DNA from: a virus
Lineage: Duplodnaviria; Heunggongvirae; Uroviricota; Caudoviricetes
Reading direction: 5' to 3' (one strand)
DNA length: 37,884 nt
IMG/VR virus record: IMGVR_UViG_2537562092_000002
Span: 1-37,884 of that record
In this document: positions 1-37,884 of the stretch, in pieces
Numbering within the stretch: the first letter of the stretch is position 1
How the letters are laid out: each line of letters begins with the position of its first letter
Program-made: the position numbers and the translations under genes
Notes under the pieces: model-generated
Seen by the model: only the letters and a program-made list of their open reading frames with translations
Databases searched by the model: none
Told to the model about the DNA's origin: nothing

Positions 1-396
1 GAAATGGACGAACAGTGGGGCTACGTCGGTGCTAAATCACGTCAGCGCTGGCTGTTTTACGCGTATGACAGGATACGGAGGACGGTTGTGGCGCACGTCT
101 TCGGTGAACGCACTCTGGCCACACTGGAGTGTCTTCTGAGCCTGCTGTCGGCCTTTGAGGTCGTGGTATGGATGACGGATGGCTGGCCGCTGTATGAATC
201 CCGCCTGAAGGGAAAGCTGCACGTTATCAGCAAGCGTTACACTCAGCGCATTGAGCGACATAACCTGAATCTGAGACAACATCTGGCAAGGCTGGGACGG
301 AAGTCACTGTCGTTCTCAAAATCGGTGGAGCTGCATGACAAGGTCATCGGGCATTATCTGAACATAAAACACTATCAGTAAGTTGGAGTCATTACC
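1..396 (+). mobile_element. IS1 right-hand end (partial; window starts inside the element)
   Basis: Sequence ends in the characteristic IS1 terminus ...cactatcagtaagttggagtcattacc at about 370..396; contains the insB 3' portion. Confidence 0.85.
4..381 (+). CDS. insB: IS1 transposase InsB, C-terminal part (5' end lies outside window)
   Basis: Translation [22 protein letters not shown]...[12 protein letters not shown] matches the well-known IS1 InsB C-terminus. Confidence 0.9.
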
Positions 397-1059
397 CAAA
401 AACACACCTCAATATAATTGAATTTAAGAAAGCACCATTCAATCACTTACAGGAAGTAATCTGATCTTCACAAAAGTCAGCTATCGAATAGCCACAGGCA
501 ACACCGCTATTGATACCCCACACACCATAAGAAGATTATTCCATACAGAAAAAATTATATTTACCCATACTTATAAACTGTAACGGAGCTATGACGTACG
601 AACTAAAGACACTACACTCTAATAGAGTTCTGGTACCTAACCAGTGTTAAATACGAACCAGACATACATTCTATGGATTAATTTTCTCAATATTACGCTA
701 TGAGTGTAGTAACATAATTTACACCACCACACTGTAGTTAGTATATGGGGAGACATTACGATAAAAAGAGATAAGTTATACCACAGATACCACCACACAA
801 TACCATAACTCCCATTAATAATACTAATTAACCTAAATTATTTATTGAACACGAAAACAATGAAGGCCCCACCTCACCTCAGACTAAAGCCGACAATATC
901 CTGAGCAACAGGATATCCAATAGTAAATAGTGGTTACACCAGTTATATTTACTGACTGACCTGTACCAGAGTTTTCTAATACAACGCTGACATGGTAAAG
1001 GCATTAGTCTCCTCCGCAAGTAGCAGAGGAGACTATATGTTAGTCAACGATTAAGTTGT

Positions 1060-2511
1060 TCAGAGGTCAAAGTTAGGTGCGACACACAACGTTTTTCCCT
1101 CAATAACCGGTACAACTCTGTTTTGTTCATACAGTAAATCCAGTAACCAGTTGATTTTATCCTTTTTCCGGAAACGGTTCGGACCACGCTGTAAAATGTC
1201 ATTTTTTTTCATACAGAGGATCCCCTTCTCAATGCAATAGCTTTTTATCCAGTTGAAAAGTTCAAGCTCCTCTGGAATGAGTCGCACAGGTACGGTCAGG
1301 GCAGGGTTGTCAAAAGTTAACGGATTAGACAACCGCACATACTCATTACCGTACCATATTGCTAATTCTCTCGCCATTTCTGCAATGTAAGGGGAAATCT
1401 CCCCCTCTTCACCGCTCGAATGGTAGATAAGTCCTGCAAGTCTTGCCATATACTCTGCATTTTTAGCAGCATATTCCCGGCAATGTCTTAAAGGCCCAAA
1501 TCCCCCCAGCTTCGATTCCACATCGTTGTAATAATCCGTCCAGATTCTGGCAGCCTGAGGAGAAAAGTGAAGGCAACGTCGTTCACCACTCATCGCCAGA
1601 CTTTCATCAATAAGCTCATTGATCCTCTGTTCAAACAAATCCTGATACTGTGATGAATAATTATCTCCGGTTATTATCCTTGTCCCCTGCGTTGATGTTG
1701 GTTGACACATCAAAAACCTTGCATGATGTCCTGACGTTTTCACAAGTTCTTTTTTTCGCGTACAAAAACCTTTGTGGTAAACATCAGGCTGAATCATCGC
1801 CGACATCGTCAGTCTTGGCTCCTTCAAATTAATTCCGGGAGATGATTTCCTGTCGATGAAAAGAGAACCTCCATCCCACAAAGTGTTAATAATTCCCAGT
1901 TTACTCATGGCCCGGCTGTCAAAAATTACCCCCCCTTCACTGGATACAAGAGCAAAAGAACGATTGCTATCGGAGTAATATTTTAACATTCCCTCTATCG
2001 TTGTCTCATTAAAAATTGTTCGACGTATCTGCGGCGGAACAGGAGACTTATTCAGATGCGTTTCAAGCTCTGATTCTGTTGCCTTGTAATCTTTACCGGC
2101 ACGAATCTCTTTATGAAATTTTGATTCCAGCGCTTTTTGTTTTTGCTCCCATATTTCCTTTTCTGTGCTGTAATTCTCAACCAGTTTCGCGTATTCTTCC
2201 GCCAGGGCTTCATCCCTGAGATAAAATGCTTTCATAAACACTTTATCCACGGTCGTTTTCCTTTCACCAGAATCAGCCAGAATCAGAGAGTAAAGATTAA
2301 CAGGCCCACGTAAATTTCCAGGTCTGCACACGTCAATCTGATTCTGACAGGCAATTGAGATCGCTGTTAATGCGGATGTCGCCACCATAGCCAAAGGTGC
2401 CTGTGTATTTTTTTGAGTTTCAATTATTGCATTTCTCACCAGCGGTGGTAGTGCATATATCGGATAAGGATTTTCTGGTGCAAGTAAGCACATAAAAGCC
2501 TCTCTTTTCAT
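1060..2511 (-). CDS. DUF3987/YfjI-like protein of P4/CP4-type islands (putative primase-helicase-associated)
   Basis: 483-aa ORF immediately downstream of an AlpA-family gene, the typical AlpA-DUF3987 module of integrative islands. Family assignment is from memory, not a search. Confidence 0.45.
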   Translation of the reverse strand: MKREAFMCLLAPENPYPIYALPPLVRNAIIETQKNTQAPLAMVATSALTAISIACQNQIDVCRPGNLRGPVNLYSLILADSGERKTTVDKVFMKAFYLRDEALAEEYAKLVENYSTEKEIWEQKQKALESKFHKEIRAGKDYKATESELETHLNKSPVPPQIRRTIFNETTIEGMLKYYSDSNRSFALVSSEGGVIFDSRAMSKLGIINTLWDGGSLFIDRKSSPGINLKEPRLTMSAMIQPDVYHKGFCTRKKELVKTSGHHARFLMCQPTSTQGTRIITGDNYSSQYQDLFEQRINELIDESLAMSGERRCLHFSPQAARIWTDYYNDVESKLGGFGPLRHCREYAAKNAEYMARLAGLIYHSSGEEGEISPYIAEMARELAIWYGNEYVRLSNPLTFDNPALTVPVRLIPEELELFNWIKSYCIEKGILCMKKNDILQRGPNRFRKKDKINWLLDLLYEQNRVVPVIEGKTLCVAPNFDL

Positions 2512-2741
2512 TAATGGGTTAGTAAAGTAGCAGCAACTCCCGCTATAATAGCGAAATAGCTGCTGTTCAGACCTAATGTTCTGAGAAATACAGAATATCT
2601 GTAGATCTGATGTTTAATAAACCGATAAGGTTAATTCAGTTCATACTGTGTTATTTACCACGAAATATCATTCATGTTTCTCATTCTTAACACCTCCTAA
2701 AATTATTTCACTAACACCTTCCCCCCGATCTTTTTCCTTTC

Positions 2742-2969
2742 TCAGGAATCAGCCAGAACCATAGTGTAAATATTAACGGGCCCACGTAAATTTCCGGGGT
2801 TGCACACGTCAATCTGATTCTGACAGGCAATTGACATCGCTGTTAATAATGATGTTGTAGTCATAGCCAGAAATGCTTTTTCATTGTGTTGAGTTTCAAT
2901 TATTGCATTTCCAGTCATTGATGGTTGCGCATATACTGGATACGGAGTATCCGGTTTGATGTAAGACAT
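2742..2969 (-). pseudogene. Truncated paralog of the DUF3987-like gene (N-terminal ~75 codons only)
   Basis: Translation ...NAIIETQHNEKAFLAMTTTSLLTAMSIACQNQIDVCNPGNLRGPVNIYTMVLADS parallels residues ~20-85 of the 1060..2511 product; the frame stops after ADS while DNA similarity continues a few codons further. Confidence 0.6.
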
Positions 2970-3074
2970 AAATATTTCCTTTTTTCGTAATAACTTTCGG
3001 TTATAGCAGCTATTTCCGCTACAATAGCAACAATAGCTGCTATACAGACTGGATATACTGAAAATACAGACAGT

Positions 3075-3323
3075 TCATCTGGTCTGTATCCAGCAGAGAA
3101 GGTCACTTAACAACCATCCGCAAGATTTCTTTCCGATAGACTTACGTGGTGGAAATGTTCCCTCCCGTTCAAGTTTCCACGCTTGTGTACGAGAAATTGA
3201 CGTGATCTCATATCGTTCCTTTTCACGTACCAGTCTGTCGCATTCAATCCCATAAGCTTTCAAAATGACCAGACGCTGTTCATCTGTTAATGGAAGCCAC
3301 ATACTACCCTCCTGATATATCAA
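3075..3323 (-). CDS. alpA: AlpA-family phage/island transcriptional regulator (HTH)
   Basis: C-terminal ...ITSISRTQAWKLEREGTFPPRKSIGKKSCGWLLSDLLCWI resembles the AlpA/Vis DNA-binding fold; it precedes the DUF3987 fragment. Confidence 0.6.
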   Translation of the reverse strand: MIYQEGSMWLPLTDEQRLVILKAYGIECDRLVREKERYEITSISRTQAWKLEREGTFPPRKSIGKKSCGWLLSDLLCWIQTR

Positions 3324-3992
3324 TACTTTTTATTTCCGGCATGAGCATGAAATGACTAAGTTTCCCGGATAAACAATGAGTGAAAGTCACTATCATTCAT
3401 CCAGTCAACACCTTACAAATAAAATGTAATACTATGATTTTTATAGGTCAAAATACTGAATTGAAATGTTAAAATGGCTTTTAATAGAAAAAATAAAGAC
3501 ATATAGAACCAAATAAAAACAAGCCGCGACCAATAAAAACAAAAATTAATATTAAAAATCCATTATGACGATTTTTGTTGACTAAAATTAGGTTGGGATA
3601 TATAAATAAATCCATGTAAAATTCAAACAAAGCATGGAGGAGTCGCAGGAAGGTGAAATATTTCCATCTAATTTGTGATAATCATCACAAAAATAAGCTA
3701 CAACAAGCGGAGGAAAAGACAATCTGTTGCTGAACAGACAGAAGCAGGCTACGAATGATCGGAAAATGAAGCAAATACGCTTATACAGAAGACGCAGAGG
3801 TAACTGACGGAGACAATCACAATCAGGAGAAAATTATCGTAAATAATGTATAAAATCTCAGGATATAAACAAATGTACACAAGCTATCCACGTAATCAGC
3901 GGCTGGCTCAGGATTAACGTTTCATTTCAGTGGACAACATCGATTCTGTCTGACAGCGGACCAATATGTAGCAAGCAGAAACTTCTGACATC

Positions 3993-5612
3993 ATGGTAAC
4001 TCGGACAATGCAACAAAAGTATCAGTATGATCGTGTTTTATCCGGCGAACTCCACCCATTCCCTGGCATATACGAGGCGGTTTCCGAACAAATCCTTTTG
4101 CTCATTTTTAAAGCACGTCAACTATATCAGGATCCAGAATATCGCCCCTGGTTTGAAGAACAGCACAGAGTACTCTCTGCATTACGTGCCAATACAGAGC
4201 TCCTGAGAATCTTTAGAGAACAAAGAAGCGCTGAAGAACCAAAGCTTACTATTGAAGAGTCTACCTCTCCCCAACCCACTCCTTCTGCTCTTACAGATGC
4301 GCTTAATGTGATGTGCCATTTATACAATGGTTTTGATGAAGGAAATATCAGTCTGAAAACCTGGGGGGCGATGCAAGAGGTACAGACAACATCAACCTTT
4401 ATCAGCCCAGGACCGAGAACCTGGAAAACACCTGAACTGGCAAAGTTTGTAGGAGATGATTTATTTAATATTCTGACTGAATGTAAAGCTTGGAGTTCAC
4501 CAATTCCAGCAGAAGCCCGGCAGGGGTATTGCCATCAGGATCTGTCTGTTGCGCACTCCTGCACCTCAGAGTTGCTGGCACACCTGAAGCAGTATCATGA
4601 AATAGATGAATCAACAATACTTGCCATAACCATTGGTCTGGCGGTTAACGAATTCTACCAGAATAAGCAAAATATTCCAGAATGGCTTTCCTGTTTTGAG
4701 AATAAGAACAAATGGCCCTGGGACTGCAGGAAGTCAGATACTGAAGATGTGCACAGACTGAGAGAACGACTATCGATAATCGGATGTACAGAATTCGTAA
4801 AAAATATGTTTTCAGTCGCCAGTCAGCGTGAAATACAGACAATGTACAATATTTATGTCCATATTTATGCAGCTGAAATCTGTGGTTGGGTAAAAACAAG
4901 CATGGCGTATTTTAAACCAACAGATTTCATCCAGTACACATGGAAATTCGCAACAGTTACTCCGGATAAAGATGAAAAAACCGAGAATACGACCGCATGG
5001 GAAAGGGATTATTGTCAGATAACCATACAACGAGATGAACTCCTTAGATTGATTCGCACTAATACTCTGCAGGATGCCGCAATTCATCTTTCAGGCTGCC
5101 TGCAATATGCATATCTGGAGTCAGTAAAGCATGATATTGACTATCCAGGAATAGCCCCTAATGCTGAAGAAAAGAAAATGAAACACACAGATTCTATTGA
5201 ATTTTCTGGAATTCGGAATAACATCATAAATGCAGTAAAACGGCTGGAATCATTTGAAAAATGGTATGAAACTAATAAAGTTTTGTTGGTAAGTAATAAA
5301 AAAATACGAACAGAGAAGATTGACGTTGTTGTACGACTTGCGGGACTGAAAGCCTATGATTTGCAGGAAGGGGTTCCGGATGGTCTGAAATGGAAAGTTA
5401 AAGATGGCATAAATGAACGCATCAAAACCGATACCAGTTTATGCCTGCCTCAGGATATCAGTGATACATCGCTAAACCGTTATCGTCACGCTGTGACGCG
5501 CATTGTCAACAACGAAATCGACACATTACTGATGGAACAGAAGAAAAAAATAAAAGATTCCCCTACAGCAAAGATCGACATGCGATCCAACCTTTATGGA
5601 GCAAATGTTTGA
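3993..5612 (+). CDS. Hypothetical protein, 539 aa, AT-rich cargo gene
   Basis: Long uninterrupted ORF preceded by a ~670-bp AT-rich intergenic region; no motif recognised by eye. Confidence 0.5.
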   Translation: MVTRTMQQKYQYDRVLSGELHPFPGIYEAVSEQILLLIFKARQLYQDPEYRPWFEEQHRVLSALRANTELLRIFREQRSAEEPKLTIEESTSPQPTPSALTDALNVMCHLYNGFDEGNISLKTWGAMQEVQTTSTFISPGPRTWKTPELAKFVGDDLFNILTECKAWSSPIPAEARQGYCHQDLSVAHSCTSELLAHLKQYHEIDESTILAITIGLAVNEFYQNKQNIPEWLSCFENKNKWPWDCRKSDTEDVHRLRERLSIIGCTEFVKNMFSVASQREIQTMYNIYVHIYAAEICGWVKTSMAYFKPTDFIQYTWKFATVTPDKDEKTENTTAWERDYCQITIQRDELLRLIRTNTLQDAAIHLSGCLQYAYLESVKHDIDYPGIAPNAEEKKMKHTDSIEFSGIRNNIINAVKRLESFEKWYETNKVLLVSNKKIRTEKIDVVVRLAGLKAYDLQEGVPDGLKWKVKDGINERIKTDTSLCLPQDISDTSLNRYRHAVTRIVNNEIDTLLMEQKKKIKDSPTAKIDMRSNLYGANV

Positions 5613-5715
5613 TCGAGCAGTAGAGTACTGAGGGGATAACCGTTCTGTTATCCCCTGTTTATTCTGCCAACTCTCAGGTCTGTCAGAGTTCCAAGAACAC
5701 GATGCGGCTGGCAAA

Positions 5716-6312
5716 TTATGCGGCTTTTCCATTAACAGATTCGGCCACAAGAACAACACCGTGTTTATTTCGATCAGGATGTTCACTCCAGATTTCTGAT
5801 TCAGGAATACTTTCCCCGTCATAGCAGATCCGATCGCCATCAAACGGATAATACCGTGCGGAATCAGTATCTAAAATAAACACTTTCAGATTCGTTGAAC
5901 GACGCGCTATATGCTGCCAGAGAGCTTTACCTCCTTCATATTGCTCGTTATCACTTAATAGTATAACGCCCGCTTTTGTGGCTATCGTTTCATATACAAA
6001 CGTCGCAAGGCCAACATCACGTACAGCACCATCAACAACAATCCCTTCAATCTGGGCAACGTCCTGCTCTTCCCAGAATTTCCGGACAAACACCCCTTCA
6101 AGCTGTGAGCGACGCTGAAGCTCCAGAGTGGCAACAACTTTATGGCGAATATCACCATCAATAACAGAAGGTGCAGCTTCGATTACCGCAGCGAACGGAG
6201 TCTTTGGATCCCAGATGATCTGGTAAAGCACGCCCTGAATAGTTACTCCATCCAGTATCGAAAAACGACGAGCTACAGTAGCAGGGGAGTAAGGCATTGG
6301 AATGACAGCCAT
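5716..6312 (-). CDS. Hypothetical protein, 198 aa
   Basis: ORF convergent with the 539-aa gene, located between the island remnant and attL; no recognised motif. Confidence 0.4.
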   Translation of the reverse strand: MAVIPMPYSPATVARRFSILDGVTIQGVLYQIIWDPKTPFAAVIEAAPSVIDGDIRHKVVATLELQRRSQLEGVFVRKFWEEQDVAQIEGIVVDGAVRDVGLATFVYETIATKAGVILLSDNEQYEGGKALWQHIARRSTNLKVFILDTDSARYYPFDGDRICYDGESIPESEIWSEHPDRNKHGVVLVAESVNGKAA

Positions 6313-6605
6313 TTTATGGCCTAAAATTTGAAAACATCAGTATCAATACTGACCTCATCAGTCTGAGCATATATTGATAAAGTTTTTATGTTTACACTCA
6401 ATAAATACCTTACCAAACAACTAATAGCGATGTCTACATTGCCATTCGACATGCTTACAATTTTTGTCAACAAGAAAGTGAATTTATATCAACGGTAAGA
6501 AGTAAACACGAGGACACCAAAACCAAATGTACACACTTTTGTGCTTTGTGTCCCCTGTGTGTACCCAAATGACAAACTGCAAGAAAATCTAGGCACACAC
6601 TTATC

Positions 6606-6668
6606 TAACTTATTGATTTAAATGGTGCCGATAATAGGAGTCGAACCTACGACCTTCGCATTACGAAT
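6606..6668. repeat. Prophage attL: 63-bp direct repeat containing the 3' 46 nt of thrW
   Basis: taacttattgatttaaatggtgccgataataggagtcgaacctacgaccttcgcattacgaat is identical at 36424..36486. Confidence 0.85.
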
Positions 6669-7315
6669 TATAAGAATCCGCTTCTAATTCAAAGCATTAC
6701 CCTATCAACACTGCGCTCACAAGTCCCACCACATCAAAACATGTAAAGCCTTGCAAGCCATTGCTAGGCCTTATGTGTCTCAGTTTTGTCCCACTACGAC
6801 CCGCATAACCAATAAGAAGATTGCAGTGATGTCAAACGACACAGCAGCCTTCTTTTCCTTCATACTTTCCCCACCCAGCATGCATATCTTCTACCATAAC
6901 TGTAGTGAATGTCTGTTATGAGCGAAGAGCGGACTTGAGACTATTGTAAATGAAAACCATATAATTTTAACCGGCAGAAACACATGAGTAATTTTAAGGC
7001 TAATTAGTTATCTGGGAGATGAGGGGCAAAGCACGATATCGTACACCAATGGAATAACCTTATGATTAATATAAATATAAAAGGCAGAAAGTCTTCCTCA
7101 AAATGGCTTGAATCGGGTGCATCTGTCTGCGAAACGATTTTTTAGACGTTTTTATCGCTTTCAGTTCAGTTTTCCCCTCGAATCCAAGTGACAAAGCCGA
7201 TTTAGTTTTCACACATCCGTACAATGTGCATCCCTCGATGAGCCTTTTCAGGCAAAGTTACGGGGATGCTTGATTCATTTAAACTGAGTTAGTACAACTT
7301 AATTAATAATATCAT

Positions 7316-8362
7316 TTATGCTAGAGTTGAATATTCTCCATTTCCTCGGTCGGTGAGTGTTAATTCGCGGCCATTTTCTGTAAATGTAATGGCATCCAGC
7401 AGGCTTTTTCCTGTTACAGCTATACCATATCCAAGGTTATCAATCTTTGAACTGTCCTCAGATGATATTGGTATTTGTACAAGCATACCAACAACAAGGC
7501 CGTATTTGTTAATTATAGGGCCACCGCTATTCCCCCCCTTAACCCTAGCATTGAATAATAAAAAGTCTTGTGAATCTAAGTAAGAGTGACCAGAACCAAC
7601 AATTCGCCCCTTTGACAGTCGGACAAACGAATTTATATGCGAAACGTCATATAACTTTAATGCATCAAATCCTGGAATGGGTGGAAATCCTATTGATAAA
7701 ATTTCATCCAGTACCGAGGCTTTGGTTGAGACCTTAAGTGGTTGAATATTATCTTCATTCGGAATGGTTGTGAAAACTAAAGCGATATCAATACGTTCAT
7801 CGTTAGATACAAAGATTTTATGTATTGGTAAAGCCTCACCACCAGCTCTAAGTATCCTGATACTCTTCATGTCTTCAATAACATGTCTGGCTGTAAATAT
7901 CGTGTGGTTATTCCCAACAATAAAACTAGTACCAAGATCATGTGAACCATCACTTTTTTCAACAACAACAGGTAAAACGGAAGGACTAAGGCGGTCTATG
8001 ATTGACTCAAATCCATCAGCTATAAAATCATACTTTCCATATTTCGCATCTGATTCATTGAAATTCGGTGCGAAATAGCAACGGTCAAAAAGAGTATGTC
8101 CTGAAGACAATTCCATTAAAATACCTTCAGTTGCTAGCTTTTCACAATTGCGTATTAACTTCATCATATCGAGAGTATTTTCCCACTCAGGTTTGAGACG
8201 GGTCAGGCTCTCAATTGTTTTTCTCTCTTTTACGTTATCGTTTTCCGGTTTGTCATAAAAATATTTCACTATTTCTGTTGGTGTTACATATGTTTTTTTT
8301 ATAGTCATTTTTGTACCCGCGATGACGTTATTCCATATATTTTTCTTTGTAGAAAATATCAC
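7316..8362 (-). CDS. Cytoplasmic trypsin-like (S1/chymotrypsin-fold) serine protease domain protein with ~130-aa N-terminal domain of unknown function
   Basis: His/Asp/Ser triad motifs in canonical order: TARHVIED, DIALVF, GGNSGGPI (GDSGGP-like). No signal peptide. Lies in AT-rich cargo between attL and the invertase. Confidence 0.55.
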   Translation of the reverse strand: MIFSTKKNIWNNVIAGTKMTIKKTYVTPTEIVKYFYDKPENDNVKERKTIESLTRLKPEWENTLDMMKLIRNCEKLATEGILMELSSGHTLFDRCYFAPNFNESDAKYGKYDFIADGFESIIDRLSPSVLPVVVEKSDGSHDLGTSFIVGNNHTIFTARHVIEDMKSIRILRAGGEALPIHKIFVSNDERIDIALVFTTIPNEDNIQPLKVSTKASVLDEILSIGFPPIPGFDALKLYDVSHINSFVRLSKGRIVGSGHSYLDSQDFLLFNARVKGGNSGGPIINKYGLVVGMLVQIPISSEDSSKIDNLGYGIAVTGKSLLDAITFTENGRELTLTDRGNGEYSTLA

Positions 8363-8771
8363 TATTGCTGGTAAATGTTAAGTTCAGTGCTCGCACTAAA
8401 GCTGGATGATCAACGTCGCCCTCGTATGGAAATCAGGTAAGATTCATGTCTACTTGGGGTCTAGGGTAGACAGCATAAAAACGTACGATAGCGTTCGATT
8501 GGCTCTCACCCCCGCCTATAAACCATGAGGTTGATAGGGTAGTATCGTTAGGCAATAGTATACATGTAAGTATCCAACCTAATTGGTCTTGAGATTTCTA
8601 ACTAACGTGTCGTTATGTCCGCTTTTGGCACATAGCAGCCCCAGAGACAGTGGTGTAAAGTCATGGAGGGTCGGTGGGAGGATATTCAGTTTCATTCATG
8701 CCGAAATACGGTAAAATCTATAATAGATGGAAATCATTCAATACTCGCACTATCGAAAGTCCACCAGCCAG

Positions 8772-8808
8772 CCACAGCACGTTCTTGCATACAACGTGCC
8801 TGCGGTTT
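8772..8808. repeat. Hairpin-forming repeat, copy 1 (upstream of the GIY-YIG gene)
   Basis: ccacagcacgttcttgcatacaacgtgcctgcggttt; about 33/37 identical to 9793..9829; inner stem gcacgtt/aacgtgc. Confidence 0.6.
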
Positions 8809-8900
8809 TTGAGACCGGTCCGATCATCAAACGAAACATAAAATTAGCTCACACTATGAGGAAAAGTATCTTTTTTTACTATGTAAATTCAAAGGATTAG

Positions 8901-9770
<870 letters not shown>

Positions 9771-9792
9771 GTCTTTAAGTGATAAGCATAAA

Positions 9793-9829
9793 CCGCAGCA
9801 CGATCTTGCATACGACGAGCCTGCGGTTT
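9793..9829. repeat. Hairpin-forming repeat, copy 2 (between the convergent GIY-YIG and invertase genes; possible bidirectional terminator)
   Basis: ccgcagcacgatcttgcatacgacgagcctgcggttt; outer stem aaccgcag/ctgcggtt; direct repeat of 8772..8808. Confidence 0.55.
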
Positions 9830-10419
9830 CATTTATCTCCGACCGGAAACATCTTATACAGTGTCGATACACCAACATCATAGATGATCGCTACCTTCTG
9901 GCGAGGAATTCCTGCTGCAATTAATCGTCCGGCCTGCTCCCATTGTTCTGGTGTAAGTTTGGGGCGACGTCCACCAATTCGTCCCTGTGCGCGAGCAGCT
10001 TCCAGTCCAGCTTTTGTTCGTTCAACAATCAGTTCACGCTCCATTTCAGCCAGGGCACCCATCACATGAAAGAAAAAGCGCCCCATTGGGGTACTGGTAT
10101 CAATTGAATCCGTCAGACTACGAAAGTTGATGCCTCGTTCGCGCAACTCCTCCACCAGCACGACAAGATGCCGCATACTGCGCTCCAGCCGGTCCAGTTT
10201 CCAGGCCACCAGCGTGTCACCTGCCGATAATGTCCTGAGCAGTTTTTTCAGTCCCGGCCTTTCGGACTTTGTACCGCTTATCTTGTCTTCAAAAATCAGC
10301 TCGCATCCTGCACAGTTCAGCGCATTACGTTGTAGATCTGTGTTCTGGTCATTTGTTGATACACGTACATAGCCAATAAGCATGTTAAATCCCCCTGGTA
10401 AAAGCAGGAATGATGCCAT
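9829..10419 (-). CDS. Serine-recombinase DNA invertase (Pin/Gin/Hin/Cin family); likely true start at MLIGYVRVST (~10383)
   Basis: MLIGYVRVSTNDQNTDLQ...GRRPKLTPEQWEQAGRLIAAG is the classic resolvase/invertase catalytic domain plus C-terminal HTH; adjacent to an invertible tail-fibre segment. Confidence 0.85.
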   Translation of the reverse strand: MASFLLLPGGFNMLIGYVRVSTNDQNTDLQRNALNCAGCELIFEDKISGTKSERPGLKKLLRTLSAGDTLVAWKLDRLERSMRHLVVLVEELRERGINFRSLTDSIDTSTPMGRFFFHVMGALAEMERELIVERTKAGLEAARAQGRIGGRRPKLTPEQWEQAGRLIAAGIPRQKVAIIYDVGVSTLYKMFPVGDK

Positions 10420-10907
10420 TTGCTTGTTATTTCTTCATTTTCATAAACGTTGGTTTGGGAGAAGGTGCTCCAGCTATTGGCGTTCCGTTCTTCTGGCCGT
10501 CCGCTGCAATGCCAAATACTGTAATCGACAGCTGGTCCAGTATGGTGTTTTTGAAGTTCAACGGGGCGAAATTTTCTGCCTCTGATTACCCTGTGCTGGC
10601 AGAAGTGTTTCCTTCGCTGGTATTACCTGAAGCCCGCGGTGATTTCATTCGTATCTGGGATGACGGGCGAGGTGCCGATGGTGGTCGCGAATTATTAAGC
10701 TGGCAGGAAGCTACAAACTTTTCTCAGTTTGCCGGGAATATAGGCGGAGGTGCGGGACACGCAATTAACTTTCATGATGGCATCGCCGGAAATCAGCCAG
10801 GGTTTTCACGATTTAATTTCACCAGTAACTCTGTGGGTGATGGTGTGAATTTTGTTGCTGTCAGACCGCGAAATATTGCATTTAACTTTCTTGTGAGGGC
10901 TAAATAA
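10410..10907 (+). CDS. Alternative tail-fibre C-terminal variable segment (Sv'), promoterless in this orientation
   Basis: Frame runs through the gix site (..NVGLGEGAPAIGVPFFWPS..); PFFWPS-type motif typical of Mu/P1/P2 fibre tips; no independent start expected. Confidence 0.55.
   Translation: MMPFACYFFIFINVGLGEGAPAIGVPFFWPSAAMPNTVIDSWSSMVFLKFNGAKFSASDYPVLAEVFPSLVLPEARGDFIRIWDDGRGADGGRELLSWQEATNFSQFAGNIGGGAGHAINFHDGIAGNQPGFSRFNFTSNSVGDGVNFVAVRPRNIAFNFLVRAK
10438..10463. other. Invertase crossover site (gix/hix-like), left boundary of invertible segment
   Basis: ttttcataaacgttggtttgggagaa fits the TTnTCnnAAACCnnGGTTTnnGAnAA pattern of hix/gix sites and is an inverted repeat of 12260..12285 (about 20/26). 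Confidence 0.65.
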
Positions 10908-11500
10908 TGAAACCTGTTTTTGATGAAAATGGGCTGGCGACAGTGCCGGGCGATATGCGTTGTTTTTATTATGATGCAGTAACGAATGAATATACTGGCT
11001 GGTCTGATGAATATATTAATACTGGCGTAAGTATGCCCGCCTGTTCCACTGGTATTGACCCGGGCGAATACATTCCGGGGAAAGTGGCAGTATTTACGGG
11101 TAAGGGATGGAGCCATGAAGAAGACCACCGCAATGAGACTGTTTACTCAATCGAAAATGGCGCAGCTGTTACAGTGGATTATATCGGTGCCATCAAAGAC
11201 GGTTATGTCACGCTTTCACCGTTAACGCCATACGATAAATGGGATGGTGAGAAATGGGTGACAGATACTGAGGCACAGCATAGTGCCGCAGTAGACGCAG
11301 CAGAAGCACAGCGCCAGTCGCTGATTGATGCTGCAATGGCTTCCATCAGTCTGATTCAACTGAAATTACAGGCCGGACGGAAGCTGACGCAGGCAGAAAC
11401 AACCCGACTTAACGCCGTGCTGGATTACATTGACGCGGTGACGGTAACAGATACCAGCACCGCGCCGGATGTCATCTGGCCTGAACTGCCGGAGGCGTAG
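10907..11500 (+). CDS. Alternative tail-fibre assembly chaperone (U'-like)
   Basis: Immediately follows Sv' with ATGA overlap; size and position match a Tfa/U-family chaperone inside the invertible segment. Confidence 0.55.
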   Translation: MKPVFDENGLATVPGDMRCFYYDAVTNEYTGWSDEYINTGVSMPACSTGIDPGEYIPGKVAVFTGKGWSHEEDHRNETVYSIENGAAVTVDYIGAIKDGYVTLSPLTPYDKWDGEKWVTDTEAQHSAAVDAAEAQRQSLIDAAMASISLIQLKLQAGRKLTQAETTRLNAVLDYIDAVTVTDTSTAPDVIWPELPEA

Positions 11501-11912
11501 GCCATTCAATATCTGGCGCACCGGAAGTATCGACCAGTTCCAGTGTGTCCAGATAATCCAGCCACAAATTATATTGCGCCAGTTCCTCACCTTTCAGGCG
11601 ACCAATCGCCGCTTTACCAGGCCATTGCTTACTGTTTATGTATTCGTTGACCTGATTAATCAATTGCTGCTTTTCCAGTTCGGCTGCGGCAATTTGTTCC
11701 TCATGAGTTGGCGGTGGAATATCAATCCATGCAGGCATTCCGTCGATGACGCCTCTGTATTTTCCTTCTGGTGCTTCCTTCATAAATTCGGCGGCAACAG
11801 TGTCGTCAATTTCGATTCCATCATCGGGCCATTCGCCGGATTCCTGATAAGCGATTTTAAGCTCCACAGGGAAAAACGCATTTTTATCGGCGCTGAAAAT
11901 ATATTTCTGCAT
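11472..11912 (-). CDS. Tail-fibre assembly chaperone (U-like), expressed orientation
   Basis: Follows the tail-fibre gene on the minus strand; its C-terminus overlaps the 3' end of the U' gene in convergent arrangement, as in the Mu G segment. Confidence 0.55.
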   Translation of the reverse strand: MQKYIFSADKNAFFPVELKIAYQESGEWPDDGIEIDDTVAAEFMKEAPEGKYRGVIDGMPAWIDIPPPTHEEQIAAAELEKQQLINQVNEYINSKQWPGKAAIGRLKGEELAQYNLWLDYLDTLELVDTSGAPDIEWPTPPAVQAR

Positions 11913-11914
11913 TT

Positions 11915-12628
11915 CTACCGTCCTATCGAAATATAACTGAATCTGTATTGCTGTGAGATATCACTGGTTGCCACATGCCACGCTGAATTACTGATATGTT
12001 CAAAATTTACAGACAAAACCTGCGGGGCAGGATTCGACGGGTCTGACTGAACGGCATCAGACATAACACTGACTGAAACCATCGGCTGATTAGGGAATGG
12101 TATAGGGAAGTGTCCACTGATAAAGCGGGTCGTGTTTCCTGAAAAAGTGCCAAACTGAACAATATATCCACCTGGTAGCCCGAACCATCCCGAACCAGAA
12201 GCGAATGCTCCCATATCCGGTATCTGATTATCTCCTGTGCCCACATCCCTTTTCGCCGCTTCTCCTAAACCAAGGTTTTCGAGAGCCGTTTTCACCGTGC
12301 CATCCGATTTGATATCGCCAAACGGATTCTTGCGGCTCAGGTATTCAACAGCAAACCCCGATCCCAGCAATTCAACAAAACCGGGCAGATCACCATTATC
12401 AAGCACATCCCGTTGCGTTTTATCACTTACAAACTGGGCCAGAGCTGCAGCAATAAAGCTGGCCTGCCGAATAACCTTATTGACTTGCGCACTGGATGCT
12501 TTCCCTGCTGTAAATCCGGATATAAGCGCAGGCAACGCTTCCCATTCCTCCTGCGACATAACATTGGCATTTCGATCAGTTGCAAACGCTTTAAAGTCAT
12601 TTTTCGCCATCAGAGTAATACTCCCCAT
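11915..12628 (-). CDS. Tail fibre (S-like): constant N-terminal part plus variable C-terminal part inside the invertible segment
   Basis: The gix site at 12260..12285 lies in-frame (..[13 protein letters not shown]..), so the C-terminal ~115 aa are exchangeable on inversion; follows a gp48-like gene. Confidence 0.6.
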
Positions 12629-13290
12629 GCCCCTACATCAAAACCACTGATGAATTCGTTATCCATATCAAAACCAAAAAATTTAGAGCCTTCCGATGGA
12701 GTTTCCACCGAAGGTGTTTCAATGCCCCCCGCCCATACCCCGGCGGCTTTTACTGTTAGATACCCCTGTTTAATTGCCGCAATTAACTCACGCGATACAT
12801 CTGAAATATCAGTATCAGGAAAGACCCAGACCGATATCGTCATGTCCTGGTTATCGACTATCTGCATTCGCAGCCCGGATCCTGCTGTTGCCGCGTCAAG
12901 AATTGCCGGAAGCGAATCATTCCGTCCGTCCCAGTTATTAATCGCAATCTTCGCTTTAAGAATGACACGATAAGTTTCATCGCTGAGATACATGTATCCT
13001 GAATCAGGATCGTATGGTCCCTGCCATACCCCCTGATCATATCCAAGCCCGTCGGTATCCCAGCTGAAATAGACACCTGAGATAGGCTGGCTGACAACAC
13101 GGCTACGTCCGATCCACAATCCAAGAATGTCAAGTTGCACACCAACCGCAGAGTCAATATCAAATGCAGTAATCAGCCCTCTGGTGGCAGCCGCAACATC
13201 AATAAGTGGCCGGGTCATCAGATCAACATGCGCAAGAAATTTAGGTTTGGTGGCGTGGTAGTTCGTGATTAGTTCGGTGTATTTGCTCAT
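12610..13290 (-). CDS. Phage tail/baseplate protein (Mu gp48 / P2 gpI-like)
   Basis: Position between the baseplate J-like gene and the tail fibre; 226 aa. Confidence 0.5.
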
Positions 13291-14486
13291 GACTCCACCG
13301 TTATAACGATATTTTCCGGGGTACAGGACGTAGATTCGTTGTATCTGATATCAATGTTTGATGACGACAAAGCCCCCGGGGATTTCCCAATCGTCAGTTC
13401 CTGAATATCGTAATAGCGTGCATTCCCGCCACTCACCACGCCAAGATTCGCCGGTGAGTAAATGCGACTTAAAAGGACCGAATCACCAATCATCAGACTA
13501 TTGATATAGTCGGAAATAGCCTGCTGGATCTGCTGCCCTATCTGTGAGGTATAACCCGTAAAAACTTTTAATTTAATCCGGGCGTAAACAGGCACATCAC
13601 TGGAACGCGAGAATTTGATTACATGGGGATTGCCGTATTTATCCGGAACCGTAACGGATGTTGTACCGTGAGTGGCTGTCCCCTGGCCTTTATTTCCTCT
13701 GATAGCCTGAGCAATATCCGTCACATCACCGCCATCCACAATTACAGCAACAGAGTGTGGCGGTAACCCGTTACCGTCCTCCGAACCAGTATCGTTTTCA
13801 TAGAGTTTGTGGCGGGTTACACCGGTAACATTAGAAACAGCACCATCCAGTGCTTCAAATGGGGTTATTGATGGCAACGCAACACTTTGCGACTGGCGGA
13901 TACGTAACTCCGCATCAGTTTCTGCTGGAGTGCCTACAGTAGCTGCAGCAGGATTGGTTACCGAAACCCAGCCACGGGTTGGCGTATTAATTTCAGTGAT
14001 AGTTCCAGCCAGCGCCGCCACTGCACCACTGACAGAACATTTTGCGGTCACCATCACTGTACCATCCACGCCGACCACCACTGAAGCAGGCAAACGCCAT
14101 ATCACATTATTACTGTCTTTCACGCTGCCATTAATGATGGTTGTTCCGGCAGTTCCTGTAAGAAGCAAATCAACCGTAGAATTCGTCGCGCCTTTACGTG
14201 AAATACCATTTATTTTCACGTTACTGGTCAGTGCAGCCCCATAGCCGGTTGCCGGTGAAAAACAGTTGTAGACAGTTATCGCCATATTATTGGCATCATG
14301 AATCGCCAGCGCCATCAGAGCCACCATCTGGCCGTCTTTGCTGTCCGGTTCGAGGTAGGCATCACTGCCATAAATCTGCTGAAAATAGCTAATCAGGGTG
14401 CTGAGTATCGTCTGATAATCAGGCGCACTGATCCCCTCCGCGGTTACCTTTGCAGATAAACCGAGAGAATCAAGGTTCAGAGCCAT
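13287..14486 (-). CDS. Baseplate J-like protein (Mu gp47 / P2 gpJ family)
   Basis: 399-aa ORF in conserved baseplate gene order, overlapping neighbours by 4 nt. Confidence 0.55.
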   Translation of the reverse strand: MALNLDSLGLSAKVTAEGISAPDYQTILSTLISYFQQIYGSDAYLEPDSKDGQMVALMALAIHDANNMAITVYNCFSPATGYGAALTSNVKINGISRKGATNSTVDLLLTGTAGTTIINGSVKDSNNVIWRLPASVVVGVDGTVMVTAKCSVSGAVAALAGTITEINTPTRGWVSVTNPAAATVGTPAETDAELRIRQSQSVALPSITPFEALDGAVSNVTGVTRHKLYENDTGSEDGNGLPPHSVAVIVDGGDVTDIAQAIRGNKGQGTATHGTTSVTVPDKYGNPHVIKFSRSSDVPVYARIKLKVFTGYTSQIGQQIQQAISDYINSLMIGDSVLLSRIYSPANLGVVSGGNARYYDIQELTIGKSPGALSSSNIDIRYNESTSCTPENIVITVES

Positions 14487-14839
14487 TACGCCTCCGATGT
14501 AACAGTCGTTATTCCATAGAGAGTGTCGATTTCAGCGGAAAACATGACACGTCGGGTCGTGGTATCCACCGTCGTATTGAAAGAGAGGATTGATTTAACG
14601 CCCTGCGTTTCCAGAATGCGTTTTCTGATCGCTAGGTTGTAAGTTTCCGGTTTTTGCCTGCCCAGCACAGACTGGAACCACGGAGTCCCTTCGGTAGTGT
14701 CGAGAAACCATTGCCCATACCACAATTCGAATCGCGTTTTCACAGCCTGTGCCACGGCCTCAGGCGAGTTAATCAGCCAGGTGTCATCACCGCTGCCAAA
14801 GGTGTAATCGCCATCGGCGTCTTCACGTCTGTATCGCAT
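14486..14839 (-). CDS. Baseplate wedge protein (Mu gp46 / P2 gpW / T4 gp25-like)
   Basis: 117-aa ORF translationally coupled between the spike and J-like genes. Confidence 0.5.
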   Translation of the reverse strand: MRYRREDADGDYTFGSGDDTWLINSPEAVAQAVKTRFELWYGQWFLDTTEGTPWFQSVLGRQKPETYNLAIRKRILETQGVKSILSFNTTVDTTTRRVMFSAEIDTLYGITTVTSEA

Positions 14840-15591
14840 CAGTTTACCCCGTCGGTACTGCTTCCACCGCGCTGAACACCGCCATGAGTGTGCGTATCAT
14901 CGATTGGCTTGCCGTTAGCCTTAACGCTCCCCAAGAACTCAACAGCACCAGTGATTTTTGAAGCCACGCCAGAAACAACAGACCCCACCATGCCTCCCAT
15001 CCAGGTTAACAGGCCATGAATGGTTACTTTCTCAGAAAAATCAGCCAGAGGGGCAACCACATCAAGGCCCCCCGGAGCGACAATTTTAATTTTCCTGGTA
15101 TCAGGATTAAGCTCAAAATAGGTGCTGCCGTCATCACTACGCAACTGTGTGGCACTGGTATTAATACCGCTAATCTTCCTTGCCTGCGACTGGGGACCGA
15201 CAATACAAAACGCATCCGATAAATCATGCATTCTGTCATCGACCGGCTCCTGTATCCCGCCACTCTGCCACCAGAAATCAATACAACGATCGGCAAAAAT
15301 CACCAAACATTCATCACCGGCTTTAACTGGAAACGTTAGCGTACAGCCTCCGCCACGCGGGAATACCACTGGCACATCCACCAGCAATGGGTAATTTTTG
15401 GTAATGCGGTTGCCGTCGTTATCAATTTCAACGTAACGGATAGCAGGCTGTACAACCGCCGTCACCGCATCAGGAGCGAATGACTGAACAATGCCAGGCA
15501 AGGCGACACGGATCTGGTTCTTTGTTGTTTCCCGTTCAGATTTAAATGTTTCGGCAAGGTCGCCGCTGCGGGTCTGGTCAGATACTGCCAT
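14839..15591 (-). CDS. Baseplate spike/assembly protein (Mu gp45 / P2 gpV-like)
   Basis: 250-aa ORF at the gpV position upstream of gp46/gp47-like genes. Confidence 0.5.
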   Translation of the reverse strand: MAVSDQTRSGDLAETFKSERETTKNQIRVALPGIVQSFAPDAVTAVVQPAIRYVEIDNDGNRITKNYPLLVDVPVVFPRGGGCTLTFPVKAGDECLVIFADRCIDFWWQSGGIQEPVDDRMHDLSDAFCIVGPQSQARKISGINTSATQLRSDDGSTYFELNPDTRKIKIVAPGGLDVVAPLADFSEKVTIHGLLTWMGGMVGSVVSGVASKITGAVEFLGSVKANGKPIDDTHTHGGVQRGGSSTDGVN

Positions 15592-15610
15592 TTAGTAGGC
15601 TCCAGAAAGC

Positions 15611-15636
15611 AAAAAACCCGCCAAGTGGCGGGTTTG
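15611..15636 (-). terminator. Rho-independent terminator (bidirectional-looking) after the inserted cassette
   Basis: aaaaaacccgccaagtggcgggttt: 6-bp GC stem cccgcc/ggcggg with 4-nt loop, flanked by A6 and T3, between the 142-aa gene stop and the spike gene start. Confidence 0.7.
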
Positions 15637-15655
15637 AATTTTGAGAAATTTCAGC

Positions 15656-16084
15656 TTATGCAGTTAACGAGTCATCACCAATCTTCAGTAATTGATTAAC
15701 GATTGCATCGACCTCTTCCGCATCCAGAATTACACTTCTCGCGGTAATCCGGTTGATTTTCCGCTCAAGCTTGTAATCAGAATTAACACGTTGGGCATGC
15801 GTCATTTTCAGTTTAACGCCGATTTTCTTTACTGCGTTAACATCAACATCGTTAAGTGCAGCTGCCTCACCACTACAAAAGGCCGTATAGACTCGCATGT
15901 GAACTCCACCTTTTAGTTTTTCACCATCTTGTGTAGCGGTCGGTACCAGATTGTTGGTGATCCGTAAGGCGGAATGGTACATACCATAGTATGCTCGGCT
16001 AATAGCATTTCTCGTCCACATCTCACCGTTTAGAGCCAGGGAATGCTTAGCCAATTCAAGAAAACAGGTATGCTCAACCGACAT
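15656..16084 (-). CDS. Hypothetical protein, 142 aa; possibly HEPN-like; downstream gene of a two-gene cassette
   Basis: ATGA start/stop overlap with the upstream 243-aa gene; N-terminal ...RNAISRAYYGMYHSAL... resembles HEPN-type helices (R-x6-H); followed by a terminator. Confidence 0.45.
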   Translation of the reverse strand: MSVEHTCFLELAKHSLALNGEMWTRNAISRAYYGMYHSALRITNNLVPTATQDGEKLKGGVHMRVYTAFCSGEAAALNDVDVNAVKKIGVKLKMTHAQRVNSDYKLERKINRITARSVILDAEEVDAIVNQLLKIGDDSLTA

Positions 16085-16815
16085 TAGAGTTCCCCGGCTT
16101 CAAAGCATCCGACGCATTCTGAATCCGCAAGCCCCGCAATAATAATCTCATCAGCCAAGGCATTATTCATCTGCGAAAGAAGCACTGGATCGTCTGTTTT
16201 GACTTCAACGAACAGCGTATCAAGTTCTGACATTACATAAAAAACATGAGCGCCAGCAAGACGAGCGCGGTACTTTTCTGCAACGTTCATCATGAGCCGC
16301 CCAATAGTTTTTAGCTCCTGAGCATGATCTTTTTGGGTATGCAGATAATTGAGCGTGTCATACCATTTGCCCATATCTTCAGGGCGCGGTACTTCCATTG
16401 CAGTTAGCATCGGCATCACCTTTTCAAGCAAATCGATATCAACCCAGTATGCAGAAATTGTAGCAACCTCAGCCAATATCGTTGGATTAAGTGAATCAGA
16501 TGCTTTCTGAATCATCACATACTGGCGAGCATGCAAACCTAAGTTACGCAGCGCAATCGTATAGTTACAAAAAGAAACTGGATCGTTAGGCGCTATTCTC
16601 AACCCCCGCTCACAGAGTGAACATCCTTCATCTATTTCACCAAGAACAAGCTTAGCTAAGCCTTCAATTGATAGCCCCTGATAACGTTCAGGTAGTTTCT
16701 TCGCTTCACGAATGATTCGATGGATTTCAAACTCACTCAGAAGGTTTTCACCCTTAGTTAATGAAGGAGTCAGAAGATCTAACAGTTCTCCTGATTTTGG
16801 CTGCGCTAAACTCAT
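16084..16815 (-). CDS. Hypothetical protein, 243 aa; upstream gene of the two-gene cassette
   Basis: ORF preceded by a ~150-bp non-coding gap inside an otherwise tightly packed tail operon; no recognised motif. Confidence 0.45.
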   Translation of the reverse strand: MSLAQPKSGELLDLLTPSLTKGENLLSEFEIHRIIREAKKLPERYQGLSIEGLAKLVLGEIDEGCSLCERGLRIAPNDPVSFCNYTIALRNLGLHARQYVMIQKASDSLNPTILAEVATISAYWVDIDLLEKVMPMLTAMEVPRPEDMGKWYDTLNYLHTQKDHAQELKTIGRLMMNVAEKYRARLAGAHVFYVMSELDTLFVEVKTDDPVLLSQMNNALADEIIIAGLADSECVGCFEAGEL

Positions 16816-16964
16816 GTTTTAGTTATTCCTGGCTTTAATGAAGTAGCATATCGATGGCAATCCACCATCAAAAAGTCAGTGCAGTGTAATCGCTCGTCTC
16901 AAAAAACAACAGTTTTTAGAGCACATTTTGTTGTTTTTCAGGCGTTACGAATTTCAGGTTACCT

Positions 16965-17297
16965 TCACCCAGCCACTTTTTTACAAGGGAAAGATCCTAT
17001 GATTTTCGGCGCATCCATGCTGTTCTGCAGAAGCTGGACATTCAGGAAAGCTTTTCCGTTACGTTTCACAAACTCAAAGCCGTAATTGTTACCATCACGG
17101 GAAGGCATCAGGCCCATGTCCATTTTTATGTTTGAATAGTCACCATCTTTTCCCAGAAATTTTATCTTCTGTGATGTGACAGTTTCACCGTTAATAACAG
17201 TCATTCCGTCACCGGTCATCGTGTAGTTGCCGCACTGAATTGCAGCCATCGCCGGAGCAGTAACCATCATAACTAACGCCAAACATAACCGTTTCAT
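16965..17297 (-). CDS. Small secreted (signal-peptide) protein, ~110 aa
   Basis: Start MKRLCLALVMMVTAPAMAA is a typical Sec signal peptide; TAATG overlap with the stop of the baseplate-hub gene. Confidence 0.5.
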   Translation of the reverse strand: MKRLCLALVMMVTAPAMAAIQCGNYTMTGDGMTVINGETVTSQKIKFLGKDGDYSNIKMDMGLMPSRDGNNYGFEFVKRNGKAFLNVQLLQNSMDAPKIIGSFPCKKVAG

Positions 17298-18361
17298 TAA
17301 AGCCCTCTTTCCCTCGCTGATGAGGAAACAAGATCCGCCGCGCCACGCGCTTCGCACATCATATCCATGTACCACGCCTGGCCCCTTGTATCGCCAGTGT
17401 ACATAATCCCGCGCACAATATAAACGCCATCCGTTGCGATGCTGGCAGGTTGTGCTGTGGTGCCGCTGAGTGTGATATTTCCGTCCGTGTTCTGGTCGGT
17501 GCTCTGCCCACCAGCCATCGCAATATCATTGTTCGACAGCGCGGTGCGGTACACGGAAGCCTGATCCAGCTGAATAAGCCCGTTAACCCGGATGTTCGGA
17601 TTAATAAGCGCGCGGACGTTTACGCCGTTACCGATAGTCTGCTGCGGCATGCCAATAAGCCCGGTAGCGCTGTTGAGCACAATCGCTTCATGAACATATT
17701 CGTTATTCGCCACCATCTGGCGCTGACCGTCCACGAATTGCCATGTTGCGCCACATTGCCCGGCTACGTTATCCATTAGATGCCGCGTCATGCCAAAGAG
17801 TACCCGCCCCCGGGGGAATACAGTAGCAGGCATTTCAGGCGTCAGGCCTTCGGTCGCGCCTTTGGCCTCAAAGTCTTTCATCAGCGCACGGTTTACATCA
17901 GCGACCGTGTAACCGGCAGCCAGCGTCTGTGAGGTTATACTGGTGGCAAAAGCCAGATCAGTATCGGCTGCCTGAATCAGGACGTAGGAATCAACCGGGC
18001 TGTCTTTTCCTGTGACCGAGTAGCGAATTTCACCGCTGAAAATCAGTCCGTAGTTGCGGCCATCACTCTGGCCCACGTCCGCCGCATCAACCTCCCGCAC
18101 GGTCCCGACATCGCTTGCCGACACCTCCGGCGCGATACCGTCGTAACCCGCAATCAGACGCACTTTCGAAAACTCCTGCCCGGTAATTCGGTTCACAGTA
18201 TCTGCCGAGAGGTTATAAATTTTGATAGTCCCTACCCGGGACGCGCTGCTGATGTTGAACCAGTCGATCGTAAAGGTGACTTTGAAATCACTTAGCTCAA
18301 TTCCCTGACCGTTCCCGTCCACAAGCTGCAGCTCGAAATGTCTCATCCAGTTCTGTGTCAT
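17297..18361 (-). CDS. Baseplate hub / tail protein (Mu gp44 / P2 gpD-like)
   Basis: 354-aa ORF at the conserved position between the tape-measure-proximal genes and the baseplate spike. Confidence 0.5.
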   Translation of the reverse strand: MTQNWMRHFELQLVDGNGQGIELSDFKVTFTIDWFNISSASRVGTIKIYNLSADTVNRITGQEFSKVRLIAGYDGIAPEVSASDVGTVREVDAADVGQSDGRNYGLIFSGEIRYSVTGKDSPVDSYVLIQAADTDLAFATSITSQTLAAGYTVADVNRALMKDFEAKGATEGLTPEMPATVFPRGRVLFGMTRHLMDNVAGQCGATWQFVDGQRQMVANNEYVHEAIVLNSATGLIGMPQQTIGNGVNVRALINPNIRVNGLIQLDQASVYRTALSNNDIAMAGGQSTDQNTDGNITLSGTTAQPASIATDGVYIVRGIMYTGDTRGQAWYMDMMCEARGAADLVSSSARERGL

Positions 18362-18363
18362 GC

Positions 18364-18666
18364 TTACTCCGTTGATACCAGTAAATGACTGCGCCCGCCC
18401 AGGTCAGTTTTCGTGGGATAATCCTGTGTGTTGTCATCGCAGACCACCAACAGCTTAAAACCAAGTCCCATACAGGCGTACTGCGCCAGCAGGTCGGCAC
18501 CAGTGACGAGAGGAATACCGGAGATTACCGGCTCCCCTCTGTCGTTCTGCAGGTCCATAATCCAGTACAGATCGCGCCATATGATGCTAATCCGCCAGGT
18601 AACACCACCTAAGACGATGCTGAACTGCTGGTTGTCCGCTGTCAGCGGAATTTCCTGAATTGTCAT
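18364..18666 (-). CDS. Phage tail protein, 100 aa
   Basis: Tightly coupled ORF in the tail operon. Confidence 0.35.
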   Translation of the reverse strand: MTIQEIPLTADNQQFSIVLGGVTWRISIIWRDLYWIMDLQNDRGEPVISGIPLVTGADLLAQYACMGLGFKLLVVCDDNTQDYPTKTDLGGRSHLLVSTE

Positions 18667-19253
18667 TAGCCGCCCCCCAGTAATGACGCCACGTTACCCG
18701 TGATGCTTTTCAGCAGTGAAGTATCTGGAGGCTTTGTGGTTTTGTTGCCGCTATTCTGTACCGCCGACGTGCTGGCCCCTTCCTTCATGTTGGTTTTATC
18801 CGCGACGGTAATCTGCTGTGTCCGGGAGATAAGGACCTCCCTCAGGGTGAGGACGGCAGACAGGACGTTTTCGGTTGTCTTGTCCGTCGTCACTTCCAGC
18901 GCCCGGATCAACATGTTGCTGTACAGTCGTTTACCGGTTACCACATCGAAGGGGATACGGCTTTCCTGCAGATCCAGTAGCTCCTGATACGTCTGCTGAG
19001 GACTCAGGCCGAGCAGGCTGGTAGCCGTCAGATTACTGGCAAAATCCAGCAATGCGCCGCCACCGGCGAAACCAACCTCCATCACCACTTCTGACGGTTT
19101 TTTATAGGCATGATCAGCGACAGCGGCCCCAACCTCTACCGGATGCTCTGTTATTTCAAGCATATCTGTATGCTTCTCTGAAATAACAACACTGGGAACA
19201 ATCATTCCTATTTTTCTGCTCTGCTGATGAAAAAGTGTAGAGAGAATATCCAC
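18666..19253 (-). CDS. Phage tail/baseplate assembly protein, 195 aa
   Basis: Tightly coupled ORF directly downstream of the tape measure gene. Confidence 0.35.
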   Translation of the reverse strand: MDILSTLFHQQSRKIGMIVPSVVISEKHTDMLEITEHPVEVGAAVADHAYKKPSEVVMEVGFAGGGALLDFASNLTATSLLGLSPQQTYQELLDLQESRIPFDVVTGKRLYSNMLIRALEVTTDKTTENVLSAVLTLREVLISRTQQITVADKTNMKEGASTSAVQNSGNKTTKPPDTSLLKSITGNVASLLGGG

Positions 19254-21262
19254 TAACCCACCCTCACCTGATTACTTCGCATGACCTGAGCATTTGCAGA
19301 CTGTTGCCGACGTGCAACCTCATTACCGACAGCGTGCGGATCTCCGCCACCGTAAATGTGGTAGGTATTTTGCTGGTTAACCTCTGTCACTTTGCCACTA
19401 ATTCCCGCCACGGCAGCCTTATTAATCAGCTCTCGAGAATAGATATTTCTTCCATTCTCATGCTGGATAATGCTGCTCATCAATGCTGACATGGTTTGCG
19501 GATCGCTCATATTCAGGGCAGCCCGGGGATCCACTCCCAGTCGTTGCGATACAGCCCTGATATACGCAGTTGTGTTGTTATTATCAGACGCAGGTGCCCA
19601 GGTAGAGATAATTTTCTCCACACTGTTTATTCCCCGTCCGGCGTACAGCATTAACTGACGAGCAAGAGCCCGTAATCCATCAAAGGCAGTTTCAAATCTG
19701 GCAAATCGCCCGCCCGGGCGTTCAAGAGAAGCCCCTGCCTGACCAGCAAAATTAAGGTTTCCCGGATTGTTATTCCGTTCTCCTCGTTTCGTAGCCTGTG
19801 CATGTTGTTCCGGCTCATCATCACCAAACCAGCCGCGTACCGTCCGGCCCACACTGCGGGGATCAAATCCCCAGTGCTCTTTAATCCAGTCGGCAGTACT
19901 GTTAGCGCTGTCTGTAACCATCGGCATCGCTGACGGATTTTCGCTGCCCTGATTAAGTATCTGTTTGCCGATGCTGACGGCATCAGCCCAGCGGCCATCT
20001 TTGATAGCGTTGAGCAGGTCGGCGATCATGTTCAGCATTTTGCTGAATTCGCCCATCTGGTCGATGAAGTTGCTGAAATCCCACTTCAGGGACCATGATT
20101 TGGGGTCAATATTGAGCAGTTTCGCCAGCGCTTTCACCAGGTCGTTAACGGTCGTTTTAAGGTCACGAACCATCTTCAGCGCGGCATCAACCTCCGGTTT
20201 CCACTTGCCCCAGTCAATCAGGCTGTCGCCGCCTTCCTTCCAGGTCTGATAGTCCTCCCACAGGAGGGCAATCCCCGCCGCCAGCGCGGTAATGAGGCCA
20301 ATCGGCGACATCCAGAACGTACTGTTCAGAATGCGCAGCGCAATCGTCAGTGCGCCAAACAGCGAGATCAACTCCCGCGTTTGCTTATCCAGCGATTGCC
20401 ACCAGGTGATGAGGCCTGATGTCCCCTCAATCAGTCTGAAGAACAGCCGCCCGATAATATCCCCGAGCGCCAGAATGCCTTTTATGGCTTTCGTCAGGGT
20501 CTGCTCGATACGCGGGAAGTTGTCCAGGATATGGCGGCGCAGTGTGTCCAGCGAACCCGCAAGCCCACCCGCAAGATTAGAGCCGATTTTGTCACGGGCC
20601 ATGCCTGCCATCGCGCCAAACTCACGCAGGGAGGTCATAAATTTGTTGGAGCTTCTGGCCGCCTCGTCAGCATTGAAGCCGATAGCTTTCGCCATTGCGC
20701 TGTACTGCCCGGAGAAGCCACCCACACCGCGACGCATAGCCAACAGGGTATTTTCGTCAATGCCCAGCATCTGCGCATACTGGTTAGCACGGTAATACGG
20801 CATGTCGCTGAGCTTCTGGCCTACCCCTGTAAAAATAGCGGCCATGTCACGCATGTTACCGCTGGCATCCCGTGTCTGTACCCCCAGACGATTCAGAAAT
20901 CCCTCCGCCCCGGGATTATTACGAATAAACCGGGAGAGGTTTTCCAGAGAAGATCGCGCAGCGTCCACGCTGCCGCCAACCTGCGAAACCGCATAGCCAA
21001 TAGACTGAATTCCCTGGACTGTCGCGCCGGTGCGCTGTGACGCCCAGTAAAGATTATCCAGGCCGGAGGCGATCTTAGCCGTGAAGGCCACCACGGACAG
21101 CGCCGCTCCTTCGACGGCCAGCCCCATTTTGATGACATTTGCAGTTGTACCGGCGAGGACAGAACCGAATTTTTTCGCTCCTGCATCATCCACACTGAAG
21201 CCAAGCGAGACAAGGAAATCTTTAATAGTCTCGGCGTTCATTATCCTCTCTCCATTTCTCAA
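19253..21262 (-). CDS. Tail tape measure protein, possibly with a C-terminal muralytic domain
   Basis: 669-aa protein with Ala/Gly-rich, helix-prone repeats; the largest gene in the tail cluster, downstream of the tube and chaperone genes. Confidence 0.6.
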   Translation of the reverse strand: MRNGERIMNAETIKDFLVSLGFSVDDAGAKKFGSVLAGTTANVIKMGLAVEGAALSVVAFTAKIASGLDNLYWASQRTGATVQGIQSIGYAVSQVGGSVDAARSSLENLSRFIRNNPGAEGFLNRLGVQTRDASGNMRDMAAIFTGVGQKLSDMPYYRANQYAQMLGIDENTLLAMRRGVGGFSGQYSAMAKAIGFNADEAARSSNKFMTSLREFGAMAGMARDKIGSNLAGGLAGSLDTLRRHILDNFPRIEQTLTKAIKGILALGDIIGRLFFRLIEGTSGLITWWQSLDKQTRELISLFGALTIALRILNSTFWMSPIGLITALAAGIALLWEDYQTWKEGGDSLIDWGKWKPEVDAALKMVRDLKTTVNDLVKALAKLLNIDPKSWSLKWDFSNFIDQMGEFSKMLNMIADLLNAIKDGRWADAVSIGKQILNQGSENPSAMPMVTDSANSTADWIKEHWGFDPRSVGRTVRGWFGDDEPEQHAQATKRGERNNNPGNLNFAGQAGASLERPGGRFARFETAFDGLRALARQLMLYAGRGINSVEKIISTWAPASDNNNTTAYIRAVSQRLGVDPRAALNMSDPQTMSALMSSIIQHENGRNIYSRELINKAAVAGISGKVTEVNQQNTYHIYGGGDPHAVGNEVARRQQSANAQVMRSNQVRVG

Positions 21263-21418
21263 TGCGCCGCTGGTTATCCGCTTTTACCGCCAGATGGTCA
21301 TTCAAGAGAGCAATGTCGTACAAATCGACAGAGCCATCTTTAAGTGCTGTATAAGGAATTAACCCGGCGTCAACCGGATTGAGAAGGTAGGACAGCCCGT
21401 CCGGCAGGCTGTTAAACG

Positions 21419-21871
21419 TCAGCCCTGTTGCAGGCTCTGCGTCGTGCTGGTAAGGGGTGTAGGCAAAAAATTTCCCAGCGAATCGGCGACCACCCGCGCC
21501 ACCAGCTGCAGCATGACCAGCAGGTCAATATCATCAAACATCAGTTCGCCCTGGGTAAATACCGGCACCCATCCGTCCATATGACGCCGCGATACCACCG
21601 CAAGACAGGGATGAATAATCGCATCGGTGTCATCTTCGGTCAGGGAAGACAGTTCCTCAGCGATACGCGGGAGCATGGTTTCAAACACCGGTTTTAACTG
21701 CTCGAATTTCACGGTGTCGATTTTGCCGTCAGCAGGCAAACGGGAGCGAATGCTCCCGAAATCTGACATCATTCCCGCCAGTACCGGCAGAAGTTTGCGG
21801 GTCACTTTCAGCTGGTCAAAAACGCTGAGTTTTGCCACGCGATATTTCACGCCTTTGATTTCGAATTCCAT
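21419..21871 (-). CDS. Tail assembly chaperone
   Basis: 150-aa ORF between the tube and tape measure genes, followed by a 156-bp apparent gap. Confidence 0.4.
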   Translation of the reverse strand: MEFEIKGVKYRVAKLSVFDQLKVTRKLLPVLAGMMSDFGSIRSRLPADGKIDTVKFEQLKPVFETMLPRIAEELSSLTEDDTDAIIHPCLAVVSRRHMDGWVPVFTQGELMFDDIDLLVMLQLVARVVADSLGNFLPTPLTSTTQSLQQG

Positions 21872-21874
21872 GTA

Positions 21875-22315
21875 TTAAAACTCCCCGAGAACCTGGTCAA
21901 TCTTGCCGCAGTCAAACACCCACGGCATCGTATTACCGGTTTTAGCGTTGGCATTATCCGGTTGTTTCTGGAACGCAACACTGCGTGCCGTGATGATGTC
22001 GCCGCTGACCTTGTTGCGGATCACGATAACGTTATTCCCCCATGTGGCAGAAGACTGGCTCTGTGCGTTATACGCCAGCGACAATTTTTTATTTGTCGGT
22101 GATGTCTTCAGAAGGTTAACGGTAATCGTCCCGCTTTTATCTGCATGGAGGCTGTGCATCACTTCACCATCAGCACCGATGGTCATGGTGTTTTTAGGAC
22201 CGCCCATCGCAACCACAATCCCCTCTTCAGAACTTGCAGAACCGTACCCGAGGTCAATCGAACCGGTCGGGCCGGTCAGCGTCGCAGTGACATCCATAAA
22301 AGAATAGGTAGACAT
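21875..22315 (-). CDS. Tail tube protein
   Basis: 146-aa ORF immediately downstream of the sheath gene. Confidence 0.5.
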   Translation of the reverse strand: MSTYSFMDVTATLTGPTGSIDLGYGSASSEEGIVVAMGGPKNTMTIGADGEVMHSLHADKSGTITVNLLKTSPTNKKLSLAYNAQSQSSATWGNNVIVIRNKVSGDIITARSVAFQKQPDNANAKTGNTMPWVFDCGKIDQVLGEF

Positions 22316-22325
22316 TCACTTCCCC

Positions 22326-23471
22326 TTAGCGAACAACGTTAATCTGTACGTCAGCGTAATGAACCGCGCCTGCAAGTTTTATTGCAGCCTGAATCACCGG
22401 AGCCTTACGGGCTTCACGTTCTGATTGTGCCTGTTCATCCAGCGGCTGGGCGTATACGTAATAACCTTTGGGCAGTGTGTCACCTGATGACAACTGACCA
22501 AGGTCGCCCCCGTTCCATACGCCCGGAGCAATCAGTCCATTCTGAACGGCCTGATCCAGTGATTTTTCAACATTTGATAACAGTCGGGTAATACCGGCTT
22601 CAGTCTGGGGAACTTTCGTGGTGCTGGTATAAAGCAGGTTATAGAGGTTGGTCTGCACATAATTCTGTAACCAGTCCAGGCCGTGGCGTTCATCAAAGAA
22701 ATCGCCGTTAGCCATCACTCCCTGCTGGAGGATAGCCGTATCATTCTGGTAGTACACGAATACATTGCAGTTTTTTGCATCAAGTGCCGATGCCTGGCTG
22801 ACTGTCAGTGTTTCATACCCGACACCCGGCTCCTGCTTAAACTTGAGCGTAATCGCGGTATTACTGCCATTGAAATTAACCGTGAATACCCGGCCAAATG
22901 CAGATAACGCAGCGTATTTATTACCCGATGAATACTGAATAAAACTGCGTGAATATCCGGCGGTTTTCAGTTTTGATGCCAAATCATCGCTGGATGCAGT
23001 CTGCAGGCATTTATCATCGCTTGTCGTAATCGCCAGAATACGGCTTACAGAAGAGGATTCGATCGCCGCAGCCACTTTCAGCCAGTCTGCATCCGGAATA
23101 TCTTCATCGTCTGCAATCCCCAGCCCATACCATGAAGTATAATCGAGCATGGCATTCACAGCCTGCTCCAGCGTCTCAGGCGTGGCCTGTTCGCTGTCAC
23201 CCTTCGTTTTCACCCAACGACCAACAAAAACCTCCTGAGGTTTCGGTGATTGTGAGAAAAACACCTGCGCAGCCTTATATTCTGGTGATTCCACGCCAAA
23301 ATCTTTTCCAATATCTTCCGCGGCAGAATAACGGCGAATGCGCTCACTTACCGGAATGATTGTGGACGGGCCGAGAATGAGTAATGCACCAAAATTTCGC
23401 CCTGATGCTGCACGCGGCGACATGATCACATCAACATTAACAACGTTTGATACAGGCAAGCCCTGTGCCAT
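22326..23471 (-). CDS. Contractile tail sheath protein
   Basis: 381-aa ORF heading the tail cluster, followed by tube, chaperone and tape measure. Confidence 0.55.
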
Positions 23472-23474
23472 AGC

Positions 23475-24755
23475 TTAATCTCCGAAAAAGATGACTGGTG
23501 CTTCCACCAGCGATTTAATACCGTACTCGCGCACAACCTTCCGGCGCAGGCGCACCGTCATATCGTAGCGGCGGACCCATTGCTGATTAATAAATTCAGG
23601 GAAGGGGGTCAGACCTGTGTAATCGCCAAGAGACAGCCCCAGCGCATTCAGTGCTGCATTGTTCTGCGGTACAGATATACCGTCACGAAACCGGGACGCA
23701 TACACCATCCCCGCCGGACCATAAAACGAAGCCATACACTCAATCGTTTCATGCCGCCAGAGCTTAGAGCCATCATCGGTCTGTCTGGTGAATGCCGGAC
23801 TGTCATCACCTGACCATCCGATACCCAGTTTGATATGCGCATCAACGGCAGCCTGTACCCATTCGGATGGAATCAGGACGCCTTCCGCTGATGCGCTGTA
23901 GTTCAGATCAAGTTCCTGTGCCACCACCACCGGATTATCGATTTTCTCGCATTCCCTGCGATACCACTCTTCATCCTTGCGAGGATCATCCCGCCAGTGG
24001 AATGTGAATACCGGTATCTTCCCGCCATGACGCTTCTGAGCGAACGGGTTAGCCATGCCGTTAACTGAACTCAGGTCGATACGGCAACGCGTCGTTTGTG
24101 ACAACGCCGCATCAATCAGCAGAGGACGCTGAAGGAATGCAGCCTCATCAACCAGATAAAGCGTGGTACGGTCACCACGACCAATATTATCGCCAGCCTC
24201 GCCTTTGATAACGGCACCAGTTTCAGGAAACTCAACACGCATATATGGCGCGTGCTTCTTCTCACTCCACGAACCGCGAAACTCTACAGGTAGCGTTTCC
24301 ACGAACTTGCGCGCCTTCCAGAACAATGCTTTCGGGTCACCAGTGCTGTCGACGTATTCCTCTTTACGGGAGCCAAAACCGATAACCATTTCTTTGTTGA
24401 AGAGACAAAGCGAGCATGCCAGTCCGATCGCGGTCCAACTGAGCCCCATTTCACGGGATTTTTCGGTAATACCATTCTCCCGATTGCTCCAGCGTTCCAT
24501 AATCCAGTGGATCCACTCCTCCTGCTTAGGGAAGAGTAAAAACGGAATGGTCACCGGCAGGCCATAATCAATATTACGCGGGTCCGTTGTCATGCCCCAG
24601 TCGATGATGAACTGAGCCGGATTGGTTCGGTAAAACTGTTTTAGTGCAGGCAATATTTCAGGATTCTGGCGAATGCGCTGTAGGCGTTCCATCCGCCATT
24701 CAAAAACCATCTGGTAATCAGGATGTTTAAAATCGAAGGGGAATGGTAACGGCAT
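23475..24755 (-). CDS. Terminase large subunit (TerL), possibly C-terminally truncated or fused
   Basis: Deviant Walker A-like [11 protein letters not shown] and Walker B-like [10 protein letters not shown]; follows terS. Only ~220 aa remain after Walker B, and the next gene is the tail sheath rather than a portal. Confidence 0.6.
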
Positions 24756-24757
24756 AC

Positions 24758-25309
24758 TTAGCCCATCATTTTTCTATACGCTTCTGCAACCTGCTCCGGC
24801 GTTAAGTTGGTAATTTCTGTTCTGACTGGTCCTCCGTCAGCACCAGTCACTTCATTTTTGACATTGTCTTTAAACGCCTGAACAGAAACATGACGCCCGA
24901 GCAACTCAAGGTTTTTAACCTTATCAGGCCATTTGATTTTCTTCAGAAGTGCGGCGCTATCTGCGGATGCCATCTCCACGACATCCATTCCTGATAACGT
25001 TGTGCGCCATACCTTAGGCCAGTCTTTAATGGGTTTTAGCTCACCGTTTTGCAGGAGAATGTCAAGCACATCCATCTGGTCGATTTCAATAAGGCGATTA
25101 AGTACATATTCTGCATTAATACCAACAAGATCATTGCGTTGCGCTTTCAGTTCGGCGATTCTTAACTTGATGTCAGGTTTTGACAGGTTTTCGGATGCGG
25201 TACGGTTGGCTGTTTTTGCGCTGTACCCCGCCCGAATAGCCGCTTGCGTGGCGTTTAAATCGATGAGGTACTCGCGACAGAACATCTCTTGCTTGTCTGT
25301 GAGTGCCAT
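24758..25309 (-). CDS. Terminase small subunit (TerS)
   Basis: N-terminal [34 protein letters not shown] is typical of phage small terminase HTH regions; directly upstream of terL. Confidence 0.65.
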
Positions 25310-25761
25310 TTTTTCTCAAAGGTGAATTTATGAGCTCATTAACGTTTATCGGATTGTCACAGTTACTTTCTAGGAAAGGTGAGTTATTACAGCAAAATAC
25401 GAATGATTTATTAGAACGTGTTAACACCGCATGGAATAACAAACGAGACCTTAATAAGCAAATTTCCATAGAGCTAAATGATGGAGAGCTTGAGGTTTCA
25501 ATTCCACAGCTACGCTTTAAGTGTTTTACAGAAAGTAAGCTTTCACTTCACGAAGGCTCATTAATTGGGGTTATTACTTTTTACACATCGCGAGATGGAA
25601 AAAAACAGGAGTTTCATAAAATTTTTCTTGATTGGAACAATTGCATGCATTTTGGGGCGCTTGACTCAACAGCTCCAATAGACATCGACTATACCGAAGA
25701 TGTTGAGTATCTCTTTATGAACGCTCTAATCGATTCTGCTTATCGAAATAATTTAATCTAA
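25303..25761 (+). CDS. Hypothetical moron protein (likely start MSSLTFIG near 25330), opposite strand to late genes
   Basis: AT-rich ORF between the lysis cassette and terS, at the position and orientation of lambda bor; no lipoprotein signal; no recognised motif. Confidence 0.45.
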   Translation: MPFFLKGEFMSSLTFIGLSQLLSRKGELLQQNTNDLLERVNTAWNNKRDLNKQISIELNDGELEVSIPQLRFKCFTESKLSLHEGSLIGVITFYTSRDGKKQEFHKIFLDWNNCMHFGALDSTAPIDIDYTEDVEYLFMNALIDSAYRNNLI

Positions 25762-26203
25762 TTGATGTTGGTGGTGAACTTTTGCCACCCAGTTAATCAC
25801 TCTTAGCAGGATATAAGCCATTGTCGAGACCACTCATTGAATGGTCTCTGCAATAACCGATGTCTTTCCATCAGTCCGCCACCACAAAGAATCTTTTTTG
25901 CCATAAGGCTGGATGTTCATCTTTCAGTGGCTGCCAGTGTTATTTCCCCACTTACTGGCTTGGGTTGTTTCGCTGTACTGCCGTAACTGGTTGCCCAGAA
26001 TAAATTCCGGTTTCATTATCAAGCCCACCCGTAGATAGGCTTTGTAATGAACTGGCTCTTATCTCAACGCAGCCCCTTACCGCGCGCCAGATGCTCAACT
26101 TCAAGCATCAGCAATGAGATGTTTAATCTGGATTCACTCCAGAAGTGATCACCACCCTGTCTACAGAGCCAGATGTGAAGGATGATGAGTAAAATTATCG
26201 CTA

Positions 26204-26674
26204 TCATCGAAGGCATTGCGTCCTGATGTATTCCTGCAAGTAGTTAACCTGCGCGGTTATCCTGTCGATTCCACTTCGGAGACGGTAATAATTGAGTTCA
26301 GCATCTGCTGTAAGTCTTGGGCTTTCTCCATCGCCCATGCTGCTGGCTCCGGTCGTTGACTTTGCACAGGTGGCGGCGACTTGCAGGCGCTTACGCCCAG
26401 CAGAAACATCAGCACGGAGACTTTCGATAGTCGCGTTAGCATCAGCAAGCTCCTTTGTGTATCTTGCGTCGAGTTCTGCTACATCACGTTGACGCTTCCG
26501 CATGTCAGCGATGGTGGCGTTCGCCTTCTCCAGTTCACTGGCCTTGTTATCGCGCTGCTCTTTGTAGGCGATTGCGTTATCACGGTAATGATTAACAGCC
26601 AATGACAGGCAGACGATGATGCAGATAACCAGAGCGGAGATAATCGCGGTTACTCTACTCATTGTTGCCCCCAC
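26204..26674 (-). CDS. Rz: Spanin inner-membrane subunit Rz (i-spanin)
   Basis: [38 protein letters not shown]... closely resembles lambda Rz; follows the endolysin. Confidence 0.85.
26257..26448 (-). CDS. Rz1: Spanin outer-membrane lipoprotein Rz1 (o-spanin), embedded in Rz in another frame
   Basis: [29 protein letters not shown]... has a lipobox (LGVSAC) and Pro-rich segment, wholly inside Rz. Confidence 0.7.
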
Positions 26675-27156
26675 AAACAGACTTCACGCTCAATCTCACG
26701 GCGAGTCATCAGCCCTTTCCATTGCTTACCGCCAGCGTATGTCCAGCGCCGTAGCTGATCACATGCGCCTTTGATATCGCCCTGGTTTATTTTGCGAAGA
26801 AGCGTCGATGTTCTGAAATTTCCAGCACCAACGTTGTAAACGAACGAGTAAAGAGCGCCGCGCGTTGTTTCCGGTATATCGACTTTGATGTACGGGTTAA
26901 TTTGTCTGGCGACAGTGGCAAGGTCTTTATTCAGGAGGGCTTTGCATTCTGCTTCGGTATACGTTTTACCGAGCATAATGTCTTTTCCGGTATGCCCGTA
27001 ACATACAGTCCATACACCAACGATATCTTTATATGGTATGTAGCTGACGCCTTCCAGACCATCGTTACCACTTGGGCCAGTGATTAACACAGATGCTATA
27101 GCAATAGCCCCGCCACCAATAGCCGCAGCAACGGCTTTTCGTAATGATGGAGGCAT
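26659..27156 (-). CDS. R: SAR endolysin (lysozyme, phage 21 R-type)
   Basis: N-terminal signal-anchor-release segment [20 protein letters not shown] followed by a lysozyme domain; matches phage 21 R as recalled. Confidence 0.85.
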
Positions 27157-27371
27157 TATTCACCTCTCGCAGCCTTTCTTCTGTCTTCTCTGATTTTGAA
27201 GTACAGATTTGTCAGATAGGTGAGAAAGCCCAACACAAGGCTTCCAAGCACCCCAATCGCAGCCCACTGTGATGGACTGACCTGATCCAACCACTGCAAA
27301 AACCAGTATCCCGCACTACCAGCGGATGTTCCGTAGGCAATGCCAGTTGAGATTTTGTCCATTGATTTCAT
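27156..27371 (-). CDS. S: Pinholin (phage 21 S-type), dual-start holin/antiholin
   Basis: [71 protein letters not shown] matches S21 (71/68-aa forms from M1/M4). Confidence 0.85.
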
Positions 27372-27489
27372 AGCAACGCCTCCGCCAGTAACGGATTGCG
27401 TAGTTCTTATATTGGGAAGGGAGAAAAAGAAGACCGCAGCATAACTATCACTGATGAATTCAGGACATCCAGTGGCTACGGCTCAGTTA

Positions 27490-27565
27490 TGGTGCTGGTT
27501 AACGGACTTGAACCGCTACCCATTCGCTTACAAGGCGACCGCTCTACCATTGGAGCTAAACCAGC
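27490..27565 (-). tRNA. Phage-encoded tRNA, anticodon UGU (Thr) by manual folding
   Basis: Reverse complement GCTGGTTTAGCTCCAATGGTAGAGCGGTCGCCTTGTAAGCGAATGGGTAGCGGTTCAAGTCCGTTAACCAGCACCA folds as a cloverleaf (7-bp acceptor, GGTTCAAGTCC T-arm, loop CUUGUAA). Confidence 0.6.
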
Positions 27566-27570
27566 ATATT

Positions 27571-27645
27571 TGGCGGGACAGCGTGGACTCGAACCACGAT
27601 AAGAAGGTTAACAGCCTTCCGTAATGACCTTTATACGACTGACCC
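27571..27645 (-). tRNA. Phage-encoded tRNA, anticodon GUU (Asn) by manual folding; slightly degenerate D-arm
   Basis: Reverse complement GGGTCAGTCGTATAAAGGTCATTACGGAAGGCTGTTAACCTTCTTATCGTGGTTCGAGTCCACGCTGTCCCGCCA: perfect anticodon and T stems, loop CUGUUAA, one acceptor mismatch. Confidence 0.5.
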
Positions 27646-27649
27646 AAAT

Positions 27650-27691
27650 AAAAAAAGCCACCGTTGCAACTTAAGAGTCACTAACGGCAGC
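27650..27691 (-). terminator. tR-prime-like terminator downstream of Q (late-promoter leader region)
   Basis: Minus strand gctgccgtt(17-nt loop)aacggtggc followed by T7; located between Q and the tRNA/lysis genes as in lambdoid PR-prime/qut/tR-prime units. Confidence 0.45.
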
Positions 27692-27736
27692 TTATGCGAA
27701 TAGTGTTGCTCATTTGCTCAATGATGTCAACACGTT

Positions 27737-28282
27737 CTATGCTACATGTTTAATTTTCTCTACACGTTTCCGGTTTTTAAACGCACTATCCAGAACCGGG
27801 TAAATCATAAACAACGAGGCATTGAGGATTTCGTCAACTTCCCGTCGACAGGTTGCGAGCGATGGTTTTTGAATGCGCCCGCCGCCCCGGCATAACATCT
27901 TGCGAGGTCTTGCGACGCGATGATAGTAAGATGCAATGGCGTGCTTGGAAGAGCCGTGGGCGTAGTAGCTGAGGAGGATGCCAAAGGCTTTCTTGTCAAT
28001 GTACATGACGGAATCGACGACCTGAGAAATCAACATTCCATCATCATCATTACACATTGGCCTTGTCATAACTCTTCCCGGCTCTACGCTCTCCATGAAC
28101 TTAGCTATTACGCTGCTCATGCGCTTTTCCAGACGACCTGAATAAACCCATGCGCCCCACAGTTCAAGCCAGCCATTCAGCCACTCGTGCTGTTCTTTGG
28201 TGAGGTTTAGTTCTCTTATGCCCATGCGCCTTCTCCCTTGTGATCTGGAATGGTTTTTACTGAGAACGTCATGCGGCCTCAC
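27737..28282 (-). CDS. Q: Late-gene antiterminator Q (phage 21/82-type); start may be MGIRELNL at ~28225
   Basis: ...[27 protein letters not shown]... and Cys-rich C-terminal region resemble lambdoid Q proteins; sits upstream of the late terminator and lysis genes. Confidence 0.75.
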
Positions 28283-28790
28283 TTCTGCTGTTTCGCAGGT
28301 CTTTGAGTTTCTGCTGATACTCCGCCTTGATGGCCCTGCACTCTTCGACAGTCCAGCGATGGCGGTTATGGTTTGATTCGATTTCGTCTACTGCTTCCTG
28401 CCCGATGCGGCTAATCAGTTCGACGCGATACGGAACGAGATTTCCGCTTTTGTGCTGGTTGCACACCACGCATTGCTTGTGAATATTGCGTTCATCAAAT
28501 CGGAGTTGAGGTGCCGCAGCAGTTGTCCGGTAATGTCCGGCATCCCACTGAGCAGACGTGAGCGTTCCGCAAGAGATACATGGTAAGTCGCGGTCTCTTT
28601 CTCTGATGAAGGCGTTTACGGCTTGTTGGGCTTGTTTAATCCAGTAACTGCGGGGCTTTAAGGCGAGTTTTCTAATCTTAAGTTTATCTTTCTGTTCCTT
28701 CCACTGAGAGACTGCTGCATCGCTAATGCCTAACGCTTTAGCTACCGCACGCTGGGTTCCGAAGTGGTCGATAACATCTTTCTTGTACAT
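28269..28790 (-). CDS. In-frame fusion: P22-type Cro N-terminus (~31 aa) joined to lambda NinG/Rap C-terminal ~140 aa (deletion product)
   Basis: [32 protein letters not shown] matches P22 Cro; [43 protein letters not shown]...NSRSEAA matches the lambda NinG C-terminus. Confidence 0.75.
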
Positions 28791-28870
28791 AGACTCGCTC
28801 CGAAATTAAAGAACACTTAAATTATCTATCAAAGGAATCTTAAGTCAAGTTTATTTAAGATGTCTTAACT
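28791..28870. promoter_or_regulatory. Immunity region OR/PR/PRM with P22-type operators
   Basis: Divergent c2/cro intergenic region with three near-palindromic TTAAG(N)CTTAA-type operators (e.g. atttaagatgtcttaa, ttaaagaacacttaa, atcttaagtcaag). Confidence 0.65.
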
Positions 28871-29521
28871 ATGAATACACAACTGATGGGTGAGCGTATT
28901 CGCGCTCGCAGAAAAGAACTTAAGATTAGGCAGGCTGCCCTTGGCAAGATGGTTGGCGTGTCTAATGTTGCTATTTCCCAATGGGAGCGTTCTGAAACTG
29001 AGCCCAATGGCGAAAACCTATTGGCTTTAGCCAAGGCTTTACAGTGCTCCCCTGATTACTTGTTGAAAGGAGAAGATAGTCTTTCAAACATTGCCTATCA
29101 CAGCAGGCATGATCCAAGAGGTTCGTATCCTCTAATTAGTTGGGTAAGCGCAGGATGTTGGATGGAAGCTGTAGAGCCATATCATAAGCGTGCAATAGAT
29201 AACTGGTACGATACAACCGTAGATTGTTCAGAAGATTCGTTTTGGCTGGACGTAAAGGGTGATTCGATGACGGCTCCAGCCGGTCTTAGCATCCCGGAAG
29301 GGATGATAATACTAGTCGATCCTGAAGTAGAACCTCGTAATGGGAAGCTGGTAGTGGCAAAGCTCGAAGGAGAAAACGAGGCAACTTTCAAGAAGTTAGT
29401 TATTGATGCTGGCAGAAGGTTTCTAAAACCACTTAACCCACAATATCCGATGATTGAGATCAACGGGAACTGCAAAATCATCGGTGTAGTTGTCGATGCA
29501 AAAATAGCAAACCTTCCATAA
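28871..29521 (+). CDS. c2: Prophage repressor C2 (CI-like; HTH plus LexA-type S24 autopeptidase domain)
   Basis: MNTQLMGERIRARRKELKIRQAALGKMVGVSNVAISQWERSE... matches P22 C2; C-terminal domain carries GDSM and a Lys-containing dyad region. Confidence 0.9.
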   Translation: MNTQLMGERIRARRKELKIRQAALGKMVGVSNVAISQWERSETEPNGENLLALAKALQCSPDYLLKGEDSLSNIAYHSRHDPRGSYPLISWVSAGCWMEAVEPYHKRAIDNWYDTTVDCSEDSFWLDVKGDSMTAPAGLSIPEGMIILVDPEVEPRNGKLVVAKLEGENEATFKKLVIDAGRRFLKPLNPQYPMIEINGNCKIIGVVVDAKIANLP

Positions 29522-29543
29522 GGGGCATTCGCCCCTTTTTTTC
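29522..29543 (+). terminator. Rho-independent terminator after c2
   Basis: ggggcattcgcccc followed by a T-run immediately after the c2 stop. Confidence 0.7.
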
Positions 29544-29599
29544 TTTCCTTTAAAAATCAAAGCAAAACTTAAGCTTCGCAACAAAATTTAAGTTTTCTT

Positions 29600-29645
29600 C
29601 AAAAACGCTCTTGACCAATAGTTAAAGAAATCTTAAATTTAAGTC
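29600..29645 (+). promoter_or_regulatory. PL-like promoter with OL operators
   Basis: ttgacc-17nt-taaatt at 29611..29639, overlapped by TTAAG-containing operator-like repeats (aaatttaagtt, atcttaaatttaagtc). Confidence 0.5.
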
Positions 29646-29685
29646 ATCGGCAGGACGCTGGTAGCCAAACGGAACAGATTGGCAG

Positions 29686-29726
29686 GCTCTTTAACATTGA
29701 TGGGATTGTCCCGCCGAAATGCGGGA
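29686..29726 (+). promoter_or_regulatory. nutL-like site (boxA plus boxB hairpin)
   Basis: boxA-like gctctttaaca followed by hairpin ccgccgaaatgcggg, upstream of the N-like gene. Confidence 0.5.
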
Positions 29727-29833
29727 ACCAAAGAGTAGTTGGCTTTGGGGTGACGTGAAGTGCAGCTGCACGACGGCAACCGGAAGATAAGCACCCGGCG
29801 CGTCACCGCCAAAGTCAATCATCGGAGGTCAAC

Positions 29834-30106
29834 ATGGCAGTAGTCATTACATATCTGGCTGACGATAACGCCAGAAATCGCCGCAGAGCACGCAGACAGG
29901 CTCAACGTGAGCAGGCAATGCAAGAACAGCGACTGGCGCGAAAAATTGCGCTAAAGCTCTCTGGTTGCGTCAGAGCAGACAAAGCAGCATCACTCGGAAG
30001 CCTTCGCTGCAAGAAGGCAGATGAATGCAGTGGAAGTATTTGCCTGCCAAACGTAGCCATTTACGCGGCAGGCTACCGGAAATCAAAACAACTGACGGCG
30101 AGATGA
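29834..30106 (+). CDS. N: N-type transcription antiterminator (P22 gene 24-like)
   Basis: Arg-rich motif NARNRRRARRQAQREQ near the N-terminus; C-terminus LPNVAIYAAGYRKSKQLTAR resembles P22 gp24. Confidence 0.75.
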   Translation: MAVVITYLADDNARNRRRARRQAQREQAMQEQRLARKIALKLSGCVRADKAASLGSLRCKKADECSGSICLPNVAIYAAGYRKSKQLTAR

Positions 30107-30122
30107 TAAATTAATTTGCTAA

Positions 30123-30704
30123 TTACTTGTTTTTGCCATGCTTATCCTGAGCGATAAGTTCATCCATAAGACTGTCTTTCTTCCCAGCAAACCTAATGTA
30201 GCACTCATTTCTATAGCGTTCCGGGATAACAAAACGGTCGATTTCAGGATATCCAGTAGCAGAAGGTACCCGAATAAGAAGCCCTTTTTCGAGCAATGAG
30301 ATTGCTTCAGGGCTTCCCTTTTCTGTCTTTAGCTGGTTATTAGCGGCTACAGCGAATGCCAAATACGCTCTTTCTCCAAGAGTTAACGAATCAAACAAAT
30401 CTTGCACGTATTTCTCTTCTTTAGATTTGCGCTTCTGAGCAGCGAATATCTCAATTCTTTCAGTCACAGCGTGATAAGCGGAATTAACAACGCCGTTAAG
30501 CACATAGCTAACGCAAAACAACAGGATGTAATACATCCAGTAATGAGGAAGGATTTCTGGATTATGCAGGTTTATCCATTCTTTTACGCTTACAGGCATA
30601 ACAATAATCAATATGATTAGGATGATTAGCATATGAATCAACTGTTTAAGTGTCATTCCTTGCAGGAAAAAATGCATTAGTTCCTGCCACCATGAGTTGT
30701 TCAT
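30123..30704 (-). CDS. sieB: Superinfection exclusion protein B-like membrane protein (SieB-like)
   Basis: Two N-terminal transmembrane helices (LIHMLIILIILIIVMPV, YWMYYILLFCVSYVLNGVV) plus soluble C-terminal domain, ~190 aa, located next to N in the immunity region. Confidence 0.5.
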   Translation of the reverse strand: MNNSWWQELMHFFLQGMTLKQLIHMLIILIILIIVMPVSVKEWINLHNPEILPHYWMYYILLFCVSYVLNGVVNSAYHAVTERIEIFAAQKRKSKEEKYVQDLFDSLTLGERAYLAFAVAANNQLKTEKGSPEAISLLEKGLLIRVPSATGYPEIDRFVIPERYRNECYIRFAGKKDSLMDELIAQDKHGKNK

Positions 30705-30918
30705 CGGCGTTTCTCTTTTGCTCTCTGTAGGGGTGAATAGAGTTTATCCGATTTCTCGCTGTAGGGGTACACGAGAACCACCGAGCCTGATGTGGTTAAA
30801 AGACAGGCATACTAATAAACACTGCACTGTGTATTCATTCCAACGAGTGAATACACTGAGCAATGTCGCTCGTAACTAAACAGGAGCCGACTTGTTCTGA
30901 TTATTGGAAATCTTCTTT

Positions 30919-30944
30919 GCCCTCCAATGTGAGGGCGATTTTTT
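30919..30944 (+). terminator. Rho-independent terminator in the PL operon (tL-like)
   Basis: gccctccaatgtgagggc followed by gatttttt. Confidence 0.6.
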
Positions 30945-30964
30945 ATCTGTGAGGATATGAATAG

Positions 30965-31333
30965 ATGTCAAACATCAAAAAATACATCATTGATTACGAC
31001 TGGAAAGCATCAATAGAAATTGAAATCGACCATGACGTAATGACAGAGGAAAAACTTCACCAGATTAATAATTTCTGGTCAGACTCTGAATACCGACTCA
31101 ATAAACACGGCTCTGTATTAAATGCTGTATTAATCATGCTGGCGCAACATGCTCTGCTTATAGCAATTTCAAGCGACTTAAATGCATATGGTGTTGTGTG
31201 TGAGTTCGACTGGAATGATGGAAATGGTCAGGAAGGATGGCCTCCAATGGATGGTAGCGAAGGAATAAGAATTACCGATATCGATACATCAGGAATATTT
31301 GATTCAGATGATATGACTATCAAAGCCGCCTGA
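30965..31333 (+). CDS. Hypothetical acidic protein, 122 aa, at the lambda ea10 position
   Basis: ORF between N/sieB and cIII; acidic C-terminal half (DWNDGNGQEGWPPMDGSEG...DSDDMTI). Confidence 0.45.
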   Translation: MSNIKKYIIDYDWKASIEIEIDHDVMTEEKLHQINNFWSDSEYRLNKHGSVLNAVLIMLAQHALLIAISSDLNAYGVVCEFDWNDGNGQEGWPPMDGSEGIRITDIDTSGIFDSDDMTIKAA

Positions 31334-31405
31334 GCGCGGCGTTACCGCATACCAATAACGCTTCACTCGAGGCGTTTTTCGTTATGTATAAATAAGGAGC
31401 ACACC

Positions 31406-31570
31406 ATGCAATATGCCATTGCAGGGTGGCCTGTTGCTGGCTGCCCTTCCGAATCTTTACTTGAACGAATCACCCGTAAATTACGTGACGGATGGAAACG
31501 CCTTATCGACATACTTAATCAGCCAGGAGTCCCAAAAAATGGATCAAACACTTATGGCTATCCAGACTAA
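31406..31570 (+). CDS. cIII: CIII (FtsH inhibitor stabilising CII)
   Basis: Translates to [54 protein letters not shown], matching lambda CIII; below the ORF-track length cutoff. Confidence 0.85.
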   Translation: MQYAIAGWPVAGCPSESLLERITRKLRDGWKRLIDILNQPGVPKNGSNTYGYPD

Positions 31571-31682
31571 ATTCACTATCGCCACTTTTATTGGCGATGA
31601 AAAGATGTTTCGTGAGGCCGTCGACGCTTATAAAAAATGGATATTAATACTGAAACTGAGATCAAGCAAAAGCATTCACTAA
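31539..31682 (+). CDS. kil: Kil (host cell-division/FtsZ inhibitor)
   Basis: [47 protein letters not shown] matches lambda Kil; the ORF-track entry 31413..31682 is the same frame extended upstream. Confidence 0.85.
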
Positions 31683-32053
31683 CCCCCTTTCCTGTTTTCC
31701 TAATCAGCCCGGCATTTCGCGGGCGATATTTTCACAGCTATTTCAGGAGTTCAGCCATGAACGCTTATTACATTCAGGATCGTCTTGAGGCTCAGAGCTG
31801 GACGCGTCACTACCAGCAGATCGCCCGTGAAGAGAAAGAGGCAGAACTGGCAGACGACATGGAAAAAGGCCTGCCCCAGCACCTGTTTGAATCGCTATGC
31901 TTCGATCATTTGCAACGCCACGGGGCCAGCAAAAAAGCCATTACCCGTGCGTTTGATGACGATGTTGAGTTTCAGGAGCGCATGGCAGAACACATCCGGT
32001 ACATGGTTGAAACCATTGCTCACCACCAGGTTGATATTGATTCAGAGGTATAA
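31637..32053 (+). CDS. gam: Gam (RecBCD inhibitor)
   Basis: [36 protein letters not shown]...[10 protein letters not shown] matches lambda Gam. Confidence 0.9.
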
Positions 32054-32058
32054 AACGG

Positions 32059-32844
32059 ATGAGTACAGCACTCGCAACGCTGGCAGGGAAGCTGGCTGAA
32101 CGTGTCGGCATGGATTCTGTCGACCCACAGGAACTGATCACCACTCTTCGCCAGACGGCATTTAAAGGCGATGCCAGCGATGCGCAGTTCATCGCATTGC
32201 TGATCGTCGCCAACCAGTACGGCCTTAATCCGTGGACGAAAGAAATTTACGCCTTTCCTGACAAGCAGAACGGCATCGTTCCGGTGGTGGGCGTTGATGG
32301 CTGGTCCCGCATCATCAATGAAAACCAGCAGTTTGATGGCATGGACTTTGAGCAGGACAATGAATCCTGTACATGCCGGATTTACCGCAAGGACCGCAAT
32401 CATCCGATCTGCGTTACCGAATGGATGGATGAATGCCGCCGCGAACCATTCAAAACCCGCGAAGGCAGAGAAATCACGGGGCCGTGGCAGTCGCATCCCA
32501 AACGGATGTTACGGCATAAAGCCATGATTCAGTGTGCCCGTCTCGCCTTCGGATTTGCTGGTATCTATGACAAGGATGAAGCCGAGCGCATTGTCGAAAA
32601 TACCGCATACACTGCAGAACGTCAGCCGGAACGCGACATCACTCCGGTTAACGATGAAACCATGCAGGAGATTAACACTCTGCTGATCGCCCTGGATAAA
32701 ACATGGGATGACGACTTATTGCCGCTCTGTTCCCAGATATTTCGCCGCGACATTCGAGCATCGTCAGAACTGACACAAGCCGAAGCAGTGAAAGCTCTTG
32801 GATTCCTGAAACAGAAAGCCACTGAGCAGAAGGTGGCAGCATGA
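32059..32844 (+). CDS. bet: Bet (Red-beta single-strand annealing recombinase)
   Basis: [66 protein letters not shown]... matches lambda Bet. Confidence 0.9.
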
Positions 32845-33521
32845 CACCGGACATTATCCTGCAGCGTACCGGGATCGACGTGAGAGCTGTCGAACAGGGG
32901 GATGATGCATGGCACAAATTACGGCTCGGCGTCATCACAGCTTCAGAAGTTCATAACGTAATAGCAAAACCCCGCTCCGGAAAAAAGTGGCCTGACATGA
33001 AAATGTCCTACTTCCACACCCTGCTTGCTGAGGTTTGCACCGGTGTGGCTCCGGAAGTTAACGCTAAAGCGCTGGCCTGGGGAAAACAGTACGAGAACGA
33101 CGCCAGAGCCCTGTTTGAGTTCACTTCCGGCGTGAATGTTACTGAATCACCGATCATCTATCGCGACGAAAGTATGCGTACCGCCTGCTCTCCCGATGGT
33201 TTATGCAGTGACGGCAACGGCCTTGAACTGAAATGCCCGTTTACCTCCCGGGATTTCATGAAGTTCCGGCTCGGTGGTTTCGAGGCCATAAAATCGGCTT
33301 ACATGGCCCAGGTGCAGTACAGCATGTGGGTGGCACGAAAAGATGCCTGGTACTTTGCCAACTATGACCCGCGTATGAAGCGTGAAGGCCTGCATTATGT
33401 CGTGGTTGAGCGGGATGAAAAGTACATGGCGAGTTTTGACGAGATGGTGCCGGAGTTCATCGAAAAAATGGACGAGGCACTGGCTGAAATTGGTTTTGTA
33501 TTTGGGGAGCAATGGCGATGA
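32841..33521 (+). CDS. exo: Exo (Red-alpha 5'-3' exonuclease)
   Basis: [43 protein letters not shown]... matches lambda Exo; ATGA overlap with bet. Confidence 0.9.
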
Positions 33522-33700
33522 AGCATCCTCACGATAATATCCGGGTAGGCGCGATCACTTTCGTCTACTCCGTTACAAAGCGAGGCTGGGTATTTCCCGG
33601 CCTTTCTGTTACCCAAAATCCCCTGAAAGCACAGCGGCTGGCTGAGGAGATAAATAATAAACGGGGAGCTGTATGCACAAAGCATCTCCTGTTGAGTTAA
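33512..33700 (+). CDS. Lambda orf60a-like hypothetical protein
   Basis: 62-aa ORF immediately after exo in conserved gene order. Confidence 0.45.
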
Positions 33701-33864
33701 GAACGAGCATTGAGATGGCACATAGCCTCGCTCAAATTGGAGTCAGGTTTGTGCCAATACCAGTAGAAACAGACGAAGAATTTCATACGTTAGCCGCATC
33801 CCTTTCACAAAAGCTGGAAATGATGGTGGCGAAAGCAGAAGCAGATGAGAGAGACCAGGTATGA
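33673..33864 (+). CDS. Lambda orf63-like protein
   Basis: [46 protein letters not shown]... resembles lambda Orf63. Confidence 0.6.
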   Translation: MHKASPVELRTSIEMAHSLAQIGVRFVPIPVETDEEFHTLAASLSQKLEMMVAKAEADERDQV

Positions 33865-33874
33865 CAACCACTGA

Positions 33875-34156
33875 ATGCATTTTTCTGGCAGCGGGCTTCA
33901 TATTCTGTGTGCTTATGCTTGCCGACATGGGGCTTGTTCAGTGACACCTCAGCAGGAAAACGCCCTTCGCAGCATTGCCCGTCAGGCTAATTCTGAAATC
34001 AAAAAAGCCAGACAGCAGTTTCCGGATAAAAACGTCGATGACATTTGCCGTAGCGTACTGAAGAAGCACCGCGAAACGGTAACGCTGATGGGATTCACAC
34101 CGACTCATTTAAGTCTGGCAATCGGTATGTTAAACGGCGCCTTTAAGGAACGGTGA
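33875..34156 (+). CDS. Lambda orf61-like protein (likely initiating at GTG ~33942: VTPQQENALRSIARQ...)
   Basis: Conserved position after orf63; C-terminal 71 aa resemble lambda Orf61. Confidence 0.5.
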   Translation: MHFSGSGLHILCAYACRHGACSVTPQQENALRSIARQANSEIKKARQQFPDKNVDDICRSVLKKHRETVTLMGFTPTHLSLAIGMLNGAFKER

Positions 34157-34254
34157 ACATGAAAAGCAAAATCCTCAGGGAGCTACAGGCTCCTTTTTTA
34201 TTGTTCGCATTCACCCTCAAGCGTATTAACCAACAATTCAGGGATTAATGGAAG

Positions 34255-34476
34255 ATGGCAGACATCATTGATTCAGCATCAGAAATAGAAGAATTACAGC
34301 GCAACACAGCAATAAAAATGCGCCGCCTGAACCACCTGGCTGTATCTGCCACTCATTGTTGTGAGTGTGGTGATCCGATAGATGAACGAAGACGCCTAGC
34401 CGTTCAGGGTTGTCGAACTTGCGCCAGTTGCCAGCAAGATCTGGAGCTTATCCGCAAACAAAGGGGGATTAAGTGA
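34255..34476 (+). CDS. TraR/DksA-family C4 zinc-finger protein (lambda Orf73-like)
   Basis: CxxC...CxxC zinc ribbon (CCECGDPIDERRRLAVQGCRTCASCQ). Confidence 0.65.
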   Translation: MADIIDSASEIEELQRNTAIKMRRLNHLAVSATHCCECGDPIDERRRLAVQGCRTCASCQQDLELIRKQRGIK

Positions 34477-34808
34477 TGGCTAACCTGCAACTTCCTGTTA
34501 AAAGTGAATTTTTCGATGCCATGATTCGCGGAGAGAAAACGGAGGAGTATCGCCTGTGTAATGACTATTGGAATAAGCGAATTATGTTCCGGGAGTATGA
34601 CCGCCTGATTATCACAAAGGGATATCCGAAGCGCGACGATTCCAGTCGCAGAATTGATGTTCCGTATGACGGATATGAAGTGAAGACAATCACACATCCA
34701 CACTTTGGCGATAAACCGGTAAAGGTGTTCGCTATAAAGGTGAATATCAGCACTGAATATCAATCCGCACAACACAAGGTCAAGAATGTTCAGAGTGATT
34801 TACCCTAA
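34473..34808 (+). CDS. DUF3850/ASCH-like small protein
   Basis: LQLPVKSEFFDAMIRGEKTEEYRLCNDYW resembles the DUF3850 N-terminal motif; assignment from memory. Confidence 0.4.
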   Translation: MMANLQLPVKSEFFDAMIRGEKTEEYRLCNDYWNKRIMFREYDRLIITKGYPKRDDSSRRIDVPYDGYEVKTITHPHFGDKPVKVFAIKVNISTEYQSAQHKVKNVQSDLP

Positions 34809-35064
34809 CACCTGGTACGTCGACCACCACGGCACTCCCTGCAAAATCCTGCGTTCTACCCACAACAAAGTTCACTACATCCGAAAAGGCAGAACATGTA
34901 TCGCCAGCATGTTCCGCTTTAATCATGACTTTGAACCTGTGAATAAAGCTGATGCAGATCGGATAGCAGAAGAGATCGAAACGGCAGAACACATTAAGAA
35001 GTTACGTGACATGCGTTCAAAAAGCAGAGGTAACCATGGAATCATACAGCCTCACACTCGATGA
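34786..35064 (+). CDS. Hypothetical protein, 92 aa
   Basis: ORF in the PL operon upstream of xis. Confidence 0.35.
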   Translation: MFRVIYPNTWYVDHHGTPCKILRSTHNKVHYIRKGRTCIASMFRFNHDFEPVNKADADRIAEEIETAEHIKKLRDMRSKSRGNHGIIQPHTR

Positions 35065-35386
35065 GGCCTGTCAGTTTCTTAAGATATCCAGACCAACCGC
35101 CACCAACTGGATACGAACAGGCCGCCTACAGGCAACACGTAAAGATCCAACCAAGCCAAAATCTCCTTACCTCACAACACGGCAAGCCTGCATTGCGGCG
35201 CTTCAGTCTCCGCTGCATACTGTCCAGGTGAGCGCGGGTGATGGCATAACAGAGGAAAGAAAATGTCACTCTTCCGCAGAAGTGAAATATGGTACGCCAG
35301 TTTCACATTGCCGAACGGTAAAAGATTTAAACAGTCTCTTGGAACAAAGGACAAAAGGCAGGCGACAGAGCTCCATGACAAGCTAA
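35036..35386 (+). CDS. xis: Excisionase (P22 Xis-like)
   Basis: [45 protein letters not shown]... is an HTH excisionase whose 3' end overlaps the int start, as in P22. Confidence 0.7.
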
Positions 35387-36426
35387 AGGCTGAAGCATGG
35401 CGGGTCAGCAAACTTGGTGAAATACCTGATATGACGTTTGAGGAAGCGTGTGTCAGGTGGCTCGAAGAGAAAGCACATAAGAAATCACTGGACGATGACA
35501 AAAGCCGGATCGGATTCTGGCTTCAACATTTCGCAGGGATGCAACTAAGAGACATCACTGAATCAAAAATTTATTCAGCGATGCAGAAAATGACAAACCG
35601 GCGTCATGAGGAAAACTGGAAACTCAGGGCAGAAGCATGCAGAAAAAAAGGGAAACCTGTTCCAGAATACACGCCAAAACCAGCGTCCGTTGCAACGAAG
35701 GCTACGCATCTTTCATTTATAAAGGCCCTGCTAAGAGCCGCAGAGCGTGAATGGAAAATGCTGGATAAGGCACCAATTATTAAAGTGCCTCAACCAAAGA
35801 ATAAACGGATCCGCTGGCTGGAGCCCCATGAAGCACAAAGGCTGATTGATGAATGTCCGGAGCCATTAAAGTCTGTTGTTGAATTTGCACTGGCAACAGG
35901 CTTAAGACGCTCGAACATCATCAACCTTGAATGGCAACAAATAGATATGCAGCGCCGGGTGGCATGGATAAACCCGGAAGAGAGTAAATCAAACCGCGCA
36001 ATCGGCGTTGCGCTGAATGATACTGCATGTCGCGTATTGAAAAAACAAATCGGGAATCATCACCGTTGGGTATTTGTGTACAAGGAAAGCTGTACCAAAC
36101 CAGACGGAACGAAAGCGCCAACAGTAAGGAAGATGCGGTATGACGCAAACACAGCCTGGAAAGCGGCGCTGAGACGGGCTGGTATTGATGATTTCAGATT
36201 TCACGACTTGAGACACACCTGGGCAAGTTGGCTGGTTCAAGCCGGAGTCCCGTTGTCAGTGTTACAGGAAATGGGAGGCTGGGAGTCTATCGAAATGGTT
36301 CGTCGATATGCTCACCTTGCACCTAATCACCTTACCGAACACGCACGGCAAATAGACTCGATCCTGAACCCATCGGTCCCAAATTTGTCCCAGTCAAAAA
36401 ATAAGGAAGGTACTAATGATGTGTAA
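35263..36426 (+). CDS. int: Tyrosine integrase (P22 Int-like), thrW-specific
   Basis: [48 protein letters not shown]... with C-terminal R...HxxR...Y catalytic region ([15 protein letters not shown]); its stop codon abuts the att repeat next to thrW. Confidence 0.9.
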
Positions 36427-36486
36427 CTTATTGATTTAAATGGTGCCGATAATAGGAGTCGAACCTACGACCTTCGCATTACGAAT
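36424..36486. repeat. Prophage attR: 63-bp direct repeat overlapping the 3' part of intact thrW
   Basis: Identical to 6606..6668. Confidence 0.85.
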
Positions 36487-36516
36487 GCGCTGCTCTACCA
36501 ACTGAGCTATATCGGC
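36441..36516 (-). tRNA. thrW: tRNA-Thr (anticodon CGU), thrW
   Basis: Reverse complement GCCGATATAGCTCAGTTGGTAGAGCAGCGCATTCGTAATGCGAAGGTCGTAGGTTCGACTCCTATTATCGGCACCA is a canonical 76-nt cloverleaf with CGT anticodon, adjacent to proA as in E. coli. Confidence 0.9.
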
Positions 36517-36630
36517 CCTGAAAGGACATGTTCACGAACGTGAATCACGGTGGACAAGGTTAAAACTAACCGGGCGATGCGTCAATGGCCTTGTGAATCA
36601 AATGGCTACTTTTGCATCACCCGGTTTTAT

Positions 36631-37884
36631 TTACGCACGAATGGTGTAATCACCAATGCCGATCCACTTGTAAGTGGTCAGTGCTTCCAGCCCCATTGGG
36701 CCACGCGCGTGGAGTTTTTGTGTGCTTACCGCCACTTCCGCACCCAGACCAAACTGGCCGCCGTCGGTAAAACGCGTAGAGGCGTTAACGTAAACAGCGG
36801 ACGAATCCACTTCGTTAACAAAACGCTGGGCGTTGCGCATATCGCGGGTCAGGATCGCATCGGAGTGTTGTGTGCCGTGTTCACGAATATGGGCGATGGC
36901 ATCGTCAAGATCGCTGACGATTTTGACGTTCAAATCTAATGACAGAAACTCATCGTCATACTCTTCGGCTTTAACAGCAACCACCTTCGCAGGGCCTGCC
37001 TGCAACTGCGCCAGTGCAGCTGCATCTGCGTGTAATGTCACGCCGCTTTCCGCCATTTGTTTGCTTAATGCGGGCAGGAAGCTATCGGCGATGTTTTTAT
37101 TCACCAGCAACGTTTCAACCGTATTACATGTGCTCGGACGCTGAGTTTTCGCGTTGACGATCACTTTTAATGCTTCAGCGATCTCTACACTTTCATCAAC
37201 GTAAATATGGCATACGCCTATACCACCTGTGATCACCGGGATTGTCGACTGTTCACGGCACAGTTTATGCAAACCAGCGCCACCACGCGGGATCAGCATG
37301 TCGATGTATTTATCCATACGCAGCATTTCACTGACCAGCGCACGGTCAGGATTATCAATCGCCTGCACGGCACCCGCCGGTAAGCCGCAGGATTTCAGGG
37401 CGTCCTGAATCACCGCCACCGTTGCAGCGTTAGTGCGACACGTTTCTTTGCCACCGCGCAGGATCACCGCATTACCGGTTTTCAGGCACAGCGAAGCGAC
37501 ATCAACCGTCACGTTCGGGCGCGCTTCATAAATCACGCCAATAACCCCCAGCGGTACGCGACGACGCTCAAGACGCAGGCCGCTGTCCAGTACGCTGCCA
37601 TCGATTACCTGCCCCACCGGATCGGCGAGGTTACACACCTGGCGCACATCATCGGCAATGCCTTTCAGCCGTGCGGGCGTCAGTGCCAGACGGTCAAGCA
37701 TCGCTTCGCCAAGGCCATTGGCACGCGCGTCAGCAACATCCTGGGCGTTAGCGTTGAGGATGATTTCGCTTTGTGCTTCCAGTTCATCGGCGATTTTTTC
37801 CAGCACGCGATTTTTTTCGCGGCTGGAGAGTTGCGCTAATTTATACGAGGCTTGCTTCGCGGCAATGCCCATTTGTTCCAGCAT
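36631..37884 (-). CDS. proA: Gamma-glutamyl phosphate reductase ProA
   Basis: 417-aa [40 protein letters not shown]... matches enterobacterial ProA; located next to thrW. Confidence 0.95.

Follow-up and report, generated by a model that had tools for sequence, protein, structure and literature searches.

In lambda-infected cells, the Toprim nuclease Old of phage P2 excises the anticodon arm from tRNA-ThrU(UGU) of E. coli and thereby kills them (Govande et al., NAR 2025, PMC12445682). Its cleavage sites follow the C in paired CNG motifs, which lie at positions 28-30 and 40-42 of the tRNA, and host tRNA-Asn(GUU) is a further, slower substrate (PMC12445682). A published trigger of Old is Gam (PMC12445682; bioRxiv 10.64898/2026.07.10.737580). 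Phage genes for tRNA-Thr(UGU) suppress the toxicity of Old, and in a suppressor screen with 245 coliphage tRNAs the Thr(UGU) tRNAs alone were enriched, with no Asn tRNA recovered (PMC12445682). Cells that are Old+Gam+ are protected by the tRNA-Thr of phage 21, which owes its resistance to cleavage in vitro to a shorter stem and an altered CNG (PMC12445682). Supplying more host tRNA-ThrU does not protect against Old, whereas the phage versions do (PMC12445682; bioRxiv 10.64898/2026.07.10.737580), and HK97, HK542 and Bas34, which are sensitive to Old, plate again with the tRNA-Thr of HK446 but not with that of E. coli (bioRxiv 10.64898/2026.07.10.737580). Resistant tRNAs from phages do not inhibit Old but stand in for the host tRNA that it has cleaved, and HK446 requires the protein inhibitor Oad2 in addition (bioRxiv 10.64898/2026.07.10.737580). 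The rescue given by a single Thr tRNA is partial and brings back neither lambda plating nor full viability (PMC12445682; bioRxiv 10.64898/2026.07.10.737580).

The nuclease AriB of the PARIS system, which cuts between positions 40 and 41, has tRNA-Lys(UUU) as its prime target and host tRNA-Asn(GUU) as a secondary one (PMC11464382, PMC12409363). Rescue from AriB needs resistant T5 versions of all three tRNAs, Lys, Thr and Asn (PMC12409363).

An Asn-Thr tRNA cassette between the antiterminator gene Q and the lysis genes of lambdoid phages is already known. It is described in the genome paper of phage SfI, which cites its presence in Sf6, ST64T, PS3 and phage 21 (PMC3636060), and the same slot is discussed in the phage L paper (PMC8022706). 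GenBank entries annotate the cassette for SfI, phage 21, Sf6 and BTP1, and also for many Salmonella P22-like phages. In Stx phages of the 933W type, the equivalent slot, downstream of Q and the late promoter PR' and upstream of the late genes, holds the set ileZ-argN-argO, which differs in decoding AUA, AGA and AGG and is classically explained by rare-codon supply.

Here we describe the Asn(GUU)-Thr(UGU) pair of a prophage that is contained in the window, by which we mean the whole 37,884-nt stretch of viral DNA that was analysed. We consider it likely that the pair is a functional tRNA cassette of the phage 21/Sf6/SfI/HK446 type, in which the Thr member would be a nuclease-resistant stand-in for a host tRNA and the Asn member probably alike. 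The anti-Old role of the Thr member is also already published, for near-identical copies. The locus is not a new kind of element, and the value of the analysis lies in filing it correctly and in the question raised by its Asn(GUU) member.

Two tRNA genes at the head of the late operon

Over the whole window ARAGORN calls three tRNAs, Thr(UGU), Asn(GUU) and a thrW-type Thr(CGU). The initial annotation had proposed two phage-borne tRNAs, Thr-UGU and Asn-GUU, at 27490-27645, and had named a tRNA predictor as the means of checking them. ARAGORN and Rfam place both at identical coordinates, and with family RF00005 the Thr(UGU) tRNA scores 61.2 bits (E=4.9e-11) and the Asn(GUU) tRNA 55.3 bits (E=2e-9). 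Since the gathering score of this family is 29, both lie far beyond chance, and we take them as two real phage tRNA genes. The relevant test is the covariance-model score, single-tRNA minimum free energy folding being uninformative: the optimal structure of tRNA-Thr is not a cloverleaf, and the fold z-scores of the single tRNAs are only -1.5 to -1.7. The two cloverleaves had also been placed 5 bp apart on the late-gene strand, in agreement with the ARAGORN spacer at 27566-27570 and with both calls on the minus strand. The CCA 3' end is encoded in each gene.

The minus strand is common to both tRNAs, Q, the holin, the endolysin and the terminase. Transcription runs from right to left, with tRNA-Asn first and tRNA-Thr after it, and the Asn tRNA that had been called the second one by coordinate is the first to be transcribed. 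The features of the region, in coordinate order, are as follows.

26659..27156, minus strand: SAR endolysin of the R21 type (Pfam Phage_lysozyme, E=7.3e-47; phage 21 annotation)
27156..27371, minus strand: S21 pinholin/antiholin, leading the protein genes of the late operon (Pfam 'Bacteriophage P21 holin S', E=8.6e-36; phage 21 annotation)
27422..27481, minus strand: hairpin and U-rich tract just 3' of tRNA-Thr (fold)
27490..27565, minus strand: tRNA-Thr(UGU), 76 nt (ARAGORN and Rfam)
27566..27570, minus strand: 5-nt spacer AAUAU between the two tRNAs (AACAU in phage 21 and Sf6)
27571..27645, minus strand: tRNA-Asn(GUU), 75 nt (ARAGORN and Rfam)
27646..27693, minus strand: tR', intrinsic terminator of the 50-nt late leader (fold; annotated terminators of phage 21 and Sf6)
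27695, minus strand: late transcription start (phage 21 mapping)
27695..27730, minus strand: late promoter PR' (identical to curated phage 21 features, mapped by alignment)
27702-27707, minus strand: -10 element of PR' (phage 21 mapping)
27707-27722, minus strand: Q-binding element ATTGAGCAAATGAGCA (phage 21 mapping)
27725-27730, minus strand: -35 element of PR', TTGACA (phage 21 mapping)
27737..28225, minus strand: Q21-type late antiterminator, 162 aa from an internal ATG (Pfam Phage_antitermQ, E=8.8e-25)
31637..32053, plus strand: Gam, RecBCD inhibitor, in the same prophage (Pfam Gam, E=1.7e-63)
36441..36516, minus strand: thrW-type tRNA-Thr(CGU), beside int (ARAGORN; Rfam 71.8 bits, full length)

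The position of the tRNAs between Q and the holin, as initially annotated, is borne out by the Pfam matches of Q, holin and lysozyme around them. The antiterminator gene aligns with CPT_21_63, the antiterminator of phage 21; the listed Q open reading frame has 181 aa and begins at a GTG upstream of the internal ATG. As the intergenic region shows no gaps relative to phage 21, the curated features map base for base. These include the terminator that had been described as tR'-like: its hairpin (-20.2 kcal/mol, z=-4.18), followed by UUUUUUUAUUU (U7AUUU), has the sequence of the annotated terminators of phage 21 and Sf6. Both PR' and tR' were placed by folding and by the phage 21 mapping, neither being detected by a consensus scan for promoters and terminators, and the same scan found no promoter belonging to the tRNAs themselves. 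G1 of tRNA-Asn is the base next to the U-tract of tR', which leaves no room for such a promoter, and thus synthesis of the tRNAs should need read-through by Q21.

On the other side, 118 nt separate tRNA-Thr from the holin start. This whole spacer has a fold z-score of -1.5, which is not significant, and phage 21 shares the sequence at 27422-27481, of which Sf6 has a part. The hairpin found there might be a 3'-end or processing element, an assignment that we regard as uncertain. The listed open reading frame at 27396-27602 on the plus strand, 68 aa long and beginning with TTG, runs antisense to the two tRNAs. It gave no Pfam match, and the curated record of phage 21 contains no equivalent; it is spurious, as had been suspected.

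Compared with phage 21, the prophage no longer has its replication region, owing to a deletion of about 3.45 kb whose ends lie within cro and within ninG. The deletion took out nutR, cII, O/ori, P, ren and ninB-F, and it left an in-frame Cro::NinG fusion ORF at 28269-28790, whose junction was not found in 5,426 complete E. coli genomes. Given this loss of cro-cII-O-P-nin, the cassette may perhaps be rarely used in this particular prophage.

Distribution and relatives of the cassette

The cassette is identical at 156/156 nt to annotated tRNAs of Shigella phage SfI. It differs from that of HK446 at 1 nt and from those of phage 21 and Sf6 at 2 nt (98.7-99.4% identity over the 156 nt), phage 21 having A26 in tRNA-Thr, where the window has G26, and one different spacer base. 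The tRNA-Asn is 100% identical in phage 21, Sf6, HK446 and SfI. In all of these, and in BTP1, the same order is seen, PR'-tR' followed by the tRNAs and then the lysis genes, with the same 5-nt spacing. Among 5,426 complete E. coli genomes, 832 (about 15%) had a match to the cassette.

The occupancy of the slot was surveyed in 80 viral contigs whose Q gene is 98-100% identical to the Q21 gene of the window, and the tRNAs downstream of Q21 were the following.

Asn + Thr: 44 of 80 loci
None: 20 of 80 loci
Asn + Gly(UCC): 6 of 80 loci
ileZ-like Met(CAU): 4 of 80 loci
Asn only: 3 of 80 loci
ileZ-argN-argO, the Stx-phage set: 2 of 80 loci
Asn + Thr + Gly: 1 of 80 loci

Thr never occurred without Asn in these loci, and Asn was also kept where Thr had been lost. 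The Asn sequence of the window was present in 50 of the 61 tabulated Asn copies. HK446 has a lambda-type Q and PR', yet it carries the same cassette, and a Klebsiella phage has an Asn-Phe-Thr-Arg array behind another Q. The occurrence of the same cassette behind different Q types indicates a mobile insert in a recognised hot slot.

Asn-Thr tandems with the same anticodons and with Asn first are also found in P1, in N4 (in the order Asn-Ser-Thr) and in the SSU5-like Cyrano. Their Thr tRNAs have 16-17 of 21 stem pairs in common with the tRNA-Thr of the window, whereas the Asn bodies (acceptor GAUGGUG, regular D-stem) and the genomic context differ. Moreover, the Thr tRNAs of P1 and Cyrano keep the CUG/CAG motif, which the tRNA-Thr of the window has lost.

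The Thr tRNA as a probable substitute for cleaved tRNA-ThrU

The tRNA-Thr has a full 7-bp acceptor stem and a 4-bp D-stem. Its anticodon arm is GUCGC-CUUGUAA-GCGAA, in which the topmost stem position is the mismatch G27·A43, so that 4 bp are left. Threonyl-tRNA synthetase recognises G1-C72, C2-G71, G35 and U36, all of which are present. In this tRNA, as in tRNA-Asn, the anticodon loop has 7 nt with U33 and a purine at 37 (CUGUUAA in Asn, CUUGUAA in Thr), and the T-loops (UUCGAGU and UUCAAGU) follow the GTTCRA pattern. The relatives collected with the Q21 probe, at 98-100% identity, are unfit for covariation, and diverged copies were taken from a BLAST search of phages. Stems were parsed explicitly by script, because in the MAFFT alignment the variable-loop gap of the Asn tRNAs was in the wrong place. 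The Klebsiella copy differs from the window by three pair changes in Asn and two in Thr, all of them two-sided and compensatory, with no broken pair.

The initial annotation had raised the possibility that such tRNAs replace host tRNAs cleaved by nucleases, which is what has been shown against P2 Old for the near-identical tRNA-Thr of phage 21 and HK446. From these tested tRNAs the one in the window differs at a single position, the unpaired nucleotide 26, where it carries the G26 allele and they have A. At positions 28-30 and 40-42 it reads UCG/CGA, against CUG/CAG in host thrU, so that no CNG motif is left. It thus combines the features tied to Old resistance, namely a UGU anticodon that decodes ACA, altered CNG motifs and a shortened stem. 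Of the phage tRNA-Thr(UGU) by which Old is countered in Govande et al., tRNA-Thr21 and tRNA-Thr6, the former is described with precisely this set: UGU anticodon, an anticodon stem shortened by G27·A43, and neither CNG motif left. The published tests used plasmid-expressed tRNA-Thr, whereas the tRNA-Thr of the window sits in its native late-operon position. By analogy with the A26 alleles, we infer an anti-Old role for the G26 tRNA-Thr.

In this layout, the cassette makes up the initial 156 nt downstream of tR' in the late operon. Q21 would load at the Q-binding element and carry RNA polymerase through tR', so that the tRNAs would be made only in late lytic growth, and host tRNA-processing enzymes would presumably excise them from the late transcript with the CCA already encoded. 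Host tRNA-ThrU, which is encoded by a single gene, would be cut in its anticodon stem by Old, with Gam of the same phage as the trigger, or else by a related nuclease, for instance AriB of PARIS. The phage tRNA-Thr(UGU), protected by its 4-bp anticodon stem and by the loss of both CNG cleavage motifs, could then act as a resistant substitute by which ACA codons stay readable. As ACA is over-used in the late genes, the tRNA might also add decoding capacity.

Codon usage and other explanations

Codon usage was compared between 20 late genes (4,756 codons) and 42 K-12 genes (13,958 codons, from a 50-kb sample), with the following frequencies per 1000 codons.

ACA: late genes 14.3, K-12 5.9, ratio 2.4, P=3e-5
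Asn (AAC+AAU): late genes 45.8, K-12 34.2, ratio 1.34, P=4e-4
AGA/AGG: late genes 9.9, K-12 1.6, ratio 6
ATA: late genes 7.6, K-12 3.2, ratio 2.4
GGA: late genes 15.8, K-12 6.5, ratio 2.4

The suggestion that the tRNAs may match the codon usage of the late genes is in line with the enrichment of ACA, which makes up 21.5% of the Thr codons in the late genes and 11.2% in the host sample. The SfI paper gives a similar picture, with ACA at 17.3% vs 7.1% (PMC3636060), and in the phage L capsid AAC accounts for 24/25 Asn codons (PMC8022706). A rival reading is that the tRNAs only supply decoders for codons over-used in late genes, with no anti-nuclease role. The greater use of Asn codons and the rare-codon cassettes that occupy the same slot in other phages (ileZ-like Met(CAU) or ileZ-argN-argO in 6/80 loci, Gly(UCC) in 7/80) also speak for such a purely supplementary role, which we nevertheless regard as rather unlikely. 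The other rare codons listed above are at least as enriched as ACA, yet the cassette has no Arg, Ile or Gly tRNA, so that codon supply does not single out the Asn-Thr pair. AAC and AAU are not rare codons, and the authors of the SfI study found no Asn bias (PMC3636060). Moreover, since host tRNA-ThrU is useless against Old and the phage versions are protective, it is their sequence differences that matter and not dose alone. Codon supply is nonetheless compatible with nuclease replacement and plausible as an added, contributing benefit of tRNA-Thr: a single-gene, low-abundance decoder of an over-used codon is at once the best target for a nuclease and the best candidate for supplementation.

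The tRNA folds might instead serve as punctuation for RNA processing, as sites where RNase P or RNase E would enter to cut off the Q-loaded leader together with the hairpin of the terminator, and which would influence how stable the lysis mRNA is. The start of tRNA-Asn right after the U-tract of tR', the further hairpin 3' of tRNA-Thr, and the joint travel of the terminator, the tRNAs and about 65 nt of 3' flank across phages with different Q types and holins would all suit such a role. However, the late operon works without tRNAs in the 20 of 80 Q21 loci that have none here. The Asn-GUU and Thr-UGU anticodons are kept even though the Asn bodies differ, which a structural role would not demand, and rescue by tRNA-Thr depends on decoding (PMC12445682). 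We therefore hold a purely structural function to be very improbable.

The Asn tRNA departs from the regular cloverleaf, and one may ask whether it, or even both genes, are decaying, non-functional remnants in a defective prophage. Its acceptor stem has one mismatch, U4·U69, and its D-stem has 3 bp and ends in U13·U22; the initial annotation had noticed an acceptor mismatch and a weak D-stem and had proposed that this tRNA may be non-canonical. The irregularities are real; the doubt drawn from them is less well founded. Both mismatches are kept in the diverged Klebsiella tRNA-Asn while three nearby pairs change on both sides, and host glyT, a functional tRNA-Gly(UCC), has the same D-arm (GUAU/UUAC, with U13·U22) and also a 4-nt variable loop, which argues for a conserved architecture and not for decay. 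Judged from these comparisons, the unpaired U4·U69 and U13·U22 appear to be tolerated variants and no disqualifier for a canonical elongator tRNA. The rest of the molecule has the G73 discriminator, the 4-nt variable loop and the anticodon arm GAAGG-CUGUUAA-CCUUC. Asparaginyl-tRNA synthetase recognises G34, U35 and U36 together with G73, and all four are present.

Decay does occur among the relatives, as two damaged prophage copies (L025 and L030) carry U33A in Asn and G1A in Thr, and Thr is degenerate or chimeric in ST160 and JLK-2012; the deletion behind the Cro::NinG fusion, which removed the replication genes, would also agree with a decaying prophage. However, the identical Asn is present in the viable phages 21, Sf6, HK446 and SfI and in most tabulated copies, Asn accompanies Thr in every Q21 locus that has Thr and persists in those that have lost it, and the Thr allele family is experimentally active. 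For these genes as mere relics we see very little probability indeed.

Compensation for a host tRNA gene disrupted at the attachment site, which the preprint suggests in its discussion for HK446 (bioRxiv 10.64898/2026.07.10.737580) and which the vicinity of thrW (CGU), beside int, could bring to mind, is rejected as scarcely credible here, because thrW is intact in the window, integration of the P22/SfI type rebuilds it (PMC3636060, PMC8022706), its CGU anticodon differs from UGU, the tRNAs lie behind tR' with no promoter of their own, so that little expression is expected in a lysogen, and the Asn tRNA would be left unexplained.

The Asn tRNA and PARIS AriB

With the Thr member read as a nuclease-resistant replacement, the role of tRNA-Asn(GUU) remains to be considered. 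By analogy, it probably likewise supplements or replaces a host tRNA that is a secondary target of Old and AriB. The phage Asn tRNA lacks the CGG/CCG and UAAUC motifs of host tRNA-Asn. This was downgraded as evidence for a nuclease-resistant Asn tRNA: it does not derive from host asnT (63% identity), and the absence of CNG and UAAU motifs is roughly what chance would give, since a paired CNG needs C28-G42 and G30-C40, which are mostly missing in unrelated stems. Around the AriB site between positions 40 and 41, both tRNAs carry substitutions by which U36-A-A-U39 is lost (UAAGCG in the Thr tRNA vs UAAUCA in the host, UAACCU in the Asn tRNA vs UAAUCC) and both are unlike the host at positions 39 and 41, flanking the cut, a difference that weighs little in tRNA bodies only 63-71% identical to those of the host. 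Two of the three anticodons of the T5 set, Thr-UGU and Asn-GUU, are found in the window. In contrast, T5 has the required tRNA-Lys(UUU), its tRNA bodies are unrelated to those of the window, and no AriB-resistant tRNA-Lys(UUU) was found among the ARAGORN tRNAs of the whole window; the cassette alone therefore cannot defeat the characterised PARIS system.

Literature searches found no published link between a lambdoid Asn tRNA and defence. HK446 carries the Asn tRNA as well, which was overlooked in the 2026 preprint (bioRxiv 10.64898/2026.07.10.737580). We propose, quite tentatively, that Asn(GUU) is no codon-usage accessory but could complete, as its second member, a counter-defence module of two tRNAs. 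The module would act against Toprim nucleases of the OLD family (P2 Old, PARIS AriB), which in this reading cut host tRNA-Thr(UGU) first and tRNA-Asn(GUU) next. An Asn-first pair in lambdoid phages, P1, N4 and SSU5-like phage-plasmids despite differing Asn bodies fits this proposal, and so does the retention of Asn wherever Thr occurs in the 80 Q21 loci. A third fitting observation is the likeness of the lambdoid Asn body to host glyT, and of the spacing of the pair to that of host glyT-thrT. If the proposal were true, Q antitermination would switch the module on only at the late stage, when tRNA loss would threaten the synthesis of structural proteins most. Asn(GUU) raises the question of a minimal counter-defence kit, made of just two tRNAs, in temperate phages.

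A queuine tRNA-ribosyltransferase-like gene of SfI was also considered, with regard to a Q34 tRNA-Asn. It belongs to a segment where the window follows phage 21 and has no ORF of such a length. As to its origin, the lambdoid Asn body resembles host glyT in a comparison with just 11 host tRNAs, and the Asn-Thr spacing is like that of host glyT-thrT. These likenesses hint at capture of a host tRNA pair and remodelling of an anticodon.

Origin and variation of the tRNA cassette

Among the 11 host tRNAs compared, the tRNA-Asn of the window (27571-27645) is closer to glyT (72% identity) than to asnT (63%), and it has in common with glyT a D-arm with U13·U22 and a 4-nt variable loop. The spacing is also alike, Asn and Thr being separated by 5 nt in the phage and glyT and thrT by 6 nt in the host (E. 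coli glyT-thrT, L003 1174-1330). From these sequence comparisons, restricted to 11 host tRNAs, the phage Asn-Thr pair may be a captured glyT-thrT pair whose anticodon was changed afterwards.

Cassettes of related phages (L numbers denote comparison sequences, in their own coordinates)
L061, 1359-1512: variant cassette with a chimeric Thr tRNA and a tRNA-Gly(UCC)
L086 (JLK-2012), 1581-1734: variant cassette, Thr with a thrU-like 3' part
L090 (ST160), about 1581-1652: variant cassette with a degenerate second tRNA
L093, 1201-1356 (NC_019714.1 35097-35252): Asn-Thr cassette of phage HK446

The Thr tRNA of L061 is identical to the phage copy in its 5' part and to E. coli thrU in its 3' part, and is followed after 3 nt by the glyT-like tRNA-Gly(UCC). 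The JLK-2012 Thr copy, with a thrU-like 3' part similar to that of L061, is no longer called as a tRNA by ARAGORN. The second tRNA is degenerate also in phages L and ST64T, close relatives of ST160 (PMC8022706). Judged by their sequences, these three variant cassettes suggest recombination with the host thrU-tyrU-glyT-thrT operon. HK446 carries both tRNAs, whereas the 2026 Old preprint (bioRxiv 10.64898/2026.07.10.737580) credits it with a single one. Its cassette is accompanied by a lambda-type Q and PR', and therefore the cassette moves between antiterminator types.

Asn-Thr pairs in other phages

Asn(GUU) followed by Thr(UGU), adjacent or nearly so, was also found in three other phages:

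L088, 725-878: phage P1
L087, 637-886: phage N4
L089, 773-1020: Cyrano, an SSU5-like phage-plasmid

Their Thr tRNAs are related to that of the window, but they carry another Asn body. Position 39 is G in each of the six phage Thr(UGU) lineages examined and U in the host. The CUG/CAG Old motif is kept in the Thr tRNAs of P1 and Cyrano, as is UAAUCA in the P1 Asn tRNA.

Element downstream of tRNA-Thr

27422-27481, minus strand: hairpin followed by CUUCUUUUUCU, immediately 3' of tRNA-Thr

This element is kept in phage 21, and its hairpin part is kept in Sf6. It may act as a second terminator, protect the 3' end or serve for processing. The fold of the whole spacer holding the hairpin is statistically not distinctive (z=-1.5).

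Other features of the prophage

28269-28790, minus strand: in-frame ORF fusing the N-terminal HTH of Cro to NinG, junction at about 28695-28699
31393-31451, plus strand: lambda cIII thermoregulator RNA element (RF01804, 88.5 bits, full-length match)
31637-32053, plus strand: Gam RecBCD inhibitor, 138 aa (Pfam E=1.7e-63)
35263-36426, plus strand: int
36441-36516, minus strand: intact thrW-type tRNA-Thr(CGU) (71.8 bits)

Since Gam triggers P2 Old (PMC12445682), a phage of this type would set off the nuclease while also carrying a tRNA expected to blunt it. Relative to phage 21, the prophage has a deletion of ~3.45 kb comprising the 3' end of cro, nutR, tR1, cII, O with ori, P, ren and ninB-F, and because of this cro-ninG deletion it has no replication genes. 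Transcription from PR would be expected to run directly into Q. The contiguous Cro::NinG junction was present in none of 5,426 complete E. coli genomes. The cIII thermoregulator element sits in the early-left operon. The thrW-type tRNA-Thr(CGU), directly beside int, is the P22/SfI-type attachment site in its classical position next to proA (PMC3636060), and it marks the right end of the prophage.

Follow-up and report, generated by a model that had tools for sequence, protein, structure and literature searches.

In phage lambda, Q is normally expressed only when N-modified transcription starting at PR passes tR1 and the terminators of the nin region, a path of ~4–5 kb. Lambda nin deletions (e.g., nin5) are the classical N-independent mutants, and nin5 phages remain viable. 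The O gene of lambda contains the replication origin. Among the lambdoid prophages of Escherichia coli, DLP12, Rac and Qin are defective elements, also referred to as "cryptic" or "grounded". Defective prophages of this kind have been reviewed (PMC6379469). In temperate Salmonella prophages, loss of just the portal gene or just the capsid gene is enough for mitomycin C treatment to give tail particles that kill (PMC10670071).

Here we analyze a lambdoid prophage in a 37,884-nt stretch of DNA (IMG/VR record IMGVR_UViG_2537562092_000002; hereafter, the window), in which an open reading frame (ORF) joining the start of cro to the end of ninG is followed by Q. We read this ORF as the scar of a single illegitimate-recombination deletion of ~3.5–4 kb in a lambdoid prophage, a reading to which we assign a probability of roughly 0.88. 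As in the lambda nin mutants, a deletion extending from PR-proximal genes toward Q would remove the nin terminators and free Q from N antitermination. Unlike nin5, however, the cro::ninG deletion starts within cro and also takes nutR, tR1, cII, O, P and ren, and replication and the Cro/CII switch appear to be lost with them. The element likewise resembles prophages of the DLP12, Rac and Qin type in being lambdoid, in occupying a tRNA site and in having lost essential genes while keeping regulatory, lysis and accessory genes. It is nevertheless much younger than these, with remaining genes 95–100% identical to those of intact relatives, and it shows two clean deletions only, with no IS insertion inside the prophage and with both att sites and int intact.

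The att sites are 63-nt direct repeats of the 3′ end of thrW, found to be 100% identical in a repeat search. attL lies at 6606–6668 and attR at 36424–36486, the latter inside and next to the tRNA-Thr gene thrW (36441–36516) and adjoining proA and int (35263–36426), which encodes a 387-aa integrase. The element measures 29.9 kb as compared with ~41.8 kb for its relative, and the two deletions together account for the difference. The PL operon is intact, with N, sieB, cIII, kil, gam, bet and exo all in place. Rfam matches in the window comprise three tRNAs and the cIII thermoregulator (Lambda_thermo; 31393–31451, + strand, 88.5 bits) only.

The fusion ORF (28269–28790, − strand) has an ATG start in the ORF list and encodes 173 aa. 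An earlier note on this DNA had proposed that its N-terminus is that of P22 Cro, through ...SQWKE, and that it continues without a frame break into the C-terminal ~140 aa of NinG; both parts of the proposal held up at the coordinates given, well beyond what chance would produce. Fusion residues 1–32 are identical to the P22 Cro structure 1RZS (PDB; 32/32 aa), and the first 96 nt are identical to the intact P22-type cro of locus L012 from E. coli AMSHJX01, our cro reference (96/96), with the upstream OR/PR region also matching intact prophages. Nucleotides 95–522 are identical to the intact ninG of our ninG reference, locus L001 from E. coli 2018-10-2CC (428/428). The encoded protein is Cro 1–32 joined in frame to NinG 63–203 (141 aa). 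By nucleotide identity, the cro-derived segment (codons 1–32, covering helices 1–3 with the helix-turn-helix) occupies 28695–28790, and the ninG-derived segment (codons 63–203 plus the stop codon) occupies 28269–28696, both on the − strand. Pfam searches recovered both parents. P22_Cro (PF14549) matched fusion residues 3–32 (E = 3.6e-13; 49.5 bits, cut-off 30.2) over profile positions 2–31 of 60, i.e., as an incomplete domain, and NinG (PF05766) matched residues 28–167 (E = 5.4e-71; 238.9 bits, cut-off 25.4) over profile positions 53–192 of 193, with positions 1–52 missing.

A three-way alignment of cro, the fusion and ninG placed the crossover, which the earlier note had left to be pinpointed, at window positions 28695/28696. 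Here the coding strand reads AA, and the parents overlap in a 2-nt microhomology (nt 95–96 of the ORF, window 28696–28695), with 5 of 7 positions matching between them in the heptamer around the crossover. The junction sequence is GCAGTCTCTCAGTGGAAGGAACAGAAAGATAAACTTAAG. Farther downstream, the ninG–Q segment is 99.9% identical in nucleotide sequence to phage 21, and the ninG–Q junction, with a ninH remnant and without ninI, reads as the normal phage 21 layout, lying outside the cro::ninG deletion.

What the deletion removed was judged from two intact relatives. L013 (E. coli SCU-301) has a matching immunity region and matching ninG, Q, tRNA and lysis modules; L001 sits at the same thrW site and has matching late genes and a different immunity region. 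Where the window has the junction, L013 carries a cro-to-ninG block with the gene order cro-nutR-cII-O-P-ren-ninB-methyltransferase-ninE-ninF-ninG, its intact cro encoding 61 aa. The stretch missing relative to L013 (4395–8348 of that locus) amounts to ~3.95 kb, or to ~3.5 kb if the parent resembled L001, whose nin region is without the methylase. With L013 proteins as tblastn queries, no match to Cro 33–61, CII, O, P, Ren, NinB, NinE, NinF or NinG 1–60 was found in the 37.9-kb window, consistent with the earlier claim that the genes between cro and ninG are absent and leaving no complete cro elsewhere in the window. The only nut site left is nutL (29687–29725, + strand), with boxA GCTCTTTAAC and boxB CCCGCCGAAATGCGGG. 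The boxB hairpin occurs a single time in the window, at nutL (29710–29725), and in L013 a matching boxA/boxB pair (nutR) directly follows the cro stop codon. Because boxB is present only once, we take nutR to be deleted. Nothing is left of O, P or cII, and of the 61 residues of Cro, a five-helix fold, only 32 remain; this gene content strongly suggests that the prophage cannot replicate autonomously and is without Cro and CII function.

The OR operator region with PR and PRM (28791–28870) lies between the fusion ORF and c2 and is identical to that of L013 (80/80 nt). The fusion ORF is the first gene behind PR, which a consensus scan predicts to be TTGACT-16-GATAAT (28848–28821, − strand; 10/12 matches), and it is divergent from c2 across the OR operators. 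The c2 gene (28871–29521, + strand) is intact and encodes a LexA-like repressor of 216 aa (HTH_3 plus Peptidase_S24 in Pfam) identical to that of L013 (216/216 aa). The seemingly truncated c2 (119 aa) of L002 and L004 reflects how the gene was called; at the DNA level these loci match the window at 100%. The N antiterminator gene is also intact (29834–30106, + strand; 90 aa, 100% identical in amino acid sequence to L013 N).

On the other side of the scar, the intact Q gene (27737–28225, − strand) encodes an antiterminator of phage 21 type (162 aa; Phage_antitermQ in Pfam) with 100% amino acid identity to L001 Q. It starts 43 nt past the stop codon of the fusion, bearing out the earlier statement that Q follows directly, and the distance from the predicted PR to Q is ~0.6 kb. 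No terminator-like site was found on the − strand from PR to the end of Q in a consensus scan, which is blind to Rho-dependent termination. Reading of the sequence beyond Q predicts a late promoter PR′ (TTGACA ...) and a tR′ terminator-like hairpin with a T-run (27650–27736, − strand); this region is of phage 21 type and 99.9% identical to phage 21. The stretch from PR′ to the lysis genes contains tRNA-Asn (27571–27645) and tRNA-Thr (27490–27565), both on the − strand and both detected by ARAGORN and Rfam. The intact lysis cassette (26204–27371, − strand) comprises holin S (27156–27371), lysozyme R (26659–27156) and Rz (26204–26674), of which S and R are full length and 100% identical in amino acid sequence to their L001 counterparts.

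With PR ~0.6 kb from Q, and with nutR and the whole interval deleted, late transcription from PR′ would now be N-independent and immediate on derepression. Upon cleavage of c2 in the SOS response, PR would read ~0.6 kb directly into Q with no requirement for N, and Q would then promote early PR′ transcription of the lysis genes, followed by the tail genes, from a single non-replicating copy. We infer that this regulatory effect, PR leading straight to Q, is the important consequence of the deletion and that the fusion protein is a by-product.

The prophage carries a second large deletion, of head genes, which was not mentioned in the earlier note. BLAST against L001, Pfam and tblastn delimit an in-frame fusion of TerL to a neck/tail terminator (23475–24755, − strand; 426 aa), in which TerL 1 to ~312 is joined to terminator residues 68–182 and Pfam places Phage_tail_terminator_9 on residues 311–424. 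Alignment of this junction located the crossover at 23820–23823, at a 4-nt microhomology (GATA). Relative to L001, the deletion measures ~7.2 kb by BLAST and has taken the TerL C-terminus, the portal, a minor head protein, a DUF2213 protein, a cement protein, the major capsid protein and four connector genes. No BLAST match spanning the TerL::terminator junction was found in 5,426 complete E. coli genomes or 50,697 phage records, and both scars occur together on the two contigs that are long enough to show both (2/2).

Next to this scar lies a complete contractile-tail module (10410–23471, − strand) with sheath, tube, chaperone, tape measure, baseplate, spike and fibres with an invertible segment. 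The homologous tail proteins of L001 were all matched at full length, mostly with 95–100% identity. Three genes of the module (~15656–17375) form a divergent swapped block with intact ORFs. Within 15635–16963, the baseplate-region ORFs 15656–16084 and 16084–16815 are not homologous to their L001 counterparts (29% identity or no match), and neither has a Pfam match. At the far end of the module, a gene for a pin-type DNA invertase (9829–10419, − strand) stands beside oppositely oriented ORFs for a fibre C-terminus and fibre assembly (10410–11936), so that 9829–11936 resembles the invertible host-range segments of Mu and P1.

Of the alternatives to a chance scar, the one that survives best is that the element is a domesticated nascent tailocin or SOS-triggered lysis module, in which both deletions have been retained around c2-PR-Q-lysis and the contractile tail because jointly they leave a cassette that neither makes heads nor replicates. 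We consider it unlikely. What is left does amount to the gene complement of a tailocin (Q, holin/lysozyme/Rz, full-length tail genes and a LexA-like repressor of S24 type), replication and head genes are gone as in a tailocin, both scars are in frame, so that neither brings a premature stop into the operon, and the element also carries a PD-T4-3 defence gene. The portal-only and capsid-only Salmonella deletions cited above point in the same direction (PMC10670071). However, residues 1–67 of the neck/tail terminator are missing, with ~312 residues of TerL in their place, and the adjoining connector genes are deleted, which makes tail completion doubtful. Moreover, the known copies are 99.8–100% identical and so show no sign that the element has been under purifying selection or kept over the long term, chance alone would give two in-frame scars in about one case out of nine, and the absence of both junctions from 5,426 complete E. 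coli genomes indicates a rare lineage marker, not a widespread system. R-type tailocins and engineered head-less prophages (PMC10670071) share with the element a contractile tail plus lysis cassette, an SOS-cleavable repressor and the lack of head and replication genes, a likeness in gene content; here, by contrast, the tail terminator is truncated and fused, the tail-completion set is incomplete, and the element still has int, att, the Red genes and terS. If domestication were nonetheless true, two clean in-frame deletions would have reduced a lambdoid myovirus prophage of 41 kb, intact until then, to a cassette of 30 kb, giving a very young natural tailocin or altruistic lysis module, at its first domestication step, in a human-gut E. 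coli lineage, and induced cells would release killing tails or lyse altruistically.

The repressor fold of P22 Cro comprises five to six helices, and the protein is a monomer when not bound to DNA (PMC6649833). From Cro, the fusion retains helices 1–3, recognition helix included; from NinG, it retains the C-terminal 141 aa as compared with the ~200 aa of the full-length protein. In an alignment of 29 NinG homologues, the N-terminal cysteine motif (C-x2-4-C ... C-x3-C/H) is nearly invariant, and this motif is absent from the fusion. The invariant residues of the core are kept (C71, C74, H86, C107, C110, N111, H141 and H144 in fusion numbering). AlphaFold2 modeled the fusion with a pLDDT of 40 from the single sequence and of 66 with a 30-sequence NinG alignment, the Cro part reaching 41–62, and a Foldseek search of the low-confidence model against the PDB gave no match at E <1. 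With just three helices left out of five, the fusion protein is probably inactive as Cro, and it would be at best a crippled nuclease.

An independent function for this protein, whether the Cro helix-turn-helix guides the NinG nuclease core to operator DNA or the truncated Cro represses PR/PRM, is more doubtful still. The ORF has kept the native cro ribosome-binding site and start codon and, as the first ORF behind PR, should be abundant on induction; the recognition helix and every invariant NinG core residue are also still in place. Yet the Cro part is reduced to 32 of 61 residues, about three of five or six helices (PMC6649833), and is modeled with low confidence, the nearly invariant cysteine motif of NinG is gone, and microhomology alone explains where the junction lies. 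Furthermore, no second Cro::NinG was found among 1,316 NinG homologues, and the N-termini of the other fusions in that set are unrelated.

Those other chimeras are P::NinG (P0047 and P0048), Ren::NinG (P0134) and DUF550::NinG (P0025). Locus L015 (E. coli GCA_037560265.1) encodes P(1–88)::NinG(47–181), and locus L016 (E. coli GCA_025039315.1) encodes Ren(1–89)::NinG(97–203) and has a further deletion, which starts at the end of cro and stops within P at residue 33. The Ren::NinG prophage has lost cII, O and the start of P and has kept the repressor, cro, Q and the lysis genes. Like cro::ninG, these fusions are in-frame scars of PR-operon deletions that end inside ninG, but they have other upstream partners and junction positions, and none involves cro. 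Given these differences, we regard them as independent events. With four independent fusion types found, ninG reads as a recurrent end-point of PR-operon deletions, and the in-frame scars are simply those that are annotated as proteins.

The exact 173-aa protein is encoded on 18 public contigs, which include E. coli H494 and GCA_014636555.1, four metagenome assemblies of the human gut from ENA and five Logan run assemblies, and all carrier contigs are 99.8–100% identical to the window. In H494, the fusion product (EHN87181.1) is annotated only as "protein ninG". BLAST found no match spanning the cro::ninG junction in 5,426 complete E. coli genomes or in 50,697 phage records, a junction 39-mer had 0 matches each in GTDB species representatives, JGI metagenomes and IMG/VR, and a literature search found no paper describing a cro::ninG fusion. 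Variant copies are limited to L003 and L011, which show clustered substitutions typical of recombination patches; the ninG part of these copies has three synonymous changes, too few for a selection test. Because the same protein occurs on contigs from independent assemblies, we take the junction as a real marker of one circulating E. coli lineage. A chimeric join of two prophage regions during assembly or annotation can safely be set aside: long identical modules common to lambdoid prophages can mislead assemblers, and the junction is in none of the 5,426 complete (long-read) E. coli genomes, but the identical junction was obtained by different pipelines (two NCBI genomes, four ENA and five Logan assemblies), in some cases on contigs reaching 853 kb, and the 2-nt parental overlap is too short for repeat collapse.

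The attL-proximal end of the prophage holds accessory genes. Beside the pin invertase gene, a GIY-YIG protein gene (8997–9770, + strand) matches the PD-T4-3 anti-phage defence model (PADLOC, E = 8e-140) and could help explain why the host keeps the remnant. Between attL and this gene, 7316–8362 (− strand) encodes a 348-aa protein with a trypsin-like peptidase domain and weak matches to the protease domains of the RT-Protease, LmuA and HamA defence models. To the left of attL, 1–6605 is a different island with an IS1 transposase fragment and a gene for a DUF3987 protein; ORFs of 539 and 198 aa in this island have no Pfam match. DNA matching the island elsewhere in E. coli is annotated as YfjI-like, inovirus Gp2-type and "TOTE conflict system" primase genes. 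This suggests that the thrW site is occupied in tandem.

We thus return to the deletion scar as the preferred reading: the feature is ordinary prophage decay, a young scar in a defective lambdoid prophage. The traits of a defective prophage that were found are the att repeats, integrase and tRNA site, together with the absence of O, P, cII, the Cro and TerL C-termini, portal, capsid and connectors. In the course of events that we propose, the parent would have been a prophage with P22/21-type immunity and a contractile tail, its Q and lysis module being of phage 21 type, resident at thrW by proA in one E. coli lineage. A deletion from cro codon 32/33 to ninG codon 62/63, in frame by chance, would then have cut off the final 29 residues of Cro at one end and the N-terminal cysteine motif of NinG at the other, along with nutR, tR1, cII, O (including the origin), P, ren and the nin genes together with their terminators. 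The 2-nt and 4-nt microhomologies at the two junctions fit illegitimate recombination, and no observation speaks against the deletion itself. Together with the head-gene deletion, this event would have left a non-infectious remnant of a prophage whose induction would still be lethal. The copies are nearly identical, and the retention of the element, if induction is as lethal as proposed here, may simply reflect a recent event.

An annotation pipeline labels the leftover chimeric ORF simply "NinG" (EHN87181.1), and a single E. coli lineage, seen in several human-gut metagenomes, is precisely marked by both junction sequences. For lambdoid biology, the arrangement c2-PR-(0.6 kb)-Q-PR′-lysis-tail is an unusually clean natural construct, which could show how much of the lysis delay of lambda comes from the N-dependent path to Q and how much from replication, and whether a prophage remnant without heads can produce active tails.

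Follow-up and report, generated by a model that had tools for sequence, protein, structure and literature searches.

A conserved hydrophobic micro-ORF between orf63 and orf61 of lambda-like phages is probably a translationally coupled gene

The small single-pass inner-membrane proteins of E. coli include YohP, AcrZ and MgtS, and the type I toxin peptides include TisB, DinQ (27 aa), ShoB and Ibs. In phage lambda, a 31-aa ORF of the early leftward operon, 'orf2313', was reported to be translated in a ribosome-profiling study, as cited in a review (PMC8614690). The review gives only a 7-aa and a 31-aa ORF as the new lambda ORFs found here in the ribosome profiling of Liu et al. 2013. The entire region is non-essential in lambda. 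The exo-xis block is under active study because of its effect on the induction of Shiga-toxin prophages.

We analyzed a 37,884-nt stretch of viral DNA (IMG/VR record IMGVR_UViG_2537562092_000002; hereafter the window), which carries on its + strand the early leftward (pL) operon of a lambda-like prophage (Table 1). A sequence-only reading of the window had proposed an unannotated 27-codon ORF that opens at 33861, overlaps the stop codon of orf63 and ends at the presumed GTG start of orf61. The ORF is present exactly there, and runs from the ATG at 33861 to a TGA at 33942-33944. Its start overlaps the orf63 stop as proposed, within the sequence GTATGA, of which ATGA occupies 33861-33864. At the 3' end, the overlap with the orf61 start was borne out (GTGA, 33941-33944), but the position given for it required a three-base correction, the GTG being at 33941-33943 and not at 33944. 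The description of the ORF as unannotated is likewise correct in part. Neither the lambda reference nor any curated phage record inspected contains the 27-aa ORF, and the current RefSeq annotation omits it as well. Yet a small number of E. coli GenBank entries list the exact peptide as a 'hypothetical protein', and UniRef includes it as A0A0A2SGE8. The length of 27 codons is ordinary in itself, since a 2.2-kb stretch here is overlapped by 45 ORFs that have 20 aa or more. The gene order 3' of orf63 is micro-ORF, orf61-like gene, 31-codon ORF and orf73.

Table 1. Features of the pL operon around the micro-ORF, in window coordinates, with predicted anti-SD duplex energies.
Feature	Position	Strand	Anti-SD duplex, kcal/mol (spacing)	Remarks
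bet	32059-32844	+		pL operon gene of the window
exo	32841-33521	+		after bet
orf60a (DUF1317)		+		between exo and orf63
orf63 (DUF1382)	33673..33864	+		Pfam DUF1382, E=3e-31; same annotation in all public records inspected
SD-like purine-rich stretch	33847..33859	+		GAGAGAGA, then AGG; within the end of orf63, upstream of the micro-ORF start
orf63 TGA stop	33862-33864	+		overlaps the micro-ORF ATG
micro-ORF	33861..33944	+	orf63 context, -5.6 (6 nt); methyltransferase context, -10.3 (3 nt)	27 codons + stop, 84 nt; peptide MTTTECIFLAAGFIFCVLMLADMGLVQ; hydrophobic core C6-A21
5' extension of the 93-aa 'Orf61/ZapA'	33875..33940	+	ATG at 33875, -3.8 (13 nt)	-1 frame relative to the micro-ORF
orf61 CDS (71 aa)	33941..34156	+	start at 33941, -4.7 (7 nt)	GTG start overlapping the micro-ORF stop (GTGA; ATGA in relatives with ATG)
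A6 run in orf61	34001..34006	+		A7 in lambda and close kin; frameshift, Orf61 truncated to 29 aa
31-codon ORF	34153-34248	+		between orf61 and orf73
orf73 (TraR/DksA type)	34255-34476	+		after the 31-codon ORF

The 31-codon ORF of the window corresponds to orf2313. Like the micro-ORF, it is unannotated or rarely annotated, belongs to the same operon and starts on the stop codon of its upstream neighbor, orf61 (GTGA). It differs from the 27-aa ORF in sequence and is only partly hydrophobic. A terminator-like hairpin lies within it (34177-34195). The new ribosome-profiled lambda ORFs listed in the review (PMC8614690) do not include the 27-aa ORF. Because the annotated orf61 of lambda covers the micro-ORF entirely, any footprints there would have been assigned to 'orf61' in lambda data. 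The peptide string occurs in none of 8 million papers, a set without the primary lambda ribosome-profiling paper, and the supplements of a small-gene RIBOseq study of O157:H7 Sakai gave no match to the micro-ORF.

To gather related copies of the micro-ORF, we used three exact anchors, located in orf61, in the 3' end of orf63 and inside the micro-ORF itself. This yielded 290 instances. The full 27 codons were kept in 285 of them, including the copy in lambda; the sequence-only reading had named loss of the frame in related phages as the result that would count against the ORF. An identical peptide was encoded in 255 of the 290 copies. In three copies the ORF ended one codon early (CAA to TAA, with the overlap with ATG retained), and two were altered at the 3' end. 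The lambda micro-ORF is complement(30925..31008) and encodes the same 27 residues. In a protein collection, the exact peptide of the window was found on 981 contigs, and the deposited variants were E5K, A11G, C6S and T3I.

The locus is common. Of 5426 complete E. coli genomes, 3213 (~59%) contained a 231-nt region comprising the 3' end of orf63, the micro-ORF and the 5' end of orf61, and a prophage of E. coli CFSAN061771 matches the 231 nt around the micro-ORF at 100% identity. Phage records with related copies numbered 180, lambda, 434, 933W, VT2-Sakai and Phi24B among them; a further 38 were plasmid records. The copies form one shallow clade, with nucleotide identities of at least ~90%, and come essentially from E. 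coli and Shigella. A tblastn search of 50,697 phage records with the peptide returned the same clade and one chance match, with no longer homologue. Distant orf63 relatives in species-representative genomes added no diversity: they consisted only of lambda-identical DNA in unrelated assemblies, evidently contamination. The contigs of divergent Orf61 homologues proved to be error-ridden assemblies, to carry an IS insertion, or to represent a truncated prophage fused to host DNA, and yielded no independent older lineage.

The copies differed at 26 distinct variants in codons 2-26, and these variants are the whole basis of the selection test. In the micro-ORF frame, 14 were synonymous and 12 non-synonymous, the latter including G12V, D22G and I14K, where a synonymous fraction of 0.24 was expected (binomial P=0.001; crude dN/dS 0.27). 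The competing sense frames gave 7 synonymous and 19 non-synonymous variants (frame B, that of the 93-aa ORF) and 5 and 21 (frame C). With the 17 transitions and 9 transversions held, 14 synonymous variants were observed in the micro-ORF frame vs 7.06 expected (P=0.0011), and the correspondingly controlled P values were 0.59 for frame B and 0.91 for frame C. All six variants present in at least eight sequences were synonymous in the micro-ORF frame, and none of the six was synonymous in B or C. The third codon position of the micro-ORF accounted for 261 of 290 variant-allele occurrences (90%). In a common set of 81 sequences, crude dN/dS was lowest in the 71-aa orf61 (0.16) and the micro-ORF (0.21), intermediate in orf63 (0.53) and highest in frame B across the micro-ORF (1.06). 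Across the two data sets, the micro-ORF (0.21-0.27) is thus close to orf61, and the other two sense frames have values of about 0.7-1.1. Judged by these patterns of variation, the micro-ORF peptide is under frame-specific purifying selection and the frame of the 93-aa ORF is neutral across the micro-ORF.

The micro-ORF is joined to both of its neighbors by 4-nt start/stop overlaps, which are themselves conserved. All 240 sequences that were anchored in the 3' end of orf63 ran on into the micro-ORF. In 31 copies, a gene for a Dam-like methyltransferase takes the place of orf63. Similarity to the window begins exactly at the micro-ORF ATG in these copies, which places a mosaic boundary there; the methyltransferase stop again overlaps this ATG (ATGA), and a strong GGAGG SD lies 4 nt upstream. 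The mean background energy of the anti-SD duplex was -2.8, and the combination of the ATGA overlap with an SD in both upstream contexts provides a usable initiation signal for the micro-ORF (Table 1). On the 3' side, orf61 follows every micro-ORF except in one rearranged copy, whether orf61 is intact, frameshifted or split by an IS; no case of a micro-ORF without orf61 was found among the 290 related copies.

The peptide ranked first of the 202 ATG-initiated ORF products of 20-45 aa in the window by each of three measures: GRAVY, the best 15-residue segment and the Hessa insertion energy. The Hessa sum was -3.4 kcal/mol for CIFLAAGFIFCVLMLA, the 16-residue core. Over 19-21 residues, the predicted insertion energy was near 0, because of E5 and D22. 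These two acidic residues bracket the core and are the only charged residues of the peptide. The peptide contains no K, R or H and so has no positive flank, the rare E5K variant being the only exception. As the energy of the full-length segment is near 0, a classical transmembrane helix is not assured. Our best interpretation is a small peptide that is probably membrane-embedded.

Several other kinds of element were considered for the region and rejected. No promoter-like site was found on either strand between 33400 and 34500, and the region had no Rfam match at E<=1. No unusual RNA structure was predicted: a 126-nt region folded worse than all 200 of its shuffled versions (z=+2.28). An RNA element or small RNA was rejected on these three counts. 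An attenuation or arrest leader peptide was rejected because the RNA had no alternative structures or RBS-sequestering hairpin, the 126-nt region being less structured than every shuffle. A lipoprotein signal peptide was dismissed for want of a lipobox before C6 or C16, and a -1 frameshift fusion of the micro-ORF with Orf61 because the ORF contains no slippery heptamer of the form X XXY YYZ.

The public annotations of orf61 conflict with one another. In the records of BP-4795, 933W, 06-3462 and phi345, the gene is a 93-aa ORF starting from the ATG at 33875, often named 'cell division protein ZapA'. In the RefSeq PGAP annotation of the identical E. coli prophage and in the curated records of 434 and PhiR30_1, the gene starts at the equivalent of 33941 and encodes 71 aa; these annotations leave 33865-33940 empty. 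The lambda reference has a 61-aa orf61 that begins inside orf63. At the equivalent of 33872, lambda has a G for T that is silent in the micro-ORF (ACT to ACG) and removes the stop codon in frame B, so that the longest ORF extends upstream. Further downstream, the A7 form of the A6 run occurs in 17 of 134 sequences, and PGAP labels one such copy 'frameshifted'.

Several observations bear on which start of orf61 is used. Among relatives, the start codon at 33941 is ATG in ~240 copies (about 84%) and GTG in 46; this A/G difference alters neither the residue encoded in the micro-ORF (CAA/CAG) nor the presence of a start codon in orf61. Phages of the SfI type have a different upstream gene with its own stop, then a GAGG SD, and then an Orf61 beginning MTIEHNNALRS, which aligns with the MTPQQENALRS encoded from 33941. 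These phages have orf61 without the micro-ORF and without the N-terminal extension. Their orf61 has its own SD, which indicates that the micro-ORF is dispensable for orf61. In an AF2 model of the 93-aa ORF, pLDDT rose from 44-52 in residues 1-20 to 75-90 in the remainder, and the first helix predicted with confidence spanned residues 25-48. A published modelling study left out residues 1-23 of Orf61 and noted that lambda Orf61 'appears truncated' (PMC8614690). We conclude that the true Orf61 starts at 33941 and has 71 aa, and that the extension at 33875..33940 is probably not coding.

These data allow the other explanations of the 84-nt stretch to be weighed. It might be a chance ORF within a real gene, namely the 93-aa Orf61 read from ATG 33875, with the micro-ORF itself untranslated. 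This is how BP-4795, 933W, 06-3462, phi345 and other phages are annotated; in addition, PHROG 303 spans the full 93 aa and the literature treats Phi24B Orf61 as 93 aa (PMC8614690). Against this, frame B is unconstrained over 33864-33938, with 7 synonymous and 19 non-synonymous variants overall and not one synonymous change among the 12 non-singleton variants of the 81-sequence set, and the stop codon directly upstream of the 93-aa ORF is polymorphic (TGA/GGA/AGA). The ATG at 33875 also has the worst SD of the three candidate starts, and the Orf61 homologues of SfI-type phages and of prophage remnants all begin at the position of M/V23. Together with the low pLDDT of residues 1-20, the omission of residues 1-23 from the published model, and the 71-aa start used by current RefSeq PGAP and two curated phage records, this makes a coding role for the 93-aa frame very improbable. 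An origin of the signal on the opposite strand can be given hardly any weight. A 61-aa antisense ORF (33743-33928, minus strand) has wobble positions in common with the micro-ORF and displays a bias of its own (10 synonymous and 16 non-synonymous variants, P=0.023; 5 of 6 common variants synonymous). That signal is weaker than the sense signal, however, and is the expected by-product of the wobble positions in common. The minus-strand ORF would also run across 120 nt of orf63, the product of which has a solved NMR structure, in a non-matching phase; the minus strand has no promoter-like site, and the start/stop overlaps and the mosaic boundary fit the sense ORF only.

Two further explanations concern the sense ORF itself. 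The stretch could act as a relay and nothing more, an upstream ORF with a functionless peptide whose translation serves solely to bring ribosomes from orf63, or from the methyltransferase gene, to a weakly initiating orf61. The 4-nt overlaps on both sides of the micro-ORF are consistent with this, as are the strict association of the micro-ORF with a downstream orf61 and the SD of orf61, which is weak (-4.7) after the micro-ORF and is a GAGG of its own in the SfI-type phages that lack it. Yet a relay requires only an open frame. The amino acids are constrained (dN/dS 0.21-0.27, 255 of 290 peptides identical, all common variants synonymous), a hydrophobicity ranking 1 of 202 is not needed for a relay, and the micro-ORF remains whole in the 17 copies with a frameshifted orf61, and also where an insertion sequence splits orf61. 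We therefore regard a relay with a functionless peptide as unlikely. A decaying remnant is a still poorer candidate: the ORF would be the N-terminal fragment, a signal or transmembrane segment, of a longer membrane-protein gene that was cut by recombination and is hitch-hiking in a young, fast-spreading module. The narrow distribution and shallow divergence of the clade agree with such an origin, and the peptide belongs to no family, its only weak match being to a PHROG 'membrane protein' of 60 aa, the N-terminus of which aligns with residues 1-21 (E=0.68). By contrast, the synonymous bias indicates continuing purifying selection, the exact overlaps with both neighbors in two upstream contexts resemble an integrated gene rather than debris, and the tblastn search of the 50,697 phage records revealed no longer homologue.

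The explanation that we favor, and consider probable on the sequence evidence, is that the 84-nt stretch is a genuine gene of the pL operon, encoding a small, likely membrane-embedded peptide, coupled to orf63 and relaying ribosomes to orf61. The sequence-only reading had offered a small membrane peptide or a coupling element as alternatives; the data support both together, namely a selected, hydrophobic peptide (dN/dS 0.21-0.27) in the position of a relay (4-nt overlaps). Both are favored because a relay alone leaves the conserved sequence and hydrophobicity unexplained and a peptide alone leaves the strict linkage to orf61 unexplained. Translation, coupling, membrane insertion and peptide activity are all steps that we infer. 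Ribosomes ending orf63 at the TGA (33862-33864) would restart on the overlapping ATG at 33861, aided by the modest purine-rich SD. The restarted ribosomes would make the 27-residue peptide, the strongly hydrophobic 16-residue core of which would most likely embed in the inner membrane. Termination at 33942-33944, directly on the orf61 start, would then pass the ribosomes to orf61. By analogy with other small hydrophobic proteins, the peptide would probably bind or perturb a component of the host inner membrane in early lytic development or soon after induction.

This arrangement affects the interpretation of published work on 'orf61'. In lambda, the 'orf61' frameshift allele has a C deleted in CTTCATATTCTGTGTG[C]TTATGCTTGCCGACAT (PMC4195576). 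This C is in codon 18 of the micro-ORF (window 33907-33939). In the Delta-orf61 phages, the whole annotated ORF was replaced, the micro-ORF included (PMC6213356). As the frameshift and the deletions also hit the micro-ORF, the pro-lytic 'orf61' phenotypes (PMC4195576, PMC6213356) are not assignable to Orf61 alone. Since Orf61 is truncated in lambda, the peptide is a serious candidate for the lambda phenotypes. That the hydrophobic peptide, and not any Orf61 protein, is behind the published effects of 'orf61' on prophage induction and the lysis-lysogeny choice is a tentative proposal, which we consider rather unlikely. If it is true, the peptide would be an unrecognized early membrane micro-protein of lambda and the Shiga-toxin phages that tunes phage development. 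Orf61 proved insoluble on overexpression (PMC6213356), an outcome that an incorrectly delimited ORF might well produce.

The annotations themselves would also change. The 61-aa 'orf61' of lambda appears to be partly an artefact, composed of an out-of-frame reading of the micro-ORF, 29 real Orf61 codons and a frameshifted tail, and the 93-aa ORF of the Stx phages would have a spurious N-terminus of 22 residues. Structure models disagree over Orf61 residues 1-23 (PMC8614690). The micro-ORF would be an overlooked gene, conserved and selected, in lambda, the best-studied temperate phage, and a corrected annotation would propagate widely, given that ~59% of the complete E. coli genomes contain the region. 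The micro-ORF deserves more than routine attention because it is part of lambda and the Stx phages and changes the definition of an experimentally studied gene.

Among deposited sequences, the 27-aa 'hypothetical protein' (e.g. ETI79567.1, KJW28683.1; UniRef A0A0A2SGE8_ECOLX) is the same ORF. Entries of this type are bare automatic calls from a few E. coli draft genomes, with no name, family or study attached, and the peptide has no family in Pfam, PHROG, NCBIfam or PADLOC. The lambda orf61 (NP_040613.1, PHROG 26061) and the 93-aa Orf61 of Phi24B and 933W (PHROG 303) are from the same DNA and span the whole micro-ORF in the -1 frame. The micro-ORF thus differs from these annotated Orf61 proteins in both reading frame and product.

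With respect to described classes, the peptide resembles TisB, DinQ, ShoB and Ibs in size and hydrophobicity. A type I toxin was rejected, however: the locus has no antisense RNA gene, promoter of its own or Rfam match, it does not stand alone, and the peptide has no basic residues. The likeness to YohP, AcrZ and MgtS consists in a length of less than 50 aa, one dominant hydrophobic stretch and a size that led annotation to miss it. Unlike members of that class, the micro-ORF peptide is without positive flanks, is phage-borne and is embedded in its operon by 4-nt overlaps. It can be placed in the broad group of small, hydrophobic membrane proteins of phages or hosts, where its charge pattern is atypical. 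As read from its sequence, the micro-ORF is an overlooked gene of an otherwise ordinary kind, predicted to encode a small hydrophobic protein and to be translationally coupled to its neighbors.

In the window and in most prophages, orf61 contains a run of six A residues, which is A7 in lambda, HK630 and other laboratory lambdas. The longer run was present in 17 of the 134 copies sampled, and one copy with A7 is marked 'frameshifted' by PGAP. The 61-aa 'orf61' of the lambda reference is a composite ORF and not the real protein of the family, because the extra A shifts the Orf61 frame after 29 codons. One E. coli chromosome (L151, 1–1750) carries an IS3-family element within orf61, just 3′ of the A-run; the micro-ORF, the 27-codon hydrophobic ORF that precedes orf61, is intact upstream of it.

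The published lambda 'orf61' frameshift mutation is the deletion of a C within the micro-ORF, at codon 18 (window 33907–33939; PMC4195576, Table 1). The micro-ORF is also lost in the published Δorf61 deletions. As both the frameshift and the deletions affect the micro-ORF, the phenotypes assigned to orf61 may stem from the 27-aa peptide or from lost coupling, the proposed passage of ribosomes from orf63 through the micro-ORF to orf61 via start/stop overlaps. Comparison with phages PhiR30_1 (647–1284) and SfI (423–1398) revealed three alternative modules upstream of orf61, listed with the other features in the table.

Features of the orf61 region and alternative modules upstream of orf61 (window coordinates unless labelled)
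Feature	Position	Strand	Description
Micro-ORF	33861–33944	+	27 codons
orf61	33941–34156	+	71 aa
A6 run in orf61	34001–34006		
A7 run in lambda	NC_001416, about 30865		equivalent of window 34001–34006
Second micro-ORF	34153–34248	+	31 codons from GTG; product MNMKSKILRELQAPFLLFAFTLKRINQQFRD
Terminator-like hairpin	34177–34195		inside second micro-ORF
Upstream module 1			orf63 + micro-ORF
Upstream module 2			Dam-like methyltransferase + micro-ORF; junction exactly at micro-ORF ATG
Upstream module 3			queuine-tRNA-ribosyltransferase-like gene, then directly orf61; orf61 5′ end rebuilt; without micro-ORF

Two features of the databases were also observed. Assemblies under names such as Bradyrhizobium, Shewanella, Paenibacillus, Kitasatospora and Segatella contained orf63 DNA identical to that of lambda, and several of these matches lay on low-coverage contigs of about 48.4–48.5 kb, which corresponds to the lambda genome size. 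The pattern suggests that lambda control DNA has contaminated public assemblies. The lambda region also lies within the 48,361-bp record 'Campylobacter phage CJLB-4'. Further, the 90% cluster of the 27-aa peptide holds two unrelated 428-aa glycosyltransferase-like proteins (P0006 and P0007), apparently a clustering artefact of the protein collection.

The RefSeq name of Orf61, 'cell division protein ZapA', is based on sub-threshold similarity to the Pfam ZapA model (E = 0.017; score 15.9 bits, cut-off 23.8), and Orf61 had no match among NCBIfam models. A published model instead suggests a three-helix, homeodomain-like fold.

The start of the second micro-ORF overlaps the orf61 stop as GTGA. 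This ORF is missing from the RefSeq prophage annotation and is annotated, as a 29-aa product, in some phage records only. It has the same length as the 31-aa 'orf2313', which is described as translated in lambda.
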